From an uncultured Candidatus Saccharibacteria bacterium (GTDB taxonomy: Bacteria > Patescibacteriota > Minisyncoccia > Spechtbacterales > HO2-43-30): a stretch of DNA of 64,000 bases. The number at the start of each line of letters is the position of its first letter. Position 1 is the first letter of the stretch. The stretch is taken from NCBI GenBank assembly GCA_964504205.1, contig CAZDDE010000002.1, forward strand, positions 11,505-75,504. The letters are read 5' to 3'. The position numbers and the translations under genes were made by a program. This document shows positions 1 through 64,000 of the stretch, in pieces. The notes under the pieces are model-generated. The model was given only the letters and a program-made list of their open reading frames with translations, did no database searches and was not told the DNA's origin.

Positions 1-41
1 ATAAATTGCCAACGCCGTAATCGACTATGGAGATTTTTATT

Positions 42-803
42 TTAGATCCTGACATTAATTTTGTTTTTGGCTAAGTATTTTTTTAACACGCTAATGCTAA
101 AATCCTCGTAGTGCAGGACTGAAGACAACGATACGGCATCACATTTTGTTTTAAGGATAACTTCTTTCACCGATTCCATACTGCCAGCTCCGCCATGCGC
201 GATTACCGGGACAGGAGAAAAATTAGTTATCGCATTCATCAACTCATGTTTGTAGCCCGATCTCGTTCCATCCTTATCTATAGATGTTACCAATATTTCT
301 CCTACTCCTAGATCGATAGCTTTTTTGGTCCATTCTATGACATCGACTCCGGTTTTTTCTCGGCCGCCATCTGTATAGGACTCCCATTTATTGGGCGCGA
401 TATTTTTAGCCTCGATGAATAATACTATACATTGCGAGCCAAATTGTCTTACTGCTTGCGGCAAAAATTCCGGGTGGTTTATTGCATACGTATTGATGGC
501 GACTTTGTCAGCTCCAGCCCTTAGCGCGTTATTAATGTCACTGATTGATCGTATTCCGCCCCCCACAGTAAATGGTATAAAGATGTTCTCGGAAACGGAT
601 TTTAAGAGGTCAAAATCAAGGTTGCGCTGATAGAGACTCGCTACAATGTCCATATAAATAAGTTCGTCTGCGCCTTCCTTATAGTATCGAGTTGCGAGTG
701 TCTTTGGCGAGCCGACCACGCGTAAGCCTTCCGTATGTATGCCCTTGACAACATTTGGCCCTTTGATATCAAGCCTTGGGATTATTCTGATAGGATTTGT
801 CAT
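42..803 (-). CDS. HisF-family cyclase subunit (imidazole glycerol phosphate synthase-like), WbuZ/PtmH-type as used for acetamidino sugar synthesis
   Basis: Full-length (beta/alpha)8 HisF-like sequence (…IPFTVGGGIRS…, …VIAHGGAGS…) embedded in a sugar operon, not a his operon. Confidence 0.75.
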   Translation of the reverse strand: MTNPIRIIPRLDIKGPNVVKGIHTEGLRVVGSPKTLATRYYKEGADELIYMDIVASLYQRNLDFDLLKSVSENIFIPFTVGGGIRSISDINNALRAGADKVAINTYAINHPEFLPQAVRQFGSQCIVLFIEAKNIAPNKWESYTDGGREKTGVDVIEWTKKAIDLGVGEILVTSIDKDGTRSGYKHELMNAITNFSPVPVIAHGGAGSMESVKEVILKTKCDAVSLSSVLHYEDFSISVLKKYLAKNKINVRI

Positions 804-852
804 ACAAGAATGATTTTATCGCGATAGTAATTTTTTATTACAGCCATTGTTT

Positions 853-1968
853 CTAACTATTTACATAGGTTATTATAGACTGCGCAATATACTTTAGGTC
901 CTTTTCTTTAAGTCCGATATACAGCGGCAACGCTAAAGTGTGGGCGCTTGTACTTTCCGAGATTGGGAAATCGTCTCTTTTATACCCGAATTCTTTTCTG
1001 TAGAAGCCATAGAGATGTATAGATGGGAAGTAAGCTTTTGAAGCTATCCCTCTTTCCGCCAGTGCAGCGATCAATGCATTCCTATTTATTTTTTTATTGA
1101 GCAGTTTTACAACATAGAGGAAAAAAGTGTGGGTGTTTTGCGAAGCAATAAACGGTGTTTGCAGTAAATTTTTATAAGGGTCGAAATGTTTGCTGTAAGT
1201 ATTTGCTATCTTTCGCCTCTCTGCTATCGCAAAATCCAGCCTTCTAAGTTGTGGTAATCCAAGAGCGGCGCTGATCTCGGTCATCCGGTAGTTATATCCC
1301 AGACGGCGATGATCCAGCCACTGCATGTTTTTGGCGCGCCCCTGATTGCGCAGCGACCAGCAGAGCTCATAAACACTTTTTTTATTAGTCACAATCATGC
1401 CTCCCTCTCCGGTCGTCATTTGCTTATTGGGATAAAAAGAAAATACAGCCGATTCCCCGAAGGTTCCGACGCGCCGATTGCCGTGTTCGGCCATGATTGA
1501 CTCGCAGGCATCTTCTATAATTTTTAATTTATACTTTTTCGCGAGGCTGCGGATAGAAGTCATATTGGCTGATTGTCCAAAAATATGCACAATCAGCATT
1601 GCCTTGGTTTTTGGGGTTATTTTCTGTTCAATAGCTAGCGGATCTATATTGTAAGTCAGCGGATCTATATCCGCAAATACCGGTTTTGCGCCAACATATA
1701 AAATCGCGTTTGCCGAAGATACGAATGAAAACGGGGTGGTGATGACCTCATCTCCTTTGCCGATGCCAGCGGCAATAAGCGCCAAATGCAATCCGGCGGT
1801 GCCGCTTGATACCGCGCAAGCATATTTTACCCCAAGCTTTTTGGCGAAAGCAACTTCGAATTCTACAGCCATCGGCCCTAGGCTTAAAGTGCCGGAACGC
1901 AAGGCTTCCAGCACCTGTTTTTCATCTCCTCTGGTTATGTAAGGTTTTGAAATGGGATATGTAATCAT
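853..1968 (-). CDS. DegT/DnrJ/EryC1/StrS-family PLP-dependent sugar aminotransferase
   Basis: Family-typical N-terminus and PLP-lysine region; lies between the HisF-like and formyltransferase genes. Confidence 0.85.
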   Translation of the reverse strand: MITYPISKPYITRGDEKQVLEALRSGTLSLGPMAVEFEVAFAKKLGVKYACAVSSGTAGLHLALIAAGIGKGDEVITTPFSFVSSANAILYVGAKPVFADIDPLTYNIDPLAIEQKITPKTKAMLIVHIFGQSANMTSIRSLAKKYKLKIIEDACESIMAEHGNRRVGTFGESAVFSFYPNKQMTTGEGGMIVTNKKSVYELCWSLRNQGRAKNMQWLDHRRLGYNYRMTEISAALGLPQLRRLDFAIAERRKIANTYSKHFDPYKNLLQTPFIASQNTHTFFLYVVKLLNKKINRNALIAALAERGIASKAYFPSIHLYGFYRKEFGYKRDDFPISESTSAHTLALPLYIGLKEKDLKYIAQSIITYVNS

Positions 1969-1974
1969 ACGTGC

Positions 1975-2805
1975 TTATTTTTTAAATATATTATGCACTA
2001 TCTTCATTACCTCATCGTTGATAAGTGTAAATTTTCGCCCTTTTATTGTTATCGTAGCGCCGCGATACGGAGGAAAAAAGAAAGCCCTTATTTTTTTATC
2101 AATGTCTTCCAGGGAATCTTTTTGAGGATTTACTTCCTTTAGTTCGTTTAGTTCCGGAGCGGTGAGATATAATCCTCCGCTATTTTTGTGCGTTTTTACT
2201 TTCCGTCCGTTCATAAAAGCATCTATTGTAGTTTTAAATAATTCCAAAAGTTTTTCTTGTGATTTTTTTTCCAGAGAAAGCGCAGTTTCCTTGCTGGAAT
2301 TTATTGCAAATTTTTTTACTTCAATAATAGGGCCGTTATCAAGTTCTTCCGAGTCTATAAAATGCGCACTCACGCCGTATTTTTTTCTTGCATCAAGAAT
2401 GGCCGTATTGTATCCGGCCCGACCCTTATAATCAGGCAGGGGGGCGGGGTGAAAATTGATACACCCAAGTTTCGCGATATTGATAAGAGGACTCTTAATC
2501 TTACGCCAGAAAAGATACGAGATAACGAGATCAGTGTTAAGAATTCGTTTATCGCATTTTGCTATTTTTTTGTAAATGATCCCCTCGTCATGGTATACGG
2601 GTATTCTGTATTTCTTTGCCGTAGTTGACAATTTAGGCATGTAGTCTTCTTTGGCGGGAGCTATAGCCATAGTTATGGACAACCCATTTTCTACTAAATA
2701 CTCAAGCGCTTTAGTAGCGCCGGGTTTTCTGCCCAAAAATATCACCGTTTTTATTTTTTGATTTTTTCTAAGCATGCGATCTTTCATCACTGTAACATAT
2801 CCCAA
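1975..2805 (-). CDS. Formyltransferase-family protein (Fmt/PurN fold), putative sugar N-formyltransferase with a C-terminal extension
   Basis: HPAPLPDYKGRAGYNTA motif resembles the formyl-transferase HxSLLPxxRG core; glycan-operon context. Confidence 0.55.
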   Translation of the reverse strand: MGYVTVMKDRMLRKNQKIKTVIFLGRKPGATKALEYLVENGLSITMAIAPAKEDYMPKLSTTAKKYRIPVYHDEGIIYKKIAKCDKRILNTDLVISYLFWRKIKSPLINIAKLGCINFHPAPLPDYKGRAGYNTAILDARKKYGVSAHFIDSEELDNGPIIEVKKFAINSSKETALSLEKKSQEKLLELFKTTIDAFMNGRKVKTHKNSGGLYLTAPELNELKEVNPQKDSLEDIDKKIRAFFFPPYRGATITIKGRKFTLINDEVMKIVHNIFKK

Positions 2806-3839
2806 GCGATTAACTCGTCGGCGAGGACCGTTCGCCTTGCTGTTTTGCCGATAATTTCATCAAAGTATTTAGGCGCAAGTCCCGTGCCGGGTCTTTTAAG
2901 GGCTAGGTCGTTTCGCCTTATGACGGTTTCGGCGAGGATGGGGCGCGCGGCAACAATGCTTTTTCTTGCAACTTTTGCCACTTCTGTTTCGGATTTTGTC
3001 GGCTTCTTTTTATAAGATCCAAGAGCCTTGGATACATTGCGTATGGCCTGCACCATTTGTTTGAGTTCATTCGGCTCAAGCGATGCCTTGTGGTCAGGCC
3101 CAGGCATTGATCTATCAAGCGTAAAATGTTTTTCGATTACACACGCCCCAAGACTGACGGCGGCAACAGCCACCTCTATTCCAACTGTATGATCGGAGTA
3201 CCCGACTTCTAGATCAAGCTCTTTTTTAAGTGTCAGCATAGCGCGTAAGTTAATCTCATCCATGCGTGCAGGATAATTGCTGGTACAATGAAGAACGATG
3301 ATTTTTGAATTGCCATTTTGTTTAATGACATGGACAGCCTCCTTGACTTCCGCAAGGGTTGACATGCCAGTGGATAAAATAATCGGCAAATTTTTTGCGG
3401 CGAGATTTTTAAGGTGCGGAAGGTTGTTTGTATCGGTAGATCCGACCTTAAACGCCGACACTCCAAGTTTAAATAAGAAGTTCGCGTCGTCAATAGAAAA
3501 TGGCGTGGACATAAATATAAGCCCTTTTTTTTCGGCGTATTTTTTAAGCGGAGCATGGTATTCGCGTTTTAGCTTAAGACGCGCGAGCATACTGTACTGG
3601 CTTTCTTTCTCGCCGATATTTTTATCCTGATATTTAGCGCGTTGGGCGTATTTTGTAACGAGGGTTTTGGGATCAAACGTCTGAAATTTTACGGCGTCGG
3701 CTTTAGCATAAGCGGCCGCGTCTATCAATTTTTTTGCCAGTTCCAGATCGCCATTATGGTTGACGCCGGCTTCGGCGATGATAAAAACGGGTTTGTTTGC
3801 GCCTATTATTTTATTTTCAATTTTTATAAAAGCTGACAT
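2787..3839 (-). CDS. NeuB-family nonulosonic acid synthase (sialic/legionaminic/pseudaminic acid synthase) with C-terminal SAF domain
   Basis: N-terminal IIAEAGVNHNGDLELAKKLID…KFQTF is the NeuB hallmark. Confidence 0.85.
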   Translation of the reverse strand: MSAFIKIENKIIGANKPVFIIAEAGVNHNGDLELAKKLIDAAAYAKADAVKFQTFDPKTLVTKYAQRAKYQDKNIGEKESQYSMLARLKLKREYHAPLKKYAEKKGLIFMSTPFSIDDANFLFKLGVSAFKVGSTDTNNLPHLKNLAAKNLPIILSTGMSTLAEVKEAVHVIKQNGNSKIIVLHCTSNYPARMDEINLRAMLTLKKELDLEVGYSDHTVGIEVAVAAVSLGACVIEKHFTLDRSMPGPDHKASLEPNELKQMVQAIRNVSKALGSYKKKPTKSETEVAKVARKSIVAARPILAETVIRRNDLALKRPGTGLAPKYFDEIIGKTARRTVLADELIAWDMLQ

Positions 3840-3844
3840 AAAAT

Positions 3845-4870
3845 TTACTCGAGTACTGTTTGCTTGCCGGTTTTTGCGCTTTTCTCCAGTGCGAATAGCG
3901 CTTTAAGGAAACGGAGGTTTTCCGCAAATGTGAATGGATATTTTTTCCCTCCGTTTATAGCACCTAAAAAATGTCCTATTTCCTCCTCGTACATATCTTC
4001 TGTGGTTATGTAATTCTTTTCGCTTCTGCCCCCTTTTAAGTTTATTATCTTTTGCCGTTTTCCCGATGCTTGGTAAAGTTTAATTTTATGGTCCAACCAC
4101 TCCCATTCCAGGACCCCGCAAGATCCAATAACCCGTAAGGTGCGGAACGGCTTTCTTGACAGTAAATCTATGGCTATACTTCCCACTGCGCCGTTATTGA
4201 ATTCCAGAATAGCAAAATATGCATCGTCGGCTGGCATATCTAGAGCAGATATTTTTTTTGTTATTCCGCAGATTTTTTTTACTTCGCCAAGGTCAAGGGC
4301 ATACGTTAGCCATCCTAACTCAAAGGCGAACATTTCGCGGCAAGCTCCAGTATCTTTTTTTGAAAAATATACTTTTCGGTAATCTTCCCAGGGGTGCCAA
4401 TCCGGCAGGTATTGGCCCATATGGTATTGAAACGACAGCACATCACCGATTCTTCCGAAGTTTATAATCTGGCGAATTTTTTTGACTGCGGGATGAAATC
4501 TCCAGCTACAGGAGGGAACTCCAACAGAAGTTCCGCCAAGAAGTTTAAGAAGCTGATTATATCCGACATCGGTTGTGGGGTGCTCGACAAAAAAGTGCTT
4601 CTTATTGCGGGCGGCGCGCAGAAAATAGCTGTGGTGCTGGTCGGGCGGGGTTGATACTATAATGACATCAGGATTTATCTCGGTATATGTTTTTCTAAAA
4701 TCAGTTGATGCACGTATAGAATATTTTTCGTTTGCCTCCCGGCAACGTTCCTGCGAAGTATCAAATCCAAAAATTTTGGCAGGGGAGATGCCATGAAACA
4801 GCAGATTTCGTATTCGCCGCTTGCCCATCGACCCGAGGCCTATTTGCATAAAGTTGTATTTTTTTAGCAT
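3845..4870 (-). CDS. Gfo/Idh/MocA-family NAD(P) oxidoreductase (PtmF/PtmA-like)
   Basis: N-terminal Rossmann QIGLGSMGKRRIRNL; this family accompanies legionaminic acid loci. Confidence 0.6.
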   Translation of the reverse strand: MLKKYNFMQIGLGSMGKRRIRNLLFHGISPAKIFGFDTSQERCREANEKYSIRASTDFRKTYTEINPDVIIVSTPPDQHHSYFLRAARNKKHFFVEHPTTDVGYNQLLKLLGGTSVGVPSCSWRFHPAVKKIRQIINFGRIGDVLSFQYHMGQYLPDWHPWEDYRKVYFSKKDTGACREMFAFELGWLTYALDLGEVKKICGITKKISALDMPADDAYFAILEFNNGAVGSIAIDLLSRKPFRTLRVIGSCGVLEWEWLDHKIKLYQASGKRQKIINLKGGRSEKNYITTEDMYEEEIGHFLGAINGGKKYPFTFAENLRFLKALFALEKSAKTGKQTVLE

Positions 4871-5625
4871 ATCGGGAAATTCTTTATGCGATTTTTGATT
4901 TCGTGTGTGTGATTGTATATGAACTCGGCTAAAACGAAGTCCTCCGGCGTATCAAGATCAACCGAGCGCCATGCGTCCACTATCACTGCTTTTGTTTTCT
5001 TTGGGAAAAAGGTTTTTGCTTTGATAAATACGTTATATTTAATTAAATATACAAAACAGCCATTGAGTTTATATCCAGGAGGAAAGGCCTGCATCTGGAA
5101 TCCTTTCAGGCGTTTGCCTTGGATAAATTTTGGGGCAACCTTCGGGATATTGGCTAGGACAAGATTGCCATTTTTTGAGAGATTATAGAGCAATGGATGA
5201 GTGGAGCAGACTGTCAGCACTGCGTCGGTGTTTTTTTCGCGTATCTTTCGAACGCACTTTAGAATATCGGCCTTTTCGCGCAGTGGAGAAGTTGGCTGGA
5301 GAAGAGCGACGTAATCAGGTTTATAACTTTCATTTTGGTCAAGTTTTTTAAGGATATTGAGGGCGCTATCGGCGACTAAACTTTTATCTCCGGCAAGGCG
5401 CACCGGGCGCAGAAAGGGAACTTCCGCGCCATACCTTTGCGCTATTGTTGCTATCTCCGCGCTGTCGGTATCCAGGATAACCCGGTCAAAGATCTTGAGA
5501 CCCAGAGCTTGGTGAATGGTATGTCCAATAAGCGGTTTGCCGGCGAAGAGCCGTTTGTTTTTACTCGGTATTCTCTTTGATCCGCTGCGCGCCGGTATAA
5601 TAGCTAAAATTTTTTGTCTTTGCAT
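4864..5625 (-). CDS. Acylneuraminate (nonulosonate) cytidylyltransferase, NeuA/LegF/PseF family
   Basis: IIPARSGSKRIPSKN N-terminal motif of CMP-NeuAc synthetases. Confidence 0.8.
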   Translation of the reverse strand: MQRQKILAIIPARSGSKRIPSKNKRLFAGKPLIGHTIHQALGLKIFDRVILDTDSAEIATIAQRYGAEVPFLRPVRLAGDKSLVADSALNILKKLDQNESYKPDYVALLQPTSPLREKADILKCVRKIREKNTDAVLTVCSTHPLLYNLSKNGNLVLANIPKVAPKFIQGKRLKGFQMQAFPPGYKLNGCFVYLIKYNVFIKAKTFFPKKTKAVIVDAWRSVDLDTPEDFVLAEFIYNHTHEIKNRIKNFPIC

Positions 5626-6566
5626 TTTTGTAAGATATTTACAGGGTCTTCTCGTGCTATTTCAAGACAATTTGGGTTGATTTTTTCCCCATTAGGCGGG
5701 ACCATATTTGATCGAAATCCACATACTATACCAATGTTTGATAAAATTTTCAAGGTGACTTTACTATACGAATTGAGGGGGTGCGACATCGCAACAATTT
5801 TTTTATTGCAGATTCTTTTAATATGCTCAAAGTTTTTTACATATTCATCGAGCTGTTTTTTGCGGGAGAGTTTTACAATCCGGAAGGGATGATTGTACGA
5901 ATGCAGTCCCACGCAATGCCCCTTCGCGCTTATATTTTTAAGATCACGGTTGGTAAACCACAAACCTTTAGCTATTTGAGAAATATTGGCGCGTTTATTG
6001 TGCATCATCTTACCCATTATATTTTCAAATTTTTTTTGAGATGACAGTTCGTTGCGGATAAATCTATATTTTAAGTCGTTCGTTGAATAAAAAGGGAATA
6101 ATCTTTGTGTGGCGCGGGAATACTTTTTAAATTTTTGTTCATTGAGTTGCGCAAGGATCGCTTTGTCGCAATTACTAAAAAAAGTATTGAAAAATTCATT
6201 GATATCCTTAAAGTATTTTGCCGAAAAGTAGCTATAAATTTCAGATTTTACCAATCCCTTTTCAAATACTGAAGAGTAGATAAACCAAAATGCTTTTATG
6301 CTGTATTTCTCAAGAATGGGGAGACATATTTCATATTGGCATTTAAGGCCGTCATCAAAAGTTATGCAGATATCTTGGGCGTTTAGTTTGTTATGTTTTA
6401 GCTTATAGAGCCATTCGTCGGCCGAAAGAATATTTTTCAAGCCCACGCAATGAAGTATGTATTCAAACTCTCTGTCGGTGATAGAACCTTGGCCCAGGCC
6501 CGATGAGATTGCGCGGTGCACGCGATGAAACATTAAGCCGTGCGGGAATTGGACGGAGTTTATCAT
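5604..6566 (-). CDS. Polysaccharide deacetylase (CE4/NodB-like) family protein
   Basis: ITFDDG motif and overall length; start overlaps the upstream gene. Confidence 0.5.
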   Translation of the reverse strand: MINSVQFPHGLMFHRVHRAISSGLGQGSITDREFEYILHCVGLKNILSADEWLYKLKHNKLNAQDICITFDDGLKCQYEICLPILEKYSIKAFWFIYSSVFEKGLVKSEIYSYFSAKYFKDINEFFNTFFSNCDKAILAQLNEQKFKKYSRATQRLFPFYSTNDLKYRFIRNELSSQKKFENIMGKMMHNKRANISQIAKGLWFTNRDLKNISAKGHCVGLHSYNHPFRIVKLSRKKQLDEYVKNFEHIKRICNKKIVAMSHPLNSYSKVTLKILSNIGIVCGFRSNMVPPNGEKINPNCLEIAREDPVNILQKCKDKKF

Positions 6567-7786
6567 TTTTTGTAGGCGATATAATCAACGTGCCTGACGC
6601 CGTTGGCTCCGCGGAAGAGATGTTTTGCTTTTTTGATATACGTATGTACTTTGTCTAAATTCTTGTCTTCCACGGCGTCCAGAACTCCTTTCGCTTCCCG
6701 CATCAATTCATTCATTCGTTTGACAGTATATGCAGTCAGATTTAGATTTGCCAAGTCGCTCAGGTATTCATTAACCCTTTTTTTTACAATGGTACTCTCA
6801 ATTAAGGAATCCGCGCGGCAATTGGACATATAATTAACCAAAGAAGACCAGCTTTCCGAAATCTCGGACAATGGCTTTAAGATTTTTGGAACCTCAACGG
6901 CGTCATCATATTGGTGCATCAGCCAGAGGGCCTCGGCGAACACGCCGGTTTGCTTTAGTGACTGCGGTTGAAACTTTGGTTTATGGTGGGCAGAATCTGA
7001 AAATACCGGAAAAAAAATGGGTGGGTAGGAGGAGTAGAAAACCAGGTTATTTTTATCAAACCATTGCAATACTTCTTCTACTGATGGGTCATTTTGCTGC
7101 TGAACGACCCAGCGATCAAAGATAATCGCCCGCCGCGTCCGGGGAACAAATCTTTGACTGCGATCGATGTCCTCTTTAAACAGGCGCTCTGCTATCTCAA
7201 CCATTTTATTGGGAGTGTCGGCAAATCTATAGATGATGTATCGTTGCAGCATATTTTGGAATCCTCCAGCTTTGTTCGGATCTCCAAAAATTATATAGCC
7301 GCCCGGTTTCAAAAACGATGCGATCTTTGAAAATAATCCTTCTTTATCGTCGGTATGCGACAAAACTCCCCGGCAATGAACGATGTCATATTTTTTATTT
7401 GTCTTGTAGTCAAAAAGAGATGAATTAAAGAAGTGGTGTTGATTATAATTATTGGTGTATTTTTGAAAGACCTCTTTGGCGATCTGGATGGCCTTGTGAT
7501 TCATGTCAACCAGTGTGCAGCGTGCTCCCCAATTCGCGAGATACACTGTGTTTTCTCCTGTTCCAGCGCCGCAATCAAGCAAAGTGCGGTCCTGAAACAT
7601 GGGGGGAGGAAATTTTAGCAAGTCGCGGTAGAGGTACTCCGCATTCGCTGCCCATTCTTTATATTCGTTTTCCGATTTGTCCGAAAAATATATGGAAGGA
7701 ATTTCCTCCTCGAAGGTTGCAAGTACTGACGTCTCAACCGCCTTGATATGCTTTGTCCTAGTTTGTGTTTTAGCCGCGTGTTTCAT
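6563..7786 (-). CDS. Class I SAM-dependent methyltransferase with a long C-terminal extension
   Basis: LLDCGAGTGENTVYLA glycine-rich SAM motif I, followed by an acidic motif II. Confidence 0.6.
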   Translation of the reverse strand: MKHAAKTQTRTKHIKAVETSVLATFEEEIPSIYFSDKSENEYKEWAANAEYLYRDLLKFPPPMFQDRTLLDCGAGTGENTVYLANWGARCTLVDMNHKAIQIAKEVFQKYTNNYNQHHFFNSSLFDYKTNKKYDIVHCRGVLSHTDDKEGLFSKIASFLKPGGYIIFGDPNKAGGFQNMLQRYIIYRFADTPNKMVEIAERLFKEDIDRSQRFVPRTRRAIIFDRWVVQQQNDPSVEEVLQWFDKNNLVFYSSYPPIFFPVFSDSAHHKPKFQPQSLKQTGVFAEALWLMHQYDDAVEVPKILKPLSEISESWSSLVNYMSNCRADSLIESTIVKKRVNEYLSDLANLNLTAYTVKRMNELMREAKGVLDAVEDKNLDKVHTYIKKAKHLFRGANGVRHVDYIAYKK

Positions 7787-7798
7787 AATTGTTATGGA

Positions 7799-8983
7799 TT
7801 AATCGAAGTAACTTTCCAACTTGCTGTCCCGCACTGTGTCTAGTGTAGCGCAATGTATTCCTCCGCCTTGAGTGTAAATATGACGCATTCTTACGGGTAT
7901 CACTGTAATTTTATGCTGTTCAAGCACACGAATAAGGTTTGTCTGGCGCTCATCCGCAATGACTGTTTTTTGATCTAACGATAATAGATTCATTCCAACC
8001 CACGGCGAAGCTGTTAATTCCAGATTTGTTTCAAATCCTAAGGCTTGTATTTTTTTCGCTATTGGATCTCTAACTTCTTTTTGGAATTTTATTTCATGTT
8101 CCGTTACCGGGGCTACATCCGCAAACCATATCTTGTCCCACTTGTTAAACATTTTTGGCAGGTTCTTTTCATTTGCCCGTATGCTGTTTACCAATACAAG
8201 GCCGGGTCTTAAGCACATTAATGTTGAATCAATATGGCTAGATCGGTATATTTTTTCAGTGGTGTGCACTTTGTACTCATCGCCCAAGACATGCTGTAGC
8301 CACTTTGCTGCCAGATAATTCCCAGACGAAGAGACAAGGTAGAGAAGGTCTTTGCCCATTCTCAATACACTGGCGGCTTCAAATAAAATTTCGTTTTCAG
8401 TTACTTTATGCAGTTTTTCTATTCGGCCATCTGTGAGTTGTTGATAGCGAATATCCTCTTCTGTAAGCTTTCTTGCGTTGTGATCTCGATAGTAGGGAAT
8501 TATAACATCTCCGGTAAGTTTTGGTTTGGGGCCGCATATCCAGCGAAACCCTTTTTGCATGTATTGATACCATATCGGATAGAGAGCCGTAGCTTCAAAG
8601 TATCTGCTTTTGAGCATGGATGGGCTCTCGACCACAGTATCGCCAATAACCAAATGTAAGTCGCGAACATTGTAAATGTTATTTCCGGTGGAATGCCAAA
8701 AAGGAGTGGCATACATTTTTGAAATATCGTGCACGCTGGGCCGGTACACTTTGGCGCCATATTGCCGAAGCGCTTCGCACAGGCCGGTAAGATCTTCGTT
8801 TATTTCGTCCAGAAACCACTTTGGATAGGCCTTTCTCGCGAGCGTATAGGCCTTTTTTATTACTGATTCTGGGGCGGGTTTCGGCTTTGACCAAGTTAAA
8901 ACTGCCATAGTCCCTTCGGCCGTTCCGACGATGACTTCCCGAAGTTTATCCCATTCATTATGGCTATTGATTCTACTTGCCAT
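7799..8983 (-). CDS. Amidinotransferase (AGAT/StrB-like, guanidino-group-modifying-enzyme superfamily)
   Basis: C-terminal GGGIHCATLD active-site cysteine motif and HIDSTLMCLRPGLVLV core match glycine/inosamine amidinotransferases. Confidence 0.65.
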   Translation of the reverse strand: MASRINSHNEWDKLREVIVGTAEGTMAVLTWSKPKPAPESVIKKAYTLARKAYPKWFLDEINEDLTGLCEALRQYGAKVYRPSVHDISKMYATPFWHSTGNNIYNVRDLHLVIGDTVVESPSMLKSRYFEATALYPIWYQYMQKGFRWICGPKPKLTGDVIIPYYRDHNARKLTEEDIRYQQLTDGRIEKLHKVTENEILFEAASVLRMGKDLLYLVSSSGNYLAAKWLQHVLGDEYKVHTTEKIYRSSHIDSTLMCLRPGLVLVNSIRANEKNLPKMFNKWDKIWFADVAPVTEHEIKFQKEVRDPIAKKIQALGFETNLELTASPWVGMNLLSLDQKTVIADERQTNLIRVLEQHKITVIPVRMRHIYTQGGGIHCATLDTVRDSKLESYFD

Positions 8984-9041
8984 ACGTCAATTAAACACTA
9001 TACTATATTTATAGTCAAATTACAGTCAAACTGGATGCGTT
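8984..9041. promoter_or_regulatory. AT-rich divergent intergenic region between the minus-strand glycan operon and the plus-strand membrane protein gene
   Basis: Two divergently oriented operons start here; the sequence is AT-rich with TATA-like stretches. Confidence 0.3.
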
Positions 9042-11540
9042 ATGTTTACTAGACATTTCTCAAAAGAAGTTATTTTGATTTCCCTTTTCTTTGTGGTCTT
9101 GGTTTGCGCCGGTATTTTCATGCATTACACGGGTTATACCTTTTTTGCAGTTGGCGAGTTGGGGCGCTATCAACCATGGCGCGACTATATTGAAGGCGGC
9201 TCCTGCCCCCTGCGTTCCGGAGACGATTTGTATGAGCATGATTTTATTTCAAGGGAACTGACATATCTTCGAGACAACCCATACCAACAAACATATTCGG
9301 AAAGAATAATGAGCGGCTACCCTATTCGCGATTCATATTTGGCCAATCAGTATACTGCCTTTAATTTTCTTAACAAATTTTTGCCAGCCCCTTCCAGCGT
9401 TAATTTTTCCGCTCTTTTGATGCTCTTTCTTAGTTTTACGCTCGGGTATTTTATCGCGCGCAGTTTAAATTTTAAGTATTACTATGCCGCGCTTCTTGGA
9501 ATTTTATCTATAACCCTTCAGTACGCGGGTCTCTTTGAGGCGTGGAACGCCGTTCTGATCGGATATGGTTTTGTAATCCTCGGGCTCATTTTGTTCTATC
9601 GGCATGATCGCGTCTACTGTTTTGTAATTCTTTCAATGTTGGGCGCTCTGCTTATCTTCCTATCTAGTATCTATCAATTTTACCTCTATACTGCGATCAA
9701 CCTCATGCTGTTGAGTTTGTTTTATTTTTCACTGGCACGCAAAAGGAAATTTTTGGTAATGTGGCTTGCGCTCATTGTTATTTTCGTAATTTCCGCGATG
9801 CTAGTCAATTTTTCAATGACGAGCCATTACGAACAACTTTCTTCTTCGCAGAAAATCAGTCATGACGTCGGTCTTGGGGAGTTAATTAAAAGGAAGATGT
9901 TTGCCACCGACCCTATTTCATGGATATGGGGGGGCGTCTCAACTCATACCAAGGTAATAAAACATATTTTGGGGGTAGAAGCCGGAGAGGAGTTCCTGAC
10001 ACTTATCCAAAATCGCGGAGTCCAAACGCAAGGGGCGGCCTATCTCGTCCTGATGGGTATTGGGCTTTATCTCTTATTTCACAAGTCCAAGCAGTACGTT
10101 TTCGTGATGCTTTTTTGGATTTTGTACGCAATGGGCATCTCACACCTCGCTTTTGTCTTTATATTTGGCGAGCCATTTTTGAGCGAAACATCAATTCCAG
10201 CGCCGTTAGTTGTGCTTATCTTGGGTAGTTTTGCGGTGATTTATGCCATAAAAGAACTTTTGGATCAACGTGTCAAGTTAAGCCATACCGCGAGAATTAT
10301 TGTTTTTGGGGGTGTCGGTGTCATTTTACTTGCTTCTGGTTCCATGCTGATTTGGGATGCGCTAGCTCATAAGCGGGTCCTGCTCGGAGTCATTTTTACA
10401 TTCCTTAGTGCGATCCTTCTTCTCCTTACGGTAAAAATTTTTACAGGAGGAAACAGAGTCGCTCCGCAACAGAAATTTTTATTTGCGGCGCTGATTGCCG
10501 TGGCGATAATGTTTCCAACCGGGGCGAAATTATTTCTATGCTTTAAGCCGGCCACTCTGGTTATGAACCGTTCACAGTTTTACTTTCCGCAAACAAAGTT
10601 TCAAGAAGCGATTGCGGAGAACCTGGATATTGCGCGTGTTGGGATGATTCAAACGTCCAGGGAAAAAAAAGACACACTTTTGCAGAACCTTCCCGTTTGG
10701 TTGGGGTTACCAACGCTAACCGGATACCGCAACACCATTTTGAAGGAATACTTTGATTTATATATGTATCATAAGATTCTGATAGAGAATGGCGAATCAA
10801 ACTCCGGAAAGTTATTTGAGGAATTTAGAACAAAAGTGGATTATGTGACTAATAAGTTGAGCGCGTTTGAAGTTAGCAATTCTAATTTTTTCCTTCCTCC
10901 TTGGACACAGCGTTACTTCGCCCTCCACGGCGTTAATGGCATCATCGGTCCGGCGGATTTGATCATAAGAAATGAGGATTGGGAGCTTGCCGCAAGAGCA
11001 GACGGACTCTCTCTCTGGAAGGATAGGAAAAAGCCGCACGATTTCTTTTTCTCGCGAGAATCCATAGTTATTCCAGACGACGTTTTCCGTATGGCATACA
11101 TTCTGAATAGTCCCGACTTTGATATGCAAAAACAGGTTGTGTTGAAGGAAGGATTTGGGGCTAAATACAGCACAACCGCAACTTCTACTTTTTCTTTTGA
11201 AATTTTAGAAAAAACAGATGGCTATCGCCTCATCGGCGCCGATCTTGACACGCAAGGTATTCTCACCATTCCAGTTACATACAATAAGCATTGGGAGGCA
11301 AAATTCTTGAGCGACAATGGCACAGCAACAGCTTTAAAAACAATGCATGCAAACCATGCTTTTCTAGGTGTTGCGCTTCCTCCCGGACAAGGAAAGGTTG
11401 AGTTAATATACAACGATAAGCCAAAATTACAGAATGGGATTGTAGCGGGAGGAGGTGTTATACTCTTGGCGGTATTAATACTTTTTACTAAGGTTTATAG
11501 CCGTCGCGTCAAGACTAAACTTAATGAGCTTGCTGAATAA
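9042..11540 (+). CDS. Large polytopic membrane protein with a C-terminal extracytoplasmic domain (YfhO/GT-C-like, putative glycosyltransferase)
   Basis: More than ten hydrophobic helices, then a ~300 aa soluble domain; the last 5 codons and the stop are supplied by the repeat element. Confidence 0.4.
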   Translation: MFTRHFSKEVILISLFFVVLVCAGIFMHYTGYTFFAVGELGRYQPWRDYIEGGSCPLRSGDDLYEHDFISRELTYLRDNPYQQTYSERIMSGYPIRDSYLANQYTAFNFLNKFLPAPSSVNFSALLMLFLSFTLGYFIARSLNFKYYYAALLGILSITLQYAGLFEAWNAVLIGYGFVILGLILFYRHDRVYCFVILSMLGALLIFLSSIYQFYLYTAINLMLLSLFYFSLARKRKFLVMWLALIVIFVISAMLVNFSMTSHYEQLSSSQKISHDVGLGELIKRKMFATDPISWIWGGVSTHTKVIKHILGVEAGEEFLTLIQNRGVQTQGAAYLVLMGIGLYLLFHKSKQYVFVMLFWILYAMGISHLAFVFIFGEPFLSETSIPAPLVVLILGSFAVIYAIKELLDQRVKLSHTARIIVFGGVGVILLASGSMLIWDALAHKRVLLGVIFTFLSAILLLLTVKIFTGGNRVAPQQKFLFAALIAVAIMFPTGAKLFLCFKPATLVMNRSQFYFPQTKFQEAIAENLDIARVGMIQTSREKKDTLLQNLPVWLGLPTLTGYRNTILKEYFDLYMYHKILIENGESNSGKLFEEFRTKVDYVTNKLSAFEVSNSNFFLPPWTQRYFALHGVNGIIGPADLIIRNEDWELAARADGLSLWKDRKKPHDFFFSRESIVIPDDVFRMAYILNSPDFDMQKQVVLKEGFGAKYSTTATSTFSFEILEKTDGYRLIGADLDTQGILTIPVTYNKHWEAKFLSDNGTATALKTMHANHAFLGVALPPGQGKVELIYNDKPKLQNGIVAGGGVILLAVLILFTKVYSRRVKTKLNELAE

Positions 11541-11671
11541 TTGCTTCTGGCTCATTCTCGCCCCGCCAGCGCGGGGCTGCGAGGCTCGGCCTGTTTTGCT
11601 CCGACTGCGGTCGGAGACCATGCCAAAACAGGCCTCAAATCCGCCAGAAGTAATTATTCAGCAAGCTCATT
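11523..11671 (+). mobile_element. MITE-like palindromic repeat element, copy 1 (~29 bp terminal inverted repeats, internal stem-loops)
   Basis: Left end aatgagcttgctgaataattgcttctggc and right end gccagaagtaattattcagcaagctcatt are reverse complements with one mismatch; near-identical copy at 14622-14769. Confidence 0.75.
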
Positions 11672-13815
11672 GGATCGTGAAGAGCGTAATTAACTGGGGA
11701 AAAAAGTACAATATAGACCTGCAAAAATTACTGCTTAATAGGTGGTTTTTGTTGATTTTAGCGATTAAAATTGTCGCCAGTTTTCTTTTTGCTTCAGATT
11801 TTATGCTGAAGGGATTTGTGCCGTTTGTAAATTACTTTGTATCTACCGGTTTTGATAATCCCTACAATTTTTTTTATAACCTGGGACAGCCAGAAGCATT
11901 TCCGTATCCGCCCGCCATGTTATATATACTTTCTGTCGCAAGAATTTTTTTCTATCCGGTCCTGATAATTGACTGGCCGACAGTAACCTTTGCTCACTTG
12001 TTCATCATGCGTATCCCTATTTTATTGGCTGATATTGCAATATATTTAATACTTTGTAAGTGGTTGGAAACGAAGGAGAAAAAAGTGCTGTTGTATTATT
12101 GGGCTTCGCCAGTCCTCTTTTTTATCAATTATTTTCACGGGCAACTAGACGTCATTCCCACTGCCTTACTTTTTATATCTCTACTCTTTTTGTTTGCCAA
12201 AAGGGAAGCTACAGCATTTATAATACTGGGTTTGGGCATTGTGGCCAAGACGCACTTATTGGCAGTATTACCGTTTTACTTTATCTACTTAATGATCAAT
12301 AGATATCCCGTTCAAAAAGTTATCTTGTATTCCATGTTGCCGCTCGGTGTCTTTTTTGCATTCGCGTGGCCGTATTTGGCATCGAGCGGATTTACGCAGA
12401 GTGTCTTTGGTACCGAAGAAGCCAACAAATTGTTTCTAGTGTTTGTTCCATATCTTCATAATGACTTGCGGCTTCTTTTAGCGCCGGCGGCAATTTTGAT
12501 TCTTTTCTTTAACTTCTTTTCGTATAAGAAATTAAACAAGGATGCCTTCTTGTTAATTCTTGGACTGTTGTTCACTATGCTCGTCTTGTTTGTACCCCCA
12601 ATGCCCGGCTGGTTTTATTGGTCCATTCCATTTTTCGTGTACTTTTTTGCAAAGTACAAAGAAATTCCAAAGTTTAGTTTTTGGTTCTTGAGCATTGCCT
12701 ATATGCTGTACTTTATATTTAGTAAGGATGCTAAAATTTTTTCTAGCTTCGAACTATTAAACCCCGGTTTCATAACCACCGTTAGTCCATTTACGACGCT
12801 TCACGCGCTGGGTATCAATATGGACATACTTGTTAATGTTATTTTTACCCTGCTGATAGCGGCTCTCGTCATGAACGCAGTGTGGATTTATCGTATGGGC
12901 GTGCGCAGTAATTTAGAATATAAGGTCACGGATAGCCCGACTTTAATTGGAATTGGAGGAGATTCTGGAGCCGGGAAAAACACCCTGGCCAATCTAATCG
13001 TCCAACTTTTTGGAAAGGATAATGCCGTTTGCGTTGAGGGCGATGACGCGCACAAATGGGAGCGGAATCATGAAAGTTGGGAAAAATACACGCATTTGAA
13101 TCCCAAAAGCAATTTGTTGCACCGCGATTTGCGGCAAACGTCGGAATTGAAAATGGGTGAAGCAATTAAGCGACAGCTTTACGATCATTCATCCGGCCAT
13201 TTCACATTACCAAAGGATGTCGAGCCGAGTAAGATTGTTCTATATACCGGTTTGCACCCGTTTTATCTGAGTAAAATGCGCAAGGCTTTTGATATAAAAA
13301 TATATGTGGATCCAAATGAAGATCTGCGCAAGCATTGGAAAATAATGCGCGACAAAAAATACCGAGGGTACTCCAGAGAAGAGGTAATTAGACAACTAGA
13401 ATCTAGAGAGGAGGATTCCGGAAAATATATACGTCCACAACGGGAATTTGCCGATATAATTATCACGCTCATGCCAAAAGGCGAGTTAATTGAAGATCAA
13501 GAGCCTGGCTTGTGGATGCGTATCATATGCGATAATTCATTACACGTTGATCCGTTTGTCGAGCAACTTTCAAGTTGCGGTACCGTGGATGTGCGGCATA
13601 GATACGAAGATGATTTGCATAGGCAATGCATTGAGTTCGACGGCCGTATTTCTGCCGAGGAAATAAACCAGCTTGCGCATGGCCTTATCCCTTACTTCGA
13701 GGAACTTACCGATGGCAAGCACAAATGGGCGGAGGATTTAGACGGCATACGCCAGTTGTTCATACTTTATTACTTTAGCGAATTGCGAAAGTCTAATCAA
13801 ACATATAATGCATGA
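11524..13815 (+). CDS. Fusion protein: N-terminal polytopic membrane domain (PIG-M/DUF2029-like GT-C mannosyltransferase-like) plus C-terminal phosphoribulokinase/uridine-kinase-family P-loop kinase domain
   Basis: C-terminus GIGGDSGAGKNTLA (P-loop), LYDHSSG, LYTGLHPF and DIKIYVDPNEDLRKHWKIMRDKKYRGYSREEVIRQLESRE track PRK-family motifs. The N-terminal 400 aa are hydrophobic with a GFDNPYNFF loop motif. The annotated N-terminus is repeat-encoded, so the true start is uncertain. Confidence 0.6.
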   Translation: MSLLNNCFWLILAPPARGCEARPVLLRLRSETMPKQASNPPEVIIQQAHWIVKSVINWGKKYNIDLQKLLLNRWFLLILAIKIVASFLFASDFMLKGFVPFVNYFVSTGFDNPYNFFYNLGQPEAFPYPPAMLYILSVARIFFYPVLIIDWPTVTFAHLFIMRIPILLADIAIYLILCKWLETKEKKVLLYYWASPVLFFINYFHGQLDVIPTALLFISLLFLFAKREATAFIILGLGIVAKTHLLAVLPFYFIYLMINRYPVQKVILYSMLPLGVFFAFAWPYLASSGFTQSVFGTEEANKLFLVFVPYLHNDLRLLLAPAAILILFFNFFSYKKLNKDAFLLILGLLFTMLVLFVPPMPGWFYWSIPFFVYFFAKYKEIPKFSFWFLSIAYMLYFIFSKDAKIFSSFELLNPGFITTVSPFTTLHALGINMDILVNVIFTLLIAALVMNAVWIYRMGVRSNLEYKVTDSPTLIGIGGDSGAGKNTLANLIVQLFGKDNAVCVEGDDAHKWERNHESWEKYTHLNPKSNLLHRDLRQTSELKMGEAIKRQLYDHSSGHFTLPKDVEPSKIVLYTGLHPFYLSKMRKAFDIKIYVDPNEDLRKHWKIMRDKKYRGYSREEVIRQLESREEDSGKYIRPQREFADIIITLMPKGELIEDQEPGLWMRIICDNSLHVDPFVEQLSSCGTVDVRHRYEDDLHRQCIEFDGRISAEEINQLAHGLIPYFEELTDGKHKWAEDLDGIRQLFILYYFSELRKSNQTYNA

Positions 13816-14639
13816 AAGGAGAAATTAAAAAGCTGATATTTATTTCGCGCAAAGTTGGATGTTTGCCCGAACTTGTGCAGGGGGGAGGGGGGAATACTTC
13901 AGTTAAGGATGCCAGAGGAAAGATGTATATAAAAGCTTCGGGTATAGCACTGTCTGATATGACACTAAAGAGGGGCTTCGCTATTGTTGGTGATGAGGGG
14001 AAAGTGGTTGATGCAGTATCGGGAGAGCGCCCATCTATGGAAGTGTCTATGCATCTCTATTTGCCTAAATATGTTATTCATACGCATTCGGTGCATGTAA
14101 ACATTTTTACATGCATTAAAAATGGCCGGCGTCATCTCATGGATTTTTTTAAAGACGAGAAGCCGCTGTATATTTCTTATAAAAATCCTGGCGAGGAACT
14201 TGCAGCAGAGATTAAAGAACAAGTGCATATCTATAAAAGGAAGCATCTTAGCGATCCAAAGATTATTTTTTTAGAGAATCATGGTCTAATAACATGCGGA
14301 GTTGATTCAAAGCGAACACTAGAACTGACGATGCGAGTTAATGCGGCAATCAAAAAGCATTTAACGGAATCAATAGCAAATTTTAAATTATTCACCTCAA
14401 CGCAAGAAGTTTTTGAGAGGCCGAAGCGGTGTTTATTTCCCGACATGGCCGTATTTCAGACGACACCAATGACGAAATCATCCAAAGAGATTCTTGCAGC
14501 ACACGAGTATGTGTTATATGGAATAAGGAAATTAGGTGCCACCCCCCGGTATCTAAAGAGCGCCGATGTCAAATACATTCAAAACATGGAAAGCGAAAAG
14601 CATCGCATGAAAGTGGCAATGAATGGGCTTGCTGAATAA
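13812..14639 (+). CDS. Class II aldolase/adducin-family protein (fuculose-phosphate aldolase / ribulose-5-phosphate 4-epimerase-like)
   Basis: GGGGNTS…SMEVSMH…HTHS metal-binding His pattern of the class II aldolase N-terminal domain; the stop codon lies inside repeat copy 2. Confidence 0.6.
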   Translation: MKGEIKKLIFISRKVGCLPELVQGGGGNTSVKDARGKMYIKASGIALSDMTLKRGFAIVGDEGKVVDAVSGERPSMEVSMHLYLPKYVIHTHSVHVNIFTCIKNGRRHLMDFFKDEKPLYISYKNPGEELAAEIKEQVHIYKRKHLSDPKIIFLENHGLITCGVDSKRTLELTMRVNAAIKKHLTESIANFKLFTSTQEVFERPKRCLFPDMAVFQTTPMTKSSKEILAAHEYVLYGIRKLGATPRYLKSADVKYIQNMESEKHRMKVAMNGLAE

Positions 14640-14769
14640 TTGCTTCTGGCTCATTCTCGCCCCGCCAGCGCGGGGCTGCGAGGCTCGGCCTGTTTTGCTC
14701 CGACTGCGGTCGGAGACCATGCCAAAACAGGCCTCAAATCCGCCAGAAGCAATTATTCAGCAAGCTCAT
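14622..14769 (+). mobile_element. MITE-like palindromic repeat element, copy 2
   Basis: Near-identical to 11523-11671 with the same terminal inverted repeats; supplies stop codons and in-frame leaders for the flanking genes. Confidence 0.75.
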
Positions 14770-14781
14770 GAATCATTCATT

Positions 14782-15555
14782 ATGCAAATAATTATTCCAA
14801 TGGCCGGGCAAGGGGAGAGATTTGCCGAAAAAGGCTACAAGGATATCAAGCCGCTGATTAAAGTTGGCGATAAACCAATTATTGAATATATCACTGAGAT
14901 GTTTCCGGGGGAAACAAATTTTTTGTTTATTTGCAATCAAGAACACCTTGACAGCACTACTCTTGGAAAAACGCTGCATAAGTTAATGCCCAAAGGCAGA
15001 GTGGTCGGCATTTCTGGCCACCAACACGGACCAGTTTGGAGCGTCTTGGCAGCAATGACTTATATCAACGATGAAGAACCCGCCATTGTGAATTATTGCG
15101 ATTTTAACTGTATATGGGATTACGAAAATTTTAAGCGCACTGTTGTTGACAAAGATTGCCATGGCGCAATTGCCTGTTATCGCGGTTTTCATCCCCATCT
15201 ACTTGGGCCCAATCTGTATGCTTCCTGTAGGGTAGATGCAAGTAACTATTTACAAGAAATACGCGAGAAATATTCCTTTAGCGAGAATAAAATGCACACA
15301 TATCAGTCTTCTGGCACATACTATTTTAAGCGCGGAGATTTAATAAAAAAATATTTTCAAGCATTGGTCAATCAAGATATAAATGTCAACAAGGAATACT
15401 ATGTAAGTTTGGTCTATAACTTGATGCTCAAAGATAATCTTCAAACCTATATTTATGAAATAGACAAGTTTTGCCAATGGGGAACGCCGCAGGACCTGGA
15501 GGAATTTCTCTACTGGCTAGATTATTTTAAAAAATCCTATGAAAAGCACAGTTAA
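14782..15555 (+). CDS. Sugar-phosphate nucleotidyltransferase (NTP_transferase/GT-A-like, LicC/TarI/IspD-like)
   Basis: IIPMAGQGERF N-terminal nucleotide-binding motif. The track ORF starts at 14623 inside the repeat; the ATG at 14782 is preferred. Confidence 0.7.
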   Translation: MQIIIPMAGQGERFAEKGYKDIKPLIKVGDKPIIEYITEMFPGETNFLFICNQEHLDSTTLGKTLHKLMPKGRVVGISGHQHGPVWSVLAAMTYINDEEPAIVNYCDFNCIWDYENFKRTVVDKDCHGAIACYRGFHPHLLGPNLYASCRVDASNYLQEIREKYSFSENKMHTYQSSGTYYFKRGDLIKKYFQALVNQDINVNKEYYVSLVYNLMLKDNLQTYIYEIDKFCQWGTPQDLEEFLYWLDYFKKSYEKHS

Positions 15556-16315
15556 TTTGATTCCTATGGCCGGCGCGGGAGCACGTTTTTTTAAGGAGGG
15601 CTTTCGTGATCCAAAATCCCTCATAGATATAGATGGAAAGCCAATGGTTATCCGGGCGACAGAATGTTTACCCGACGCAGATAGATGGATTTTTGTTTGT
15701 AGAAAGGAGCATTTGGACAATTATCCGCTCGCGGTAACACTGAAAAAGGCATATCGTGGATGCACAATTCTTGACATTGATTATCTTAGCGAGGGCCAAG
15801 CTTCAACATGCCTCATGGCCGAGAAGTATATAGATTTAGATAACCCTTTATTAATTTCAGCATGCGATAATGGGATTGTATATAACACGCCCAAGTTAGA
15901 TACGATGATACGGGACAAAGCGGTCGATGCCTTGATTTTCACCTTTAGAAATAATGCGATTGTAGCGCGTAACCCCAAGATGTATGGTTGGGTTAAGGCC
16001 GATGATAAGCAAAGAGTCGAGCGAGTGTCGGTGAAAGTGCCGATTAGCGATAATCCAATGAGTGACCATGCCGTGGTTGGGACATTCTGGTTTCGCAAGG
16101 GGGAGTATTTTATTCATGCCGCAAAAGAGATGATTGCAAAAAATACGAGGATTAACAACGAATTTTATGTTGATGAATGTTTAAACAATGCCGTCGCACG
16201 CGGACTGAATGTGAAAGTGTTTGAGGTGGATAAATATATATGCTGGGGTACCCCAGATGAGTTGAGAACCTTTAACTACTGGCGCGAGTATTTTAATATC
16301 CATAAATTTTATTGA
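15539..16315 (+). CDS. Sugar-phosphate nucleotidyltransferase, tandem paralog
   Basis: LIPMAGAGARF motif; the C-terminus (KYICWGTPDELRTFNYW) parallels the upstream paralog. Confidence 0.7.
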   Translation: MKSTVNLIPMAGAGARFFKEGFRDPKSLIDIDGKPMVIRATECLPDADRWIFVCRKEHLDNYPLAVTLKKAYRGCTILDIDYLSEGQASTCLMAEKYIDLDNPLLISACDNGIVYNTPKLDTMIRDKAVDALIFTFRNNAIVARNPKMYGWVKADDKQRVERVSVKVPISDNPMSDHAVVGTFWFRKGEYFIHAAKEMIAKNTRINNEFYVDECLNNAVARGLNVKVFEVDKYICWGTPDELRTFNYWREYFNIHKFY

Positions 16316-16318
16316 GCC

Positions 16319-16897
16319 ATGATAAAAATCGTCCATCGCGTTAATTCTACTAGGGAACTTACGAAGATTCCGGTTAGCTATGGTGTGGAAGTGGATATCC
16401 GCGGGTATGGTGATGAGCTTGTGCTTAACCATGAGCCTCTTGCCGGAGGAGAAAATTTCGAAGGGTATTTAAAAGAATATGGTCACGCTTTTGCTATATT
16501 CAACATTAAAGAAGCAGGTATAGAACAGCGCGTTATTGACTTAGCCGGGGAATTTAATATAACGAATTTTTTTCTCTTAGATGTTGAATTTCCATTTATA
16601 TATAAAGCCACACGATGCGGATTTAGGAGTATAGCTATAAGGTATAGTGAGGATGAATGTATTGACAGCGCATTGTTATATAAAAGTAGGGTTGATTGGG
16701 TCTGGATTGACACAAATACTCGCTTGCCACTAGATAGGAAGGTAGTTGAGCAGTTGCGCGGTATCAAAACGTGCCTAGTTTCCCCTGACAGGTGGGGAAG
16801 GCCAAACGATATATTAAAGTACAAACAACAAATGAAGGCCCTAAACTTTGAGCCGACAGCAGTCATGGCCGGGAAAGATGTCATACATTTGTGGTAG
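16319..16897 (+). CDS. Glycerophosphodiester-phosphodiesterase-like (GDPD/PLC-like TIM-barrel) protein, short form
   Basis: IVHRV…VEVDIR…DELVLNHE parallels the GDPD HR…E.D…HD catalytic arrangement. Confidence 0.4.
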   Translation: MIKIVHRVNSTRELTKIPVSYGVEVDIRGYGDELVLNHEPLAGGENFEGYLKEYGHAFAIFNIKEAGIEQRVIDLAGEFNITNFFLLDVEFPFIYKATRCGFRSIAIRYSEDECIDSALLYKSRVDWVWIDTNTRLPLDRKVVEQLRGIKTCLVSPDRWGRPNDILKYKQQMKALNFEPTAVMAGKDVIHLW

Positions 16898-16913
16898 TGT
16901 AAGGTCATAACCT

Positions 16914-17627
16914 ATGCCCGCGTTATCTATCATAGTGCCTTGTTATAACGAGGCAGAAAACATCCTGCTTATTTTAGAAAAGTTTTCACGTGTGCTGAAG
17001 GGGCTTTCCGCGGAATTGATTTTAGTAAATAATGGCTCAACTGATGAATCCGGCGAGATCTTGAGAGGTGAGCTGAAAAATCCGTTATATTGCTTTGCGC
17101 GTGTTGTCAGTATCGCAAAAAATATCGGCTACGGGCATGGTATCATGACTGGCTTGCGCGAGGCGAAGGGTGATGTTTTGGCATGGACACACGCGGATTT
17201 GCAAACTGACCCCGCGGATGTTATACGGGCTTATCAAAAATTTCGCGAGCTGGAAAAAAAAGATGCTAATATTTTAATCAAGGGGCGACGCCTTAATCGC
17301 AGACTTGGCGAAAGATTTTTTACCTTTGGGATGGCGTGTCTTGCAAGTTTTGTTTTGGGGGAGGCGCTATATGACATCAATGCTCAGCCGAAAATGTTTT
17401 CCAAATCATTTTTGCTCAAGATGAAAAATCCGCCGGACGATTTTTCACTCGATCTTTATCTGATGTATCTTGCAAAACATTTTAATTACAAAACATACAC
17501 CATACCCGTGCATTTTGGCGAGAGGATATACGGCGAATCAAAATCGGCGGCTAATTTTAAATCGCGTTGCCGCACAATTATGCGCACGTTCAAATACACG
17601 TTTGCTTTACGTTCCAGAATGCGATGA
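16914..17627 (+). CDS. Glycosyltransferase family 2 (polyprenol-phosphate/DPM1-like)
   Basis: SIIVPCYNEAENI…VNNGSTDESGEIL GT2 signature. Confidence 0.8.
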   Translation: MPALSIIVPCYNEAENILLILEKFSRVLKGLSAELILVNNGSTDESGEILRGELKNPLYCFARVVSIAKNIGYGHGIMTGLREAKGDVLAWTHADLQTDPADVIRAYQKFRELEKKDANILIKGRRLNRRLGERFFTFGMACLASFVLGEALYDINAQPKMFSKSFLLKMKNPPDDFSLDLYLMYLAKHFNYKTYTIPVHFGERIYGESKSAANFKSRCRTIMRTFKYTFALRSRMR

Positions 17628-19016
17628 ACTCTCAATAATAATGGATTTAAGGAAAATATCTCTGGCCTCAATTTGTCTGTTCCTATAGAGATCTTTACTC
17701 TGCCGCAATTTTTCGAGGTGATCAATCAGCTCCTCTTTGCTATTCACGATATGCGGAAAATATGGCGCCGAGAAATGTTTCGGCACAATTTCAGACATTA
17801 CTTCTTTGCAGGTTATGATGGGAATGCCAAGCGACAGCATTTGCAGTGCCATGGTTGTGCTTGTGTTCATGAAGACTCCAATATCCATTTCCTGGAGCTG
17901 TTCAATGCGCCAGCGCTTCTTCACATGAATGAGATTACTGTACTTTTGGCACATCTTATCATAATCAGAATGCCAATCTAAGAGTTTATGCGATTTTATG
18001 CAGATAGTCATTTTTTTTTCGAGAGCGAATTGGCAAATTGACTCTATGTAATTAACAAGTTTATCTGGTTCTCCGAACGGCACTTCAAGATTTTCTTCCA
18101 TGGCAGTAACAATGACTATGTGCGACATCCGGCGTCCCGCATATTGCAAGGGAGGTTGGACTGCCCATTGCGGAGCGCGATATATAAGTTTTGGTCTTTT
18201 TACGCAAAATTCATCGGTATATTTTTGTTGATAAGTTGTCCAGATGTAGTATTCTTCCGGTTCAAAATAGCGGTTTTTATTTACGACAAGAGGGGAGCCG
18301 TGCGGGTAAGCAATTTGCGCTAAGCCATAAAAACGACTCCATAAGATAAGAGAGTTGCCGATGACATTATCCAGATCCGAGGACATTACTCTGCCGATAC
18401 TAGGATTTGCCGCAACCCTTTGCACCATGGCGCGAATGCGGGCAGAGGCAAAAGCATAGTAGATAAAATATCTCAGAAAAGAGGTAATTGAACATTGTAG
18501 TGCGCAGATATTTTTAAGAATGTTGTAAATTGAGAACAATGTTGTAAAATTTTGCAGGAATAAGGGAAAGGATTTAATATCATGCGCGCGAGATTTTTTG
18601 ACGACTATAGTAATCCTTCTTTCGCGATCTAAATCAGCAAGATCAAAAATTTTTTCAAGGTCTATGCCGGATCCCAGCACCGCGATTCCTTGTGCGTTTT
18701 TTTGAGGAGAAGCATTGGAGCGAAAATAATCGCGGTCTATATTCCAAAAGTTAACCCCGCCGCCAAAGGCGGTGGGGTTCATGGACAGAATGGCATTTCG
18801 GCCAAAGCTCCATTCATTAAAATTTCTGGGAATTAATCTGCTTTCGGATTTTAGCGCGCTTGCGCCCCCCGCTCCTTTCCATATCAGCGCAAACAAAAAA
18901 AATACAAAATCGCGCTTGATGGTGCCAAGAAAATAGCGGGCCTCTTTGCCTTTTAGCCGCAAGAAAATTGCGCCATACAACGAGAGGGCAGATTCGTAGG
19001 ACTCAAGTTTGGTCAT
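17607..19016 (-). CDS. Hypothetical polymer transferase (TagF/CDP-glycerol glycerophosphotransferase-like or capsule-synthesis-like), weak similarity
   Basis: C-terminal region ICIKSHKLL…MDIGVFMNTSTTMALQMLSLGIPIIT loosely resembles the TagF HP…TDYSS core. Confidence 0.3.
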   Translation of the reverse strand: MTKLESYESALSLYGAIFLRLKGKEARYFLGTIKRDFVFFLFALIWKGAGGASALKSESRLIPRNFNEWSFGRNAILSMNPTAFGGGVNFWNIDRDYFRSNASPQKNAQGIAVLGSGIDLEKIFDLADLDRERRITIVVKKSRAHDIKSFPLFLQNFTTLFSIYNILKNICALQCSITSFLRYFIYYAFASARIRAMVQRVAANPSIGRVMSSDLDNVIGNSLILWSRFYGLAQIAYPHGSPLVVNKNRYFEPEEYYIWTTYQQKYTDEFCVKRPKLIYRAPQWAVQPPLQYAGRRMSHIVIVTAMEENLEVPFGEPDKLVNYIESICQFALEKKMTICIKSHKLLDWHSDYDKMCQKYSNLIHVKKRWRIEQLQEMDIGVFMNTSTTMALQMLSLGIPIITCKEVMSEIVPKHFSAPYFPHIVNSKEELIDHLEKLRQSKDLYRNRQIEARDIFLKSIIIESSSHSGT

Positions 19017-19642
19017 ACAAATTTTTCAAGTTCAGTTAAGTCGCGGATTTTTGCCTTTATTTCCATATCCTTGAATGGATCGACGTCAGTTATTCGGCCG
19101 ATAAAACCGATGCGCGCCTCTTTTGCTCCTTGGTAATCATCAATAGAGTCGCCAATCATAATTACTTCATCCGGAGAAAAATTGTATTTCCCCAGTATTT
19201 TTTTGCACATTTCGCCCTTTGAAGCGGGCGAGCCGAATACTTCAACGAAGTATTGATCAATCCCTTTATCTTTTGCAACGCTGCGCATTTCTTCCTCGGG
19301 AGTGCCCGAGGCGATAAACAAAGAAAATTCGCTGTGATATTTTTGCAGAAATTCTTTAGCGCCTTGAACAAAGGGGCATTTTACGATGCGCTCATAAACA
19401 TACCCGGCAAATTTATTGCTTAGTTCTTCGCCGATTTTTTCATTATAGGGTTGATGCAGGATTTCCTGATATACAATTCTGAATTTTTCAAAACGCGGCA
19501 TACTGCCGTGGGCTTTATGCAGATTTCTAATATCTTGGGCGAACTTTGGGTAATCGCCAAACACAAAAACAAAGGCATCGCCCTTGATATCCATTGATTC
19601 TGAAATCACTCCGTCAAAATCAAAAATTATTGCCTTAAGCAT
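19013..19642 (-). CDS. HAD-superfamily phosphatase (beta-phosphoglucomutase-like subfamily)
   Basis: AIIFDFDGV motif I and IGDSIDDYQGA motif IV. Likely start at MLKAIIFDFDG; the longer track ORF overlaps the upstream gene. Confidence 0.7.
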   Translation of the reverse strand: MLKAIIFDFDGVISESMDIKGDAFVFVFGDYPKFAQDIRNLHKAHGSMPRFEKFRIVYQEILHQPYNEKIGEELSNKFAGYVYERIVKCPFVQGAKEFLQKYHSEFSLFIASGTPEEEMRSVAKDKGIDQYFVEVFGSPASKGEMCKKILGKYNFSPDEVIMIGDSIDDYQGAKEARIGFIGRITDVDPFKDMEIKAKIRDLTELEKFV

Positions 19643-20597
19643 TGGATTGCAGTTTGTGTTTAAAAACACAATTAAAAGTGCCGCCTCTCTTATCTTTAGA
19701 TATGAGCGCAAAATTTTTTCGTTCAAAAAAGTCATAAACATCCTTGCTTTGGGGCAATGATTCATCTATTTCTATCAAAACTGATTGAAGGCGCGGGTAA
19801 GAAAAGGTCGCTTCTCCTCCGACAAGAACATCTAATTCATATCCATCCACATCAAGCTTGATGTGGTTTGGCTGCGGTAAATTAAAAGTTTTTACAAAGT
19901 CATCAAGCTTATAACATAAGATTTTTTGGGAAAACTCCTCGCCATGAACCGTTGGCCCACAAAGCACATCGGGCTTTTCTTGTCCAAATTTATGAGCGGC
20001 GCCGCCGGGGGTAATATCCGAGTAATTTAGGGGAGCGAGTTCGGTAATACGGCCAAGCGCAACCTGGAAAGGAACGATGCTTTTTGAAGCATCGTTTAAA
20101 AAGATATTCTTGCACAAAGCCGCAAATGTGGAAAAACTCGGTTCGAAAGCATACACTTTACATGCCGCGCTAGTATGCGCCCAGGCCACAAAGGAGTAAG
20201 CGCCAACATTAGCGCCGATGTCATAAAAAACGTCTCCCGGCTTTACTGTACTTTCAATCCAGGCAACAGTTTCTGGTTCTTTCTTTAGAGCGCGAAGGTT
20301 TCTGATCTGTCGATATGAGCCGACATCCATCGCTATGCGGCCACCGGAGCAATCCAGATTACCGATGACATTGATCGTTTCTTTGAACGCAATTTTCAGC
20401 GCATTAGAAAGAAGAGATACGCCGCCATTGTTGAGGCCGATTGTTTTACCAGCATGCCTTAAAAGAAAAAAGTTGTCATAAACTCGTTTTAAAAAATCCT
20501 GCCAAACTTTAGGTAATAAACGAATTAAGAATCTAAAAAATTTAGAAGGCATGACATTAAAGATATTTGGCAATATTTGTAAGGACAATAGAATCAA
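19635..20597 (-). CDS. FkbM-family SAM-dependent methyltransferase
   Basis: FYDIGANVGAYSF…AFEPS pattern typical of the FkbM family. Confidence 0.7.
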   Translation of the reverse strand: MILLSLQILPNIFNVMPSKFFRFLIRLLPKVWQDFLKRVYDNFFLLRHAGKTIGLNNGGVSLLSNALKIAFKETINVIGNLDCSGGRIAMDVGSYRQIRNLRALKKEPETVAWIESTVKPGDVFYDIGANVGAYSFVAWAHTSAACKVYAFEPSFSTFAALCKNIFLNDASKSIVPFQVALGRITELAPLNYSDITPGGAAHKFGQEKPDVLCGPTVHGEEFSQKILCYKLDDFVKTFNLPQPNHIKLDVDGYELDVLVGGEATFSYPRLQSVLIEIDESLPQSKDVYDFFERKNFALISKDKRGGTFNCVFKHKLQSNA

Positions 20598-21798
20598 GAC
20601 GTTCTTGGGAAAATAATTTTTGGCAATGCTCTTTTGCCCCAGTTGCGATGCGCGTGCGCAGTTTTTGATCTTTAAGGCGTACTAGTTGCCGCGCAAAATC
20701 CTCTGCGCTTTCAGCAAATAATAAATGTTTTTCATTTTCAAAAGGATAACCGGCAAGACCATTTTTGGAAGTAACTGTGGGAAATCCTCGTGCCAGCGGT
20801 TCAAAAATTTTTTGCTGCATCCCGCGCGGTCTTCCCTTCTGGAGATAAGGCGCAAGCGCAATATCCATTTCCGCAAGGGCAGAGTCTAAATCATCGACGT
20901 AGCCGCGGTAAATAACATTTTTTGCAAGGAACGGCTTATATTCATGAGGAAATTTTTCGCCAAAAATGTGGAATTGAAAAGATTCGGAATCCAAACTCTG
21001 GACTCGCGGAATAGCATCTTCCAGAACAAAACGAAGCGCTTTCTTGTTGCGGCGCACCTTATACGTGGATCCCATAAAAAAGACATTTAGCGCGCGTTTT
21101 TCGCCGCTCGTTTTTATTGGCGATGTTTGCTGAAGGAAATACGGCAACCCGCGCAGGGGAAGCGCCGCGATATTTTTTGCGCCGATTCTTTTATACAACT
21201 GAACTTCCCTTTCTGTGATAGGAAAAATGACATCGCTTCCCCGAACAGTCTGAATTTCACTTAAGAGTCGCGCAAAAATCCGAAGATAGTCCCACGGTTT
21301 TGTTTCATGATCTTCCAAGAAATCCACAGGTTCAAAATTGTGTGAACGTGTGGCAATAGGCACGTTATAGCGTTTGACAATTTTGTATAACGGCCATGTA
21401 TACGAACGTTCAAACCATACAATATCAGGCCTCCAGTGCTCCATTTGTGTATGAAGCGCCTTTTTTATTTCAGGGTTGTCAAACTCGCTTGCCGCGCCGT
21501 CGATCAGCAGAGGATTTTTGAGTAGGCGAAGCGCAAGATGGGTCATGCGCTTTGCAAATGACCTCGATGTTCCTGTACGATCAACGAGCGGCACTATTTC
21601 AATTCCAAGTTCGTCTGATCTCTTAAGTAATTCTTTCAGCTGCTCGTTCTTTGCAATTTGTGTAATCAGTTTAACCTTAAAACCTAGGCGTAAAAACTGC
21701 AAAATTCCATGCGCGCGATCTGAAGCACTTGCGCCGTTGATTGGGAATGGGAATGGGGTGCTCACAGTAAGAATTCTTGCCATATGTTGCAAACTCAT
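20557..21798 (-). CDS. Glycosyltransferase family 1/4 (GT-B fold)
   Basis: C-terminal half has the GT4-like donor-binding region (…FMGSTYKV…, E-x7-E-like …LFAESAEDFARQL). Confidence 0.55.
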   Translation of the reverse strand: MSLQHMARILTVSTPFPFPINGASASDRAHGILQFLRLGFKVKLITQIAKNEQLKELLKRSDELGIEIVPLVDRTGTSRSFAKRMTHLALRLLKNPLLIDGAASEFDNPEIKKALHTQMEHWRPDIVWFERSYTWPLYKIVKRYNVPIATRSHNFEPVDFLEDHETKPWDYLRIFARLLSEIQTVRGSDVIFPITEREVQLYKRIGAKNIAALPLRGLPYFLQQTSPIKTSGEKRALNVFFMGSTYKVRRNKKALRFVLEDAIPRVQSLDSESFQFHIFGEKFPHEYKPFLAKNVIYRGYVDDLDSALAEMDIALAPYLQKGRPRGMQQKIFEPLARGFPTVTSKNGLAGYPFENEKHLLFAESAEDFARQLVRLKDQKLRTRIATGAKEHCQKLFSQERLDSIVLTNIAKYL

Positions 21799-23063
21799 TT
21801 CATGAGTACACGCGCTTCTTTTTTTCCGATAACTCTAAAGCGCGGCAGGGGAACGATAAATTTCCCCCCGGAGTTAAGGTATTTCTTTTCTCTCTGAACA
21901 AACTCCTTCAAAAAGTGCCAGGGCAGAACTAAAAAGTAATCCGGTTTCTCTTGGCGGGCCTGCTCTTCAGAAATTATGGGAATGAGAGTTGAAACCGTTT
22001 TCTTTCCCCACTTGGATGGATTGCGATCTGCCGCCGCTTTTACCAACCGGGAGTCCAGCTTGCAAAATTGCAATAGTGTATTTCCTTTCGTTGAAGCTCC
22101 ATATACGTAAACCTTCTTGCCCTTGCGCACCTTACTTGCGACAAAGCTGTAGAGTTTCTCTCTTAAAGCAAACACTCGCGCGGTAAAATCATCATATATT
22201 TTTTTCCGATGCAGGTTTAGCTTTTTCTCGGAATCACGCAATTCCTGAACGCGCCTCGCTATCTTGCGCGAATCGCCTTGATGGTGAATATACACCCTAA
22301 AACTTCCTCCGTTTGTATCGTTTAACACAACATCGAATACTTCCAGGCCATGTCTTTTTAATATCGTCTCAAGTGAACTTAGAGAATAATAGCAAAGGTG
22401 CTCATGGCACGTGTTGTCATACGCGTTTTGGGAAAGCATTGAAGACAAGTAGCTCATCTGAATAACGAATATGCCGTTTGGATCTAAAACTTTGACAATA
22501 TCTGCGACAAAAGCATCTGGATTATCTAAGTCGTAAAACATGGCGATCGCAGTAATTATTTTCGCTTTTGCGTCGCCAAAGCGTTTTCTCCAGTCGTTGG
22601 AGTTGAAAAAATTGTTTATAATTGTCAGGCCTTGGCCTTGGGCATCGGCAACTAAGTTGTACGACGGTTCAAAGCCGACAAGTTTCACATCTTTCACTGG
22701 ATAAGAACGCAACAAAGTGCTGTCGTTGCTTCCAATGTCAATTACAAAATCTCCTGGTTTTAACGCACATTTGCTTACTGCTCTTCGCGCGATGTCCGCA
22801 AGTTCCTTTCTCATCGTATTATTAACTCCGGAGCTATACCAATATTGCCGGTATAATTTTTCAGAGGAAACAGTATGTCGTAACTGGAGTAAACTGCAAT
22901 TTCGGCACAGAATAAGTTTGAGCGGCACTTTTCCGATAGAGAGCTGATCTTTCTCAAGAAAAGTTGAAATATGCAACTCTCCTAAAGATAGAATAAGGTC
23001 GAGTTTCCTCGATCTGCATGAGCGGCAAGCAGTTGTGATTTTCACACCGTTTGCGGTTGCCAT
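21795..23063 (-). CDS. NDP-hexose C-methyltransferase (TylCIII/Methyltransf_13-14 family) with N-terminal zinc ribbon
   Basis: N-terminal CRSCRS…CRNC ribbon, class I MTase core DIGSNDSTLL, C-terminal C-methyltransferase domain. Confidence 0.6.
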   Translation of the reverse strand: MATANGVKITTACRSCRSRKLDLILSLGELHISTFLEKDQLSIGKVPLKLILCRNCSLLQLRHTVSSEKLYRQYWYSSGVNNTMRKELADIARRAVSKCALKPGDFVIDIGSNDSTLLRSYPVKDVKLVGFEPSYNLVADAQGQGLTIINNFFNSNDWRKRFGDAKAKIITAIAMFYDLDNPDAFVADIVKVLDPNGIFVIQMSYLSSMLSQNAYDNTCHEHLCYYSLSSLETILKRHGLEVFDVVLNDTNGGSFRVYIHHQGDSRKIARRVQELRDSEKKLNLHRKKIYDDFTARVFALREKLYSFVASKVRKGKKVYVYGASTKGNTLLQFCKLDSRLVKAAADRNPSKWGKKTVSTLIPIISEEQARQEKPDYFLVLPWHFLKEFVQREKKYLNSGGKFIVPLPRFRVIGKKEARVLMK

Positions 23064-23098
23064 AACTTTTTTGTAATTATGTTAATGCATCTATGATA

Positions 23099-24073
23099 TT
23101 ATCTTGCGCTTAGCCGCGCAAGATCTGCATCTGCCATCATTGTCACTAATTCCTTAAATTTTACTTTTGGCTTCCACCCCAAAATTTTCCGTGCTTTAGA
23201 CGCGTTGCCGCACAACGAGCGAGAATCAATAACACGGAAAAATTTTTTGTCGGTTCTGACATATTTGGTAAAATCTAGTCCGAGATGTTTAAAAACTTCT
23301 TCTGCAAATTCTCTCACCGAATGCGTCTCGCCGCTGGCAATAATATAATCACTTGGAGTATTTTGCTGAAGCATGAGCCACATTGCTTCCACATAATCTC
23401 CGGCGTATCCCCAATCGCGCCTGGCATCGAGATTCCCCAGGATTAGTTTTTTTGCGAGGCCCAGTTTAATCTGCGCCGCGCCATATGTTATCTTGCGCGT
23501 TACGAATTCACTTCCTCTGCGCGGACTTTCATGACTAAACGCAATTCCTCCGCAAGCAAAAAGACCGTAACAATCGCGATACATCTTTGTCAGATAAAAA
23601 CCGGTGGTTTTTGAAATTCCATAAGGAGACACGGGATTAAACTCGGTTCCTTCATCCTGCGGGGATCGCACCGCAGATCCGAACATTTCACTCGATCCCG
23701 CAAAATAAAATTTGCAGTCCTTTTTGAATTCACGCAACGCCGAAAGCAAGTAATGCGTGCCGCTAATATTCGTCGTGAATGTGGAAAATTCATCCGCGAA
23801 CGAGCTGTCTACAAAACTTTGCGCGGCTAGATGATAGCACTCATCTGGTTTAATTTTTGCAATTAATTTCGCTAGGGTCGAAAACTCGTTAATGTCACCG
23901 TCGCATAGAATAACTTTGTCAAGGATCGGACTGATGCGGGAGAATCTGTTTTCAAGATTTTCAATGGCGTGCCTTCTTACAAGGCCATATACCTTATAGT
24001 TTTTGGATATTAAAAATTCTGCCAAGTAAGATCCGTCCTGACCGGTGATGCCGGTTATAAGCGCTTTTTTCAT
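23099..24073 (-). CDS. GDP-mannose 4,6-dehydratase-family SDR (Gmd/Rmd-like paralog)
   Basis: [17 protein letters not shown]-terminus and FYFAGSSEMFG catalytic region. Confidence 0.75.
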   Translation of the reverse strand: MKKALITGITGQDGSYLAEFLISKNYKVYGLVRRHAIENLENRFSRISPILDKVILCDGDINEFSTLAKLIAKIKPDECYHLAAQSFVDSSFADEFSTFTTNISGTHYLLSALREFKKDCKFYFAGSSEMFGSAVRSPQDEGTEFNPVSPYGISKTTGFYLTKMYRDCYGLFACGGIAFSHESPRRGSEFVTRKITYGAAQIKLGLAKKLILGNLDARRDWGYAGDYVEAMWLMLQQNTPSDYIIASGETHSVREFAEEVFKHLGLDFTKYVRTDKKFFRVIDSRSLCGNASKARKILGWKPKVKFKELVTMMADADLARLSAR

Positions 24074-24092
24074 AAATGCGTAGTTTTACTTT

Positions 24093-25004
24093 TCATAATT
24101 TTAATTTTAAGTTCAGTAATAAATTTTCCGCGGCCTGTTTCTCCATTAAAATGCGCGCCTCTTTGGCATAAGAGCCGATATGGGGGGTTAAGATGATGTT
24201 TTCAAGTTGTGTCAACTTTCCGGTATAGGGCTCTTCTGAAGGAGTATCAATTGCCGCGTTGGCAAGTCTCTTGGTACTTAGCGCGTCGTATAAGGCGTCT
24301 TCATCAACTAATCCGGCGCGCGAGGCATTGATTAAAATGGCGCCTTGCTTCATAAGGGCGATTGATGAACGGTTCATAATACATCCGGCATCACCGGGAA
24401 CATGAAGGGTGATAATATCTGAACTAGCTATGACGTTTTCTAAGCTTGTTATTCTTACCCCCAAACTATCTTGGGGAGGGGCGATATCATAGGCGATAAC
24501 TATAGCGCCAAATGCTTTAAGAATCCGGTACACTTCTTTGCCAATTCTGCCAAATCCAATAATGCCGACAGTCTTCCCCTCAAGGAGCCAGCCCATGGAT
24601 TTTTCCCATTTGCCTGCTCGTATGGATCTATCGCTTTGCGATACGCCTCTTAGGCAGTCCAGGATCAAGCCAATAGTTAGTTCGGCCACTGCTCTTGTTG
24701 GTCCCCATGGGGTATTATAAACTTTTATTCCAAGCTGTTCGGCCGCTTGCATATCCACATTATCAACTCCAGCGCCGCAACGCGAGATCACGCGCAGCCG
24801 CTTCAACTGCTCAAGGGTTTCGCGATTCAAAATTTCGGTTCCGGCAATTATGCCAATAGCATCGCTGGCATACTCAATCAATTCGCTTGAAGCAAGTTTG
24901 CGGTGCAGGGGATTTAATCGAGGCGTCAAATTAGCGCGCTTTAACGCATCAAGCGGGCTCGTATCAAATTCTCCAAAACTGGTTGTTGAGATAAAGATAT
25001 TCAT
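24093..25004 (-). CDS. D-isomer-specific 2-hydroxyacid dehydrogenase family (PGDH/GDH-like)
   Basis: GKTVGIIGFGRIGKEV NAD motif; the start is set at MNIFISTTSF, so the longer N-terminus in the ORF track is probably spurious. Confidence 0.8.
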   Translation of the reverse strand: MNIFISTTSFGEFDTSPLDALKRANLTPRLNPLHRKLASSELIEYASDAIGIIAGTEILNRETLEQLKRLRVISRCGAGVDNVDMQAAEQLGIKVYNTPWGPTRAVAELTIGLILDCLRGVSQSDRSIRAGKWEKSMGWLLEGKTVGIIGFGRIGKEVYRILKAFGAIVIAYDIAPPQDSLGVRITSLENVIASSDIITLHVPGDAGCIMNRSSIALMKQGAILINASRAGLVDEDALYDALSTKRLANAAIDTPSEEPYTGKLTQLENIILTPHIGSYAKEARILMEKQAAENLLLNLKLKL

Positions 25005-25005
25005 A

Positions 25006-25998
25006 TCATATTTTTTGCGCGACGATGCGCATATGTGAACTAAATCCGCATTCGGCAATCCACCGCTGCAGGCGCGCTTTCTCGCGGGCACTTGCTTTAT
25101 TCAGGATTGATTTCCAAAGACGTCCGATATCGACATTATCCTTCCGATACATTCCCTCAACGATATCTAAGTCTATCTTACCAGGAGTTGCCGATTCTAT
25201 AACTCTAAAACCGTTCGATTCAAGAAGTAATTTTATAGAGTGCGGATTAAAAAGATTCAAGTGATGCGGCGGGAAAATATTTTTTGACTTTTCCCATAAG
25301 ATTTGAATGTCAAACCCTTGGCCATTTGGCGCCGTGATAAAAAGGCAGCCACCCGTCTTGAGACGTTTATGCACCTCTCCGAGAAAGTACCGTGGATTCT
25401 GAAGGTGCTCCAGTAGTTCAAACATGCAGAGCAGGTCAAATTGATTATTCCATTTTTGCGGCATTTCCTCAAGTGATGTTTGAATGGTTTCCAGATTTTT
25501 TTGGCGGCATATTTCGGCCATTTCCATAGATGGATCTATGGCTATTAATTTGGCATTTGGCCAAAGTTTCCCGAGTTCCTTCAGGAATATCCCAAACCCT
25601 GCTCCGATATCTCCAATTGTCATTTTCTGATATTGGGGGAAAGTATCTTTAACATATTGAGCCCGCGGGGTAAAAATTTTTTTTCGCCGCGTTTCAGCTA
25701 CTGGCTTGAAAAATTCATTTACCCAAAATTTTGTAGAAGGGGAGTCAATATATATTTGATTTAGGTTTTTAAGGCTGGGACGCGGGTTGGCAAAGAGGGT
25801 TTCACATTCTGCGCATAAGACATACCAGAATCCCAATTTTTTGAACTGACGCTTATACTTTTTGCTATGACAGGCGATACAGGGAATTTCTGCAAAGCCC
25901 TGTTTGTGCTTTAAGATAAGCCGCTCAGCATCTTTTCTTGAGAGGCGTAGATATTCATCAAATGCTTCTTTTTTTCTTATTTCATTTTCTTTCATCAA
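25006..25998 (-). CDS. Class I SAM-dependent methyltransferase with N-terminal Cys4 zinc-ribbon
   Basis: CIACHS…CAEC ribbon; IGDIGAGFGIF motif I; LEHLQNP motif. Confidence 0.6.
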   Translation of the reverse strand: MMKENEIRKKEAFDEYLRLSRKDAERLILKHKQGFAEIPCIACHSKKYKRQFKKLGFWYVLCAECETLFANPRPSLKNLNQIYIDSPSTKFWVNEFFKPVAETRRKKIFTPRAQYVKDTFPQYQKMTIGDIGAGFGIFLKELGKLWPNAKLIAIDPSMEMAEICRQKNLETIQTSLEEMPQKWNNQFDLLCMFELLEHLQNPRYFLGEVHKRLKTGGCLFITAPNGQGFDIQILWEKSKNIFPPHHLNLFNPHSIKLLLESNGFRVIESATPGKIDLDIVEGMYRKDNVDIGRLWKSILNKASAREKARLQRWIAECGFSSHMRIVAQKI

Positions 25999-26783
25999 TT
26001 CAAGATGTATCTTTTTCTTAGAGCGTCATTGGCCATCAATTTTTCTACAAGGTCTAAATCTTCCGGTGTATCTACGCTATGGGTCTGAAACGGCGTTGGT
26101 GCCATTTTAACCTTATAGCCATGTTCCAAAACGCGCAGCATATCTATTGATTCGGCAATTTCAAGGGGAGTCGGCTTCAGGCGATTAAATTTAAGCAAAA
26201 AATCGCGCTTAAAGGGAATAATACAGACCTGTTTCCACATCGGGAAGTCAGTAGCGCCTTTTTTGCGCGTGGGGATTGCTTCGCGGGACATGTACACAGC
26301 AAAATTGTTTTTGTCCAGGACGACTTTGATGCAGTTGGGATCTTCATGTTCTTCACGCGTTGTAATTGGCGCGGTGAGGTTGCTTACTAAAATCGAGGAA
26401 TCTTTAAGTAATGGTTTGACCGAGGCATCTATCATTCTAGGATGCACCATTGGCTCATCCCCTTGAATCATGACTACTATACTTGGCTTTTGTTTTTCTG
26501 CGCGCTCAATCTTCAGCATTGCTTCGGCGCTTCTATCCGAGGCGCGCTGATGCGTATCTTTGGTCATGACGGCTTGGGCGCCAATTGAAGCCGCGTAGTC
26601 CATGATTTCTTGGTCGCATGTTGCGATATAGACTTCGTCAAGAGCCGCGGACATTTTACAGCGAAAATAGACATGTCCCACCATGGGGACGCCGTGAATT
26701 TTGGCGAGCGGCTTGCCGGGGAATCTAGTTGAAGCCATGCGGGCGGGGATGATGCCGATAATCTTAAGTTTATTTTTTTTCAT
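25995..26783 (-). CDS. KdsB-family cytidylyltransferase (CMP-2-keto-3-deoxy-acid-sugar synthetase-like)
   Basis: IIPARMASTRFPGKPL N-terminal motif is characteristic of CMP-Kdo synthetases. Confidence 0.75.
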   Translation of the reverse strand: MKKNKLKIIGIIPARMASTRFPGKPLAKIHGVPMVGHVYFRCKMSAALDEVYIATCDQEIMDYAASIGAQAVMTKDTHQRASDRSAEAMLKIERAEKQKPSIVVMIQGDEPMVHPRMIDASVKPLLKDSSILVSNLTAPITTREEHEDPNCIKVVLDKNNFAVYMSREAIPTRKKGATDFPMWKQVCIIPFKRDFLLKFNRLKPTPLEIAESIDMLRVLEHGYKVKMAPTPFQTHSVDTPEDLDLVEKLMANDALRKRYILN

Positions 26784-27540
26784 AAGTTTTTATCTCCTGC
26801 ATTAGTTTGGCGCAGTTTTTCCCTAAAAATAAAGTGTCCAAACCAAATGCTAAAAATCTGTATCCGGCGTCAAATTTGGCCTTAAAATCGTCGGGATTCG
26901 GATCAACTACATGAAAGCCGGCCGTTTTCTTCATCTTTTTGGAGATTTTCAAAATTTGCGCAAGGGCCGTTTTTACTTTGACGTTATCAAATTGACCGGG
27001 AATGCCGAGTGAACCAGAGAGGTCATAGGGACCGACAATAAATCCGTCTATTCCTTTGACCGCTAGGATCTCCCGAAGATTTTTCACGGCTTGAATATGT
27101 TCTATTTGAGCGATAACAACGCTTTCTTCTACAACCCATTTTTTGTATTTTTCAAAAGTTAGTCCATAACCCTGCGCGCGGCCAAGACCAACTCCGCGTT
27201 TGCCGGTCGGCGGGTATTTGACGGCTTCCACCGCCTTGATAGCGTCGGCACGGCTATTCACCATCGGCACAATCACGCCGCCCGCGCCGGCATCCATCAC
27301 TCTTTTGATTAAATAAGGACTATTATCGCCAACGCGCACCAATGGGGTGCATCCGGAGAGTTCAATGACCTGCATCAGTTCCTGCGCTTCGTCCAAATCT
27401 ATGGCGCTATGCTCCATATCAATGGTCAGCCAGTCAAAGCCGGCGCTTGCCATGATTTCGGCAATGGCCGGATGGCCAAGCGTAATCCAGGAGCCGATAG
27501 TCAGTTCATTTTTGTGTAGTTTTTCTTTTAATGAAATCAT
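26770..27540 (-). CDS. HpcH/HpaI-family class II pyruvate aldolase
   Basis: Overall match to 2-keto-3-deoxy-acid aldolases (…WLTIDMEHS…, …GGVIVPMV…). Confidence 0.7.
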   Translation of the reverse strand: MISLKEKLHKNELTIGSWITLGHPAIAEIMASAGFDWLTIDMEHSAIDLDEAQELMQVIELSGCTPLVRVGDNSPYLIKRVMDAGAGGVIVPMVNSRADAIKAVEAVKYPPTGKRGVGLGRAQGYGLTFEKYKKWVVEESVVIAQIEHIQAVKNLREILAVKGIDGFIVGPYDLSGSLGIPGQFDNVKVKTALAQILKISKKMKKTAGFHVVDPNPDDFKAKFDAGYRFLAFGLDTLFLGKNCAKLMQEIKTYEKK

Positions 27541-29369
27541 ATCTTAATATCTATCATTTGCGGGCAAGAGTCAATATGGTATACAAGAATAAGATGAATT
27601 ACGGGAGTAAGGTAGATCTATTTAGAAAAGCTTTCGGGCGATACAAACTTCAGCTTACTGTTTTAACGTTGCTTGGAGTGGTAAGCGCCTTCACGGAAAG
27701 TCTTGGTGTAACAGCGCTTATTCCGCTTTTTTCCCGTTTGGCGGGGCAAGGGACATCCGATGATATTGGTTCGCGAATTATCGGAAATGCGTTAGATTTG
27801 TTTAACGTTGGGTTTGCATTTAAGTTTCTGCTTGCAATTATCATACTGGCGTTTATTTTCAAAGCCCTTGCGCTTTGGTTGTTCAACTATTTTTCAGCTA
27901 GAGTAACTGCTGATTATGAATATCAAACCCGTAGCGATTTGTTGCGCGGAGTTTTTTCCGCGGACTGGTTTTTTTTAATGCGGCAAAAAGTTGGGTATCT
28001 AGAGACGATTATACTAAGAGACATAAGTATAGCGAGAAACCTTTTTTCAATTGTGAGCGGCGCGATGATGAATCTCGCTAGTTTGGCAATATATGTGGCA
28101 ATCGCCTTGAGCATATCTGGCACCATAACTTTAATATCACTAACTCTGGGCGGACTGATATTTTTAGTTTTAAAACCTCTTCTCTATAAGACAAAAATGA
28201 TAGCGCGTCATATGGCAAAACTTTATAGCGAGATGAATCATCATGTCGGAGAAAAAATCATAGGAATAAAAACAGTAAAGACGAGTTCGGTTGAAGAGGT
28301 TATATCCAGCAAGGCCGATGATTATTTTGAGGAGATACGCAATCTCGATGTCAAGGTAGCGGTTTTGGGGGTTGCGCCAGCGGTTATTATGGAGCCAATA
28401 AGTATTCTTTTTATTGTGAGCATATTTACCTTTCTGTATGTTACTGATAATTTTCAGATCGGAGTTTTTGCGGCCACAATGTACCTCATCCACCGAATCT
28501 TTGGTGATATTCGCAATGTTCAAATGCTGCTCTACAAGGCGAACGAGAGAATTCCATACGTTGAACGCGTTATTGAATTTCAGGAAGAAGTGGCAAAAAA
28601 TCGGGAAAGCGATGGGGGGACTAATAGATTTGAATTTAAGAAATGCCTGGAGTTTAAAAATTTAGATTTTACTTACGAGAGTTCCAAAAATGTTTTGTCG
28701 AACCTAAATTTCGTGGTTAAGAAGGGAGAAATGTTGGGAATCGTCGGTAAATCGGGAGCGGGCAAGACAACTATTGTGGATTTATTTCTGCGTTTAATGC
28801 AACCCACGCGCGGAAAAATCTTAATTGATGGGACGGATATTTCCGCAATAAATATAAAAGAATGGCGCAATAATATTGGCTATGTTTCACAGGATATATT
28901 CGTCCTCAACGACACATTTGAGAATAATATCAGATTTTATGACGAATCAATCAGTGATGAGGTTGTTTGTGATTCTGCTAAGATGGCCTATATTTTTGAT
29001 TTTATTCAAAGCAAAGCAAATCAATTCAAAACTGCGGTAGGGGAGAGGGGCGTTTTGCTCTCCGGGGGAGAAAAGCAGAGACTGGTCCTGGCAAGAGTCC
29101 TGGCGCGGCATCCCTCAATCCTGATTCTTGACGAAGCGACAAGCGCCCTTGATAATGAATCCGAGCTTATGATTCAGCGGGCCATTGAGGGGCTGAAGGG
29201 CAGAGTGACGATTTTCGTGATTGCGCACCGTCTAACAACGCTTTTAAACTGCGACAAGATTATTTTTCTTGAAAACGGCAGAAACTGCGAAGAAGGACCC
29301 CCGCAGGAATTGCTGAAAGATAAAGATTCGAATTTTTTCCAACTTTATAACATTCGCAATCAGTTATGA
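27531..29369 (+). CDS. ABC exporter, fused permease and ATPase (MsbA/type I exporter-like)
   Basis: Six N-terminal TM helices; Walker [10 protein letters not shown]; signature LSGGEKQRL; Walker [13 protein letters not shown]. Confidence 0.85.
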
Positions 29370-30361
29370 AAAAAGCATTGATTACCGGTATTACCGGCCA
29401 AGACGGTTCGTATCTTGCTGAATTTTTGTTAGGCGAGGGATACGAAGTTCACGGCATCATCCGCCGTTCCAGCGATTTTAACACTGGAAGGATCAATCAT
29501 CTCTTTCGGGATATACATTCAAGCGGAGTGAAACTTTTTTTACATTACGGAGATCTGATGGATTCGGGAAATATTGCGAAACTTATATACGAAATTAAAC
29601 CCGAGGAGATATATCATTTGGGAGCGCAATCGCACGTGCGGGTGAGCTTTGACATACCGGAATACACCGCAAATGTGATTGCGCTGGGAACGTTGCGGAT
29701 TTTGGAAGCAATAAAGAATTGCCGATTTCCCATAAAATTTTACAACGCGGCAAGTTCTGAAATGTTCGGCGCATCCCCTCCGCCCCAAAATGAATATACG
29801 CCTTTTCATCCGCGCAGTCCTTATGCCGCGGCAAAAGTTTTTAGTTATAATATCACGCGTAATTATCGTGAGGGTTACGGCATCTTTGGTTGTAATGGCA
29901 TATTATTCAATCATGAATCAGAGCGTCGCGGAGCAACCTTTGTTACGCGCAAGATAACACGCGGCATTGCGCGAATTAAAGCTGGGTTTGATCAAAAAAT
30001 TTATCTTGGAAATCTTGACGCCAAACGCGATTGGGGATATGCTCCGGAATATGTTCGCGCGATGCACCTTATGCTACAGCAGGACAAACCCGATGACTAT
30101 GTTATTGCTACCGGCGAAACTCATTCGGTGCGGGAATTTTTGGCGGAAGCATTTAGTTATGCGGGTCTCGGAGATTGGCGCAGATACATTGAGATTGATC
30201 CGCGTTATTTCAGGCCCGCCGAGGTGGAATGCTTGGTCGGCGATGCTTCAAAGGCAAAAGAGCTATTGGGCTGGGAGGCAAAGGTAAAATTTAAGGAAAT
30301 TGTTCATCTGATGATCGATGCAGACTCAAAACAAATTTATGATTACTCTAGGAACAGTTAA
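29366..30361 (+). CDS. gmd: GDP-mannose 4,6-dehydratase
   Basis: [28 protein letters not shown] and the [20 protein letters not shown] motifs. Confidence 0.85.
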
Positions 30362-31439
30362 TATTTCAAAAAAAACAAAAACTCTTCTCGATGAAGCCCT
30401 AAAGAAAGGCATTATCGGACAGGGTCATTATATCCAGGACTTTGAGCAGAAACTCGCAAAATTTTTAGGTGTAAAGTATGTTATTGCGACTGCCAATGGC
30501 ACGCTCGCCGATACTGTTGCCTTAGCGGTTGCAAAGTATAAGGATGGGGAAAAGCGCAACGAAGTTATTGTTCCAGCGCTTACGTTTATCGCGCAAATTA
30601 ACGCAGTTTATTATAATCACTTAAAACCGGTTTTTATTGATATTGGCTATGACTATCAGATTGATGTTGCGCAAATTGAGAAGAAGATAAACAAAAATAC
30701 CCTTGCCATAATGCCTGCGGATCTTTTGGGTAAACCGGCGAATATGTCTAAGATTTTAGAACTAGCGAAAAAGTACGATCTATATGTGGTCGAAGATGCC
30801 TGTGAAGCGCTTGGATCTAAATACAAAAATAAGTTATGCGGAGCGATCGGCGATATGGGGTGCTTTTCATTTTTTGTCTCGCACTCCATAACGACTGGCG
30901 AAGGCGGAGCTATTGCGACAAATAATAGACAACTTGCGGAGCTTGCTCGTTCTTTGCGCAATCACGGCAGAAAGGGCAGTAATCCGGGCGAGCACTTTAT
31001 TTTTCCGTATATCGGGTATTCCGCGAAGATGAATGCGCTGGAAGCGATTATTGGGCTTGGAGTTATAGATGAGCTTGGCGAGCATATCAAAAGACGGCAT
31101 GCTAATTTAGCAAGACTAAATGAATCAGTTGGCCGAGATTTATTTTTGGATGCAAAGGATGAGTATATTGTGCCGCACGGCTTCCCATTTCTGGTGAAGT
31201 CGCAAAAACTACGTGATAATTTGCTGAAAGAACTTCCTAAAAAATTTGGTATTGAAGCTCGGCAAATTTTTTACTCCATTCCCACCCAGAGCGGCGCTTA
31301 CAGATTTTTAGGGGAAAAAATCGGCAGTTATCCAGTCGCCGAAGATATCGGCCGCCGCGGATTGTATTTACCTTGTCATCAGAATTTAAATGGCAGGGAG
31401 CTCGCGCGGATTGCCGAGGTTCTAAGAAACATAATTTAA
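30318..31439 (+). CDS. DegT-family aminotransferase, GDP-perosamine-synthase-like
   Basis: DegT family signature; immediately downstream of gmd. Confidence 0.75.
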
Positions 31440-31470
31440 GTTGTGAATAATAAAAATAGGAGCAAAGCCC

Positions 31471-32211
31471 CTATTTTGGTTCGTGATATAGTTCTAATTT
31501 TATTGCTTCTTTTTCTAGGGCATTCACAAGAGTGGTAAGCTGGGTAATCCGTTTTTTATACATCTGGAAATTATCTTCCGTGGCGGTCTGCTCGCTTGGA
31601 TGAACGTAATCTACCTTTACCCCAACTACTCTCTTACCGTCTTTTATCATGCGGAGAACCGGAATGAAAATAGAATCCCAGAGATCTCCGTGTTCTCCTT
31701 TGTATTCTACAAAGAAGTAGGCAAAATCAGCGCGAAAGATTCTTACGCCACTCCACACATCGAGATTTCTTCCAGTCAGTAGATGGAAACCGCGGTTGCC
31801 TAAAAATTCCGCATATCGCTGCATTTCTGGATAAGAGTCCATGCTCACGCGCTCTGCAATGACGAGATCAGCCTCATTTTCTATGATCGGCACGGTCAGT
31901 TTTTTGATATGTGGAACAAGCGACGCTTTTTCGGGTTCGAGCCATACCACAATTCCATCTGCGCCTGCGATTTCCGCCGCCATTTTTATTGCTTCGCGTC
32001 TGCCAGGTCCCATGCCAGGTTGCACCTGATCAAATAAGAGCGCACCATTTTCCCGTAAGGTTTTTTTAACCGGAACCGTGGACGCATCGATAACCACTAT
32101 TTTTAAATTTTCCCTACCTGCCCCTTGGATAGTTTGAACAGCTAGTTTTGCTCTTACATCGTTCGGGTTGTTATAAAGAGTAGTCGTTGCAAGCACAGCT
32201 AAGTTACTCAC
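31471..32211 (-). CDS. Hypothetical GT-A-fold-like protein
   Basis: Weak GT2-like features (VIDAS…, acidic …LEPEK…); no firm family assignment. Confidence 0.25.
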   Translation of the reverse strand: MSNLAVLATTTLYNNPNDVRAKLAVQTIQGAGRENLKIVVIDASTVPVKKTLRENGALLFDQVQPGMGPGRREAIKMAAEIAGADGIVVWLEPEKASLVPHIKKLTVPIIENEADLVIAERVSMDSYPEMQRYAEFLGNRGFHLLTGRNLDVWSGVRIFRADFAYFFVEYKGEHGDLWDSIFIPVLRMIKDGKRVVGVKVDYVHPSEQTATEDNFQMYKKRITQLTTLVNALEKEAIKLELYHEPK

Positions 32212-32302
32212 GCGTAGTACCTCCCTAAAGAACTATTTCTCGCAGTACATTTAATGCGAGACAGGTGCCGACGCAAATGGGCAACTGTCTAACATCAAAT
32301 GA

Positions 32303-32842
32303 TTAAAGATTGGTTAATAATGCTTTTGTGTTTTTGGCGAGCATTATAAGCGCTGGATGGAAATTCCCATTGGTTATTTCATCAAGATTTACCCATCGCA
32401 GTGATCGATATTCTTTGGGCTTAATCTCTATACCCTCTTTTTCTTCGTCGCTAATTTTAGCAATCATGGTAATGGCTATGTTGTGCGAACCATTTTTTTT
32501 CGGGGGTTGGGCGCGTTTTGCCCAGACAAGCGAATATGCGCATAAATATTGAAAGCGCGCGGTAGGCATAGTTAAATCAAGCTCGCGTTTGAGAAGGCGT
32601 GCGGCCGATTCTTCAAAATTTTCACCAGGAAGCATGCGTCCGCCAATAATCCACCAATCGGGGTAGGGTAACGCGACTCTCTTCCCCAATAACATTTCTC
32701 GCGCTTCATTCAAAAGCACAATATCCACACAAGCAAAGACGATATTGTCTAAGATCATTCCGTAAGAAGCATCGTCTATAAATTTTGCGTGGGATTTGAA
32801 GCCGTTTTCGATAAAATGCGCTCCCTGAATAATGTTTTGCAT
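32303..32842 (-). CDS. GDP-mannose mannosyl hydrolase-like NUDIX protein (Gmm/NudD/WcaH-like)
   Basis: VDIVLLNEAREMLLGKRVALPYPDWWIIGGRMLPGENFEESAARLLKRELDL parallels Gmm; paralog at 44241-44774. Confidence 0.6.
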   Translation of the reverse strand: MQNIIQGAHFIENGFKSHAKFIDDASYGMILDNIVFACVDIVLLNEAREMLLGKRVALPYPDWWIIGGRMLPGENFEESAARLLKRELDLTMPTARFQYLCAYSLVWAKRAQPPKKNGSHNIAITMIAKISDEEKEGIEIKPKEYRSLRWVNLDEITNGNFHPALIMLAKNTKALLTNL

Positions 32843-32884
32843 GAGTAGGTTTAGCTTATCTACTATTTATTCAACTGTCAATGC

Positions 32885-33871
32885 TTGCGTGCAACACGGA
32901 AAAAAATTATGATAAAAACCGCTATGCTAGTTTCAAACGTAAAAATATTATTAACCGGCGGCGCGGGATTTGTGGGAAGTTTTGTGAAGAGAGAATTGAT
33001 AAGAAAAGGCGCGCATGAAGAAAATATTTTTATTCCGCGCAGTGATGTGCATGACTTGCGAGAAAAAGGAGTGTGCGTGGAGGTGACGCATGGTAAAGAC
33101 CTTGTGATTCATCTGGCCGGACGGGTTGGTGGAATAAAATTTAACAAAGAAAATCCTGCCAGTTTATTTTACGACAACGCGGCAATGGCGCTCAATCTTA
33201 TAGACGCGGCATACAAAAACGGCGTTAAAAAATTTGTGGGCATCGGCAGCGTGTGCGAGTATCCTAAATTTGCCGCTGTTCCTTTTCGCGAAGAAGAGCT
33301 ATGGGACGGTTACCCCGAAGAGTCAAACGGCGCGTATGGCCTGGCAAAAAAGTTTATGCTGGTGCAGTCGCAGGCCTATGCCGCGCAATATGGTTTTAAT
33401 GCGGTACATCTTCTCATGATAAATCTATATGGGCCTGGCGATAATTTTAGCCTCGATCACTCTCACGTCATCGCGGCTTTAATAAGGAAGGTTGTTGAAA
33501 CCAAACATGAAAATAAGCCATATATTGGGGCGTGGGGCACTGGAAAGGCTACGCGAGAATTCTTATACGTTGAAGATGCGGCAGAGGCAATTGTCCTTGC
33601 GGCTGAAAAATATGACAAACCAGAACCGGTAAATATCGGCTCGGGCATGGAGATTTCAATAAAAGATTTAGCGGAAACTATTTGCCGCTTGGCTGATTAT
33701 AAGGGAGAAATTAGATGGGACGCCTCAAAGCCAGACGGTCAAATGCGCCGTAAGCTTGATGTAAGCAAGGCCGCGCGCGAGTTTGGTTTTTACGCGAAAA
33801 CTGACTTTGAAAGAGGATTGAGGAAAACTATTGAATTTTATGAAAACAACACTCGTTATTCTAACGCGTAA
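32885..33871 (+). CDS. fcl: GDP-L-fucose synthase (GDP-4-keto-6-deoxymannose 3,5-epimerase-4-reductase)
   Basis: LLTGGAGFVGS Rossmann and NLYGPGDNF…SHVIAALIRK Fcl signature. Confidence 0.8.
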   Translation: MRATRKKIMIKTAMLVSNVKILLTGGAGFVGSFVKRELIRKGAHEENIFIPRSDVHDLREKGVCVEVTHGKDLVIHLAGRVGGIKFNKENPASLFYDNAAMALNLIDAAYKNGVKKFVGIGSVCEYPKFAAVPFREEELWDGYPEESNGAYGLAKKFMLVQSQAYAAQYGFNAVHLLMINLYGPGDNFSLDHSHVIAALIRKVVETKHENKPYIGAWGTGKATREFLYVEDAAEAIVLAAEKYDKPEPVNIGSGMEISIKDLAETICRLADYKGEIRWDASKPDGQMRRKLDVSKAAREFGFYAKTDFERGLRKTIEFYENNTRYSNA

Positions 33872-34523
33872 TGAGATAGAAGGGATGAAGGCGCTTTTTG
33901 ATAGAATTCCTTTTGATAAGATTGACGAAACTATTGTCGTGGATTACAAATCGAAAGATGGGACGCGAGAATTTTTGCAAAGTAGGGGCGTGAAAGTTAT
34001 AGATCAAGAAATTCCTGGAAGAGGAGAGGCATTTCGCCTCGCGGTAGAAAAAGCGCAAGGCGATGTCCTTATATTTTTTAGTCCGGATGGCAACGAAAAT
34101 CCTCGCGATATTCCGCTCTTGGCGGATTTAATCAAGCAAGGGTATGATATGGCGATCGCCTCGCGTTTTTTGCCCGGCGCGCTGAACGAAGAGAGCGGCA
34201 AGTTGCTCCCGTTGCGGCTATGGGCCAATAAGGCCTTTACCTTTTTAGCCAACTTGTTTTTTGGCGGAAATATAAGCGATTCTATCAATGGGTTTCGGGC
34301 AATGCGGCGCGATAAATTTATGGATCTGCATGTTGATGCTTCCGGGTATGCGATAGAGTATCAAATGTCTATCAGAGCTCTCAAAAAGGGGTATAGGATT
34401 AAGGAAATACCAACGATTGAAGGGCAGAGAATCGGCGGCGAAAGCGGAGCAAAAGCAGTACCCGTGGGCTTAAAAATTCTGAAGCTTCTTATCCGCGAAA
34501 TTTTTATCGGCAAAAAATTTTAA
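33831..34523 (+). CDS. Glycosyltransferase family 2 (ArnC/GtrB/DPM1-like polyprenyl-phosphate glycosyltransferase)
   Basis: LVILTRNEIEG…VVDYKSKDGT…FSPDGNENP GT2 DxD region. Confidence 0.75.
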   Translation: MNFMKTTLVILTRNEIEGMKALFDRIPFDKIDETIVVDYKSKDGTREFLQSRGVKVIDQEIPGRGEAFRLAVEKAQGDVLIFFSPDGNENPRDIPLLADLIKQGYDMAIASRFLPGALNEESGKLLPLRLWANKAFTFLANLFFGGNISDSINGFRAMRRDKFMDLHVDASGYAIEYQMSIRALKKGYRIKEIPTIEGQRIGGESGAKAVPVGLKILKLLIREIFIGKKF

Positions 34524-34530
34524 TCACAAA

Positions 34531-34905
34531 ATGTTTTCGACTATAGTTCCAATACTAATCGCCTCTATGATAACTGTTAGCGCACAGCTTCTCCTCAAGA
34601 AAGGAGTTTTATCAATGGGCGAGCTTCAATTTTCTTTTTCTGAGCTAGTCCGTCTTGTGCCAAAAATTTTGCAAAATGTTTGGCTGATGGGAGGAATGAT
34701 TTTATTCGGGATAAGTTTTCTTCTGTGGATTATACTATTGTCGAAGATTCCGCTGCATATTGCTTATCCAATACTCATCAGTATTAATTTCTCCATGATT
34801 GCGGCGGCATCGTGGCTGTTGTTTCACGAACAGCTCTCATTCTTTCAGATTGCCGGCATCGTAACTATTGTTATGGGTATATATTTGTTATCCCCCAAAG
34901 CATAA
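34531..34905 (+). CDS. Small 4-TM EamA/SMR-like membrane protein (ArnE/ArnF or GtrA-like flippase candidate)
   Basis: 124 aa with four hydrophobic segments, lying between a GT2 and a GT-C-like gene. Confidence 0.5.
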   Translation: MFSTIVPILIASMITVSAQLLLKKGVLSMGELQFSFSELVRLVPKILQNVWLMGGMILFGISFLLWIILLSKIPLHIAYPILISINFSMIAAASWLLFHEQLSFFQIAGIVTIVMGIYLLSPKA

Positions 34906-34913
34906 AATTGTCT

Positions 34914-36164
34914 ATGTTCCCGAATTTTCAAAACACGTTCACGAGACGGCCGATATTAGCCTTGTTTTTTTTGTTGCTTTTGTTTTTTCAGTTAATCTAC
35001 AGCTTCGCGGTGCCATCAGTGGGAGACAATGGCAATTGGCTTCCTATAACCGATTACTTGCCAAAGTTTTCGGCGGAAGGACACGACAATTTTTTACTGA
35101 AGACTTTTTATCCCTTAATTTCTTCCAAGTATCGTCTTAACTCGGATGTCGGCGAATACTTGATTGTGGCCCGAGACTTTTCGCGCGAATATCTTGAGGG
35201 TCATCAATATCTAAACAGGCCGCTCTATTCTTTCTTAGTTCTGTTGTCCTCGCGTTTAGTCAGTCCGTTTATTTCAATTTCCTACGGGGTTTTCTTTGGG
35301 CTCGCAATTATCATCAATTTTATTTTTGTCTACGGCGCGGTTTTGCTATTTTTTGTCCTTCTTAAAAAAATATTCTCTTTCAAGATTGCATTTCTTTCTT
35401 CCATCCTGCTTATCTTTTCTCCGTACGTTCACACACATCTTACCCAGCCGGGAGCGGAAATGCTCACGACTTTTGGGCTGACACTCTCATTGTATCTATT
35501 ATATCAATATGTGCGCAAACCGACACTTGTGAAACTTACAGGATTTTCACTGCTTGCGGGAGTTTTTATGCTCGGAAAAATGTTCTTCGCGACGCCGCTC
35601 TTTATTCTTATCGCGGCCGTTTGCTATAAGCGGTTTAGGGAGGGAATAATTTTTGCAACTTATTACTCTATTCCAGTAATCCTCTGGTATATTTGGGTTA
35701 CACGGATTTGGGATATTCCGTATTATGTCAACGAAATTCAGCAGTGGCGTATGGGCATTTGGATTTTTGGCATTCTTGCAATGCCCGTTCAGCAAGCCAT
35801 AAAGATTTTAGTTGATGCGCTTCCAAGCTTTATAAGCGCGGTGTTTCACTCATTTATTTTTATACCCGTTGTCTTTGCTATAATTGGCGTTGAAAAATTA
35901 AGCGATCAAAACAAAAAGCGCATAATCTACGCGCTAATATTTTCCGTTTTCGCCTTCACCTTTCTCATAAACCTTCATCTTTATCGTCATACTTTCTTGC
36001 TGTTCCCAGCAGTTTATCCGGCGGCGATTCTTGGCATTGAGTGGGCGTCTGGGCGTTTGGCAGGAAGAAATAATGTTTTAAAACCGGTTTTTGAAATCGC
36101 GACTGTTGCTTTGATCATCTTTATTTCCAGCATAAATATCTATAAGTTTTATTACTATATTTAA
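34914..36164 (+). CDS. Polytopic membrane protein, GT-C-like glycosyltransferase candidate (ArnT/PMT-like)
   Basis: More than ten TM helices; start set at MFPNFQ, internal to the longer track ORF. Confidence 0.45.
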   Translation: MFPNFQNTFTRRPILALFFLLLLFFQLIYSFAVPSVGDNGNWLPITDYLPKFSAEGHDNFLLKTFYPLISSKYRLNSDVGEYLIVARDFSREYLEGHQYLNRPLYSFLVLLSSRLVSPFISISYGVFFGLAIIINFIFVYGAVLLFFVLLKKIFSFKIAFLSSILLIFSPYVHTHLTQPGAEMLTTFGLTLSLYLLYQYVRKPTLVKLTGFSLLAGVFMLGKMFFATPLFILIAAVCYKRFREGIIFATYYSIPVILWYIWVTRIWDIPYYVNEIQQWRMGIWIFGILAMPVQQAIKILVDALPSFISAVFHSFIFIPVVFAIIGVEKLSDQNKKRIIYALIFSVFAFTFLINLHLYRHTFLLFPAVYPAAILGIEWASGRLAGRNNVLKPVFEIATVALIIFISSINIYKFYYYI

Positions 36165-36179
36165 ATCCTGCACTCTGCT

Positions 36180-37556
36180 TCATTGAGTTTTTTTAAAAAA
36201 TAGGTTGATGGTTTTGAGGAGTATCGTGACATCTAGAAGCGCCGATCGATTTTTAAGATAGTACAAGTCGTATTGAAATTTCTCATACGTATCCATGGGC
36301 GTGCGCGCATATCTAAAATTGACCTGCGCCCAGCCGGTGAAGCCGGGTTTTATGATGTGGCGGATATGATAGTGGGGAATTTGCGCTTCAAGCTCGCGCA
36401 CGAATTCAGTTCTCTCGGGTCTCGGGCCAACTAAAGAAAGATCGCCCTTGAGGATATTGATCATTTGGGGCAGTTCGTCTAAATGAATCCTGCGCAGAAA
36501 TGCGCCGACGCGCGTTACGCGCGGATCGTTTTCTTGTGCCCAGATCGGCTTGTTTCCTTCGGCCTTATGGATCATCGAACGGAATTTTATCAGACGAAAA
36601 AGTTTTTTGTTGCGCCCCACTCGTTCTTGCAGATACAGCACCGGCCCCGCGCTTTCCAACTTAATGGCGAAAGCGATAATCGGCCAAAGCGGCAAGGTGG
36701 AGATCAAGATGAAAGACGCGGCGGCAATATCTAATATTCTCTTAATATTATCGTGAACGCGTTTTTGCTGTTCATTAATATTCTCAAGAAACCATGTTTG
36801 ACTTATATAGGATATTGGAATGCGCGCGGTTAAAAGTTCGTAGCTTTGAGCGAGATCAAGAAATCTTATTTTATACGGCAAGGACTCGTAAAACATCTGC
36901 GCTATAATCGGATTGAAGTGCGGATTTTCGGCGGTAATCACCGTGTCAATCCTTGCAGCGATAAGATTTTTAATCAGATCTTTATCTGCCCAAAGAACCG
37001 TCGTATCGCCGCAAACCGCCGCTGTCTTATCGAATAGGGGCGCTGTGCTGATGAAGGCGGCAAGGCGGTATCCCATATGCGGTTTCGCAGATATAAAATC
37101 GGCGAGTTCTTTGGCGTGTTCATTCAGCCCCGCTATCGCAACATTTATCTTAAATCGTCCGGCCACATATCGCTGAAACAATACTCGCCATATCCAGAAA
37201 AAAAGCGCCGCTATGGCCATATTAAGCAGTAAGTTTGTTTTAGGAGTAATTTCCGGGTTGTTTAGCAGGTAAAACATAGTTGTGCCGAAAACAACGCCAA
37301 TGGCGTGAATCAGAAGAACGCTCGGAAGTATTGCTGTTGCCGGTCGAAAAGAGCGTGTTTCATACAGCCCGGCGATATAATAAAGAACAACAAGAAAAAA
37401 ATAAATTAACGTAAATGGAGGAAGGTGATCGTAGACTAGTTCTAAGCTAAAATCATTGAGGAACGCAATCGCAAGGGTTATGGGCAGGGAAGAAAAAAGG
37501 AGAATCATATCACCTATGAGCAGGATCGCTTCTTTTACCTTAAGAATAGTTGTCAT
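36180..37556 (-). CDS. Initiating polyprenyl-phosphate sugar-phosphate transferase (WbaP/WcaJ bacterial sugar transferase family)
   Basis: C-terminal RVGRNKKLFRLIKFRSM…DELPQMINILKGDLSLVGPRP is the bacterial sugar transferase hallmark. Confidence 0.8.
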   Translation of the reverse strand: MTTILKVKEAILLIGDMILLFSSLPITLAIAFLNDFSLELVYDHLPPFTLIYFFLVVLYYIAGLYETRSFRPATAILPSVLLIHAIGVVFGTTMFYLLNNPEITPKTNLLLNMAIAALFFWIWRVLFQRYVAGRFKINVAIAGLNEHAKELADFISAKPHMGYRLAAFISTAPLFDKTAAVCGDTTVLWADKDLIKNLIAARIDTVITAENPHFNPIIAQMFYESLPYKIRFLDLAQSYELLTARIPISYISQTWFLENINEQQKRVHDNIKRILDIAAASFILISTLPLWPIIAFAIKLESAGPVLYLQERVGRNKKLFRLIKFRSMIHKAEGNKPIWAQENDPRVTRVGAFLRRIHLDELPQMINILKGDLSLVGPRPERTEFVRELEAQIPHYHIRHIIKPGFTGWAQVNFRYARTPMDTYEKFQYDLYYLKNRSALLDVTILLKTINLFFKKTQ

Positions 37557-37624
37557 ATTGTTTTGTTTACGGCTTTATTGTGCAGGACATTGCTGGTGTT
37601 GTAAAGCCATGCTAGAGTAAATTT

Positions 37625-38518
37625 ATGCACGTTTTAGTTACCGGCGGAGCCGGTTTTATCGGGAGTAATTTGGCGGAGCGGCTTATCGGGGAAGGTCACC
37701 AAGTCAGCATAATCGATAATCTTTCCACTGGAAAACGCGCTAATCTCCGCTCCGATGCCGAGTTTTTTGAATTTAATATCGCGGATTTAGATTCTATTAA
37801 AGATATTTTCCAAAGGAAAGATGTTGTTTTTCATGTTGCCGCGATCCCAAGAATATCCCGTTCTATCGAAAATCCCGCGGAGACATTTAACTCTAACGTT
37901 ACCGGAACCCTTAATGTTCTCTTGGCGGCAAGAGACGCTGGCGTGAAGAGGGTTGTATACAGCGCATCATCTTCCGCATATGGCATACAGGATAAACTTC
38001 CTCTATCAGAGGATATGCCGGCAAGACCGCTTAATCCCTACGCGCTTTCCAAGTACATTGGCGAAGAATTATGTAAAGAGTTTACAGATTTATACGGACT
38101 TGATACGATATCTTTACGCTATTTTAATGTCTATGGTCCCCGCATGGATATGCAAGGCGAATATGCCACGGTTATTGGAAAATTTTTACAGCTTAAATCC
38201 GGGGGAAAGCCGCTGACTATCGTCGGCGACGGCAAGCAGACAAGAGACTTCACACACGTCAGCGACATTGTAGAAGCAAATATGCTTGCTTCCCAAATAG
38301 CGCGCGGCGGAGGCGAAATTGTAAATATCGGGGCAGGCAATAACCGTAGCGTTCTTGAGATAGCGGATATTATCGGAGGAGAACGCGTGTATATTCCGGA
38401 AAGACTGGCAGAGATACGAGACACTTTGGCGGATATAAGCAAAGCGAAAAAGATACTGGGCTGGGAACCAAAAGTCATCCTAAAGGAAGGAATTAATCAA
38501 TTACTATCTTATGTTTAA
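37625..38518 (+). CDS. NAD-dependent epimerase/dehydratase (extended SDR, GalE/WbpP-like nucleotide-sugar 4-epimerase)
   Basis: VTGGAGFIGSNL and YSASSSAYG…YALSK catalytic triad region. Confidence 0.75.
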   Translation: MHVLVTGGAGFIGSNLAERLIGEGHQVSIIDNLSTGKRANLRSDAEFFEFNIADLDSIKDIFQRKDVVFHVAAIPRISRSIENPAETFNSNVTGTLNVLLAARDAGVKRVVYSASSSAYGIQDKLPLSEDMPARPLNPYALSKYIGEELCKEFTDLYGLDTISLRYFNVYGPRMDMQGEYATVIGKFLQLKSGGKPLTIVGDGKQTRDFTHVSDIVEANMLASQIARGGGEIVNIGAGNNRSVLEIADIIGGERVYIPERLAEIRDTLADISKAKKILGWEPKVILKEGINQLLSYV

Positions 38519-39338
38519 GCCATCACAGTTTGGCATCATTGGGGCAGGGTATGTCGGCGGCGCAATAATGTATCATTTCAAGGAGTGCAAGATTTGGGAT
38601 AAATTCGTTCAGACGCCGCATACTTTGGAGGAGGTTTTGGCCCAGCCGCTCATTTTTGTTTGTCTTCCGACGCCCTATGCAAAAAAAGCCGTTAGAAAGG
38701 GGCAAACTGTTTTTAGGGGGGCGGATATATCCGCGCAGGTGGAAAATTTAGACAAATTCCCCAAGGGGCGCATTGTGGTTATAAAATCAACTATACCCCC
38801 GGGAGGCTCCGACTATTTTGCAAAAAAATATCCCCATTTAGATATTATCTTTAACCCAGAGTTTTTAACCGCAAAATTTGCTAAAGAAGATTATGGTTTT
38901 CCGGATAAGCAGATCTTGGGTTATACAAGTGAAAAAACCAAGAAGATTTGCGAGGAACTGATGCCGGTTTTACCGCGAGGGCAGTCGCTGATAGTTCCAG
39001 CAGTTGAGGCCGAACTTATCAAGTACTCTATCAATAATTATTACGCGAAGAACGTTGTTTTTGCCAATCAAATTTATGACGTTTGCCAAAAACTTGGGGC
39101 AGATTACGACAACGTTCGGCTTGGTTTTACGATTGATAAGCGTATTAACGACAGCCATTTTGGGATATTCACTGATGGCTATCGCGGCTACTCGGGCGCT
39201 TGCTTGCCGAAAGATATGAAGACTTTCATTCAGCTTGGCAAAGAGCTGGGTTTGGATTTGAAGCTGCACAAAATCGTTGATGCTCTAAACGAAAAGCTCT
39301 TACGAGATGGGAAGAAAATCAAAACGCAAAAAACTTAA
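38511..39338 (+). CDS. UDP-glucose/GDP-mannose dehydrogenase-family protein, short form lacking the usual C-terminal domain
   Basis: GIIGAGYVGG NAD motif, STIPPGGS and NPEFLTAKFAKEDYGFPDKQILG central-domain motifs; only 275 aa. Confidence 0.5.
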   Translation: MFKPSQFGIIGAGYVGGAIMYHFKECKIWDKFVQTPHTLEEVLAQPLIFVCLPTPYAKKAVRKGQTVFRGADISAQVENLDKFPKGRIVVIKSTIPPGGSDYFAKKYPHLDIIFNPEFLTAKFAKEDYGFPDKQILGYTSEKTKKICEELMPVLPRGQSLIVPAVEAELIKYSINNYYAKNVVFANQIYDVCQKLGADYDNVRLGFTIDKRINDSHFGIFTDGYRGYSGACLPKDMKTFIQLGKELGLDLKLHKIVDALNEKLLRDGKKIKTQKT

Positions 39339-41598
39339 GAGAGCGCAGGAACCTTCGGTCGCTACACCCTTCCAAGAACGCGCTTTAGCAAAAAATTTGC
39401 GACAACGCGCTTCTGGGTCGGGCTTGTTTTTAATAGAAGTTATCCGCTGGGGCGCGTATGCCGCTCTTTTTGCGCCGCTTGTCGTTCATCCTTCTTTCTT
39501 TTTTCCATTCGTTGTTCCCAAAGCAGTATTTTTTTGGATATTCAGCGAAGTAATATTTTTTGCCTGGCTGCTTCTTGCCATACCAAACAAGGAATTTCGG
39601 CCAAAATTAAACCCTCTCTCCATCGCATTTGGCTTTTTTATAACCGTAACTGTAATAACGTCATTTACCGGCATCAATATAGAACGCAGTTTTTGGAGTA
39701 CCTTTGAAAGAATGGCCGGAACGGTTAATTGGTTTCACCTAGCGCTTTTCTTCTTCGTTCTTACCTCAACCTTTAAAAATGCGGCAGATTGGAAAAAATT
39801 AATGACAGTTTCATTCATCGTATCGTGTGTCGTTTCTTTTATATTTTTACTGGAAAGATTGGGCATCGCGACTCTTCCGTTTGAATCAAGAAACGGCGCG
39901 ACCATAGGAAATTCAAGTTTTATGGCGGCATATCTGTTGTTCAATGTTTTTTTTGGAATATGGCTTACCTACACGTCAAAAATGAATTGGGGAAAAATTT
40001 TGTATGGTTTTGGACTCGGCTTGCTTATTTTAAGCATGCTGGCATCCACTGCCTACGGAGCAATGGTTTCAATGTTCGGAGGATTCCTTATGGTTTTTTT
40101 GGGGTGGCTTTTTTGGGGTGCGAAATTCCGTTATGCCAAGTCAGCATGTATAGTTCTCATTGGCATTGGCATTGCGGCGGCTGGAATTATCGGGTACGGG
40201 ACTTTTAGCCAGAATGAAAAGATTACGAGCAAACTGCCTTATTTCTTCTCAAACAAAGGTACGATTGGCGCGCGAAAGGTGGTCTGGGAAAACGCTTGGC
40301 AGGGAATTAAGGAACGGCCGTTTTTCGGCTGGGGTCCGGAAAATTTTAACGTTGTTTTCACAAAGTATTTTAATCCATGCATGCCCTTGAACCGATGCGG
40401 CGGGGAGGTTTGGTATGATCGAACCCATAATACTTTTCTTGATCATCTAGTGCACTCGGGAATCTTTGGGCTGGCGGGATTTCTGATGATGCCAGTTAGC
40501 GCTCTGTGGATTCTACTGCGCAAAGCTTTTCGAGAAAATAAGGAATGGATGTTGCCAGTAGTTCTAGCTGCGGCACTTACCAGCTATCTTGTTCAGAATC
40601 TTCTTGTCTTTGATATGCCGAGCACCTATATAATGTTTGCCTTCACGTTGGCGGCGGCAACGGGATTGGCGAAAATTGGGAAAAACGAACAAGCGCATGC
40701 AGGGGCAGTAAAGCTTGCGAGCCCTGTGACCATTGTTGCGGTTGGACTTTTTGGGGTGTATTTTCTTTTTTCATGGGGATTGCAGTCTTTGCAAGCGGCG
40801 CATTGGGGAATTACTATTAATCACGATTCAATGCCTCCGGAAAAGCGATTGGAAATTTACAAAAAAAAGTTATCAGTAAGTCCTCTTGGCAATAGGCAGG
40901 TGCCGGAATTTTTCACGAATAATATGGTGAGTAATTTGAACCGCGGAGTTAATCTGTCGGCGAGTTTTGTCGGGGAAGTCGGAGAAATTATGGAAAAAAT
41001 TGCGGCAAAAAATCCTATAGACTTCAGGCACCATCTTATTGCCGGAAATTATTATGCCGCGGCGAAAGAGTATAATGAAAACAGTTTAGGGAAAGCAGAA
41101 AATTTTCTTAAAAAAGCCATAGATTTGTCGCCTACAAATCAGCAGGGTTATACATCTCTCGGGCAAGTTTATTTAATGCGGGGCGAGAGTGAAAAAGGGG
41201 TGGCGATGCTGAAAAAAGCGGTCGAGTTAGAACCGCATTACGACAAGGCGCAACTCAATCTAGCCGATGCTTATGGAAGAATCGGAGATTATGAGGCGGC
41301 AAAAAATGTGTATGAATTCGTAATTAACGAAGGAAACATTCTTTCTTATGTAAAAACGATAACGAGTATCGTGCGTGCGTATGATGAAACGGGAGATTAT
41401 GAAAAGGCGATTATCTGGCTTCGCGAAGTTGCGGAAAGTGAAGTTGGAAAAAAGGAAGGAGATGTTCATTTTAAGCTTGCGGATCTTCTGAAAAAGGGCG
41501 GATACAAGGAAGAGGCGCGCGCCGAGGCAGTCAAGGCAAAGGAGCTCAAACCATCTCTAAGCGAAAATGTTGAGGATTTTTTGAAAGAACTTAAATGA
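39307..41598 (+). CDS. O-antigen ligase (Wzy_C)-domain membrane protein fused to C-terminal TPR repeats
   Basis: Multi-TM region with WGPENFNVVF…YDRTHNTFLDHLVHSGIFGLAGF Wzy_C-like loop; C-terminal TPR-like repeats. Confidence 0.6.
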   Translation: MGRKSKRKKLKRAQEPSVATPFQERALAKNLRQRASGSGLFLIEVIRWGAYAALFAPLVVHPSFFFPFVVPKAVFFWIFSEVIFFAWLLLAIPNKEFRPKLNPLSIAFGFFITVTVITSFTGINIERSFWSTFERMAGTVNWFHLALFFFVLTSTFKNAADWKKLMTVSFIVSCVVSFIFLLERLGIATLPFESRNGATIGNSSFMAAYLLFNVFFGIWLTYTSKMNWGKILYGFGLGLLILSMLASTAYGAMVSMFGGFLMVFLGWLFWGAKFRYAKSACIVLIGIGIAAAGIIGYGTFSQNEKITSKLPYFFSNKGTIGARKVVWENAWQGIKERPFFGWGPENFNVVFTKYFNPCMPLNRCGGEVWYDRTHNTFLDHLVHSGIFGLAGFLMMPVSALWILLRKAFRENKEWMLPVVLAAALTSYLVQNLLVFDMPSTYIMFAFTLAAATGLAKIGKNEQAHAGAVKLASPVTIVAVGLFGVYFLFSWGLQSLQAAHWGITINHDSMPPEKRLEIYKKKLSVSPLGNRQVPEFFTNNMVSNLNRGVNLSASFVGEVGEIMEKIAAKNPIDFRHHLIAGNYYAAAKEYNENSLGKAENFLKKAIDLSPTNQQGYTSLGQVYLMRGESEKGVAMLKKAVELEPHYDKAQLNLADAYGRIGDYEAAKNVYEFVINEGNILSYVKTITSIVRAYDETGDYEKAIIWLREVAESEVGKKEGDVHFKLADLLKKGGYKEEARAEAVKAKELKPSLSENVEDFLKELK

Positions 41599-43346
41599 AA
41601 AAATTTTTAATTCCCGTCATGATCGGAATTTTTGTTTTTACGCAAACTGCCTTGGCGCAAAGCGTGTCGTTTAATATCGATTCTTCATACGATATAAGCG
41701 GAAGATCTGGCATTAGTGCTTCGGAGCACCACGCGGGGACAAATTCAAGATGGTTTGTTGCCGATGATTACTGGAATAGTTTAAGCGGCGGAGCTAAGGA
41801 TAATTTAACAGCAAATATAAAAATACTCTCCAATGAATTTGACGAAGTTATTTACCCGCGTCTGCGCGCTCTTTTTGGGAGCGAAAATACGCCGGGCGTT
41901 GATGGCGATCCAAAGATTACAATTCTGGTTCTTGAAATGATTGAGGAGGCCGGCGGATATATGCGCGAACAGGACGGTTTGGCGCAAGATAAAATTATTG
42001 GTTCAAACGGACGCGAGATGGTCTATCTTAACGCCGCTTATCTTGGAAACAGTAGGGCAAAATCGTTTCTGGCGCATGAATTTCAGCATCTAATCACCTT
42101 TAACCAAAAGTTTGTTCAGTATAATGTTCAGGAAGAAGTTTGGCTGAATGAGCTGCGTTCGGAAATTGCTTCAACAATTCTTGGCTACGATAATCCGCAG
42201 GTTTATGGCGGAAGCAATCTTGAGGCCCGCGTTAAAAATTTTTTGAAGTCGCCAAGCGACGCTGTTTTGGAGTGGGAGAATAAATCTAAAGATTATTCAA
42301 CAATCAATCTTTTAGGTCAGTATATTCTGGACTATTATGGGCGATCAGTGCTTGCGGCAATGACCGCGAATAACAAAGTCGGCATTGAAAGTTTTAATGA
42401 AGCTTTGCGCGCGTTTGGGTTTAGCGAAGATTTTAGCGAGGTATTTAAGAATTGGACGCTGGCCGCGTTAGTAAATGATTGTCAAGTCGGGCCAAAGCTT
42501 TGTTATAAAAATCCAAATTTAGATTTTAGTAACTTTCATATTCAATTCAATATTATTGAAGGCAGCGGAGAGAAAATAACGTCGCAGTCGCAGACGAAAG
42601 ACTGGAAGGCCGATTGGCTGAAACTGGAAAAACAACTCAATGCAGAAAAACCGCAGGAGCATATTTTTATGCTACAGTTTTTCGCGGCAGAGGCGAGCAA
42701 GTTTAGGATTCCTTACGTGGTGTACGACAGCGGCGGCAAAGTTATGGAAGTGGGTGAAATACCGATCGACGAGCGCGAATCCGGGACTCTCTTTGTGGAA
42801 AATTTTGGATTTAGCGTACCGAAAATCGTGATAATCCCCTACAATCAGACACAGAAAGTCGGCACCAACGGCAACGCGTTATCAACAACTTACACTTTTA
42901 ATGCTTCAACGATAGACGATGCGACACGGCAAACCTATTTTACGCCTGCGGCCCCGAATCTCCTCGAGGTTCCGGCCGTAAGTACTTCCTTGCCGAATTT
43001 AGCGGATGGCAGTTTAATTCGCGCGGAAGGGGATTACAAAGTCTATATTATCAAAGATGGTTACAAGCGTTGGCTCCAGTCGGCCGAGATTTTTAATTTT
43101 TATGGCCATTTAGGATTTGAGGTTGTTAATGTTCTGCCGCAAGATACAGTCGCGCTCTATAAGGACGCTTGGCTGGTGCGCGCCGAAGGAGACTTCAAAG
43201 TCTACGAAATCAACGGCGACGGCACCCGTCACTGGCTGGATATTTCGGCGGAGGAGTTTAACGCGAGCGGCCGATCGTGGGACATGATCTATGTGATAAA
43301 CAAAGCGGAACTCAATTGGTATCAGGAGGGGGCGAGCGTAAAATAG
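41595..43346 (+). CDS. Secreted putative zinc metallopeptidase (HExxH) with two C-terminal tandem ~55 aa repeats
   Basis: Signal peptide MKKFLIPVMIGIFVFTQTALA; HEFQH motif; repeated AEGD[YF]KVY.I..G.KR.WL modules at the C-terminus. Confidence 0.4.
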   Translation: MKKFLIPVMIGIFVFTQTALAQSVSFNIDSSYDISGRSGISASEHHAGTNSRWFVADDYWNSLSGGAKDNLTANIKILSNEFDEVIYPRLRALFGSENTPGVDGDPKITILVLEMIEEAGGYMREQDGLAQDKIIGSNGREMVYLNAAYLGNSRAKSFLAHEFQHLITFNQKFVQYNVQEEVWLNELRSEIASTILGYDNPQVYGGSNLEARVKNFLKSPSDAVLEWENKSKDYSTINLLGQYILDYYGRSVLAAMTANNKVGIESFNEALRAFGFSEDFSEVFKNWTLAALVNDCQVGPKLCYKNPNLDFSNFHIQFNIIEGSGEKITSQSQTKDWKADWLKLEKQLNAEKPQEHIFMLQFFAAEASKFRIPYVVYDSGGKVMEVGEIPIDERESGTLFVENFGFSVPKIVIIPYNQTQKVGTNGNALSTTYTFNASTIDDATRQTYFTPAAPNLLEVPAVSTSLPNLADGSLIRAEGDYKVYIIKDGYKRWLQSAEIFNFYGHLGFEVVNVLPQDTVALYKDAWLVRAEGDFKVYEINGDGTRHWLDISAEEFNASGRSWDMIYVINKAELNWYQEGASVK

Positions 43347-43405
43347 TTGACTTAACAATATAGTTATGTAAGATTAGTTATAGTTTTTTGACAGGAGGTG
43401 TCCAA

Positions 43406-44227
43406 GTGGACTTGATAGATTTGGTGCAAGGAAGGGTGAGTATTCTATACGAAGGTCCGTGGACCGAGGATATGGTGAGAATTTCAGTGAACAAAACCCA
43501 CTCGCCATATATATCGCGGGAGTTGAAACAGATTGCAGCAGAGCGCTACAATTTAAGGCAGAAGGAAAGAGCAATCCGTGGCCTTCGCGCTCTTAGCGAT
43601 AATGATGTCATGCATCTTTGCAGGGAGCATTCCTGCATTACGAAGAAAGAGGCGTATCTTGCGATGGGTCCGATAAAATATTCGCAGTATTGCATAGCTA
43701 CTCCGGAAGTCGCGAATATGCTTGAATGCACAGTCTTGGACTTGCCGATTGGGATGGCTGTAAATGTTGTTATAGTAACCCCCGATAAAAAAGTTGTGAT
43801 GATGAAGGCGAGCGGTCATGTTGACTTTCCCGAAAGGATTGACGTTCCGGGCGGAGTGTACAGCGGCGATACGCCGTTTATGGCAATCTACAAAGAGATT
43901 TCAGAAGAGGTAGGACTCCATCGCGAAGAACTTTTGAATATCCGTCTGCTTGGCATGTCAACAAGATTTGAGGATCGAACTATTCTCGTCCTCACTTTTT
44001 TTGCTGATACACTGCTTAATTCCGAAGAAGTTTTGGAAAGGGCAAAACACGCTCCGGATAGCTGGGAGGGACAGATTCTCTTCTTGGTGTGCGAGTCGGA
44101 TGCACTGCGCCACTACCTATTGGAAAATGGAAAAGACAGCAAGCGCAAGATGGTTTCAAGCTGTTTTTCTGCATTAGTCCTGGCTGGTCGGCATATGTGG
44201 GGACAGGAATGGTCGAAAATAAAATAG
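43406..44227 (+). CDS. Hypothetical protein with a degenerate NUDIX-like box; paralog of 44843-45781
   Basis: GGVYSGDTPFMAIYKEISEEVGL resembles the NUDIX box; shared C-terminal SALVLAGRHMWGQEWS motif with its paralog. Likely GTG start after AGGAGG; the track ORF begins at a TTG at 43388. Confidence 0.4.
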   Translation: MDLIDLVQGRVSILYEGPWTEDMVRISVNKTHSPYISRELKQIAAERYNLRQKERAIRGLRALSDNDVMHLCREHSCITKKEAYLAMGPIKYSQYCIATPEVANMLECTVLDLPIGMAVNVVIVTPDKKVVMMKASGHVDFPERIDVPGGVYSGDTPFMAIYKEISEEVGLHREELLNIRLLGMSTRFEDRTILVLTFFADTLLNSEEVLERAKHAPDSWEGQILFLVCESDALRHYLLENGKDSKRKMVSSCFSALVLAGRHMWGQEWSKIK

Positions 44228-44240
44228 ATTGGAGGACGCA

Positions 44241-44774
44241 ATGGTAGTTAACGGTCGGTATTTTGAGCAAGAAGGTTTTAAATCGCACGCAAAATTTCTT
44301 CCCGACGAAACATATAGTCAAGTCCTGGATAGTATTGTAATGGCCTGTGTAGATGCTGTGTTGATGAACTCAAAAGGCGAGATGTTAATAGGAAAGCGCG
44401 CGGTGGAGCCGAATCGTGACTGGTGGATTATTGGGGGACGTATGCGACCGGGAGAAAGCTTTGAGCAGGCGGCAGCAGTGAATGTCGAGCGAGAGCTTGG
44501 AATCAGTATCGAACCTTCGCGATTTAAGTATCTCTGCACCTATTCCGTTGCTTGGGCAAGGCGAGCCGAGCCACCTTGCGAAAATGGATTACACCAAGTA
44601 TCAATCACGATGCTTGTGCGCGTAACTGACGAGGAAGTGAGTTCGATTCAACATAATGAAGAGTACGAAACTCTCGAATGGGTTTATCCGACCGAGCTAA
44701 TTTTCAATGATGGCTTTCATCCAGCACTCGGCATGGTTGCAAAGAATGTTATCATGGTTATCGCAACGTCGTAG
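44241..44774 (+). CDS. GDP-mannose mannosyl hydrolase-like NUDIX protein, second paralog
   Basis: VDAVLMNSKGEMLIGKRAVEPNRDWWIIGGRMRPGESFEQAAAVNVERELGI. ATG at 44241 follows a GGAGGA RBS; the track ORF begins at a TTG at 44229. Confidence 0.6.
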   Translation: MVVNGRYFEQEGFKSHAKFLPDETYSQVLDSIVMACVDAVLMNSKGEMLIGKRAVEPNRDWWIIGGRMRPGESFEQAAAVNVERELGISIEPSRFKYLCTYSVAWARRAEPPCENGLHQVSITMLVRVTDEEVSSIQHNEEYETLEWVYPTELIFNDGFHPALGMVAKNVIMVIATS

Positions 44775-44842
44775 GGCAGGATAGGATATGAAACAGCCGC
44801 CTAAAAAATCTATAAGGAATAGTTACTGAGAAGGAGGGCAAA

Positions 44843-45781
44843 ATGCACGACCTGATGAATTTGGTTGCCGAGCGAGTAAGGATAGTATCCGAAGGGAAAT
44901 GGACTAGATACGCTGTCGATTGTGATGGGGATGAAATGTTTGAGCCCAAAGTCTCGCAAGAGATGATTAATTTTGCAACTTCAAGGTTCCTTGAAAGAAA
45001 AGCTAAAAACCCCAATCTATTTGATGGCCCTGCCATGCATTTGTCGCTGGAATATTCAAAGTTATCAGGGGATGCTCTTTATCTTGCAGTCGGTCTATTT
45101 AAGTATTCGGTTTATGATATCTGCCGCAAGGAATTTATCGAAAAGTTTGGCTGGGATGAAAGCCAACTCCCGACCGGCATGGGTGTTAATGCGGTTGTAG
45201 TAACCCTGGATTCCAAAATAGTGATGCATGACCGCGACCCCAATGTAGACCATAAAGCAAAGATAGGGATTATCGGTAGCGTCTATAGTGAGGACAAGCC
45301 GTTTACACATATCCAGAGCGAACTTTGGGAAGAAGTTGGTTTAGAGCTTCAAGAAACCAACGATCTATTTCTTGTCGGAATTTCTAGTAGATTAGATGAG
45401 AGAATAAATCACGAACTGACTTTCATAGTACAAGTTCCTCTGATCGCAGAAGAGGTCATGAGAAGATGGGAGAGAGCCATAGACAAGAAGGAAGGCGAGG
45501 TTTTCTTTCTTGAATGTGATCCCGACGTACTACATAGTTATTTGCAAGCAAATTACGCAAAGATGCTCTCCACTGCCTTTTCAGGTTTAGTCCTTGCCGG
45601 CCGGCACATGTGGGGCGAAGAGTGGTCGCGAATAACGAAAGCGGACTACGAATCGTTTGAAGAGACGGTTGGTATTGTGGAGGATAAGGAGTTGATGAAG
45701 GCATTGGAAAAAGGTAAAGAAGAGGTTGATGAGGGGAAGTTCATCCCATGGAAAGACGTGAAGGCCGAGCTCGGCTTATGA
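44843..45781 (+). CDS. Hypothetical protein with a degenerate NUDIX-like box; paralog of 43406-44227
   Basis: IGSVYSEDKPFTHIQSELWEEVGL box and shared FSGLVLAGRHMWGEEWS motif; strong AAGGAGGG RBS. Confidence 0.4.
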   Translation: MHDLMNLVAERVRIVSEGKWTRYAVDCDGDEMFEPKVSQEMINFATSRFLERKAKNPNLFDGPAMHLSLEYSKLSGDALYLAVGLFKYSVYDICRKEFIEKFGWDESQLPTGMGVNAVVVTLDSKIVMHDRDPNVDHKAKIGIIGSVYSEDKPFTHIQSELWEEVGLELQETNDLFLVGISSRLDERINHELTFIVQVPLIAEEVMRRWERAIDKKEGEVFFLECDPDVLHSYLQANYAKMLSTAFSGLVLAGRHMWGEEWSRITKADYESFEETVGIVEDKELMKALEKGKEEVDEGKFIPWKDVKAELGL

Positions 45782-45784
45782 CTT

Positions 45785-45812
45785 GAGAGCAGATTTTCTG
45801 CTCTTTTTATTT
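45785..45812 (+). terminator. Rho-independent terminator candidate
   Basis: gagcagattttctgctc hairpin followed by a T-run. Confidence 0.5.
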
Positions 45813-45839
45813 TGGCCAAACTATGCTATTTTGAGATGA

Positions 45840-46784
45840 ATGAAGATGGATATAAAAGAAAATACTCAACTTGCGCCCTACACGACTTATCAAATCGGCG
45901 GGCCGGCGAGATATCTTTATGAGGCAAAAAGCGTGGAAGAAATCTCCGAAGCGGTAAGCTGGGCGCGAGAACAGGGCATGCCACTTTTTATCTTAGGGGG
46001 GGGTAGCAATATCTTAGTTTCAGATAAAGGATTTGATGGGCTCGTTGTTAGAATTAAGAATCAAGAATTAAGAATCAAGAACGGAAATGTTATAGAATCC
46101 GGAGCAGGAATTGATTTGCCAAAGTTGGTTGAGCTTGCAGTTAACGGCGGCCTCAAAGGTTTAGAGTGGGCCTCTGGCATTCCAGGAACTTTTGGCGGAG
46201 CCATTTACGGTAATGCCGGCGCCTTCGGGAGTGAAATAAAAGACATTCTAGTTTCCTGCAGATTTATTGATGAGGTGGGCAAGATACGAGAATTTCGTAA
46301 TAAAGACTGCACTTTTTTGTATCGCGATAGTATTTTTAAACAAAATCCTAATTATACAATTCTATCAGCCACGCTTCAGCTTGAACCCGGAAATAAAAAA
46401 GAGCTTCAAGATTTTTCAAGAAAGACTATCGAATACCGCGCCGCGCGCCATCCTTTAGAATACGGCTCCTGCGGCAGTGTTTTCAAAGCAATCGCAGTGC
46501 AAAATATAAGCGATGAAATTTTTGCAAAATTTTCACGTTTTAAGAATTCTATCAAAGAAGACCCCTTCCCAGTGGTCCCGGCCGCCTGCTTTATTGACGA
46601 AGCTGATTTGAAGGGGTATGTTCTTGGCGGGGCCGCGATCAGCACAAAGCATCCGAATTTTTTTGTGAATTTTAACAATGCCCGCGCCGAAGATGTTATA
46701 CTGTTGATAAGCATTGCCAAGCAGCGCTTAGTTGATAGATTTGGTATAATGGCGGAAGAAGAGGTGCAATTAGTTGGATTCTAA
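45840..46784 (+). CDS. murB: UDP-N-acetylenolpyruvoylglucosamine reductase
   Basis: FAD-binding N-terminus (APYTTYQIGGPARYLYEAKS…ILGGGSNILVSD) and MurB C-terminal domain. Confidence 0.85.
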   Translation: MKMDIKENTQLAPYTTYQIGGPARYLYEAKSVEEISEAVSWAREQGMPLFILGGGSNILVSDKGFDGLVVRIKNQELRIKNGNVIESGAGIDLPKLVELAVNGGLKGLEWASGIPGTFGGAIYGNAGAFGSEIKDILVSCRFIDEVGKIREFRNKDCTFLYRDSIFKQNPNYTILSATLQLEPGNKKELQDFSRKTIEYRAARHPLEYGSCGSVFKAIAVQNISDEIFAKFSRFKNSIKEDPFPVVPAACFIDEADLKGYVLGGAAISTKHPNFFVNFNNARAEDVILLISIAKQRLVDRFGIMAEEEVQLVGF

Positions 46785-46786
46785 TT

Positions 46787-47137
46787 ATGAAAATAACCAT
46801 CAAATCCACCAACCTAGAAATATCCGATTCAATACACGCATACGTCAGCGCAAAGATTAATTCGCTTGACAGATTTGTGCAGAATGTTAATCCAGTGGAA
46901 TGCTGGATGGAAGTAGAAAAAACAACCGATCATCATCGCAAGGGCGATATTTTCCGCGCCGAGGCGCAGATAAAACTGCCGGGTGCTTCGGGTCTTCGTG
47001 CCGAGGCAAGTGAGTGGGATCTGCATCAGGCAATAGATAAGGTAAAAGATGAACTGCAAAGACAGCTGAAACGTTATAAGCGAAAAATGGTTACAAAAAG
47101 AAGGAAGGGGACTGCTTCAAAAGGAGGCACATCGTGA
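46787..47137 (+). CDS. hpf: Ribosome hibernation-promoting factor / RaiA (sigma-54 modulation protein family)
   Basis: MKITIKSTNLEISDSIHAYVSAKI family-typical N-terminus; ~115 aa. Confidence 0.8.
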   Translation: MKITIKSTNLEISDSIHAYVSAKINSLDRFVQNVNPVECWMEVEKTTDHHRKGDIFRAEAQIKLPGASGLRAEASEWDLHQAIDKVKDELQRQLKRYKRKMVTKRRKGTASKGGTS

Positions 47138-47138
47138 T

Positions 47139-47999
47139 ATGCGAGTTTTAATGTACGAAAATAAGTATTTTAAGATTCCGGCGAAGAGCGATAAAAACCC
47201 TTGGATGGATCCTAAATTCCAGCCCGATATTAAGCTATTTTTAAGACAGCATAGGCGGCTTCAGCAAATTTATAGAAGTTTAGGGGTGGAGGTATTAAAA
47301 ATAAAGCCGCGAAAAGACTTGATGGACAGCTGGCCGGCCAATATTGCCTGGGGGCGCAATGGGATATTTGTCATGGGTAATTTTCATCCAGAGGTGTGGT
47401 GGCGAAAAGACGAAACCCCTTATTACACAAGATGGTTTGCTGATAATCGTTTTGGAATAGTATTTTTACCTACCAACATATATTTTGGCGGACAGGCCAG
47501 TCTCATTACCCTTAATAAGCATTACATTTATGGGTGGGGGACTCGCGACTCGGAGGAAGCGGCAGATTACATTGAGGAACAGTTTAGGATTCATAAGCTC
47601 ATCGTGAGCGTGCAAATAATTGATCCGGACTTTTATGATAACGATACGGCAATGCATTTCGCGCGAGGATGCAAAGGTCTGTTGTGGTGTCCGGAGGCAT
47701 TTGGGGCTTCTGATATTCGTCGTATTGAAAGGATGTTAAGCCGAGAAGAGCTTGCCAGCTGTAAGTTAACGAAGCATGAGGCCATTCAGGATAAGGGGAA
47801 TAACCGGCGAAATTTTGTGTTGAACTCCATTTATATTGATAAAAATGAAATTATGCCCTGGGACGAGGAATATTCTGAATTTCCTCCGAAACTTGCAAAG
47901 TTTATTGATTCCCGGGGAGGGCGCCGGCATATTCTGGATTTTTCCGAAGCCGGAACGAGCGGAGCAGGCCCTCGATGCGCTAGTCTGTTTTTGGATTAG
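47139..47999 (+). CDS. Guanidino-group-modifying enzyme superfamily protein (amidinotransferase/DDAH/arginine-deiminase fold), uncharacterised
   Basis: C-terminal GAGPRCASLFLD cysteine motif and FYDNDTAMHF (HLDT-like) motif. Confidence 0.4.
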   Translation: MRVLMYENKYFKIPAKSDKNPWMDPKFQPDIKLFLRQHRRLQQIYRSLGVEVLKIKPRKDLMDSWPANIAWGRNGIFVMGNFHPEVWWRKDETPYYTRWFADNRFGIVFLPTNIYFGGQASLITLNKHYIYGWGTRDSEEAADYIEEQFRIHKLIVSVQIIDPDFYDNDTAMHFARGCKGLLWCPEAFGASDIRRIERMLSREELASCKLTKHEAIQDKGNNRRNFVLNSIYIDKNEIMPWDEEYSEFPPKLAKFIDSRGGRRHILDFSEAGTSGAGPRCASLFLD

Positions 48000-48039
48000 G
48001 TTGTTGACTAACCCCTTTCGCCAAAGCCTGCCTGCCGGT

Positions 48040-48098
48040 AGGTAGGCAACTGCCCTGCTTCGCTAAGCGCGAAGCGAGGCGAGCGGGGCTGTTTTTTT
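48040..48098 (+). terminator. Rho-independent terminator candidate
   Basis: GC-rich palindrome gcttcgctaagcgcgaagc/gagcggggctg followed by a T7 run. Confidence 0.5.
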
Positions 48099-48107
48099 GT
48101 TTGCACT

Positions 48108-48143
48108 TGACACAATAATAGTCTTTATAGTAATATGTTTTTG
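48108..48143 (+). promoter_or_regulatory. Sigma70-like promoter candidate (TTGACA – about 18 nt – TAATAT)
   Basis: ttgacacaataatagtctttatagtaatat, upstream of the small ORF and flotillin operon. Confidence 0.4.
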
Positions 48144-48270
48144 GCAATTAAGGGCAATTAAGCACATTTAAAAGCTATACAAGGAGGTGGCATCATGTAA
48201 AGGAAAGGAATTGCGCTTTGCATAGACATATTTCACTGAATACCAAAAATATATTAGAGAGGAGGTAGGT

Positions 48271-48375
48271 ATGGCTCTAGGTATTTTCATAGTGGGAGTG
48301 TTACTATTCGGGACAGGCGTCTTTATCGGGTATCACTGGGGCAAGGCAGAGGGAACGCATAACGGGAGAGGATAG
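48271..48375 (+). CDS. 34-aa single-TM peptide (MALGIFIVGVLLFGTGVFIGYHWGKAEGTHNGRG), translationally coupled to the flotillin gene
   Basis: Strong RBS GAGAGGAGG 6 nt upstream; hydrophobic core; stop is 7 nt before the flotillin ATG. Absent from the ORF track because it is shorter than 60 aa. Confidence 0.35.
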   Translation: MALGIFIVGVLLFGTGVFIGYHWGKAEGTHNGRG

Positions 48376-48381
48376 GATTAG

Positions 48382-50115
48382 ATGATAGAGATGACATTCG
48401 GGTTAATACTTGCGGGCGTAGGGGTAGCAGGCTTTGCAATTTCATCAAGGCTTCCGACTAGAGGCAGGGATGGGACGCCATGGCGATTGCTGGGTTTCCT
48501 TGGAAGTGGAGTAGTAAGCATCGTGGCGTTGTTCCTCCTTTTCCTCACTTCGTTCACAACGATAGATTCTGACGAAATAGGACATCTTAAGCGCGTCTAC
48601 TTTGGAGACGCCATGCCATCTGGGCAAGTTATCGCTTTGAAAGGGCAGAATGGCCCGCAGGCGGAAATACTTTCCCCGGGGTTTCATTTCCGGCCATTAC
48701 TTAAAGTAATCTATAGAGTGGAACGCTTTCCTGTTGTGGAGATACCCAGTAATCAATATGGCTATCTTGTTGCTCTAGATGGGCAGCCGCTGGGTGAAGG
48801 TGAGATCCTTGCTCCCGAATGGCCACACGAACAGTTTGAGCAAATGCTTGACGCTGAATATTTTCTGCAGCATGGAGGTAAAAAGGGCCCTCAACTTACC
48901 ATCTTGCCTCCGGGGAAGTATAGGTTCAACCATTATTTGCTCCATCATACGGTCGAGTCGGCAACAAACGTTTCCGCGGGCTTTGTTGGAGTAATTAAGT
49001 CAAACGTCCAGGCAAGGCCAAGCACAGAGTGCAACGAAATTTTTTACGCGGCAGAGGGCGCATTGTCAGTTCCTCTTTTCCCAAAGGGCTGTATAGGGGT
49101 GTGGACTGACCCCTTGCAGCCGGGGACGTTTTACCTAAATGTACATGGCTACGAGATGACCGAAGTCCCTACACGCGCGCAAGCGTGGGAGTATAAGGGA
49201 GGGTATATTCGGCACTTTATTGATCTTAGGGTAGATCAGGATGGCACAATAAGGCAAGTTGAGAGAACTGAAGATGTTCCCATTCCAATCGATGCGGCAG
49301 ATCCAGCGATTACAGTGCGTGTAGAAGGATGGATAGTGCCGCTAGAACTGCGTGTGATAGCCCAGGTTGCCCCAGAAGACGCGCCATTTGTAGTGGCGTC
49401 TGTAGGAGACTTGAAGGCAGTAGAGGATAAAATTCTTACTCCTACGATTCGAAGCGTTGTAAGAAATATTCTCGGTGAGCCAGGGAGAACGGTTCTTGAC
49501 CTTCAAAACAAACGAGCTGAGCTTGAATCGCTTGTAGAGGCCGCCATCAAACCCGAAGGCAAAAAAGCAGGAGTGACTATCCAAGAGGTGCGTTTTGGTG
49601 AGCCAATTCTTCCTCCCGAGTTGCTTGTCGCTATACTCCGCAATCAGCTCGCCGTTCAGCTTCAGCAAACCTACAAGGAAGAAAAGACAGCTCAAGATGA
49701 GCGGATTAGAACTGAACAGGCACGTGCAACAGCCAATCAACAGTCAAGATTGGTTGAAGCGCAGATTAGTGTAGCAGTTGCAACGCAACAAGTGCAGGTA
49801 GCGGAGCAGCAGAAGCGTGCGGCACAATTGCGAGGAGAAGGCAGAAAGCTTGAACTTACTGAAATAGCTATCGGCCAGCAAGCGCAAGTCGCTGTGCTTG
49901 GACAGGACCGAGTAATGCAACTGGAGGCGTTGCAAAAAGCGCTTGATGCCGCTGTAAGTAATCCGAACATAGTTAAGGTTCCGGCCATCATGGTTGAAGG
50001 CGGCGACGAGAGTGGCCTTGCAGGATTTGCCGCCATACTTGGCGGCGCAAGCAACCTCGCAAAAGGTAGTACAATATTTGATAGCCCTGAAAAGGAAGAA
50101 AAAGAAAAGCCATAG
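48382..50115 (+). CDS. Flotillin-like SPFH/band-7 protein (FloT/YuaG-like)
   Basis: N-terminal TM, SPFH domain, C-terminal Ala/Gln/Glu-rich coiled-coil flotillin repeats. Confidence 0.7.
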   Translation: MIEMTFGLILAGVGVAGFAISSRLPTRGRDGTPWRLLGFLGSGVVSIVALFLLFLTSFTTIDSDEIGHLKRVYFGDAMPSGQVIALKGQNGPQAEILSPGFHFRPLLKVIYRVERFPVVEIPSNQYGYLVALDGQPLGEGEILAPEWPHEQFEQMLDAEYFLQHGGKKGPQLTILPPGKYRFNHYLLHHTVESATNVSAGFVGVIKSNVQARPSTECNEIFYAAEGALSVPLFPKGCIGVWTDPLQPGTFYLNVHGYEMTEVPTRAQAWEYKGGYIRHFIDLRVDQDGTIRQVERTEDVPIPIDAADPAITVRVEGWIVPLELRVIAQVAPEDAPFVVASVGDLKAVEDKILTPTIRSVVRNILGEPGRTVLDLQNKRAELESLVEAAIKPEGKKAGVTIQEVRFGEPILPPELLVAILRNQLAVQLQQTYKEEKTAQDERIRTEQARATANQQSRLVEAQISVAVATQQVQVAEQQKRAAQLRGEGRKLELTEIAIGQQAQVAVLGQDRVMQLEALQKALDAAVSNPNIVKVPAIMVEGGDESGLAGFAAILGGASNLAKGSTIFDSPEKEEKEKP

Positions 50116-50127
50116 AAATTTAAGGCA

Positions 50128-50152
50128 TAAGGCGAGAAATCTCGCCTTTTTT
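50128..50152 (+). terminator. Rho-independent terminator
   Basis: ggcgagaaatctcgcc hairpin followed by a T6 run. Confidence 0.6.
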
Positions 50153-50208
50153 GTTTATACGTGCAGATATTTGATGGGTAGTCAGTTTAATGCTATCTTA
50201 GAGTAACC

Positions 50209-52770
50209 ATGTCAATGTTTTCTAAAATCTTCGGCGACCCCAATGAGCGGGAGATAAAAAATCTTCAGGAAACTGTCAATCAAATTAACGCGCTGGAGCC
50301 GGAAATCGCGCAGCTTTCAGATGGCGAGATGAAAGAAAAAAGCGCAGATTTGCCGCGGGCTTTTGCGATGGTGCGCGAGGCGGCAAAACGAACGCTTGGT
50401 CAGCGGCATTTTGATGTGCAGTTAATGGGCGGAATGGTTTTGCACCAGGGTAAGATTGCCGAGATGAGAACTGGCGAAGGGAAAACTCTCGCCGCGACAA
50501 CCGCGGTATATTTCAACGCGCTTGCCGGCAAAGGCGTGCATGTTGTTACAGTCAATGATTATTTGGCAAAAAGAGACGCAGTCTGGATGGGGCAGATATA
50601 TGCTCTGCTGGGTCTTTCTGTTGGGTGTATAACACATGAAGCAGCGTATTTATATGATGAAAATTATGGGGGCCGCGATGAGGCGCGCGATGCGCTCGGC
50701 GGATTTAAGGTCGAAGATCGCTATCTTCGGCCATGCGCCCGCAAAGAAGCTTATGCGGCTGATATAACGTATGGCACGAATAATGAGTTTGGTTTTGATT
50801 ACCTGCGCGATAACATGGCGTATAGTATGGACCAAATGGTCCAGCGCGGGCATTATTTCGCGATTGTTGACGAAGTGGACTCTATCTTAATAGATGAAGC
50901 GCGCACGCCGCTGATCATTTCCGCTCCGGATGAAGAATCAACCAGTCTTTACAAAACTTTCTCGCGCCTTGTGCCGCAATTGAAAGAGAATGAGGATTAC
51001 AATGTTGACGAGAAGATGAAAGCCGCAACGATTACTGAAGAAGGCGTCAAGAAGCTGGAGAGAATTTTAGGAATAGAGAATATTTACGATTCCACAAAGG
51101 GCGGCGGCATCAGATACGTCCATCAAGTTGAACAAGCCCTCAAAGCGCGGGTGCTTTTCGAAAGAGATCGTGATTATGTGGTGAAGGACGGAGAAGTTGT
51201 GATTGTTGATGAATTTACCGGCCGCTTAATGCCGGGGCGCCGATATTCCGAGGGTCTGCATCAAGCGCTTGAAGCCAAAGAAGGCGTTAATGTGCAAAAA
51301 GAATCGCGCACGCTTGCAACCATTACTTTTCAAAATTATTTTCGCATGTACAAAAAATTGGCGGGCATGACTGGCACAGCGATGACTTCGGCCGAAGAGT
51401 TGGATAAGGTTTATAAACTGCAAGTTGTTTCTATCCCAACTAATAAGCCGATGATACGGCAGGATAAGTCCGATTTTGTTTTTCGCACAAGACGCGGAAA
51501 GATGCAGGCAATTGTTGGTGAGGTTAAAAAACGCCATGCCAAAGGCCAGCCGATGCTGATTGGCACAACCAGCATCCAAAACAACGAAGTTCTTGCTTTA
51601 TTTTTAAGCAAAGCTGGCATTCAGCACGAAGTTTTAAATGCCAAGAATCATGAACGCGAAGGCGCGATCATTGCCCAAGCCGGTAAGCCCGGCGCTGTTA
51701 CCGTGGCAACTAATATGGCTGGCCGCGGCGTGGATATAGTTTTGGGCGGCAATCCGCCCGACGCGGAGGCGGCCCAAAAAGTTCGTGAAGCAGGCGGGTT
51801 GTTTGTGCTGGGTACCGAGCGGCACGAAGCGCGGCGCATTGACAATCAGCTGCGCGGACGTTCCGGGCGTCAAGGCGATCCGGGCGAAAGCCAGTTTTTC
51901 GTATCGCTGGAAGACGATTTAATGCGCATATTTGGCGGCGATCGCATTAAAAAATTAATGGAAACCCTGCATATTCCCGAAGACCAGCCGATTCAAAGCG
52001 GACTTATTTCCGGTTCCATCGAAAGCGCGCAGGGCAAGATAGAGGGCTATCACTTTGACACGCGAAAACATGTTTTGGATTACGATGAGGTGATGAATAA
52101 ACAGCGGCAGGTGATTTACACGCGGCGAGCAGAAATATTGAAGAAATCCTTTAATATTTCAGAAATGATTGAAGCGGAGCTTGGCAAATTTATAAATTTT
52201 CACACTTCTGGCGAACATCCTGCCGCGTGGAATGTCCAAGAAATTCACGAAAGTATTAAAAGTCTTGTTGCGGTAGCCGGCGATTTTAATAATCAGCTTT
52301 CGGAAGTTATTAAAAAGCATGGCGAGCCGGAAGATTTGCGCGATGATCTATTTAATCTTGCGCTGGGCGCGGTTGAGAAAGCGTATGATGATAAGGAAGA
52401 GAAACTCGGCTCGGAAAAAATGCGCGAGCTTGAAAGATTTGTCATGCTGCGCACCCTTGATATGCTATGGATGGAGCACCTTGAAACAATGGAGAGTTTG
52501 CGCGACAGCGTGCGGCTCCGCGCTTACGGGCAGAAAGACCCCCTTGTTGAATACAAGCGCGAAGGGCGCGAGTTGTTTGAGCGGCTGCTCGCAAATTGGC
52601 AGACGCAAGTCGTGCTGACGATATTTAAGGTGGAATTAAAGGAGACACCTTACGGCGAGGAATCAAGAGTTAGAAGTGAAGGATCGGGAAAGATAGGAGG
52701 GAGCATCGGTCGCAATGATCCCTGCCACTGCGGGAGTGGAAAAAAGTATAAAAGGTGTCACGGGAAGTAA
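50209..52770 (+). CDS. secA: Preprotein translocase ATPase SecA
   Basis: Full SecA architecture including the C-terminal CHCGSGKKYKRCHG zinc-binding tail. Confidence 0.95.
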   Translation: MSMFSKIFGDPNEREIKNLQETVNQINALEPEIAQLSDGEMKEKSADLPRAFAMVREAAKRTLGQRHFDVQLMGGMVLHQGKIAEMRTGEGKTLAATTAVYFNALAGKGVHVVTVNDYLAKRDAVWMGQIYALLGLSVGCITHEAAYLYDENYGGRDEARDALGGFKVEDRYLRPCARKEAYAADITYGTNNEFGFDYLRDNMAYSMDQMVQRGHYFAIVDEVDSILIDEARTPLIISAPDEESTSLYKTFSRLVPQLKENEDYNVDEKMKAATITEEGVKKLERILGIENIYDSTKGGGIRYVHQVEQALKARVLFERDRDYVVKDGEVVIVDEFTGRLMPGRRYSEGLHQALEAKEGVNVQKESRTLATITFQNYFRMYKKLAGMTGTAMTSAEELDKVYKLQVVSIPTNKPMIRQDKSDFVFRTRRGKMQAIVGEVKKRHAKGQPMLIGTTSIQNNEVLALFLSKAGIQHEVLNAKNHEREGAIIAQAGKPGAVTVATNMAGRGVDIVLGGNPPDAEAAQKVREAGGLFVLGTERHEARRIDNQLRGRSGRQGDPGESQFFVSLEDDLMRIFGGDRIKKLMETLHIPEDQPIQSGLISGSIESAQGKIEGYHFDTRKHVLDYDEVMNKQRQVIYTRRAEILKKSFNISEMIEAELGKFINFHTSGEHPAAWNVQEIHESIKSLVAVAGDFNNQLSEVIKKHGEPEDLRDDLFNLALGAVEKAYDDKEEKLGSEKMRELERFVMLRTLDMLWMEHLETMESLRDSVRLRAYGQKDPLVEYKREGRELFERLLANWQTQVVLTIFKVELKETPYGEESRVRSEGSGKIGGSIGRNDPCHCGSGKKYKRCHGK

Positions 52771-52806
52771 AAAGCCCAATTCCGAAGAATTGGGCAATAG
52801 GACTGG

Positions 52807-53121
52807 TTATGACTTTTTTGCAACTTTCCGCACTTTCTGTTCGAGGCGAGCAAGATCTTTCTCGCGAGCATCTTTGTGAATGTCACAACCCATGACGCTG
52901 TAAAGAGCTTCGAAGTCACCGACAGTAAAGCTAGAAAGCGGCAGGTTCTCAAGCTTTTCGCGAAGTTTGAGGAGTCGATCGATTCGCCGATCATGTTCAT
53001 CGGCTCCAGCAGGATCCATTTCACGCCAGTAATGCCCCATCTGATCACCTCCTGAATGATTGTCGGATACTGATATGATATTAACAAAGAATGGTATTGC
53101 AGTCAACAAATTCGCTCCCAT
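52807..53121 (-). CDS. Hypothetical protein
   Basis: ORF only; no recognisable family. Confidence 0.2.
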   Translation of the reverse strand: MGANLLTAIPFFVNIISVSDNHSGGDQMGHYWREMDPAGADEHDRRIDRLLKLREKLENLPLSSFTVGDFEALYSVMGCDIHKDAREKDLARLEQKVRKVAKKS

Positions 53122-53289
53122 GACATTTTCTATATTTCGGCAATTCCGATAATATCACAGATGAAAAAATGGCTTAAAATAAGGAAACCTCGTGCGGTTG
53201 GTTATTGAAAAAGTAGCGGTGTCATGGGCAATAGGGATAGATTTTGGCAAACAAAAAGAGCAGTTTTTAGTGATGCTTAGCACTCCTGA

Positions 53290-53508
53290 CTAGGACCTAT
53301 TCATGAGTATGATGACCTCTCCGCCGTAGCCCTCCGAAAAGATGATCAGCTCAGAGAGGGGAACGTCGGGGAACTCTGCCTTGACCACATCGAGGATGTA
53401 AGCCACGGTCGGCTCGGCGATGTATACATGACGGTCATCCCCAATCCCAACTTTTTTGTTACCGCGCCATCCTCCTCGACCCAGCGAACAACACGTGTCA
53501 TCTTGCAC
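53290..53508 (-). CDS. Hypothetical small protein
   Basis: ORF only; lies within a segment flanked by duplicated rdgB-leader-like sequence. Confidence 0.15.
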   Translation of the reverse strand: MQDDTCCSLGRGGWRGNKKVGIGDDRHVYIAEPTVAYILDVVKAEFPDVPLSELIIFSEGYGGEVIILMNRS

Positions 53509-53688
53509 CTCCTCCAGAGATTTTAGATTTTTGGATTACAAATACATTATAGCATGAAATTAGAGCGCTTGTCAAGTTTTTGACCCCCCGGGCATTTTCA
53601 ATATTTCAACTAATTCGGCAGATTCAGGAATAGGGAAATAGCTTAAAATAAAACCTCCGCGTGACAGTTAAGAAAGTGTAGAGATATC

Positions 53689-54282
53689 ATGGGAAATAAT
53701 AACGTACTTTATTTTATAACCGGCAACAAAGGCAAGCTTGAGGAAGCCCAGGCAATTTTGGGCGATGTTCGGCTTGAGCAGTTTGATGTTGATTTGCCTG
53801 AAATACAAGAGATTGACGCGCGCGCGGTGGTGAAGGCGAAGCTCGCGGCCGCGCTTGAGCACCACGAAGGCCCCTTTATTGTTGACGATGTCTCGGTGCG
53901 CTGTGAGGCGCTCAACGGTCTGCCCGGGCCTATGATAAAATGGTTTCTAAAGTCATTCTCGTTGGAGGAAATACACGACTTGCTCAAGAAGCTCGACAAT
54001 ACCAACGTAGAAGTGTCCCTGCTTATTGGTTATGCCCGCGATAGAGATGATATACATTTCTTTGAAGGAGTCGTCCGCGGCAAAATAGTCGCGCCAAGAG
54101 GAGAGAGCTTTGGCTGGGACCCCATTTTTCTGCCGGATGGATCCGACAAAACTTACGGCGAGATGAACGGGGAAGAGAAAAACAAAATTAGCCACCGTCG
54201 CCTCGCTCTTGATAAGCTCGGAGAATTTTTGAGGAAGAATTCTGGGGATGAACAATCGGGTGCAAGGTCAAGAGGAGCTTAA
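53689..54282 (+). CDS. rdgB: Non-canonical purine NTP pyrophosphatase (Ham1/RdgB/ITPase)
   Basis: FITGNKGKLEE N-terminus and GFGWDPIF…SHR C-terminal motifs. Confidence 0.85.
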   Translation: MGNNNVLYFITGNKGKLEEAQAILGDVRLEQFDVDLPEIQEIDARAVVKAKLAAALEHHEGPFIVDDVSVRCEALNGLPGPMIKWFLKSFSLEEIHDLLKKLDNTNVEVSLLIGYARDRDDIHFFEGVVRGKIVAPRGESFGWDPIFLPDGSDKTYGEMNGEEKNKISHRRLALDKLGEFLRKNSGDEQSGARSRGA

Positions 54283-54342
54283 AAAAGTCATTGCGGAAAA
54301 CAAAGAAGAGTTTGAGGATAATATCCGATCTATATTGGTTTC

Positions 54343-55113
54343 TTGCAATTATTGCGTAAGCAAAATTCTATGCACAAGGCATTGCTATTATTAAAGAAAA
54401 TACCCTGCGGTAAAGTGACGACCTATAAAGAACTCGCGCGTGTATGCGGCACTTCGCCGCGGGCGATTGGGAGAATTTTGGCAAAAAATCCCGACCCGGT
54501 AAATTATCCATGCTATAAAATCGTCGCCTCCGACGGCCGCCTTTGCGGGTATAGCGGACGAGGCGGGCTGAAACGAAAAGCGGAATTACTGAAGCGCGAG
54601 GGAATAGATACTGTCGGTGATAGAGTAGCTAAGAGCTATTTTTATCAATTCAGGCAAGCTAAAAAAATTTTAACACTCTGCATCGTTCATCAGCATCCTC
54701 GGGTACTTCTTGGTATGAAAAAGCGGGGTTTTGGCGAAGGTAAATGGAACGGTTTTGGGGGGAAGGTTGAGCCGGGCGAGAGGATAATAGACGCGGCAAG
54801 GCGGGAACTGCGCGAAGAAGCGGGGATAGAAGTCGCGGATTTAACGAGGGCGGGAGTTGTTGAATTTGAATTCAAAGGTAATCCCGAGATTCTGCGGGTG
54901 CATATCTTCAAGACAAATGAATTTTACGGTACGCCGCAGGAGAGCGAGGAGATGAGACCACAGTGGTTTCATCTAGATAAAATCCCGTTTTCTAAAATGT
55001 GGCCCGACGACGCCCATTGGCTGCCATTAGTTTTAGCGGGTAAACAAATAAAGGCAAAGTTTTGGTTTGAAGGGTTTGATAAAATAATTGACAAGAGGAT
55101 AGAGTTCGTTTAA
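54343..55113 (+). CDS. Fusion: methylated-DNA-protein-cysteine methyltransferase DNA-binding domain (PCYKIV active-site region) plus MutT-like NUDIX hydrolase
   Basis: N-terminal HTH…PCYKIV (PCHRV-like), C-terminal GGKVEPGERIIDAARRELREEAGIEV NUDIX box. Confidence 0.7.
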   Translation: MQLLRKQNSMHKALLLLKKIPCGKVTTYKELARVCGTSPRAIGRILAKNPDPVNYPCYKIVASDGRLCGYSGRGGLKRKAELLKREGIDTVGDRVAKSYFYQFRQAKKILTLCIVHQHPRVLLGMKKRGFGEGKWNGFGGKVEPGERIIDAARRELREEAGIEVADLTRAGVVEFEFKGNPEILRVHIFKTNEFYGTPQESEEMRPQWFHLDKIPFSKMWPDDAHWLPLVLAGKQIKAKFWFEGFDKIIDKRIEFV

Positions 55114-55174
55114 CTTGACATAATTTAGTATATATAGTAAGATACCTAGTCTGCAAAACTTAGCAGACAGTTCT

Positions 55175-55792
55175 TTGAAAGGGGGTACACATTTTATGAA
55201 ACCTTTGCTTATCGTTGGTATCGTGGGACTTTTGGTACTGATAGTCGTCGGCGGCTGTACGTGGGGGAGTTATAACGGGCTTGTTTCAGCAGACAACAAT
55301 GTCGAAAAGTCCTGGGCAAATGTGCAAAGCGGATATCAGCAAAGATTAGATACTTTGCCGAAGTTCGCCGAGACCGCCAAACTTTCTGTTGAGTTCCAGA
55401 TTGCCCTGCAGGAGAGATATGTCGCAGCACGCAATTCCGTGAATACCGCTGCTGAAAGCGGCGACCCCACGCAGCTGGAGAGGGTCGCAAATTCTCAATT
55501 TGAAGGTTTGCGCAGTTTTCTAACGGTACAGGTAGAGGCGGTTCCCGAAGCAAAGACCGAGCAGCTTACGGAACTTAATTCCCAGATAGAAAGCGTTGAG
55601 CGCGTGATAAAACATGAGCGTGACGCGTATAACGAGGCGGTCAAAAATTACAAGGATAAGGCGAGAAAGGTCCCGGGCAACATCGTTGCAGGAATGTTCG
55701 GCTTTGATGTAGATAAATACAAACCCTTCCAGGCGTCCGAAGCTGCGCAGACTTCTCCAGATTTGGACTTAGATTTCGATAGGAAAAGATAG
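55175..55792 (+). CDS. LemA-family membrane protein
   Basis: N-terminal TM then LemA-like helical domain; alternative start at MKPLLIVG. Confidence 0.75.
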   Translation: MKGGTHFMKPLLIVGIVGLLVLIVVGGCTWGSYNGLVSADNNVEKSWANVQSGYQQRLDTLPKFAETAKLSVEFQIALQERYVAARNSVNTAAESGDPTQLERVANSQFEGLRSFLTVQVEAVPEAKTEQLTELNSQIESVERVIKHERDAYNEAVKNYKDKARKVPGNIVAGMFGFDVDKYKPFQASEAAQTSPDLDLDFDRKR

Positions 55793-55821
55793 TGCTTCCA
55801 GTAGCGCTGCAGTACTACTCA

Positions 55822-55848
55822 AGGGAGGGTTTCGCCCTCCCTTTTTTC
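55822..55848 (+). terminator. Rho-independent terminator
   Basis: gggagggtttcgccctccc hairpin followed by a T6 run. Confidence 0.65.
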
Positions 55849-55879
55849 ACAAAAATTCAAAAAACAGGGAAAAGGAGGG

Positions 55880-56728
55880 ATGATGCATTACGGCAATTAT
55901 CGTCGTGGGAAAAGAGATAGGTCAAGACGTTCTGTCCCCTTGATTATTTTGGCTGTATCTGCGCTCGTGGCTGTGTTGGGAATAGTGATCTTTCTAACTA
56001 TTTCACGAGTTTCCGAGCCGGCTAAAAGCACTTTGGTTGTGGGCACAAGCACTGGCTTTCCACCATTTGAGATGCGGTTTGGCGAAGAAGTGCGAGGACT
56101 AGACATTGATTTATGCCGAAAAATCGGCGAAGCTCTGGGAAGAGATGTAGTGGTGCGCGACATGGCATTTGACGCGCTTTTGCCTTCATTGGGCCGAGGA
56201 GTTGCCGGTGAAAAACCGCTTGTAGACATGGTTTGCGCGGCTGTAACTAAAATTTCAGAGCGCGATGAGGTAGCTGATTTTTCCGACACCTATTTCACGG
56301 CCAATCAGGCTGTGCTCACGACGCGAGATAGCGGTATGGTTTATTCCGTGCCGGGCGATCTTGCGAACTTGGTAGTAGCGTATCAAGAAGGGACGACAAG
56401 TGAAGATTGGTTTACGGCAAATGTTTTCGGAAAAGTCGCGATTGCGCGGCATGAGCCATTTACGGAGATGTTGATAGCTTTACAGCGCCTAGGTAAAGAC
56501 TTGAATATAATCATCATGGATGAGCCGGTCGCAAGAGCATTAATCAAAACGAGACTTCATCTTGCAGTTGCAGGTGTGATTGAAACTGGCGAAGAGTACG
56601 GCTTTGCGGTTGCCAATGGCGACCCGCAAGGAATTATTCCGGCGGCGAATAAGGCGCTAAGGGAAATGCGTGAAAGCGGCGAATATGATGAGTTGGTGAA
56701 AAGGTGGTTTAGCGATGATGAAAAGTAA
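55880..56728 (+). CDS. Membrane-anchored periplasmic-binding-protein type 3 (amino-acid ABC transporter SBP-like)
   Basis: N-terminal TM anchor then PBPb-like domain (…LVVGTSTGFPPFE…, …GLDIDLCRKIGEALG…). Confidence 0.55.
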   Translation: MMHYGNYRRGKRDRSRRSVPLIILAVSALVAVLGIVIFLTISRVSEPAKSTLVVGTSTGFPPFEMRFGEEVRGLDIDLCRKIGEALGRDVVVRDMAFDALLPSLGRGVAGEKPLVDMVCAAVTKISERDEVADFSDTYFTANQAVLTTRDSGMVYSVPGDLANLVVAYQEGTTSEDWFTANVFGKVAIARHEPFTEMLIALQRLGKDLNIIIMDEPVARALIKTRLHLAVAGVIETGEEYGFAVANGDPQGIIPAANKALREMRESGEYDELVKRWFSDDEK

Positions 56729-57776
56729 AACAGCGATACTGTTAGCTGGGTTTTTTTTACTGGTTGTAGCGGCTTTGCCATTAACGGCAGTTTATGCGCA
56801 GGAAAACGACGAGGCGCCAAAAATTCGCGGCATCTACATCTACGATGAACGCGATTTTCTGCCGCAGGATTCAGAGGTTGCGCTTGCATGGGTTCTTTGG
56901 AATCTGGATTTGAAGACTGGCTATGAAATGGTGCTGGTTTTTCCTGCCAAGCAATTAAGCGAGTTAGAAACCATAGATTGGTTTAATAAGAACGGCGTAG
57001 GAAAAAAGGGGAAAGATAATGGCGCAGCGCTGTTCGTATTTCCCGATAACTCCATGTTTATGGCGATTGGTTCGGGAAACGACAAAATAACTGTTACCAA
57101 GTCTAAAACATACGGCGAGCGGATATTTACTGACTTTGAAGATGATCCGATGCTCACGTTGCTACGTTTCGTCAACAAAATGGCAGGAGACGTTGACAAA
57201 TCTACTGCTGGCGGAAAATTAGGCGACCTTGGCGCGACAGTTTGGGAGAACATTGATGTTGTCTTGCTGTGGGCGCTCGTACTCGCGTTGATACTTTTCC
57301 TGATTCAACAATTCAACGGATTTCAGCCGACAGATTTAATTCTACCGATTCTGGTGTTCGTGGTAGCGATGGCTTTCGTGGGTCTTGCGCAGATCGGCGG
57401 AGGTTCACAACCAAGTTCGTACGTGTCGTACGGGGTAATTACTTCGACACAGCACTCGCACCATACTAACATTCACATGCATAGTATCTGCACGTCCACT
57501 GGAAAAACGACTTCATGCACTTCTTATCCGCATGTTCATGATGTCTATGTAAACGACGCGACTCTGCTTAGTTATGAACTGCGCGAGCACAAATACCGCT
57601 TTTTATCGGAAGAAAGCAGATGGGCATTGGAACGCAATGTGGGGGAAATTGAGAGGATGAGTGTCGGCATAGAAAAAGGTGAATTGCGCGGCGCAAGCCC
57701 CGCGGGCGTCGGCAAAGATTCCGGCGGTATAACCAAAGGAGAGGGTACCTGGATATACGCCGCGACGAAAAAGTAG
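56715..57776 (+). CDS. TPM-domain (TLP18.3/Psb32/MOLO-1) protein with C-terminal TM and His/Cys-rich tail
   Basis: Signal peptide, TPM-like core (…IYIYDERDFLPQDSEVALAWVL…ALFVFPDNSMFMAIGSG), TM segment, tail HSHHTNIHMHSICTSTGKTTSCTSYPHVHD; follows lemA as is typical. Confidence 0.55.
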   Translation: MMKSKTAILLAGFFLLVVAALPLTAVYAQENDEAPKIRGIYIYDERDFLPQDSEVALAWVLWNLDLKTGYEMVLVFPAKQLSELETIDWFNKNGVGKKGKDNGAALFVFPDNSMFMAIGSGNDKITVTKSKTYGERIFTDFEDDPMLTLLRFVNKMAGDVDKSTAGGKLGDLGATVWENIDVVLLWALVLALILFLIQQFNGFQPTDLILPILVFVVAMAFVGLAQIGGGSQPSSYVSYGVITSTQHSHHTNIHMHSICTSTGKTTSCTSYPHVHDVYVNDATLLSYELREHKYRFLSEESRWALERNVGEIERMSVGIEKGELRGASPAGVGKDSGGITKGEGTWIYAATKK

Positions 57777-57788
57777 GAAATAAGATTA

Positions 57789-57818
57789 AAGCCAGCAGAA
57801 ATGCTGGCTATTTATTTT
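57789..57818 (+). terminator. Rho-independent terminator
   Basis: agccagcagaaatgctggct hairpin followed by a T-rich run. Confidence 0.6.
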
Positions 57819-57905
57819 GCAAAAAATTTAGAAAGCTATATACTATTGATATGTTCTACTTAGTTTCTGATACTGAAACAATCGGCACAAATTAGGATTT
57901 GCGTT

Positions 57906-58475
57906 ATGGCGCATATTTTTTTAGAAAAATCATTCGCGTGGCTTGAGCATCCTTCCGGAGAAAACGTTTTGGCTAGTGATATATACTGCGCTACGCGCGA
58001 TGTTTTCCAGGGGCGATTGGATAATCTGCGTAGAATGCTTGAAGAAAAAATGCCGGATGATTCAGCATTGTTTATTGCCGTTTGCGGAGAGATAGGCAAT
58101 AATTCGTTTGACCATAATATTGGTAATTGGCGAGATATTCCCGGTGTTTATTTTGAATTTGATACAGAAAATTTCAGCGTGATTCTTGCGGATAGGGGGC
58201 GGGGGGTACGCGCGACTTTAGGCAGAGTTATGCCGGGACTTCAAAACGATCGCGAAGCGGTGGAGGCCGCCTTTACCCGACGGATTTCCGGACGCTTGCC
58301 CGAACAGCGCGGCAATGGCTTAAAATTTGTCCGTGATATTACTGAGGGAAAAAGATGGTCGCTGGAGTTTTTCTCCGGCTTGGGTGTGGCTAGCATTGTA
58401 AAAGGCGGGAAAATTGAATTTTTAATGGGGGATAATGATATAAAAGGTTGCGTTGCATTGGTTTCAATGAAATAA
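57906..58475 (+). CDS. GHKL/HATPase_c-domain protein (anti-sigma-factor-type serine kinase-like)
   Basis: N-box-like GEIGNNSFDHN, G1-like DRGRGV, G2-like GNGLKF. Confidence 0.5.
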   Translation: MAHIFLEKSFAWLEHPSGENVLASDIYCATRDVFQGRLDNLRRMLEEKMPDDSALFIAVCGEIGNNSFDHNIGNWRDIPGVYFEFDTENFSVILADRGRGVRATLGRVMPGLQNDREAVEAAFTRRISGRLPEQRGNGLKFVRDITEGKRWSLEFFSGLGVASIVKGGKIEFLMGDNDIKGCVALVSMK

Positions 58476-58491
58476 GCATACTAGCATTAGC

Positions 58492-58767
58492 ATGACGATT
58501 TATCTCAAAAAATTTGGTGAAATGCTTATATCCCGGCCAGCTGGCCGAGAAGCTTGGCTCGCGGCACTAGCTTATGTTCTGCCAAAGTCAACTGATGAAA
58601 AAGTAATCGTGGATTTTGAAGGCGTAGCTGTGCTTAGCCCCTCTTGGGCTGATGAATTTTTAACTAAACTGCTTGCAAGACAGGGGAAGAGGAATGTAGT
58701 TTTCCAAAATACTGATAATCCATCTGTTGGAGCGACATTACAAACGTTGGGGTTAGTGGAAGAATAA
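58492..58767 (+). CDS. Small STAS-like (DUF4325-like) protein, putative partner of the upstream GHKL ATPase
   Basis: ~90 aa; the EKVIVDFEGVAVLSPSWADEFLTKL pattern is typical of STAS-like antagonist folds. Confidence 0.4.
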   Translation: MTIYLKKFGEMLISRPAGREAWLAALAYVLPKSTDEKVIVDFEGVAVLSPSWADEFLTKLLARQGKRNVVFQNTDNPSVGATLQTLGLVEE

Positions 58768-58776
58768 TTTAAATTT

Positions 58777-59502
58777 ATGTCTTACCTGGTTTTTGATATT
58801 GAAACAATTGGCAAAAATTATGCGGATTTTGACTCGGCGGACAAGGCCTATTTTAAGCAATGGGCGGAAAGAGAGGCCGGAGACGAGGAGCAGATTGAAC
58901 GGGAATTGGAGAAGATAAAAAAGGGTCTGCCGTTCTCGCCGCTTTGGGGAGAAATTGTCGCTATCGCGATGCGCGATGATCATGAGATGGGAGCAGTGTA
59001 TTTCCGCGCGGATAAGGATAAAAAAGCAAAAGATTTTGAAGAAGACGGAATCCAATATCGCGTCGGTTCAGAAAAAGAAATCTTAGAGAAATTTTGGGAA
59101 GTAGCGCGCAATTATTATACTTTCGTTACTTTCAATGGCCGCGGATTTGACGCGCCGTTTTTAATGATTCGCTCCGCTGTGCATGGCCTGCGCCCCTCGC
59201 GCAATTTAATGCCGCCAAGGTATATGTCCCAGCAAAAGTATGGCCCCCAACACATTGATCTTGCCGACCAATTATCTTTCTACGGATCAATTAAAAGATC
59301 TAGTCTGCACTTTGCAACAAAGGCCTTTAACATGCAAAGTCCAAAAGAAGGCGGCATGAGCGGAGAAGAGGTGCCGCAAGCGTTCAAAGACGGCCGCTAT
59401 GAGGAGATTGCCCGCTACTGCATGGGCGATGTTTTCGCCACCAAAAAACTTTTTCAATACTGGGATCAGTTCCTTAATTTTGAAATAAACAGCCAAAGTT
59501 AA
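58777..59502 (+). CDS. DnaQ-fold 3'-5' exonuclease (PolB-exonuclease-domain-like, DEDDy)
   Basis: Exo I VFDIETIG, Exo II FNGRGFDAPFL, Exo III YCMGDVFAT. Confidence 0.6.
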   Translation: MSYLVFDIETIGKNYADFDSADKAYFKQWAEREAGDEEQIERELEKIKKGLPFSPLWGEIVAIAMRDDHEMGAVYFRADKDKKAKDFEEDGIQYRVGSEKEILEKFWEVARNYYTFVTFNGRGFDAPFLMIRSAVHGLRPSRNLMPPRYMSQQKYGPQHIDLADQLSFYGSIKRSSLHFATKAFNMQSPKEGGMSGEEVPQAFKDGRYEEIARYCMGDVFATKKLFQYWDQFLNFEINSQS

Positions 59503-59735
59503 CGAATCAGGAGGGTAAACTTGCTTATTGAAATTATTATTGTGGCTATTTTGATACTGCCGTTGCTCTTTTTGTTTTTTCTGCTTATACGTTTTTTACG
59601 TTCTTTGCGCTGTGCCCGCTGCCGCCGCTTTTTGCTTTTTGACGGCATTGATCAATCTCCCGTCACTCTTTCCGATATTTTTTTTCCGCGCGCAAGAATT
59701 TGTTTCACATGCCGTCATCTTGCGCGTTCCCCATA

Positions 59736-59800
59736 ATCGCCGTTTGAAAGCGGCGTTTTTTTTACTAAAAACGTCGCTTTCAAGATGAAGCGGCGGTTTT
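59736..59800 (+). terminator. Two tandem hairpin-plus-T-run terminator candidates
   Basis: cgccgtttgaaagcggcg followed by T8, and cgctttcaagatgaagcggcgg followed by T7. Confidence 0.5.
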
Positions 59801-59810
59801 TTTAATACAA

Positions 59811-60000
59811 AAGAAGGGAGTAGGGGGCGGCAATATAGAGACCTCCAGCCCATAGGGCCATAAATTAAACGTCCAGCCGCCCCCTTCTTTATTCAGCGAT
59901 TCACGCTGAACAAAGAAGGAGGCAGGGGCGGCCATAATCATATAATCCAGCCCAATAGGGCCATAAACTATGTGCTGCCCAGCCACCCCCGTATGGCTAT
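59811..60000 (+). repeat. Tandemly duplicated ~85 bp structured unit with long inverted repeats (aagaaggg…gggggcggc / gccgccccc…cttcttt) and an embedded ccagccca(a)tagggccataaa motif
   Basis: Unit 1 is ~59811-59893 and unit 2 ~59911-60000, separated by the palindrome ttcagcgattcacgctgaa. Confidence 0.55.
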
Positions 60001-60073
60001 TTTATCATATATGGTTAGACTTGTCAATATGGATGAAGGTAACTCAAATGTTAAAATAATAATAAATGTCATA

Positions 60074-63000
60074 ATGAACGAAATGTTTGCTAGATTGTAT
60101 AACCAGCTAAACCCGCAACAGAAAGAAGCGGTTGATACCCTGGAGGGGCCCCTAATGGTCGTGGCAGGACCGGGGACGGGCAAGACGCAGGTTTTGACTT
60201 TGCGGATCGCCAATGTAATCCTGCAAGGCAAGGCCAAGCCGGAAGAAGTTTTAGCACTCACTTTCACCGAGAATGCCGCGGCAAACATGCGCCGGCGGCT
60301 TTTTGAAATTCTGGGCAGTCGGGCGTACTTTGTGAATATCGCGACCTTTCATGGATTTTGCAACGAAGTCATTCAGCAAAACCCGGAAGATTTTGCGTTT
60401 GTTCAAGCGCAGGATATTTATCGCGCGGGCACGAACGTCAGCGAAGTGGAGCAGACGCAACTATTAGAAAATATAATCAGAAAAGGCCAATTTGAACGTT
60501 TCAATCTTTACAATCCTTATATCAATTATATTGCCCTGATCAATAAAGCCATTGGCGACCTCAAGCGCGAGGGCGTCGGTCCGAATGAATACAATCTGCT
60601 TATTCAAAAGGCCGAAGACGAGCTTGCCGCTCGCGATGATCTCTACCATGCGAAGGGCCGCTATAAAGGGCAAATAAAATCCGTCTACAAAAAGGCGCAG
60701 GAGCGCATTGAAAAAAACAAAGAGTTTTGTGAGGTTTACCGGCACTATCAGGAAGAACTGACAAGTTTGGGAGATTATGATTACAACGATATGATTATGT
60801 ACACGCTCAGAGCATTGCGCGAAAATAAGATTTTACGCGAGCGCTTGCGCGGCGCGTACAAATATATTCTTATTGACGAACACCAGGATGCCAATAGCGC
60901 GCAGAACAAGGTTGTTGAGCTCATCGGCGGCGAAGATCCTGCGCCAAACATTTTTGTGGTGGGAGATGAGAAACAGGCCATTTTTAGATTTCAGGGCGCA
61001 TCGCTTGCCAACATTATGTATTTCAAAAACAAGTTTCCTTCGTGCAAGGTAGTAACTTTGCAAAAAAATTATAGATCTCATCAAAAGATAATAGACGCCG
61101 CGCAGAGCGTGATTTCAAACAATGAGGGAAGAATTGCCAATTACATCGTAGGGATTGACGATTCTCTGACTGCGGCGCATGGGAGCGCGGGAAGAAAAAT
61201 TGAGCTGTATGAGCCAGAAACTCCGGAACTGGAGCTTTACATGATCAAAGAAAAAATAAAAGAACTTGAAGCGGAGGGCGTTGCGCGAAGCGAGATAGCG
61301 GTGCTCTACCGTGAAAATCGTGAAGGCGATGCTATATCCGACGTCCTTTCTAAAGAGGGGATTCTGCATGTTGTAGAATCAAGCCGGAACATTTTTGACG
61401 ATGCGGCAATAAAAAATTTTATCGCCCTTGTAATCTTTGCCGCAAGGCGCGATCTTACATCAGGGGCTCTGCGCCGTCAAGAGTGCGATGCTGAACTAAT
61501 CAATCTTTTACTTATCGATTTTTTGGAGATTCCAGCATCTGATGTATATAAACTTGCAAGTCTGCGCGCCGAACGCCGCAAGCCCAAAAATATATTTTGG
61601 GTAATGAGTGATGTTAAGTTGATGCAGGAAAATAACATTGAGTCTTGCGATAAGATTTTTGAATTTTCTCAAAACATTTCAAAATGGATATCGGCGGCAC
61701 AGAGTAAGAATGCCGCCCAGGCATTTGAGCAAATAGCTCGCGAATCCGGATTTTTGGAATATATCGCGTCAAAAAATTCTTTTGATTATATTGCAAAGTT
61801 CAACACTATTTTTTCGGAGCTTAAAAACCTTACGCAAAGCAAAAAAAATTTTACTCTCGCTGATTTTACGCAACATGTTGCTTTGCTTGGAAGATTCGGC
61901 ATAGCGCTCAAGCAGAAATCTTTGCGCCTGCCGGCGGACGCAGTGCGGCTGATGACCGTGCACAAAGCCAAGGGTCTGGAGTTTGATTATGTCATTTTGT
62001 GCGGATGCCTTGATGCAAGGTGGGGCGGAAGAAAAAAGCCGGACGTTCTGGGTTTGCTTGATATTTACGGTGAAGGCGGAGGAACCGATGCCTCCGCAAT
62101 AGAAGATAATCGGCGGCTTTTCTATGTCGCTTTGACTAGAGCGCGAAAAGGCGTATTTATCTCCGCGCCGCTTTATGCCGGAGATGGCCGCGAACAAATA
62201 AGAAGCCGCTTTATTGGCGAGATAAAGCCGGAGCTTGTGGAGCGGGGCGATGTGAGCCGATACGACAAAGGAATCGCTGCGACCGCACATTTCTTCATCA
62301 GTGAGGCAAGGCCAAGCGAGCCGGGCGTTTCTGACAAAAAGTTTTTGCAGGCCCTTTTTTTGAAAAGGGGCCTTTCGGCGACCGCGCTAAACAATTATCT
62401 GGTCTGCCCATGGAGATATTTTTATCGCAATCTCGTGCGCCTGCCCGAAGCCCAGCAATCCTATCTTATGTATGGCAACGCCGTGCACGCGGCGCTGAAA
62501 GAATTTTTTGATTGGCCAGATCGGAGCAAGGAACATCTTTTTCTAAAATTTACCCGCGCCCTCAATGCGCAGCCCTTTTTGGAGCACGAAGCCTTAAGGT
62601 ATAAAGGGCGTGGTGAAAAAGCGCTTAGCGCGTATTTTGATAATTATGATTTAGGTTCTTCAATGGCAGGAATAAAAACGATCAACGAGTTTACCGTCGG
62701 CAATATTATGCTCGATCGCAATATCCGTCTGACCGGGAAGATTGATAAGATAGAGTTGGATTTTGGAGGCGGCGTCAACGTCGTTGATTACAAAACCGGT
62801 CGGGCAAAAAGCCGCAATGCGCTTGCCGGTATCGGCAAGAATGCTGCGGGTAACGAGAGGCGACAGCTCGTGTTTTACAAGTTATTGCTGGATAGACTGC
62901 CGGATTCAAAATATCGCATGACTTCCGGCGAGATAGATTTTGTGGAGCCCGACAAAAAATCTGGTAAGTTTCGCAAAGAGAAATTCGTCATCAGTAGCGA

Positions 63001-63142
63001 AGATACCTCTGCCCTGGAGTCTCAAATCCGCCAATCCGCGGATGAAATATTAAGTTTATCCTTTTGGAACAAACGATGCGATGACGCCAGATGTTATTAC
63101 TGTTCGTTGCGCGAGATGACGCAAAAAAGAACTCCCCGCTAG
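60074..63142 (+). CDS. UvrD/PcrA-family SF1 helicase with C-terminal PD-(D/E)xK (RecB/Cas4-like, Cys-cluster) nuclease domain (AddA-like)
   Basis: Walker A AGPGTGKTQVL; helicase motifs through VHKAKGLEFDYVIL; C-terminal CPWRYF…DYKTG…CDDARCYYCS cysteine cluster. The track ORF starts at 59972 inside the repeat; ATG at 60074 is preferred. Confidence 0.8.
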   Translation: MNEMFARLYNQLNPQQKEAVDTLEGPLMVVAGPGTGKTQVLTLRIANVILQGKAKPEEVLALTFTENAAANMRRRLFEILGSRAYFVNIATFHGFCNEVIQQNPEDFAFVQAQDIYRAGTNVSEVEQTQLLENIIRKGQFERFNLYNPYINYIALINKAIGDLKREGVGPNEYNLLIQKAEDELAARDDLYHAKGRYKGQIKSVYKKAQERIEKNKEFCEVYRHYQEELTSLGDYDYNDMIMYTLRALRENKILRERLRGAYKYILIDEHQDANSAQNKVVELIGGEDPAPNIFVVGDEKQAIFRFQGASLANIMYFKNKFPSCKVVTLQKNYRSHQKIIDAAQSVISNNEGRIANYIVGIDDSLTAAHGSAGRKIELYEPETPELELYMIKEKIKELEAEGVARSEIAVLYRENREGDAISDVLSKEGILHVVESSRNIFDDAAIKNFIALVIFAARRDLTSGALRRQECDAELINLLLIDFLEIPASDVYKLASLRAERRKPKNIFWVMSDVKLMQENNIESCDKIFEFSQNISKWISAAQSKNAAQAFEQIARESGFLEYIASKNSFDYIAKFNTIFSELKNLTQSKKNFTLADFTQHVALLGRFGIALKQKSLRLPADAVRLMTVHKAKGLEFDYVILCGCLDARWGGRKKPDVLGLLDIYGEGGGTDASAIEDNRRLFYVALTRARKGVFISAPLYAGDGREQIRSRFIGEIKPELVERGDVSRYDKGIAATAHFFISEARPSEPGVSDKKFLQALFLKRGLSATALNNYLVCPWRYFYRNLVRLPEAQQSYLMYGNAVHAALKEFFDWPDRSKEHLFLKFTRALNAQPFLEHEALRYKGRGEKALSAYFDNYDLGSSMAGIKTINEFTVGNIMLDRNIRLTGKIDKIELDFGGGVNVVDYKTGRAKSRNALAGIGKNAAGNERRQLVFYKLLLDRLPDSKYRMTSGEIDFVEPDKKSGKFRKEKFVISSEDTSALESQIRQSADEILSLSFWNKRCDDARCYYCSLREMTQKRTPR

Positions 63143-63158
63143 GAGGGGGAGACGTTCT

Positions 63159-63869
63159 TTGTATTCTCTGAACGTTTTGAGAGCAAATATGGACAAAACA
63201 TATGAGCAAAAACAAAAACACGTTTACCCTCCGAAGCTCCGCGAGGAGCGAAGGAGGGCGCGAAAGATTTTGCAGCAGCTGAAAAAATGGAAGCCGGATG
63301 CCAAGATTGTTTTGCGATACGATAATAATATTCAGCTTTTAGTCGCTGTCATGCTTTCGGCGCAGTGTACTGATAAAAAAGTAAACGAAGTTACAGGAAA
63401 ATTGTTTAAGAAGTATAAAACTCTAGAGGATTTCGCCAAAGCAGACTTAAAGACATTTGAACAAGAGATTCGCTCGACCGGCTTTTATCATAATAAAGCC
63501 AAAAATATCATGGCCGCGGCAAAGATGATTCTTGATAAGTTTGGCGGAAAGATGCCTAAAACTATGGACGAGATGATTGAATTGCCCGGTGTTGCGCGCA
63601 AAACCGCTAATGTTGTTCTAGGCAATGCTTATGGCGTAGTAGAGGGTATAGCGGTTGATACGCACGTGCGGCGCGTTTCGCGCCATCTTGGGTTGACAAA
63701 CGAACAAAATCCTGACAAGATTGAGCAAGACCTCATGCGGCTCTTTGACAAAAAAGACTGGTTCAAACTGACCTATCTTTTCATTGAATATGGCCGCAAT
63801 GTGCATACGGCAAAAAAGCCGCTGCCATGCAGTAGGGGACCGCTAAAGGGCCTGTGCCCAAAAGACTAA
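63159..63869 (+). CDS. nth: Endonuclease III (HhH-GPD base-excision DNA glycosylase)
   Basis: LLVAVMLSAQCTDKKVN, HhH LPGVARKTANVVL and catalytic-Asp region. Confidence 0.85.
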   Translation: MYSLNVLRANMDKTYEQKQKHVYPPKLREERRRARKILQQLKKWKPDAKIVLRYDNNIQLLVAVMLSAQCTDKKVNEVTGKLFKKYKTLEDFAKADLKTFEQEIRSTGFYHNKAKNIMAAAKMILDKFGGKMPKTMDEMIELPGVARKTANVVLGNAYGVVEGIAVDTHVRRVSRHLGLTNEQNPDKIEQDLMRLFDKKDWFKLTYLFIEYGRNVHTAKKPLPCSRGPLKGLCPKD

Positions 63870-63895
63870 AAACAAAGAAGGGCGATGGAGGAGAA

Positions 63896-64000
63896 AATGA
63901 CAGGCGTAGAGATATTTGAGGGATACATAAGAATTTTCAGCGCACTGGATGCAGAGACAAAAAAGCTTCGGGTTCAGTATTATTATGACAGGACGATCAG
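63896..64000 (+). CDS. Partial CDS (5' end only), hypothetical
   Basis: ATG after an aagaagggcg RBS-like sequence; open to the end of the window. Confidence 0.2.

What the first reader, a model, noticed from the sequence alone, without database searches (positions are those of the whole stretch)
42..8983. Nonulosonic-acid operon that carries an AGAT-type amidinotransferase
Nine co-directional genes encode a HisF-like cyclase, a DegT aminotransferase, a formyltransferase, a NeuB synthase, a Gfo/Idh/MocA oxidoreductase, a NeuA-family CMP-synthetase, a CE4 deacetylase, a SAM methyltransferase and an amidinotransferase. The core matches legionaminic/pseudaminic-acid pathways. HisH/HisF-like pairs are the known source of acetamidino groups in such sugars. 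The final gene (7799-8983) belongs to the arginine:glycine / inosamine-phosphate amidinotransferase family, with the GGGIHCATLD active-site cysteine. That family is known from creatine and streptomycin biosynthesis, not from nonulosonate loci. It suggests a guanidino- or amidino-modified, possibly N-formylated and methylated, nonulosonic acid. The window starts inside the operon, so a HisH partner may lie upstream.
Basis: partly seen in the sequence, partly recalled or inferred. Interest (0 to 1): 0.6.

Follow-up and report, generated by a model that had tools for sequence, protein, structure and literature searches.

The report
Amidinotransferase cassette in nonulosonic-acid operons
A candidate-phyla-radiation bacterium has an operon for a sialic-acid-like surface sugar that carries a deacetylase / arginine-type amidinotransferase / methyltransferase cassette; the same cassette sits in such operons in many other bacteria (including SAR11 and Prochlorococcus single-cell genomes), and it probably turns one amino group of the sugar into a guanidino group, a sugar modification I found in no searchable paper.

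Summary
All lie on the minus strand, so the amidinotransferase (AmT, 7799-8983) is the first gene. The operon runs past the window's left edge into HisH-like and WbuX-like genes, at least 11 genes in all.

AmT groups with transferases, not hydrolases. Its sequence matches StrB1 at E 4e-75 (43% identity). Its fold matches StrB1, AGAT, SxtG and HsvA at E 1e-26 to 1e-32, against about 1e-10 for DDAH and ADI. The catalytic Cys and His and the arginine-binding residues are invariant.

The linkage is conserved. Of 53 related loci with enough flank, 44 have AmT beside the same CE4 deacetylase. Twenty-nine also have the 407-aa methyltransferase, which was never seen without AmT. Forty-two carry Leg-type genes.

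Best explanation (inferred, not shown): CE4 exposes an amine on a legionaminic-type sugar, AmT amidinates it from arginine, and the methyltransferase methylates the product. An N-formyltransferase and a WbuXYZ acetamidino trio act alongside.

No paper in the library links amidinotransferases with nonulosonic acids. I rate it a new variant of a known kind, interest about 0.65.

The parts
7799..8983 (-). Gene 1: AGAT/StrB1-family amidinotransferase (394 aa). Predicted to transfer an amidino group from arginine to an amine of the sugar pathway.
   Evidence: phmmer against PDB: StrB1 E 3.8e-75, SxtG 6e-49, AGAT 1e-44, HsvA 7e-43. AF2 model pLDDT 81; the Foldseek top 7 are all amidinotransferases. 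D108, H250, D252, R269, S326 and C378 are invariant; E202 and R247 are specific to the clade. No hit in NCBIfam.
6563..7786 (-). Gene 2: class I SAM methyltransferase (407 aa) with a conserved C-terminal extension of about 220 aa and no known family.
   Evidence: Methyltransf_23/31/11/12/25 over residues 48-182. The best PDB hits are phosphoethanolamine N-methyltransferases, and only weakly (E 2e-10). Homologs at 40-74% identity sit next to AmT in 29 of 53 well-flanked loci and never without AmT.
5604..6566 (-). Gene 3: cytoplasmic CE4-family metallo-deacetylase (320 aa). Predicted N-deacetylase that exposes the acceptor amine.
   Evidence: Polysacc_deac_1 62.5 bits. TFDD (D71, D72), H222 and H226 are invariant in 16 homologs. 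No signal peptide or TM segment. Adjacent to AmT in 44 of 53 well-flanked loci.
4864..5625 (-). Gene 4: CMP-nonulosonate synthetase (LegF/NeuA-like cytidylyltransferase).
   Evidence: CTP_transf_3 87.7 bits; PseF model 150 bits, below the cut-off of 205.7.
3845..4870 (-). Gene 5: Gfo/Idh/MocA oxidoreductase. It occupies the PtmF position next to LegF, as in Leg loci.
   Evidence: GFO_IDH_MocA N- and C-terminal domains. The same Gfo-cytidylyltransferase pairing recurs in relatives.
2787..3839 (-). Gene 6: nonulosonic acid synthase (NeuB/LegI type).
   Evidence: TIGR03569 463.7 bits, above the cut-off of 399.65. PseI 311 bits, below the cut-off of 340. NeuB and SAF domains.
1975..2805 (-). Gene 7: sugar N-formyltransferase. 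The likely true start is the ATG at 2787 (270 aa).
   Evidence: Formyl_trans_N 64 bits. PDB hits are Met-tRNA formyltransferase, GDP-perosamine N-formyltransferase, a 243-aa formyltransferase (4nv1), ArnA and WlaRD. The N-x-H and Asp catalytic motifs can be read in the sequence. Called as 270 aa on L040.
853..1968 (-). Gene 8: DegT-family PLP aminotransferase (LegC/PseC-like).
   Evidence: PF01041 406 bits; PseC 327 and LegC-family 269 bits, both below their cut-offs.
42..803 (-). Gene 9: HisF paralogue of the WbuZ/AglZ glycosyl-amidation type.
   Evidence: His_biosynth 214 bits; hisF 287, WbuZ 253 and AglZ/HisF2 189 bits. Followed by HisH and WbuX on L040.
1..55 (-). Gene 10, 5' end only: HisH/WbuY-like glutamine amidotransferase. 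It runs off the window; WbuX-like gene 11 follows on the overlapping contig L040.
   Evidence: Reading MSGSKIKISIVDYGVGNL from the ATG at 55. L040 shows a 214-aa GATase, then a PP-loop (SGGKDS) protein that hits TIGR03573 WbuX at E 4.4e-56.
9002..9029 (-). Candidate sigma-70-like promoter of the operon, in the 58-nt divergent intergenic region.
   Evidence: TTGACT-16-TATAGT, 10 of 12 matches. It is a consensus match only, and the number of sites in the region is no higher than in shuffles.

Best explanation
The region is the 5' nine-elevenths of an operon of at least 11 genes in a Patescibacteria (CPR) genome related to Spechtbacterales. The operon makes and CMP-activates a legionaminic-acid-type 5,7-diamino nonulosonic acid and tailors its two nitrogens.

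Core pathway:
- The DegT aminotransferase installs the 4-amino group on a nucleotide-linked 6-deoxy-HexNAc.
- The formyltransferase N-formylates that amine. This locus has no LegH-type acetyltransferase.
- NeuB/LegI condenses the hexose with PEP.
- The LegF-like enzyme makes the CMP-sugar.

Tailoring by the first three genes, which form a conserved, mobile cassette:
- The cytoplasmic CE4 enzyme removes the remaining N-acetyl group, probably at N5. This gives a free amine.
- The AGAT/StrB1-family enzyme takes the amidino group of L-arginine onto Cys378, forming an S-amidino intermediate, and transfers it to that amine. This gives a guanidino group and ornithine.
- The 407-aa SAM methyltransferase then methylates the product, most simply on the guanidino nitrogen. 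This would parallel the AGAT-then-GAMT order of creatine synthesis.

The downstream WbuZ-WbuY-WbuX trio can alternatively convert an acetamido group into an acetamidino group, so the cell may make more than one variant. The result would be a net-neutral or zwitterionic surface sugar.

What is shown: family membership, intact catalytic residues, cytoplasmic location, and the conserved nested gene linkage. What is inferred: the acceptor, the position on the sugar, the order of steps and the methylation site.
For: 1. Families and operon structure.

2. AmT is a transferase-type pentein.
- StrB1 E 3.8e-75, 43% identity over 327 aligned positions.
- The Foldseek top 7 are all amidinotransferases (E 2e-32 to 2e-26); DDAH and ADI come only at about 1e-10.
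- The counterparts of AGAT D170, H303, D305, R322, S355 and C407 are invariant in 36 clade members.

3. Linkage.
- In 38 genome loci seeded on AmT, from CPR lineages, SAR11, Prochlorococcus, Acidobacteriota, Planctomycetes, Leptospiraceae, Burkholderiales, SAR202 and others, AmT sits next to the same CE4 family in 31 of 35 main-clade loci.
- In L041 and L043 the three genes are inserted inside a canonical Leg operon: NeuB, NeuC, PtmE-like, then AmT-CE4-MT, then PtmF-like, LegF, PtmA-like, LIC12162 transferase, LegB-like, LegC-like.
- Reciprocal test: of 80 metagenome loci seeded on CE4, 63 have AmT within about 3 kb.

4. Nested distribution among 53 loci with at least 4 kb on each side.
- CE4+AmT+MT 29; CE4+AmT 15; CE4 alone 3; AmT alone 6; MT without AmT 0.
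- 42 of the 53 have NeuB, LegF, NeuC or PtmE-like genes in the flanks.
- This fits the order CE4, then AmT, then MT.

5. CE4 keeps its metal ligands and catalytic Asp. CE4, AmT and MT all lack signal peptides and TM segments, which fits action on soluble nucleotide-sugar-level substrates.

6. Experimental precedent for the first half: Ca. Kuenenia stuttgartiensis makes CMP-nonulosonates with one free amine and one N-formyl group, and it has a Leg-like cluster containing a deacetylase and a formyltransferase (bioRxiv 10.64898/2026.04.20.719630).

7. The nearest characterised relative, StrB1, amidinates an amine on a phosphorylated aminocyclitol, that is, a sugar-like acceptor (PDB title; the enzymology is from my own knowledge).
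Against: - No chemistry was tested, and no guanidino-nonulosonic acid is reported in any paper I could search.
- The operon offers three N-modifying activities (formyl, acetamidino, amidino) for only two nitrogens, so the assignment of positions is uncertain. The trio or the AmT might act on a different sugar of the glycan.
- Six AmT loci lack a recognisable adjacent CE4 (L004, L006, L017, L030, L037; L016 has a diverged one on the other strand). L004 and L006 also show no nonulosonate genes within 10 kb.
- The acid partnering the catalytic His is Glu202 instead of the Asp of AGAT, StrB1 and SxtG. From my own knowledge, this is the arrangement seen in hydrolytic relatives such as ADI and DDAH.
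- The window itself lacks NeuC/LegG, LegB, PtmE and LegH homologs in this operon, so the Leg assignment rests on NeuB scores and on relatives.
- The methyltransferase gives no specificity signal. In Kuenenia the +14 Da species were read as O-methylation.
Confidence: 0.55

Rival explanations
1. Same pathway, different acceptor. AmT amidinates the 4-amino group made by the DegT/LegC aminotransferase on the nucleotide-linked hexose, which becomes N7 of the nonulosonate. This would happen before condensation. CE4 would act independently on the other nitrogen, which then stays free or is formylated or methylated.
For: The LegC product already has a free amine, so no deacetylase is needed. StrB1 acts on a small phosphorylated amino-cyclitol. 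Some AmT loci lack CE4 but keep DegT, for example L017 and L030. CE4 occurs without AmT in Leg loci (L062, L124), so it has a function of its own.
Against: Many cassette loci also carry a LegH/PglD-like acetyltransferase (or here a formyltransferase) that would compete for the same 4-amine. AmT is adjacent to CE4 far more consistently (44 of 53) than to DegT. NeuB/LegI would have to accept a charged 4-guanidino hexose.
Confidence: 0.2
2. AmT modifies something other than the nonulosonate. Candidates are another amino sugar of the same glycan, or an amine on the finished polymer or glycoprotein. On this view the neighbourhood reflects a shared surface-glycan island rather than a shared substrate.
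For: The window is part of a glycan island of about 45 kb with several other sugar pathways. L004 and L006 have AmT without nonulosonate genes within 10 kb, and L001 shows only DegT of the Leg-type genes.
Against: The cassette is inserted inside the Leg operon itself, between the PtmE-like and PtmF-like genes, in unrelated phyla. 42 of 53 loci have nonulosonate genes in the flanks. All three proteins are cytoplasmic, which argues against modification after export.
Confidence: 0.1
3. AmT and MT make a free small guanidino compound, creatine-like logic (amidination of an amino acid, then N-methylation). The compound is either unrelated to the sugar or is later attached to it as an N-acyl group.
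For: Amidination followed by methylation is exactly the AGAT-then-GAMT sequence (my own knowledge). Nonulosonates with amino-acid-derived N-acyl groups are known (my own knowledge).
Against: No ligase or acyltransferase for such an attachment is conserved with the cassette. The conserved partner is a deacetylase, which has no role in this scheme. The MT shows no detectable similarity to GAMT. AmT is closest to StrB1, not to AGAT.
Confidence: 0.07
4. The clade has changed chemistry. With Glu202 in the triad it might be a hydrolase or deiminase, for example one that trims an amidine or guanidine on the sugar, rather than a transferase.
For: E202 replaces the Asp that is conserved in 37 of 40 non-clade homologs and in AGAT, StrB1 and SxtG. 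Pfam matches only the generic ADI model, and weakly (E 1.6e-4). Some JGI annotations call members DDAH.
Against: The protein is 43% identical to StrB1 and groups with transferases by sequence, fold and tree. Asp to Glu is a conservative change. The sister clade with Asp is also found in a nonulosonate locus (L030). All arginine-binding residues are retained.
Confidence: 0.06

Closest known systems
StrB1, L-arginine:inosamine-phosphate amidinotransferase of streptomycin biosynthesis (PDB 1bwd)
   Same: It is the closest characterised relative: E 3.8e-75, 43% identity, Foldseek E 2e-32, target TM-score 0.84. The catalytic Cys and His and the arginine-binding Asp/Arg/Ser are shared. Its acceptor is an amine on a sugar-like anionic small molecule.
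   Different: The protein here belongs to a separate monophyletic clade. It has Glu instead of Asp in the triad, a conserved Arg two residues before the catalytic-His region (YRSSH), and two insertions (about residues 165-192 and 291-323). Its genomic context is nonulosonate operons, not aminoglycoside clusters.
AGAT plus GAMT (creatine synthesis), and SxtG, HsvA and other natural-product amidinotransferases
   Same: Same fold and covalent Cys-amidino mechanism. The gene order amidinotransferase then SAM methyltransferase mirrors the AGAT-then-GAMT logic.
   Different: Identity is only 33-34%. The MT here is unrelated to GAMT by sequence search. The predicted acceptor is a nine-carbon amino sugar acid, not an amino acid or polyamine.
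Acetamidino tailoring of nonulosonates and other amino sugars: WbuX/WbuY/WbuZ, and PtmG with PtmH in Campylobacter jejuni (Leg5Am7Ac, Leg5AmNMe7Ac)
   Same: The same kind of outcome: a cationic amidine-type group on a Leg nitrogen, optionally N-methylated, which neutralises the sugar's carboxylate. This operon also carries a complete WbuXYZ-type trio.
   Different: The chemistry and enzymes differ. Acetamidino formation keeps the acetyl carbon and uses glutamine-derived ammonia. The cassette here must first remove the acetyl group (CE4) and would install a guanidino carbon from arginine.
Leg-like cluster of Ca. Kuenenia stuttgartiensis with a deacetylase and a formyltransferase (bioRxiv 10.64898/2026.04.20.719630)
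   Same: A Leg-type cluster carrying a deacetylase and a formyltransferase, with measured CMP-nonulosonates bearing one free amine and one N-formyl group. This corresponds to the proposed steps that precede amidination here.
   Different: No amidinotransferase is reported there. I could not compare the sequences, so homology between its deacetylase and this CE4 is untested.
Canonical CMP-legionaminic acid pathway of C. jejuni (LegB, LegC, LegH, LegG, LegI, LegF, PtmE, PtmF, PtmA)
   Same: NeuB/LegI, LegF-like, LegC-like and PtmF-like genes are in the window. Relatives have the whole set in the same local order.
   Different: In this window LegH is replaced by a formyltransferase. LegB, LegG and PtmE are not in the visible part of the operon. 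The three-gene cassette is additional.

Membership tests
AGAT/StrB1 amidinotransferases (pentein superfamily) | Full-length sequence homology to characterised amidinotransferases rather than to ADI, DDAH or PAD | tested here: met
   The only PDB hits are StrB1 (3.8e-75), SxtG, AGAT and HsvA. The NJ tree places it inside the amidinotransferase radiation.
AGAT/StrB1 amidinotransferases (pentein superfamily) | Pentein fold closest to solved amidinotransferases | tested here: met
   AF2 model pLDDT 81, pTM 0.83. The Foldseek top 7 are all amidinotransferases (E 2e-32 to 2e-26, target TM 0.78-0.84). DDAH and ADI come only at about 1e-10.
AGAT/StrB1 amidinotransferases (pentein superfamily) | Catalytic Cys-His-Asp triad (AGAT C407, H303, D254) | tested here: inconclusive
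   C378 and H250 are invariant. The acid is Glu202 in all 36 clade members instead of Asp. The change is conservative, but it departs from the family norm.
AGAT/StrB1 amidinotransferases (pentein superfamily) | Arginine-donor binding residues (AGAT D170, D305, R322, S355) | tested here: met
   D108, D252 and R269 are invariant, and S326 is present in 35 of 36. The residue roles are taken from my own knowledge of the AGAT structure papers.
AGAT/StrB1 amidinotransferases (pentein superfamily) | Arginine-dependent amidino transfer with ornithine release | not testable with these tools
   Requires an enzyme assay.
Legionaminic-acid-type nonulosonate biosynthesis locus | NeuB/LegI-type synthase (not PseI) | tested here: met
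   TIGR03569 463.7 bits, above the cut-off of 399.65. PseI 311 bits, below the cut-off of 340.
Legionaminic-acid-type nonulosonate biosynthesis locus | CMP-nonulosonate synthetase | tested here: met
   CTP_transf_3 E 1.3e-24. It lies below the PseF equivalog cut-off.
Legionaminic-acid-type nonulosonate biosynthesis locus | Hydrolysing 2-epimerase (LegG/NeuC), 4,6-dehydratase (LegB) and PtmE-like nucleotidyltransferase in the locus | tested here: not met
   tblastn finds no NeuC or CBS-NTP homolog anywhere in the 64-kb window. They are present in most related loci and may lie beyond the window's left end.
Legionaminic-acid-type nonulosonate biosynthesis locus | D-glycero-D-galacto stereochemistry of the product | not testable with these tools
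   Needs NMR or comparison with standards.
CE4 metal-dependent de-N-acetylases | Motif 1 TFDD (catalytic Asp and metal Asp) and motif 2 H-x-x-x-H metal ligands | tested here: met
   T69, D71, D72, H222 and H226 are invariant in 16 homologs. Polysacc_deac_1 62.5 bits. The domain is split by an insertion of about 100 aa.
WbuX/WbuY/WbuZ-type acetamidino (glycosyl amidation) system | HisF-like, HisH-like and PP-loop WbuX genes together | tested here: met
   HisF-like in the window (WbuZ model 253 bits, below the cut-off of 299.7). HisH-like and WbuX (E 4.4e-56, truncated) on the overlapping contig L040.

The most novel reading that the evidence does not exclude
Natural guanidino-bearing (N-amidino, often N-methylated) legionaminic-type nonulosonic acids exist. 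They would be made by a dedicated, horizontally spread CE4-amidinotransferase-methyltransferase cassette, and would decorate the surfaces of many uncultured and abundant bacteria (CPR/Patescibacteria, SAR11, Prochlorococcus, Acidobacteriota and others). That would be a new class of zwitterionic sialic-acid-like sugars. It may have been overlooked partly because guanidino/acetyl-Leg (334.1488) differs from di-N-acetyl-Leg (334.1376) by only 0.011 Da.
Probability: 0.5. Interest if true: 0.8.

Novelty: new variant of a known kind. Interest (0 to 1): 0.65.

Why it matters
Nonulosonic acids are terminal surface sugars that govern phage adsorption, immune recognition, surface charge and cell-cell interaction. 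Their N-substituents are what receptors and phages actually see.

A guanidino substituent would be new sugar chemistry. It would add an enzyme class (arginine-dependent amidinotransferases) to glycan tailoring. It would also assign a function to what seems a large, sequence-conserved and mostly 'hypothetical'-annotated clade of the amidinotransferase family. That clade has no NCBIfam hit, yet more than 2,000 clusters at 90% identity score E <= 1e-5, and the best 120 are all 67-100% identical to the query.

The cassette occurs in hypervariable surface-glycan regions of very abundant marine bacteria and in tiny CPR genomes, so it bears on phage-host arms races and on episymbiont surfaces.

The prediction is directly testable with existing CMP-sugar and DMB mass-spectrometry workflows. 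It also warns that nominal-mass assignments of 'di-N-acetyl' nonulosonates may hide guanidino forms.

Tried and rejected
- NCBIfam gives no hit at all for AmT. Pfam gives only weak ADI and PAD tails. I therefore relied on PDB sequence and fold searches.
- The hypothesis that the ORF is an ADI- or DDAH-like hydrolase of primary metabolism was rejected on sequence, fold and tree.
- The idea that this is a one-off fusion of neighbourhoods was rejected by the conserved linkage.
- A pseudaminic-acid pathway is disfavoured: NeuB fails the PseI cut-off and relatives carry NeuC/LegG.
- Plasmid and phage collections hold only distant relatives, at most 37% and 30% identity. The IMG/VR scan found none.
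- Multi-domain fusions of distant homologs (NRPS A-T, TauD, DAO, class II tRNA synthetase) say nothing about this clade.
- The listing of cluster members gave no organism names.
Its C-terminal domain therefore stays uncharacterised.
- PDB hits for the MT are generic, so N- versus O-methylation is unresolved.
- The promoter scan gives a well-placed site, but the number of sites is no higher than in shuffles.
- Ten literature searches found no description of the cassette. The library covers open-access papers only.
- I could not fetch the Kuenenia genome to test whether its deacetylase is homologous to this CE4.

Full report
OBSERVATION

Every family assignment holds:

- HisF paralogue, 42-803: His_biosynth 214 bits; hisF 287 and WbuZ 253 bits, both just under their equivalog cut-offs.
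- DegT aminotransferase, 853-1968: 406 bits.
- Formyltransferase, 1975-2805: Formyl_trans_N 64 bits. PDB neighbours include GDP-perosamine N-formyltransferase, a 243-aa formyltransferase (4nv1), ArnA and WlaRD.
- NeuB, 2787-3839: TIGR03569 463.7 bits against a cut-off of 399.65, but below the PseI cut-off.
- Gfo/Idh/MocA oxidoreductase, 3845-4870.
- CTP_transf_3 cytidylyltransferase, 4864-5625.
- CE4 deacetylase, 5604-6566.
- Class I SAM methyltransferase with a long C-terminal extension, 6563-7786.
- Amidinotransferase, 7799-8983.

The amidinotransferase is therefore the promoter-proximal gene and HisF the ninth. The genes are separated by 5-49 nt or overlap by up to 22 nt. A sigma-70-like site sits in the 58-nt gap upstream of gene 1; this is weak evidence.

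Reading the reverse strand of bases 1-55 gives MSGSKIKISIVDYGVGNL, a HisH N-terminus. An overlapping public contig, L040, shows the whole 214-aa HisH-like gene and then a PP-loop protein that hits the WbuX 'N-acetyl sugar amidotransferase' model at E 4.4e-56. The operon thus has at least 11 genes and includes a complete WbuZ-WbuY-WbuX-type acetamidino module.

SecA in the same window is 69-75% identical to Candidatus Spechtbacteria/Spechtbacterales proteins. The host is therefore a CPR (Patescibacteria) bacterium. The operon opens a glycan-biosynthesis island of roughly 45 kb.

THE AMIDINOTRANSFERASE

NCBIfam has no model that matches it, and Pfam gives only weak ADI and PAD tails. Against PDB sequences, the only hits are amidinotransferases: StrB1 3.8e-75, SxtG 6e-49, AGAT about 1e-44 and HsvA 7e-43.

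An AlphaFold2 model built on 36 homologs (pLDDT 81, pTM 0.83) finds the same seven chains first (E 2e-32 to 2e-26, target TM 0.78-0.84). DDAH and ADI follow only at about 1e-10.

The residues that align with AGAT D170, H303, D305, R322, S355 and C407 are D108, H250, D252, R269, S326 and C378. They are invariant or nearly so in 36 clade members. The residue roles come from my own knowledge of the AGAT and StrB1 structure papers.

One departure stands out. The acid that partners the catalytic His (AGAT D254) is Glu202 in every clade member, whereas 37 of 40 other homologs and all three solved enzymes have Asp. A conserved Arg (R247, motif YRSSH) is also clade-typical.

In a neighbour-joining tree, the nonulosonate-linked proteins form one clade. 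It is separate from the StrB1, AGAT and SxtG clades, with identities of 43%, 33% and 34%.

The family is large and tightly conserved. 2,069 clusters at 90% identity score E <= 1e-5, and the best 120 are all 67-100% identical to the query. Yet it collapses to very few representatives at 50% identity. Sources call its members 'hypothetical protein', 'glycine amidinotransferase' or 'DDAH'.

LINKAGE IN RELATIVES

A scan of one genome per species found 38 loci. They come from Komeili-, Giovannoni-, Yanofsky- and Harrisonbacteria, Pelagibacteraceae, Prochlorococcus single-cell genomes, Acidobacteriota, Planctomycetes, Leptospiraceae, Burkholderiales, SAR202, Latescibacterota and others.

tblastn and ORF-family clustering show two things. 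AmT is next to the same CE4 family in 31 of 35 main-clade loci. It is next to the same 407-aa methyltransferase in 23 of them, and three more have a different small methyltransferase instead.

The neighbours are the canonical legionaminic-acid genes:
- NeuB.
- NeuC/LegG: TIGR03568 367 bits, above the cut-off of 235.9.
- A CBS-nucleotidyltransferase like PtmE.
- A Gfo oxidoreductase in the PtmF position.
- The LegF-like cytidylyltransferase.
- A PtmA-like SDR.
- PglD/LegH-like acetyltransferases.
- LegB-like SDRs and DegT.

In L041 and L043 the three genes are inserted in the middle of such an operon, between the PtmE-like and PtmF-like genes.

I then ran the reciprocal test. Eighty metagenome loci seeded on the CE4 alignment carry AmT within about 3 kb in 63 cases.

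Pooling all loci with at least 4 kb on both sides gives:
- CE4+AmT+MT: 29
- CE4+AmT: 15
- CE4 alone: 3
- AmT alone: 6
- MT without AmT: 0
- Nonulosonate genes in the flanks: 42 of 53

CE4-only loci are still Leg-type loci, often with WbuXYZ and a small methyltransferase (L062, L124). The distribution is nested: MT within AmT, and AmT largely within CE4.

MECHANISM

CE4 retains the TFDD motif and the two His metal ligands. CE4, AmT and MT all lack signal peptides and transmembrane segments. This is unlike secreted CE4 polysaccharide deacetylases, and it fits action on soluble precursors.

A 2026 preprint shows that Ca. Kuenenia stuttgartiensis accumulates CMP-nonulosonates with one free amine and one N-formyl group. 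It also has a Leg-like cluster containing a deacetylase and a formyltransferase. This is an experimental precedent for the formyltransferase and deacetylase part of the present operon, and for tailoring at the CMP-sugar level.

The simplest reading of the nested linkage and of amidinotransferase chemistry is as follows:
1. CE4 removes one N-acetyl group, probably the GlcNAc-derived one at N5.
2. AmT loads the amidino group of arginine on Cys378 and passes it to the exposed amine, making a guanidino group.
3. The methyltransferase, where present, methylates the product.

Here the other nitrogen would be formylated. The WbuXYZ trio offers an alternative acetamidino fate, so mixed products are likely. 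I put 0.55 on this.

The main rival (0.2) keeps the guanidino-sugar idea but places amidination on the LegC-generated 4-amine of the nucleotide-hexose. Less likely rivals are:
- a different sugar or polymer as acceptor (0.1);
- a free creatine-like small molecule (0.07);
- a change to hydrolytic chemistry suggested by Glu202 (0.06).

Family membership, intact active sites, cytoplasmic location and conserved linkage are shown. The acceptor, regiochemistry, order of steps and methylation site are inferred.

COMPARISON AND NOVELTY

The system works like a hybrid of known things: a Campylobacter-type Leg pathway, the Kuenenia-type deacetylase and formyltransferase variant, and a StrB1-type amidination followed by methylation as in creatine synthesis. 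It gives an outcome analogous to the known acetamidino and N-methylacetamidino Leg derivatives, but through different chemistry.

Full-text searches found no paper that contains 'amidinotransferase' together with nonulosonic, legionaminic or pseudaminic. 'Guanidino' with 'nonulosonic' gave only irrelevant papers. The library is open-access only, so prior description elsewhere cannot be excluded.

I class it as a new variant of a known kind: a nonulosonate biosynthesis locus with a previously undescribed tailoring cassette.

One practical point: guanidino/acetyl-Leg (C12H22N4O7, 334.1488) differs from Leg5Ac7Ac (334.1376) by 0.0112 Da. It could therefore be mis-assigned at low resolution.

VERDICT

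- The product remains to be demonstrated.
- Interest is 0.65.

Noticed in passing
window 24093-27540 (minus strand): A second cytidylyltransferase (CTP_transf_3, E 4.5e-46) sits with an HpcH/HpaI aldolase, a D-2-hydroxyacid dehydrogenase and a SAM methyltransferase. Next to them are a GDP-mannose-4,6-dehydratase-type SDR and a C-methyltransferase. This may be a second CMP-activated sugar-acid pathway in the same island.
   Followed up: no
window 9042-11540 (+) and 11524-13815 (+): Two large membrane proteins are transcribed divergently from the operon. The 832-aa one matches no Pfam or NCBIfam family. The 763-aa one has a C-terminal phosphoribulokinase/uridine-kinase domain. They are candidates for glycan transfer or export; their function is unknown.
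   Followed up: partly
window 7799-8983, residue 202 of the product: The catalytic-triad acid (AGAT Asp254) is Glu in all 36 members of the nonulosonate-linked clade, but Asp in StrB1, AGAT, SxtG and 37 of 40 other homologs. From my own knowledge this is the ADI/DDAH-like arrangement. Its significance is unknown.
   Followed up: partly
L062:1467-16938, L124:5-13896, L120:315-2582: Leg-type loci carry the same CE4 family but no amidinotransferase. They carry WbuZ/WbuY/WbuX plus a methyltransferase of about 239 aa instead. So CE4 has a role of its own, possibly making free-amine nonulosonates.
   Followed up: partly
L002:6355-8151, L041:16054-17937, L043:432-2285; L028:8508-10037: LIC12162-family transferases (TIGR04331, 302 bits) lie beside the cassette in several loci. 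In CPR loci there is instead a 509-aa protein with a weak hit to the BFO_1060 glycosyltransferase family. These are candidate transferases for the modified sugar. No homolog of the 509-aa protein was found in the window (it was the only one of the two searched); the LIC12162 family has no window member in the ORF clustering, which covered only window 1-30000.
   Followed up: partly
L025:1625-3379, also L001, L006 and L022: NodU-like carbamoyltransferases occur in four cassette-bearing loci (L001, L006, L022, L025), hinting at further N- or O-carbamoyl tailoring.
   Followed up: no
window around 48000: GC content steps from about 0.43 to about 0.48 where the glycan island ends and housekeeping genes (SecA at 50209-52770, a UvrD/PcrA-like helicase) begin. 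This fits a compositionally distinct, possibly horizontally acquired island.
   Followed up: no
phage records NC_027997 (CP220), NC_027996 (CPt10), PQ898602 (S-SCSM2R): Distant amidinotransferase homologs (24-30% identity) are encoded by Campylobacter group II/III phages and a Synechococcus phage, next to radical-SAM or 2OG-oxygenase genes. They are unrelated to the cassette.
   Followed up: no

Follow-up and report, generated by a model that had tools for sequence, protein, structure and literature searches.

Two cistron junctions of one tightly packed polysaccharide (sugar)-synthesis operon, in an uncultivated groundwater bacterium, carry near-identical copies of a 148-nt palindromic element. 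On balance we favor reading it as a non-autonomous, low-copy MITE-like element with terminal inverted repeats (TIRs), recently inserted twice at tolerated junctions; it would thus be a TIR family without earlier description, though of an ordinary kind, the miniature transposon. The window, by which we mean the whole stretch of DNA analysed, is 64 kb long.

The copies lie in the same orientation at a spacing of 3099 nt and bracket exactly two genes, for a PRK fusion and an aldolase, as the original prediction had it. Where two or three differences had been counted by eye, there are two substitutions over the 148 nt, at element positions 5 (A/G) and 129 (T/C), leaving the copies 99% identical with a longest common identical run of 123 nt (coordinates in the table below). 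Similarity ends abruptly at both element ends: the flanks of the two copies are unrelated, and the base directly after the element is T at copy A and G at copy B. Long AT-rich TIRs surround a GC-rich core, the GC content being 55% for the whole element, 64% for its core and 44% for the window. The TIRs, predicted at about 29 bp, measure 28-29 bp in each copy and are perfect except for one G.T per copy; the variable Y that had been read in gcaagcYcat is T in both. A 24-nt TIR core occurs exactly four times in the window, at both ends of each copy, and not at all in shuffled sequence.

Features of the two element copies and their junctions (window coordinates)
Feature	Position	Strand	Remarks
Element copy A (148 nt)	11523..11670	+	between 832-aa membrane protein gene and PRK-fusion gene
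Copy A, left arm of outer stem (TIR)	11524..11551	+	contains last codons of upstream gene, TAA 11538-11540
Copy A, hairpin domain 1, GC-rich	11556..11584	+	fold
Copy A, hairpin domain 2	11588..11634	+	11-bp stem enclosing 7-bp hairpin; fold
Copy A, right arm of outer stem (TIR)	11643..11670	+	TIR pattern search, fold
Native start of PRK-fusion gene, GTG	11677..11679	+	6 nt past copy A; N-terminus of L016 ortholog aligns
ATGAAT, left member of 6-bp direct repeat	14619..14624	+	overlaps first 3 nt of the shared 148 nt
Element copy B (148 nt)	14622..14769	+	between class II aldolase gene and NTP-transferase gene
Copy B, left arm of outer stem	14623..14650	+	contains TAA 14637-14639, the aldolase stop
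Copy B, hairpin domains 1 and 2	14655..14733	+	identical to those of copy A
Copy B, right arm of outer stem	14742..14769	+	TIR pattern search, copy comparison
ATGAAT, right member of 6-bp direct repeat at copy B	14768..14773	+	flank comparison
Native start of NTP-transferase gene, ATG	14782..14784	+	12 nt past copy B; five orthologs

Folded as RNA, the 148 nt reach an MFE of -94.4 kcal/mol, against -46 for shuffles (z = -13.3). The predicted outer stem of 28 bp pairs element positions 2-29 with 121-148 and encloses two hairpin domains, at positions 34-62 and 66-112; three internal hairpins had been proposed, and the hairpins are indeed there, but CTCCGAC/GTCGGAG is nested in the second, which leaves two domains. 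Within domain 2 of copy A, the GGAG at 11613-11616 falls in the inner stem and the ATG at 11620-11622 in the internal loop. Both inter-copy substitutions keep the pairing of the + strand RNA (A-U to G-U, and G-U to G-C); on the opposite strand they would be A.C mismatches. This is a hint at the RNA level, from two substitutions that are far too few for covariation and would behave this way by chance about 1/4 of the time. Immediately past the outer stem the sequence reads TGGATCG (copy A) or GAATCAT (copy B); there is no U-tract and hence no intrinsic (Rho-independent) terminator. Promoter and terminator scans of the element found nothing above background except a weak match to an internal 6-bp hairpin, and Rfam, at gathering and E-value thresholds, gave no relevant match to it.

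Both insertion sites are empty in relatives, which, on comparison of the loci, argues for insertion. At the copy B site, the relative L009 (aldolase 83% identical) reads ...GCAATGAAT AATTTATAG AACAGCTT ATGCAAATAATT..., with the element absent and the flanking genes abutting or overlapping; in six more loci (L010-L015), at about 55% identity, the aldolase and NTP-transferase gene calls lie 10-52 nt apart, and nhmmer with the element found no match in them. At the copy A site of L016 (upstream protein 67% identical), the upstream gene and the PRK-fusion ortholog overlap by 17 nt, again with the element absent. The 99% identity of the copies, together with a GC content above that of the host, especially in the core, shows that the element entered the lineage recently. 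The original prediction had suggested looking for target-site duplications, and one copy offers a candidate: at copy B a perfect 6-bp direct repeat, ATGAAT, flanks a 143-nt core and is single in the empty site of L009, and random flanks give a repeat of at least 6 bp in 1.2% of simulated trials (P = 0.012). At copy A the direct repeat is no longer than 2-3 bp, which is chance level.

Judging from orthologs, the insertions hit the last few codons of each upstream gene, the left arm having replaced the native C-terminal residues by (N)-x-LAE and a TAA stop. The element gives each upstream gene its last five codons and stop, as predicted, the two ORFs ending in ...NELAE* and ...NGLAE*; aldolase orthologs end in ...VAMNNL and similar, not in ...NGLAE.

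The same groundwater project yields, in four assemblies or runs, four independent contigs of short reads that match the junctions at 99.96-100% identity. Copy A is covered at its left junction by L017 and at its right one by L006, and copy B at its left junction by L006, L007 and L008; the right junction of B is the only one of the four without an independent contig. All four contigs end inside the element, which breaks short-read assemblies of its host organism. L006 (k = 139) breaks off in copy B, exactly k-1 nt past the first base of that copy; the identical run of the two copies is only 123 nt. A third copy, inferred from MEGAHIT/Logan contig breaks, was considered and dropped, because low coverage keeps the contigs of this organism short throughout and further breaks lie within the core hairpins. 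Exact-protein look-ups with the edge genes led only to short-read contigs of 2-4 kb. The closest SecA relatives are only about 60% identical, their sources being MAGs labelled 'bacterium' and a Saccharimonadales MAG, and the taxonomy of the host could be narrowed to an unclassified, possibly Patescibacteria-like bacterium.

Besides A and B, the window holds no further copy or fragment of the element. The TIR 20-mer used as query for the collection scans (TGCTGAATAATTRCTTCTGG) had no match in viral contigs, two lone matches in 185,579 species genomes and three in 241 million metagenome records, all of them bare 20-mers without an element around them and at chance level; neither a scan of viral contigs for the core motif of the element nor a 'distant'-mode blastn search of plasmids and phages found any match. 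ORFs inside the element reach at most 49 aa. Its six-frame translation had no match among 5.8 billion proteins in a search that detects only stretches of at least about 25 residues, and no exact protein record was found for two ORFs within copy B (33 and 43 aa). No transposase, recombinase or integrase is encoded in the 64 kb, by Pfam among other evidence, nor a Y1 transposase, and no autonomous IS sharing the TIRs was found in the window or by the 20-mer scan of genomes, metagenomes and viral contigs. Since no more copies were found in the searched collections, the 'repeat family' numbers two known copies, 3.1 kb apart in one operon. Our literature search found no published MITEs in Patescibacteria or CPR bacteria.

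Each copy is in frame with its downstream gene, as had been noticed originally: ORFs 11524..13815 and 14623..15555 cross the element with the frame open throughout, and each copy contains GGAGaccATG (11613-11622 in A, 14712-14721 in B), the GGAG 3 nt before the ATG. The original prediction saw here a leader, MPKQASNPPE(V/A)IIQQAH, shared by two proteins. The element would then be a donor of translation initiation, comparable to Neisseria REP2, that supplies the upstream stop together with its own RBS (GGAG) and ATG and leaves both enzymes with a shared N-terminal extension of 17-21 residues (MPKQASNPPE(V/A)IIQQAH...). Repeats with RBS and ATG fused to ORFs have precedent (PMC3184786), and the native starts lie 6-12 nt from the 28-bp stem, the modelled accessibility of start A falling from 0.54 without the element to 0.23 with it. 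We nevertheless find such a donor role, extension included, doubtful, as orthologs use the native start codons and none has a counterpart of the leader. All five NTP-transferase orthologs begin MQI(I/V)IPMAG, equivalent to ATG 14782 in the window, and the nearest PRK-fusion ortholog begins MKALLDWGRKYN, equivalent to GTG 11677; by this alignment the native start of each downstream gene is intact, just past the right arm. For the PRK fusion a single NCBI gene call was recovered, P0124 (687 aa), whose start lies still further downstream, past the element. Shine-Dalgarno-like motifs are seldom used, preceding 9 of 55 genes here and none in the island with the element, while the GGAG of the element is too near its ATG and paired within a 7-bp hairpin, and the internal ATG has a modelled accessibility of only 0.36. 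Look-ups of three start-codon variants per downstream protein (leader-bearing or native) in a collection of 15 billion proteins returned no exact record, which is uninformative on annotation. Being in frame at two sites has a chance of 1/9, and sharing both orientation and phase about 1/18, which is not compelling. Because orthologs start at the equivalents of GTG 11677 and ATG 14782, the shared leader is no ancestral feature, and we probably see in it an ORF artefact; most likely, neither the continuous reading frame nor GGAGaccATG is more than incidental. These misleading long ORFs could cause automated annotation to add a spurious 50-residue N-terminal extension to two enzymes.

The copies might instead be a non-mobile structured inter-cistronic RNA that selection maintains, recombination or gene conversion having copied it between junctions; it could be, for example, an RNase III/E processing site, an mRNA stabiliser or a translational-coupling hairpin. 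The very stable fold, the pairing kept by both substitutions, the shared orientation and phase, the lack of a target-site duplication at copy A and the absence of further copies from the collections searched would suit such an RNA. We still judge it unlikely, for its candidate roles as for its origin: long perfect TIRs around a compositionally foreign core are a hallmark of transposon ends, not of a regulatory hairpin, copy B has its 6-bp direct repeat, and no relative of the operon carries the element, which is therefore not a conserved regulatory feature; Rfam offers no match, and two substitutions are too few for covariation. Direct repeats that bracket exactly two genes could also bound a mobile cassette (PRK fusion plus aldolase), as a composite of two MITEs or as attC-like integron sites, and MITE pairs are known to mobilise intervening DNA (PMC10969869). 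However, in L016 the upstream gene is followed by the PRK-fusion ortholog, and in L009 and L010-L015 the aldolase gene by the NTP-transferase gene, so that the bracketed genes are native to the operon; moreover, the window lacks an integrase, and direct sequence inspection found no RYYYAAC/GTTRRRY core sites at the element ends. Synteny, missing core sites and missing integrase led us to set aside both the composite-transposon and the attC readings, a cassette being very improbable. Simple local duplication of a coding or intergenic segment, or an error of assembly, would account for there being only two copies, close together, but is hardly credible and already contradicted by the abrupt similarity ends and unrelated flanks, by the reproduction of three of four junctions in independent assemblies and by the empty sites in relatives. 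The original prediction would have been abandoned had two findings coincided: the first was made, in that the searched collections held no further copies, and the second, segmental duplication of coding sequence, was not.

The MITE-like reading agrees with the small mobile palindromic (MITE/Correia-type) behaviour first proposed, as seen in the unrelated flanks, the empty sites, the absence of coding capacity and the lack of an RNA-family match. In common with MITEs, the element is small and without a transposase gene, has TIRs, and is present or absent at orthologous sites. Its mobilisation would be in trans, by a putative transposase encoded elsewhere in the genome. Co-transcribed with the operon, the elements would fold into a three-way hairpin closed by the 28-bp stem, which would set the new upstream stop and the downstream start at its base and would be long enough for an RNase III-type substrate. 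Ribosomes terminating in the left arm would open the stem, so that the junctions would stay tolerable. Probably the insertions are not adaptive but neutral, or regulatory to a mild degree; the shared orientation and reading phase could point to selection for function rather than neutral insertion. Perhaps, though we would not expect it, the element is more than tolerated and serves, in a genome largely without Shine-Dalgarno sites, as a portable 'junction adaptor' for operons whose genes overlap. If so, the left arm would end the upstream gene and the 28-bp stem would put its stop beside the downstream start, the terminating ribosome melting the stem and unmasking that start. Translation would thereby be coupled through RNA structure, perhaps with tuning by RNase III, and a longer alternative isoform could begin at the in-frame internal ATG. 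The shared orientation and both shared reading phases would be explained if this geometry were under selection. The PRK and aldolase step of the glycan pathway could also be turned off by the direct repeats recombining with each other.

If we read it correctly, the element represents a new sequence family of MITE-like type, from an uncultivated groundwater bacterium that branches deeply. It alters the C-termini of two proteins, and it is a clean natural example of a palindromic insertion between translationally coupled, overlapping genes that destroys neither. If more copies exist, it would make a useful strain marker for the lineage.

Among known systems, Chunjie, Correia, ERIC and RUP provide precedents for the same behaviours (PMC3184786, PMC10969869). 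REP/BIME sequences are different, being clustered, GC-rich imperfect palindromes of 20-40 nt with a RAYT transposase, whereas here there are 148 nt with long AT-rich TIRs and no Y1 transposase in the window. Rickettsia palindromic elements (RPEs) are also palindromes of about 150 bp that are tolerated in coding regions via an open frame; an RPE sits within its gene and lengthens the protein by an internal peptide segment, whereas here the upstream gene is stopped after five codons and the frame that stays open precedes the native start of the next gene. Correia/NEMIS elements of Neisseria resemble ours in size (about 104-157 bp), long TIRs and co-transcription with neighbours. They duplicate a TA target; with ends taken as ATG...CAT, copy A has TA/TG flanks here and copy B has GA/GA flanks, not TA...TA. 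Correia is moreover a Neisseria-specific family of hundreds of copies with an IHF site and promoter elements, while our host is an unrelated groundwater bacterium and no promoter-like site stands out. In mRNA, the Correia TIR stem is cleaved by RNase III (PMC10969869), which suggests a possible mechanism for the element here. Repeat ORFs of ERIC, RUP and BOX are fused in frame to 3' or 5' ends of genomic ORFs (PMC3184786), the same phenomenon as NxLAE* and the open 'leader' frame; ERIC/IRU and RUP/BOX are other sequence families, of Enterobacteria and pneumococci, with tens to hundreds of copies, mostly intergenic and at 3' ends of transcription units. Neisseria REP2, a repeat whose RBS and ATG are joined to downstream ORFs (PMC3184786), comes nearest as a precedent for the idea of an RBS/ATG donor, but is no TIR palindrome and supplies the annotated start, whereas the native starts here lie outside the element. 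[quoted passage not shown] 2008), in the summaries given by PMC3184786 and PMC10969869, is A+T-rich and 178-235 bp long, has TIRs of 21 bp and clear direct repeats of 9 bp, and occurs in dozens of copies. By description rather than sequence, our element differs in its 148 bp, GC-rich core and 28-29-bp TIRs, and in having a direct repeat at one copy only and two known copies. By those summaries, it shares with Chunjie the character of a small, recently active TIR element whose copies overlap gene ends, insertion within an operon with gene order kept, and a very stable RNA fold (-98 to -130 kcal/mol in Chunjie, -94 here).

A palindromic, MITE-like element bounded by terminal inverted repeats (TIRs) was recently gained at two cistron junctions of one operon, in two direct copies whose starts lie 3099 nt apart. 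The original prediction of a near-identical pair holds, the copies differing only at element positions 5 (A/G) and 129 (T/C); outside the element, similarity ends sharply on either side. The predicted TIRs are also there, with the end sequence AATGAGCTTGCTGAATAATTGCTTCTGGC, and the window has four occurrences of their 24-nt core, one at each end of each copy, vs none in shuffled sequence. G+C is 55% in the element (core 64%, arms 41%) and 44% in the window. The proposed folding check gave an MFE of -94.4 kcal/mol for the + strand RNA, vs -46.4 ± 3.6 for shuffles (z = -13.3), and -89.4 kcal/mol for the - strand RNA. A 28-bp outer stem encloses two hairpin domains; the three internal hairpins described earlier are thus present, but as two domains, with a 7-bp hairpin nested in the second.

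Coordinates of the element copies, their operon and the putative sugar-gene cassette (window positions unless a locus is named)
Feature	Position	Strand	Remark
Element copy A	11523-11670	+	148 nt, direct repeat of copy B
Element copy B	14622-14769	+	148 nt, direct repeat of copy A
Element-bearing operon	9042-17627	+	
Putative sugar-gene cassette	11677-17627; L010 4337-8546 and 12429-16388; also L011-L015		

Relatives show what the junctions look like when empty. In L009, a JGI metagenome locus with an 83% identical aldolase, the junction reads ...GTGGCAATGAAT AATTTATAG AACAGCTT ATGCAAATAATT..., so that the aldolase has AMNNL* as its C-terminus, with the NTP-transferase beginning 8 nt further on; nucleotide identity to the window runs until GCAATGAAT and again from TTATGCAAATAATT, and 148 nt are missing in L009. 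At six more distant loci (L010-L015, ~55% identity), the gene-call gap from aldolase to NTP-transferase is 10-52 nt and nhmmer found no match to the element. At the copy A junction, a locus with a 67% identical upstream protein (L016) has a 17-nt overlap of the upstream gene with the PRK-fusion ortholog, without the element. Judged by these comparisons, both copies are insertions, and the bracketed PRK-fusion and aldolase genes are native to the operon. Since those genes are native and the copies have unrelated flanks, neither a segmental duplication nor a composite-transposon cassette can explain the pair.

Misassembly is ruled out by independent short-read contigs, which reproduce both junctions of A and the left one of B, three of four in all, at 99.96-100% identity. 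Every such contig covering the region (L006, equivalent to window 11572-14759, and L007, L008 and L017) stops within the element, as expected because it is a repeat. L006, assembled with k = 139, stops exactly k-1 nt past the first base of copy B, while the identical run of A and B is only 123 nt; this might point to another identical copy, or to a converted allele, in the sample concerned, an uncertain matter given low coverage.

The proposed check for target-site duplication gave a candidate at copy B and none at copy A. At copy B the 6-bp sequence ATGAAT stands, without mismatch, as a direct repeat on either side of a 143-nt core (14619-24 and 14768-73) and is single in the L009 empty site; with random flanks and equal boundary freedom, a repeat of at least 6 bp arose in 1.2% of simulated trials. 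Deleting the core and one ATGAAT in silico yields an aldolase with the C-terminus ...VAMNHSLCK* and an overlap with the next start, in keeping with the style of the operon. At copy A the flanking repeat is just 2-3 bp, the chance level. The transposon reading is weakest here: a candidate duplication at one copy only, and no further copy or parent IS found.

The left arm of the element provides new stop codons: in both copies the upstream ORF ends, as predicted, with a TAA inside the arm (NELAE* and NGLAE*; element positions 16-18). The replacement of upstream C-termini is a real protein-level effect, aldolase orthologs ending ...VAMNNL, ...VAINNQT or similar vs ...VAMNGLAE in the window. In both copies one frame does stay open across the whole element and on into the gene downstream, and the GGAGaccATG is present, as had been noted; the proposal of an N-terminal leader shared by two proteins is not supported. 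The five NTP-transferase orthologs all have the N-terminus MQI(I/V)IPMAG, corresponding to ATG 14782, 12 nt beyond copy B, and the N-terminus of the nearest PRK-fusion ortholog, MKALLDWGRKYNLDL, aligns with GTG 11677 (MKSVINWGKKYNIDL), 6 nt beyond copy A; the NCBI call for this gene (P0124, 687 aa) starts even more downstream. Native starts are thus kept just past the right arm, and the 49-53 element-encoded residues had no counterpart in a six-frame peptide search or among the PRK-fusion and NTP-transferase orthologs. That a second copy should share orientation and both reading phases by chance (~1/18) is suggestive at most. The element GGAG lies 3 nt before its ATG and is base-paired within the 7-bp hairpin, and SD-like motifs (GGAG/GAGG/AGGA) precede only 9 of 55 long ORFs in the window, all of them outside the glycan island (1-47 kb), which suggests that initiation in the source organism may be mostly SD-independent or coupled. 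With the ortholog starts outside the element, we regard a genuine leader or RBS donor as very unlikely. Most likely the continuous frame is incidental, and the leader an annotation hazard and not a protein feature.

On balance we favor a recently inserted, largely neutral MITE-like element, probably tolerated because of its location and its layout at the junctions. Both inter-copy substitutions preserve + strand pairing via G-U, which is compatible with RNA-level constraint, at n = 2 events. Since no promoter or terminator signal stands out in the element, it would be co-transcribed with the operon, and the 28-bp stem would bring the new stop together with the downstream start, at the foot of a single helix. 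A simple accessibility model gives the native start of junction A an unpaired probability of 0.54 if the element is absent, 0.23 if it is present and 0.48 with a ribosome footprint over the upstream stop; at junction B it barely shifts (0.47, 0.39 and 0.39). Modelled accessibility therefore lends modest support, from junction A only, to a ribosome-mediated unmasking of the downstream start. A selected RNA module is unlikely, though somewhat less so than a leader or RBS donor.

The window comes from a bacterial chromosome (SecA, MurB, an AddA-like helicase-nuclease) and includes a large island of genes for nucleotide sugars, nonulosonic acids and glycosyltransferases; it encodes no transposase, integrase or RNase III. 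The operon runs: 832-aa membrane protein, copy A, PRK/uridine-kinase fusion, class II aldolase, copy B, two NTP-transferases, 192-aa protein, GT2 glycosyltransferase. Its remaining same-strand junctions are 4-17 nt overlaps or 3-16 nt gaps, and overlaps of 4-17 nt are common in the window. A cassette of PRK/uridine-kinase, class II aldolase, two NTP-transferases and a ~200-aa protein of unknown family recurs in relatives, in tandem duplicate in L010, and looks like a putative uncharacterised pathway producing an activated sugar. The proteins of the window and P0126-P0129 join the kinase to a ~440-aa polytopic membrane domain; L010-L015 encode it as a stand-alone 303-aa protein, with a GtrA-like gene before it.

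We also note some peculiarities of the window: (i) G+C rises from ~40-45% in the glycan-synthesis island (1-47000) to ~45-50% in the housekeeping part (48000-64000, secA onward), and GC skew is steadily positive from ~28 kb; the island may differ in composition or have been gained by horizontal transfer. (ii) After secA, 918 nt (52771-53688) have no long ORF although genes are densely packed elsewhere in the window; they hold only small minus-strand ORFs (109, 104 and 72 aa) and no repeats, tRNA or Rfam match. (iii) A 275-aa UDP-glucose/GDP-mannose dehydrogenase-like ORF (38511-39338) overlaps the next gene (Wzy_C+TPR) and has a partial N-terminal and a central domain without the C-terminal domain; possible explanations are truncation or decay of the gene, or a mis-set start.

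Exact-protein look-ups place the same organism in Ohio groundwater metagenomes (PRJNA512237; PMC11549363). The nearest representatives of its SecA (50209-52770) among 1.84 billion proteins are just 54-61% identical, so the lineage is deep-branching and poorly sampled; they derive from MAGs whose label is just 'bacterium' (one on a 1.03-Mb contig) and from a Saccharimonadales MAG, and the source is possibly near Patescibacteria. The suggested search for further copies returned none: nhmmer and blastn found no other copy or fragment in the 64-kb window, and the TIR 20-mer had no true match in viral contigs, 185,579 species-representative genomes or 241 million metagenome records, which presumably include the JGI samples with the 83% and 67% relatives. 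Plasmids, phages, Rfam and a six-frame peptide search gave no match, nor did exact look-up of two internal ORFs. Of the source genome itself, the analysis covered the 64-kb window and ~2 kb outside it. The family is thus rare or lineage-restricted, in a poorly explored host lineage; its sequence appears new, and literature searches on Patescibacteria and CPR turned up nothing relevant to elements of this type.

Every behavior of the element already has precedent in known repeats. Chunjie repeats, as described in PMC3184786 and PMC10969869, share insertion within an operon and a very stable fold. RNase III processing has been shown for Correia elements (PMC10969869), and by analogy the perfect 28-bp duplex here is a plausible substrate. 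ORFs of ERIC, RUP and BOX repeats are fused to 3' or 5' gene ends (PMC3184786), and Neisseria REP2 carries an RBS and ATG (PMC3184786), much as this element carries GGAG and ATG.

Follow-up and report, generated by a model that had tools for sequence, protein, structure and literature searches.

Phosphoribulokinase (PRK) counts as an indicator of the Calvin cycle, while RuBP (ribulose 1,5-bisphosphate) is seen as a metabolite belonging to carbon fixation or to archaeal nucleoside salvage. The locus analysed here, a 64-kb stretch of DNA called the window in its whole length, raises the question why such a kinase should be joined in one protein to a membrane domain with the fold of GT-C glycosyltransferases. 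The answer which we consider reasonably probable is that the fusion serves as signature gene for a conserved cassette which has spread horizontally and which makes an unusual sugar and installs it on surface glycans. The fusion and its cassette point to an unstudied route from a pentose phosphate metabolite to cell-surface sugar decoration.

Architecture of the fusion protein

The fusion gene extends from 11677 to 13815 on the plus strand and encodes 712 amino acids from its likeliest start. Its C-terminal part (12925 to 13815) is a full-length, cytoplasmic type II PRK domain which contains the Walker A motif GIGGDSGAGKNT and the whole PRK fold including the C-terminal sheet. It scored 131 with the Pfam model of the PRK/Udk superfamily (PF00485, cut-off 22) and 217.8 bits with the NCBIfam PRK model NF005655, which is under the curated cut-off of 236. 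Arginine 463, tyrosine 502, histidine 504, arginine 558, aspartate 559, and arginine 563 match R64, Y103, H105, R159, D160, and R164 of CrPRK, which serve in binding of the ribulose-5-phosphate (Ru5P) phosphate and in catalysis, and among 79 members their conservation is 95% or higher. The assignment to the PRK family beyond a generic P-loop protein, as made in the original prediction, was borne out. From its sequence the domain is proposed to convert Ru5P to RuBP with ATP. Closest to it are the known type II PRKs (the cyanobacterial and plant enzymes, Methanospirillum hungatei PRK 5b3f, and the "cyanobacteria-specific PRK" 9qko/9qkn). In contrast to these, the kinase of the fusion is attached to a membrane domain of 415 amino acids, and its gene lies not beside RuBisCO or CBB genes but in glycan clusters, in organisms which are not autotrophs (CPR, DPANN, Bacteroidota, and others).

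The membrane domain (11677 to 12921) has about 12 transmembrane helices in an N-in/C-in orientation. Its polytopic membrane fold is common to solved GT-C enzymes, in agreement with the PIG-M/DUF2029-like GT-C domain that had been suggested. Sequence searches of the domain against Pfam, NCBIfam, and PDB yielded nothing, and the models of GT87/DUF2029 (PimE-like) and GT50 (PIG-M) did not match the window protein at E ≤ 10; weak GT87 matches occurred in 12 of 33 relatives, the best at 1e-6. Judged by these searches, the protein should not be filed under GT87 or GT50. Invariant in the family are K31, F75-P76-Y77, M81, D119, P145, D158, P161, K191, P199, P308, and W315. The catalytic aspartate or glutamate of GT-C enzymes usually sits in the first outer loop. 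In this loop as modelled (residues 38–104) no aspartate or glutamate is conserved at 90% or more, and the invariant D119 in the outer half of the second helix and D158 in the loop between helices three and four are candidates for the catalytic acids. Closest to the membrane domain are the GT-C enzymes with polyprenyl-phosphate-monosaccharide donors (PIG-M/Gpi14 of GT50, ALG6, ALG3, PimE of GT87, and ArnT). The window protein differs from them in that it falls by sequence into no CAZy or Pfam GT-C family, lacks an invariant acidic residue in the first outer loop, and carries a C-terminal kinase. We know of no characterised GT-C enzyme with a C-terminal kinase, nor was one found in the literature searched.

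A survey of related genomes, as had been suggested, found the fusion to recur widely, in at least 559 species genomes of CPR, DPANN, Bacteroidota, Bacillota, and Proteobacteria. The GT-C subfamily to which it belongs is nearly always joined to a PRK. Automatic annotation names the homologues "uridine kinase", "zeta toxin family", "DUF2029", or "GT87 family". No paper describing the fusion, the cassette, or a pentulose pathway turned up in the literature searches, and a paper on RuBisCO and PRK in CPR bacteria does not mention the fusion. The view that the fusion is undescribed holds for the literature searched; in sequence databases it is not unusual.

The conserved cassette

Six or seven partner genes accompany the fusion, arranged as (GtrA)–GT-C/PRK–class II aldolase–GDPD-fold protein–two nucleotidyltransferases–GT2, and a HAD protein is encoded in addition. 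Partners were counted over 85 related loci. As gene fusions made single-linkage clustering of the locus reading frames collapse into one cluster, profile searches were done for each family instead. The parts keep strict synteny and their surroundings are always a glycan cluster. Natural fusions elsewhere (GT-C with PRK and aldolase, NT1 with NT2, both nucleotidyltransferases with GT2, and GtrA with GT-C and PRK) show that the parts belong together.

The class II aldolase-family enzyme (13812 to 14639, plus strand; FucA/RhaD-like) has a conserved C-terminal extension. Its metal ligands E77, H90, H92, and H157 are conserved together with Y123 and the class II phosphate residues; to the ribulose-1-phosphate (Ru1P) aldolase model NF053831 it showed a weak match of 31.9 bits (cut-off 300). 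The enzyme adjoins the fusion gene in most loci and is fused to GT-C/PRK in locus L039; loci with full flanks which have no aldolase retain all other parts of the cassette. Two nucleotidyltransferases of distinct orthologous groups follow on the plus strand, NT1 (14782 to 15555, its true start being M54 of the reading frame 14623–15555) and NT2 (15539 to 16315). Both keep their catalytic motifs and show weak IspD/NTP_transf_3 signatures.

The next gene (16319 to 16897, plus strand) encodes a protein of 192 amino acids from an unnamed family, for which structure prediction, the only source of this assignment, gave a GDPD-type (PLC-like phosphodiesterase) TIM barrel. H6, R7, E24, D26, and H38 are conserved and correspond to the H-R...E-x-D...H catalytic set of GDPD. 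None of 17 members matched Pfam (PF03009 included), PDB yielded no sequence match, and comparison with true GDPD by hhalign remained insignificant with a probability of 1.3%. The last gene of the run encodes a GT2 glycosyltransferase of the polyprenyl-phosphate type (16914 to 17627, plus strand; ArnC/PpgS/Dpm-like). A GT2 of this type occurs in 70 of the 85 loci and a GtrA-family protein in 40, the latter also as an N-terminal fusion in relatives of about 840 amino acids; this lends indirect support to a lipid-phosphate-linked sugar as the putative donor for the GT-C domain. The cassette HAD, present in 60 loci, has as best match the haloarchaeal RuBP 5-phosphatase NF053830, at 180–188 bits and under the cut-off of 330. 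The idea of a glycan module fed by pentose phosphate, with a class II aldolase, two nucleotidyltransferases, a GDPD-like protein, GT2, and HAD, was supported.

The copy in the window departs from this pattern. No GtrA-family small membrane protein is encoded in its 64 kb, and its HAD-superfamily phosphatase (19013 to 19765, minus strand; start probably at M42, about 19642) belongs to another subfamily than the RuBP-5-phosphatase-like HAD of the cassette, so that a HAD had been predicted correctly for the module but is here not of the cassette type. With neither present, this copy could be incomplete or function in another manner.

A proposed pathway

This analysis established which family or fold each part has, the conservation of active sites, the synteny, and the fusions; which substrates are used, in what order the steps run, and what the aldolase, the GDPD-like protein, and the second nucleotidyltransferase do is what we infer. 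The fusion would be a bifunctional membrane protein with a 12-helix GT-C domain acting at the outer face of the membrane and a last helix leading to the cytoplasmic PRK. The PRK domain would phosphorylate Ru5P, or a close pentulose-5-phosphate, to the 1,5-bisphosphate, from which the RuBP-5-phosphatase-related HAD would strip the 5-phosphate to leave Ru1P, a net shift of the phosphate from C5 to C1. The class II aldolase-type enzyme and then the GDPD-fold enzyme may tailor this intermediate, and both nucleotidyltransferases would take part in nucleotide activation. The ArnC/PpgS-like GT2 would put the sugar onto polyprenyl phosphate, GtrA would assist membrane crossing, and the GT-C domain, often together with other large polytopic proteins of the locus, would move the sugar to an outside acceptor.

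Several points count against this scheme, among them the PRK score under the curated cut-off, the absence of GtrA and of a cassette-type HAD from the window, the first outer loop devoid of an invariant acidic residue, and the weak similarity of the aldolase to Ru1P aldolase. A FucA-type aldolase is moreover expected to cut Ru1P to DHAP and glycolaldehyde, as in haloarchaea, which would leave no sugar donor, and a ketose 1-phosphate is not anomeric, so that a conventional NDP-glycosyl donor needs extra, guessed chemistry. Cleavage to DHAP and glycolaldehyde, an MtnB-like dehydration, and formation of an aldose 1-phosphate were considered, and none was favoured over C4 epimerisation or tailoring. 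A more specific version, which we regard as rather doubtful, is that the cassette installs a RuBP-derived ketopentofuranose (ribulo- or xylulofuranose) via an NDP-2-pentulofuranose donor. Here PRK and HAD phosphatase would yield the furanose-forming Ru1P, the aldolase-type enzyme would epimerise C4 by retro-aldol cleavage and re-addition, and NT1 would produce NDP-1-ribulose. With the help of the adjacent anomeric 2-OH, the GDPD-fold enzyme would then make a 1,2-cyclic phosphate, which it would open to the 2-phosphate, and from this NT2 could produce the true glycosyl donor for GT2 and GT-C. If true, this would be a new ketose activation and the first role of RuBP beyond carbon fixation and nucleoside salvage, and would account for the constant presence of two active nucleotidyltransferases and a GDPD-like enzyme.

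Comparison with known systems and alternative readings

The haloarchaeal non-carboxylating pentose bisphosphate pathway consists of RuBP 5-phosphatase and Ru1P aldolase (PMC9700705). It resembles the cassette in a HAD which is probably of one family with the cassette HAD (188 bits, the best match in NCBIfam), a class II aldolase, and a co-encoded RuBP-forming enzyme, which would be PRK in the cassette but is R15P isomerase in haloarchaea; the cassette in addition lacks a glycolaldehyde reductase, its setting is biosynthetic instead of catabolic, and the HAD of the window is from another subfamily. The best match of the HAD, the weak match of the aldolase, and the common operon of HAD and FucA in haloarchaea could also mean that the cassette is a catabolic shunt, in which the membrane domain serves just as a sensor or anchor and both GT2 and the nucleotidyltransferases are unrelated neighbours. 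We consider this unlikely, as the GT-C domain to which the kinase is obligatorily fused is conserved and has invariant residues on the outer face, the fusions of both nucleotidyltransferases with GT2 and the strict synteny tie all parts together, loci devoid of the aldolase retain the rest, the context is always a glycan cluster, and a shunt of this kind would be of no evident use to organisms which possess the pentose phosphate pathway.

The proposed sugar-decoration cassette is a variant of three-component lipid-linked glycosylation. GtrA/GtrB/GtrC, ArnC/ArnEF/ArnT, CsbB/GtcA/YfhO, and PpgS/Rv3632/Rv3779 likewise co-encode a polyprenyl-P GT2, a GtrA-family protein, and a GT-C, and are likewise portable between lineages; the cassette adds a putative five-enzyme precursor pathway of its own, the first enzyme of which is fused to the GT-C. 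The window has a GtrB-like GT2 and GT-C co-encoded, but no GtrA. In the NDP-heptose route (GmhA, HddA/HldE kinase, GmhB HAD phosphatase, HddC/HldE nucleotidyltransferase) a terminal sugar phosphate is converted via the 1,ω-bisphosphate to the 1-phosphate and activated with a nucleotide, and in the mycobacterial decaprenyl-P-arabinose route GT-C enzymes use a lipid-linked donor derived from pentose phosphate. The likeness of these routes to the proposed pathway is one of logic only (for NDP-heptose synthesis, kinase, bisphosphate, HAD phosphatase); compared with both routes, the kinase, aldolase, and GDPD-like steps belong to unrelated enzyme families and the ketose 1-phosphate is not anomeric.

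A different product had originally been predicted, a teichoic-acid-like polymer made with a TagF-like transferase. The module would then supply a CDP-pentitol or CDP-ketopentose from which a polyol-phosphate chain is polymerised, in keeping with the IspD/NTP_transf_3 signatures, with the action of the GDPD fold on polyol-phosphodiesters, and with the precedent of pneumococcal CDP-xylulose and CDP-arabinitol. The supposed polymerase, a protein of 469 amino acids (17607 to 19016, minus strand), yielded no match to Glyphos_transf/TagF or anything else in Pfam, NCBIfam, or PDB at E ≤ 10 and is absent from the 85 related loci, so that a TagF-type enzyme was rejected. No pentitol reductase is present either, and the conserved transferases, an ArnC/PpgS-like GT2, GtrA, and GT-C, are those which typify polyprenyl-phosphate-monosaccharide decoration systems. 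A teichoic-acid-like product is improbable, and this part of the original prediction was not supported. Directly upstream of the fusion, on the plus strand, lies a gene for a polytopic membrane protein of 832 amino acids (9042 to 11540), which gave no Pfam, NCBIfam, or PDB sequence match and is not a conserved partner in the 85 loci; it is possibly a further lipid-donor-dependent transferase.

The obligatory tether of the kinase to the GT-C would be explained if its substrate were bound to the membrane, either polyprenol or the 5-OH of a polyprenyl-P-pentose, and the mycobacterial DPA route does have a lipid-linked 5-phosphopentose intermediate. We rate this as quite unlikely, since the sugar-phosphate binding set of soluble PRK is completely retained, CPR lineages fuse the aldolase to the C-terminus of the kinase, and the partner HAD resembles a strictly RuBP-specific phosphatase. 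An identity as uridine/cytidine kinase or zeta-toxin-like UDP-GlcNAc kinase, suggested by database names ("uridine kinase", "zeta toxin family protein") and by weak Zeta_toxin matches across the P-loop region, was considered and rejected as very unlikely.

In non-autotrophic bacteria and archaea by the hundreds, including CPR and DPANN symbionts with their reduced genomes, a probable surface glycosyltransferase is joined to a PRK whose active site is intact, and two cassette proteins, the membrane domain and the 192-amino-acid GDPD-fold protein, stand outside any named family. If the proposed flow is true, it would be a new portable route by which a lipid-linked glycosyl donor is derived from pentose phosphates, more than 1000 "hypothetical" proteins would gain a function, PRK homologues which confuse metabolic reconstructions of uncultivated lineages would be explained, and a surface decoration with a possible part in phage recognition or in the contact of episymbionts with their hosts would be identified. 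As several carriers are cultivable, for example Zeaxanthinibacter enoshimensis, Virgibacillus necropolis, and Acetobacter lovaniensis, the pathway is directly testable.

Limits of the gene and a repeat element

The most likely start of the fusion gene is GTG at 11677, the NCBI call starting at TTG 11752 and yielding 687 amino acids. Of the protein of 763 amino acids described originally, the single fusion gene stood and the length did not, because its first 49 codons are false and stem from a repeat. That a frameshift or mis-assembly had joined two genes, to which only this false N-terminal extension pointed, is extremely improbable and was ruled out, as the reading frame runs without interruption through both domains and full-length colinear homologues exist by the hundreds in independent assemblies, complete genomes included.

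The repeat is a MITE-like palindromic element which has no match in Rfam and occurs in two copies in the window. Copy 1 (11523 to 11670, 148 nucleotides, RNA fold of −94 kcal/mol) also contributes the final five codons of the upstream gene together with its stop; copy 2 (14622 to 14769), 99% identical to it, provides the final five codons of the class II aldolase gene.

Identity of the fusion protein

The open reading frame 11524-13815 (+) runs without interruption through a membrane glycosyltransferase-like (GT-C) domain and a C-terminal phosphoribulokinase (PRK) domain, and a word-indexed search yielded more than 437 full-length relatives of about 700 amino acids each, which confirmed the fusion of kinase and membrane domain that had been proposed. 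No publication on a GT-C/PRK fusion was found in a literature search. A scan with one genome per GTDB species located carriers in at least 559 species, including Patescibacteria/CPR and DPANN archaea, Gamma- and Alphaproteobacteria (with Rickettsiales and Acetobacter lovaniensis), Flavobacteriaceae (Zeaxanthinibacter, Maribacter), Paenibacillus, Virgibacillus, Omnitrophota, Bdellovibrionota, Acidobacteriota, Melainabacteria and Elusimicrobia. When the membrane domain alone was searched against 1.84 billion cluster representatives, 853 matches were obtained, 224 of them at E<=1e-30. Since nearly all of the best 150 of the 853 had the length of a fused protein (about 700 amino acids, about 830 with an additional GtrA, or 1058 with an aldolase), the kinase is almost always present in this GT-C subfamily; the few shorter matches among these 150 may be fragments or unfused copies.

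The names given to the fusion in databases vary ('uridine kinase', 'zeta toxin family', 'DUF2029', 'GT87 family'). Amino acids 474-652 of the open reading frame match the Pfam family PRK (PF00485) with an E value of 5.5e-38, and the NCBIfam phosphoribulokinase model NF005655 is matched at positions 4-266 of 326 with 217.8 bits, slightly below its curated cut-off of 236. Uridine-kinase NCBIfam models reached 78 bits at most. Uridine kinase and zeta toxin were both rejected as labels for the fusion. Residues R64, Y103, H105, R159, D160 and R164 of CrPRK hold the phosphate of ribulose-5-phosphate (Ru5P) or take part in catalysis (bioRxiv 10.1101/422709). Mapped via an alignment with Synechococcus PRK, they correspond to R463, Y502, H504, R558, D559 and R563 of the fusion, counted from GTG 11677, and each is at least 95% conserved among 79 family members. 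The two family matches together with the retained Ru5P site upheld the assignment of the C-terminal domain to the phosphoribulokinase family. Among solved structures, those nearest to the kinase domain are PDB 9qko/9qkn ("cyanobacteria-specific PRK"), released in 2026. These may belong to the divergent clade of PRK homologues which Jaffe et al. 2018 remarked had never been assayed, and the fused PRK family may be a sister to the clade of these structures.

The membrane domain of the window protein has no Pfam match, even at E<=10, and GT87 or GT50 as its family label was rejected on this ground. Among 33 relatives weak matches to GT87 (12), ALG6/8 (4) and ALG3 (4) were obtained, so the suggested resemblance to PIG-M/DUF2029 transferases was right as to fold. 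Modelled helices and the positive-inside rule yielded a topology of about 12 transmembrane helices with both termini inside, which would place the kinase domain in the cytoplasm. The invariant residues of the membrane domain include D119, D158, K191, FPY (75-77) and PPxPGWxxW. The catalytic residues of GT-C enzymes are usually located in the first outer loop; in this loop the family alignment contained no conserved acidic residue.

Start of the gene and a repeat element

An alignment of homologues showed that a start at GTG 11677, giving 712 amino acids, fits their N-termini. The start chosen by NCBI, TTG 11752 (687 amino acids), would truncate the first transmembrane helix. The length of 763 amino acids in the original prediction results from a false start, as the first 49 codons of the open reading frame are not genuine gene sequence and derive from a palindromic, MITE-like repeat of 148 nucleotides. 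Exactly two copies occur in the window (11523-11670 and 14622-14769), 99% identical and differing at 2 of the 148 positions, one of these in the second codon (GAG versus GGG). The repeat forms a perfect hairpin with terminal inverted repeats of about 34 nucleotides and an RNA folding energy of -94 kcal/mol, and had no match in an Rfam search. Both copies sit at gene junctions within the fusion operon, inserted in frame. As each opens with AAT-GRG-CTT-GCT-GAA-TAA in frame with the preceding gene, the upstream 832-amino-acid gene and the aldolase gene both take their final five codons and their stop from the repeat, and an ATG inside it yields spurious N-termini for the fusion and for the first nucleotidyltransferase.

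A conserved gene cassette

Gene neighbourhoods of three distant relatives and of 85 fetched loci were compared. A class II aldolase-family gene, usually immediately after the fusion, was present in 74-75 of the 85 loci, a pair of nucleotidyltransferases (NT1 and NT2) in 74, a small GT2 in 70, a 192-amino-acid GDPD-fold protein in 63-64, a cassette-specific HAD phosphatase, often immediately adjoining, in 60, and GtrA in 40, all of these counts being lower bounds because short contigs are common among the loci. The GDPD, nucleotidyltransferase, GT2 and HAD calls made for the neighbours proved right. The 832-amino-acid (+), amidinotransferase-like and FkbM genes of the window are not kept as partners in the 85 loci, and neither is the downstream 469-amino-acid gene (-), which had been read as TagF-like. 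Neither the TagF reading nor the teichoic-acid picture was upheld.

Several cassette members are naturally fused. A single protein of 1060 amino acids in Kaiserbacteria (locus L039) combines GT-C, PRK and Aldolase_II domains, and long open reading frames at two loci without a separate aldolase (L018, L033) suggest the same arrangement. Proteins of about 790 amino acids in Omnitrophota and Melainabacteria (L025, L084) unite NT1, NT2 and GT2, a 549-amino-acid protein of Maribacter unites two nucleotidyltransferases, and forms of about 840 amino acids carry GtrA in front of GT-C and PRK. NT1 and NT2 are separate orthologous groups; both retain the motifs GxGxRF…K, C-D and WG(T)PxD and therefore both look catalytically competent. 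The best named relatives of the GT2 are polyprenyl-phosphate glycosyltransferases (ArnC, PgfS, PpgS and dolichyl-phosphate hexose transferase).

A proposed pathway

Folds, active-site conservation, synteny and fusions are direct observations; the substrates and the order of the steps below are what we infer. The PRK domain in the cytoplasm and the cassette HAD would between them shift the phosphate of a pentulose phosphate from position C5 to C1. This intermediate would be tailored by the aldolase-type and GDPD-fold enzymes, and NT1 and NT2 would activate it with a nucleotide. GT2 would then transfer the activated sugar onto polyprenyl phosphate, GtrA would help in translocation of the lipid-linked sugar, and the GT-C domain would hand the sugar to an extracytoplasmic acceptor. 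By analogy, the fusion would work like the GT-C arm of a three-component decoration system of the GtrABC/ArnCT type with its own precursor pathway based on ribulose-1,5-bisphosphate (RuBP).

The best NCBIfam match of the cassette HAD is NF053830, RuBP 5-phosphatase, with 188 and 180 bits against a curated cut-off of 330 and 125 bits for the next-best family. The haloarchaeal RuBP 5-phosphatase has strict specificity for RuBP, from which it forms ribulose-1-phosphate (Ru1P) in cyclised form, and its gene adjoins that of a FucA-type Ru1P aldolase (PMC9700705). In the window aldolase-family protein (13812-14639) the GGGGNTS phosphate loop is retained, as are a conserved tyrosine and the metal ligands E77, H90, H92 and H157; its match to Ru1P aldolase is weak (32 bits). 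A PRK with a full Ru5P site, an HAD resembling RuBP 5-phosphatase and an aldolase of the ketose-1-phosphate type together support a route Ru5P -> RuBP -> Ru1P, and to judge from these sequences the predicted pentose-phosphate feed of the module appears right. In NDP-heptose synthesis a kinase forms a bisphosphate, which is cut by an HAD phosphatase before nucleotide activation, and the cassette would share this logic. The best named relatives of the cassette aldolase are the aldolase halves of bifunctional rhamnulose-1-phosphate aldolase/dehydrogenases. Its C-terminus is extended by a conserved stretch of 90-170 amino acids (P210-D211, M259, E262, R265) which is absent from FucA and AraD and is also seen in a 358-amino-acid relative (L005:3963-5039).

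Two Bacteroidota loci with full flanks (L048, L056) are without class II aldolase and 192-amino-acid protein and keep HAD, NT1, NT2 and GT2. As loci without the aldolase keep the remaining cassette, the enzyme is argued to tailor Ru1P, not to destroy it, for example by C4 epimerisation via retro-aldol cleavage and re-addition. At L048 a canonical Pfam GDPD gene (12114-12875, E 2e-26) directly follows the fusion, and homologous open reading frames of about 254 amino acids occupy this place at L045, L050 and L056; L045 and L050 were grouped with L048 and L056 as a Bacteroidota variant of the cassette.

The precursor branch possibly holds new chemistry. In one scheme, which we consider unlikely, NT1 would act on the 1-phosphate, the GDPD-fold enzyme would migrate the phosphate to the anomeric O2 via a 1,2-cyclic phosphate, and NT2 would form an NDP-ketofuranose; it accounts for all parts, including the two nucleotidyltransferases and the GDPD-fold enzyme.

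A TylF/macrocin-type O-methyltransferase occurs near the NT and GT2 genes at L011:15395-16159 and ten other loci, in L011 and L017 between them. Its presence inside 11 cassettes fits a sugar intermediate and points to O-methylation of the sugar in some lineages.

Further large polytopic proteins (400-1070 amino acids, at least 8 hydrophobic segments) occur in or beside the cassette in 56 of 83 loci; those checked belong to no Pfam family or match PMT_2 weakly. Examples are window 9042-11540, L001:12902-14704 and L001:16223-17845 (PMT_2-like in L001), and four open reading frames at L009. Mycobacterial arabinan synthesis is a precedent for several GT-C-type transferases sharing one lipid-linked donor, and by this analogy the extra proteins, including the 832-amino-acid protein of the window, may be more such transferases using the same donor as the fusion.

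The window copy and its surroundings

GtrA was looked for in the 64-kb window and none was found. The only HAD in the window (19013-19765, minus strand) is of a subfamily different from the cassette HAD and probably belongs to the neighbouring operon. The operon contains the two repeat insertions and its six core reading frames are all intact; this copy may rely on non-orthologous helpers or may be partly decayed.

The fusion is surrounded by a surface-glycan island that takes up about 47 of the window's 64 kb and contains a nonulosonic-acid cluster, a Bac_transf initiating transferase, a Wzy_C/TPR protein, an ABC exporter and sugar-modifying enzymes. The nonulosonic-acid cluster (pseudaminic/legionaminic-type; 42-8983, minus strand) comprises a DegT aminotransferase, a formyltransferase-like protein, a NeuB synthase, a GFO/MocA oxidoreductase, a CMP-sugar synthetase (CTP_transf_3), a polysaccharide deacetylase and a methyltransferase. 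An amidinotransferase/ADI-fold protein with marginal family matches lies at 7799-8983. The polytopic protein with a Wzy_C/O-antigen-ligase domain and TPR repeats (39307-41598) has 763 amino acids, by coincidence the length of the fusion open reading frame, and is followed by a 583-amino-acid protein without family match. The window comes from a CPR/Patescibacteria genome, since its SecA (50209-52770) shares 69-75% identity with that of Candidatus Spechtbacteria/Spechtbacterales.
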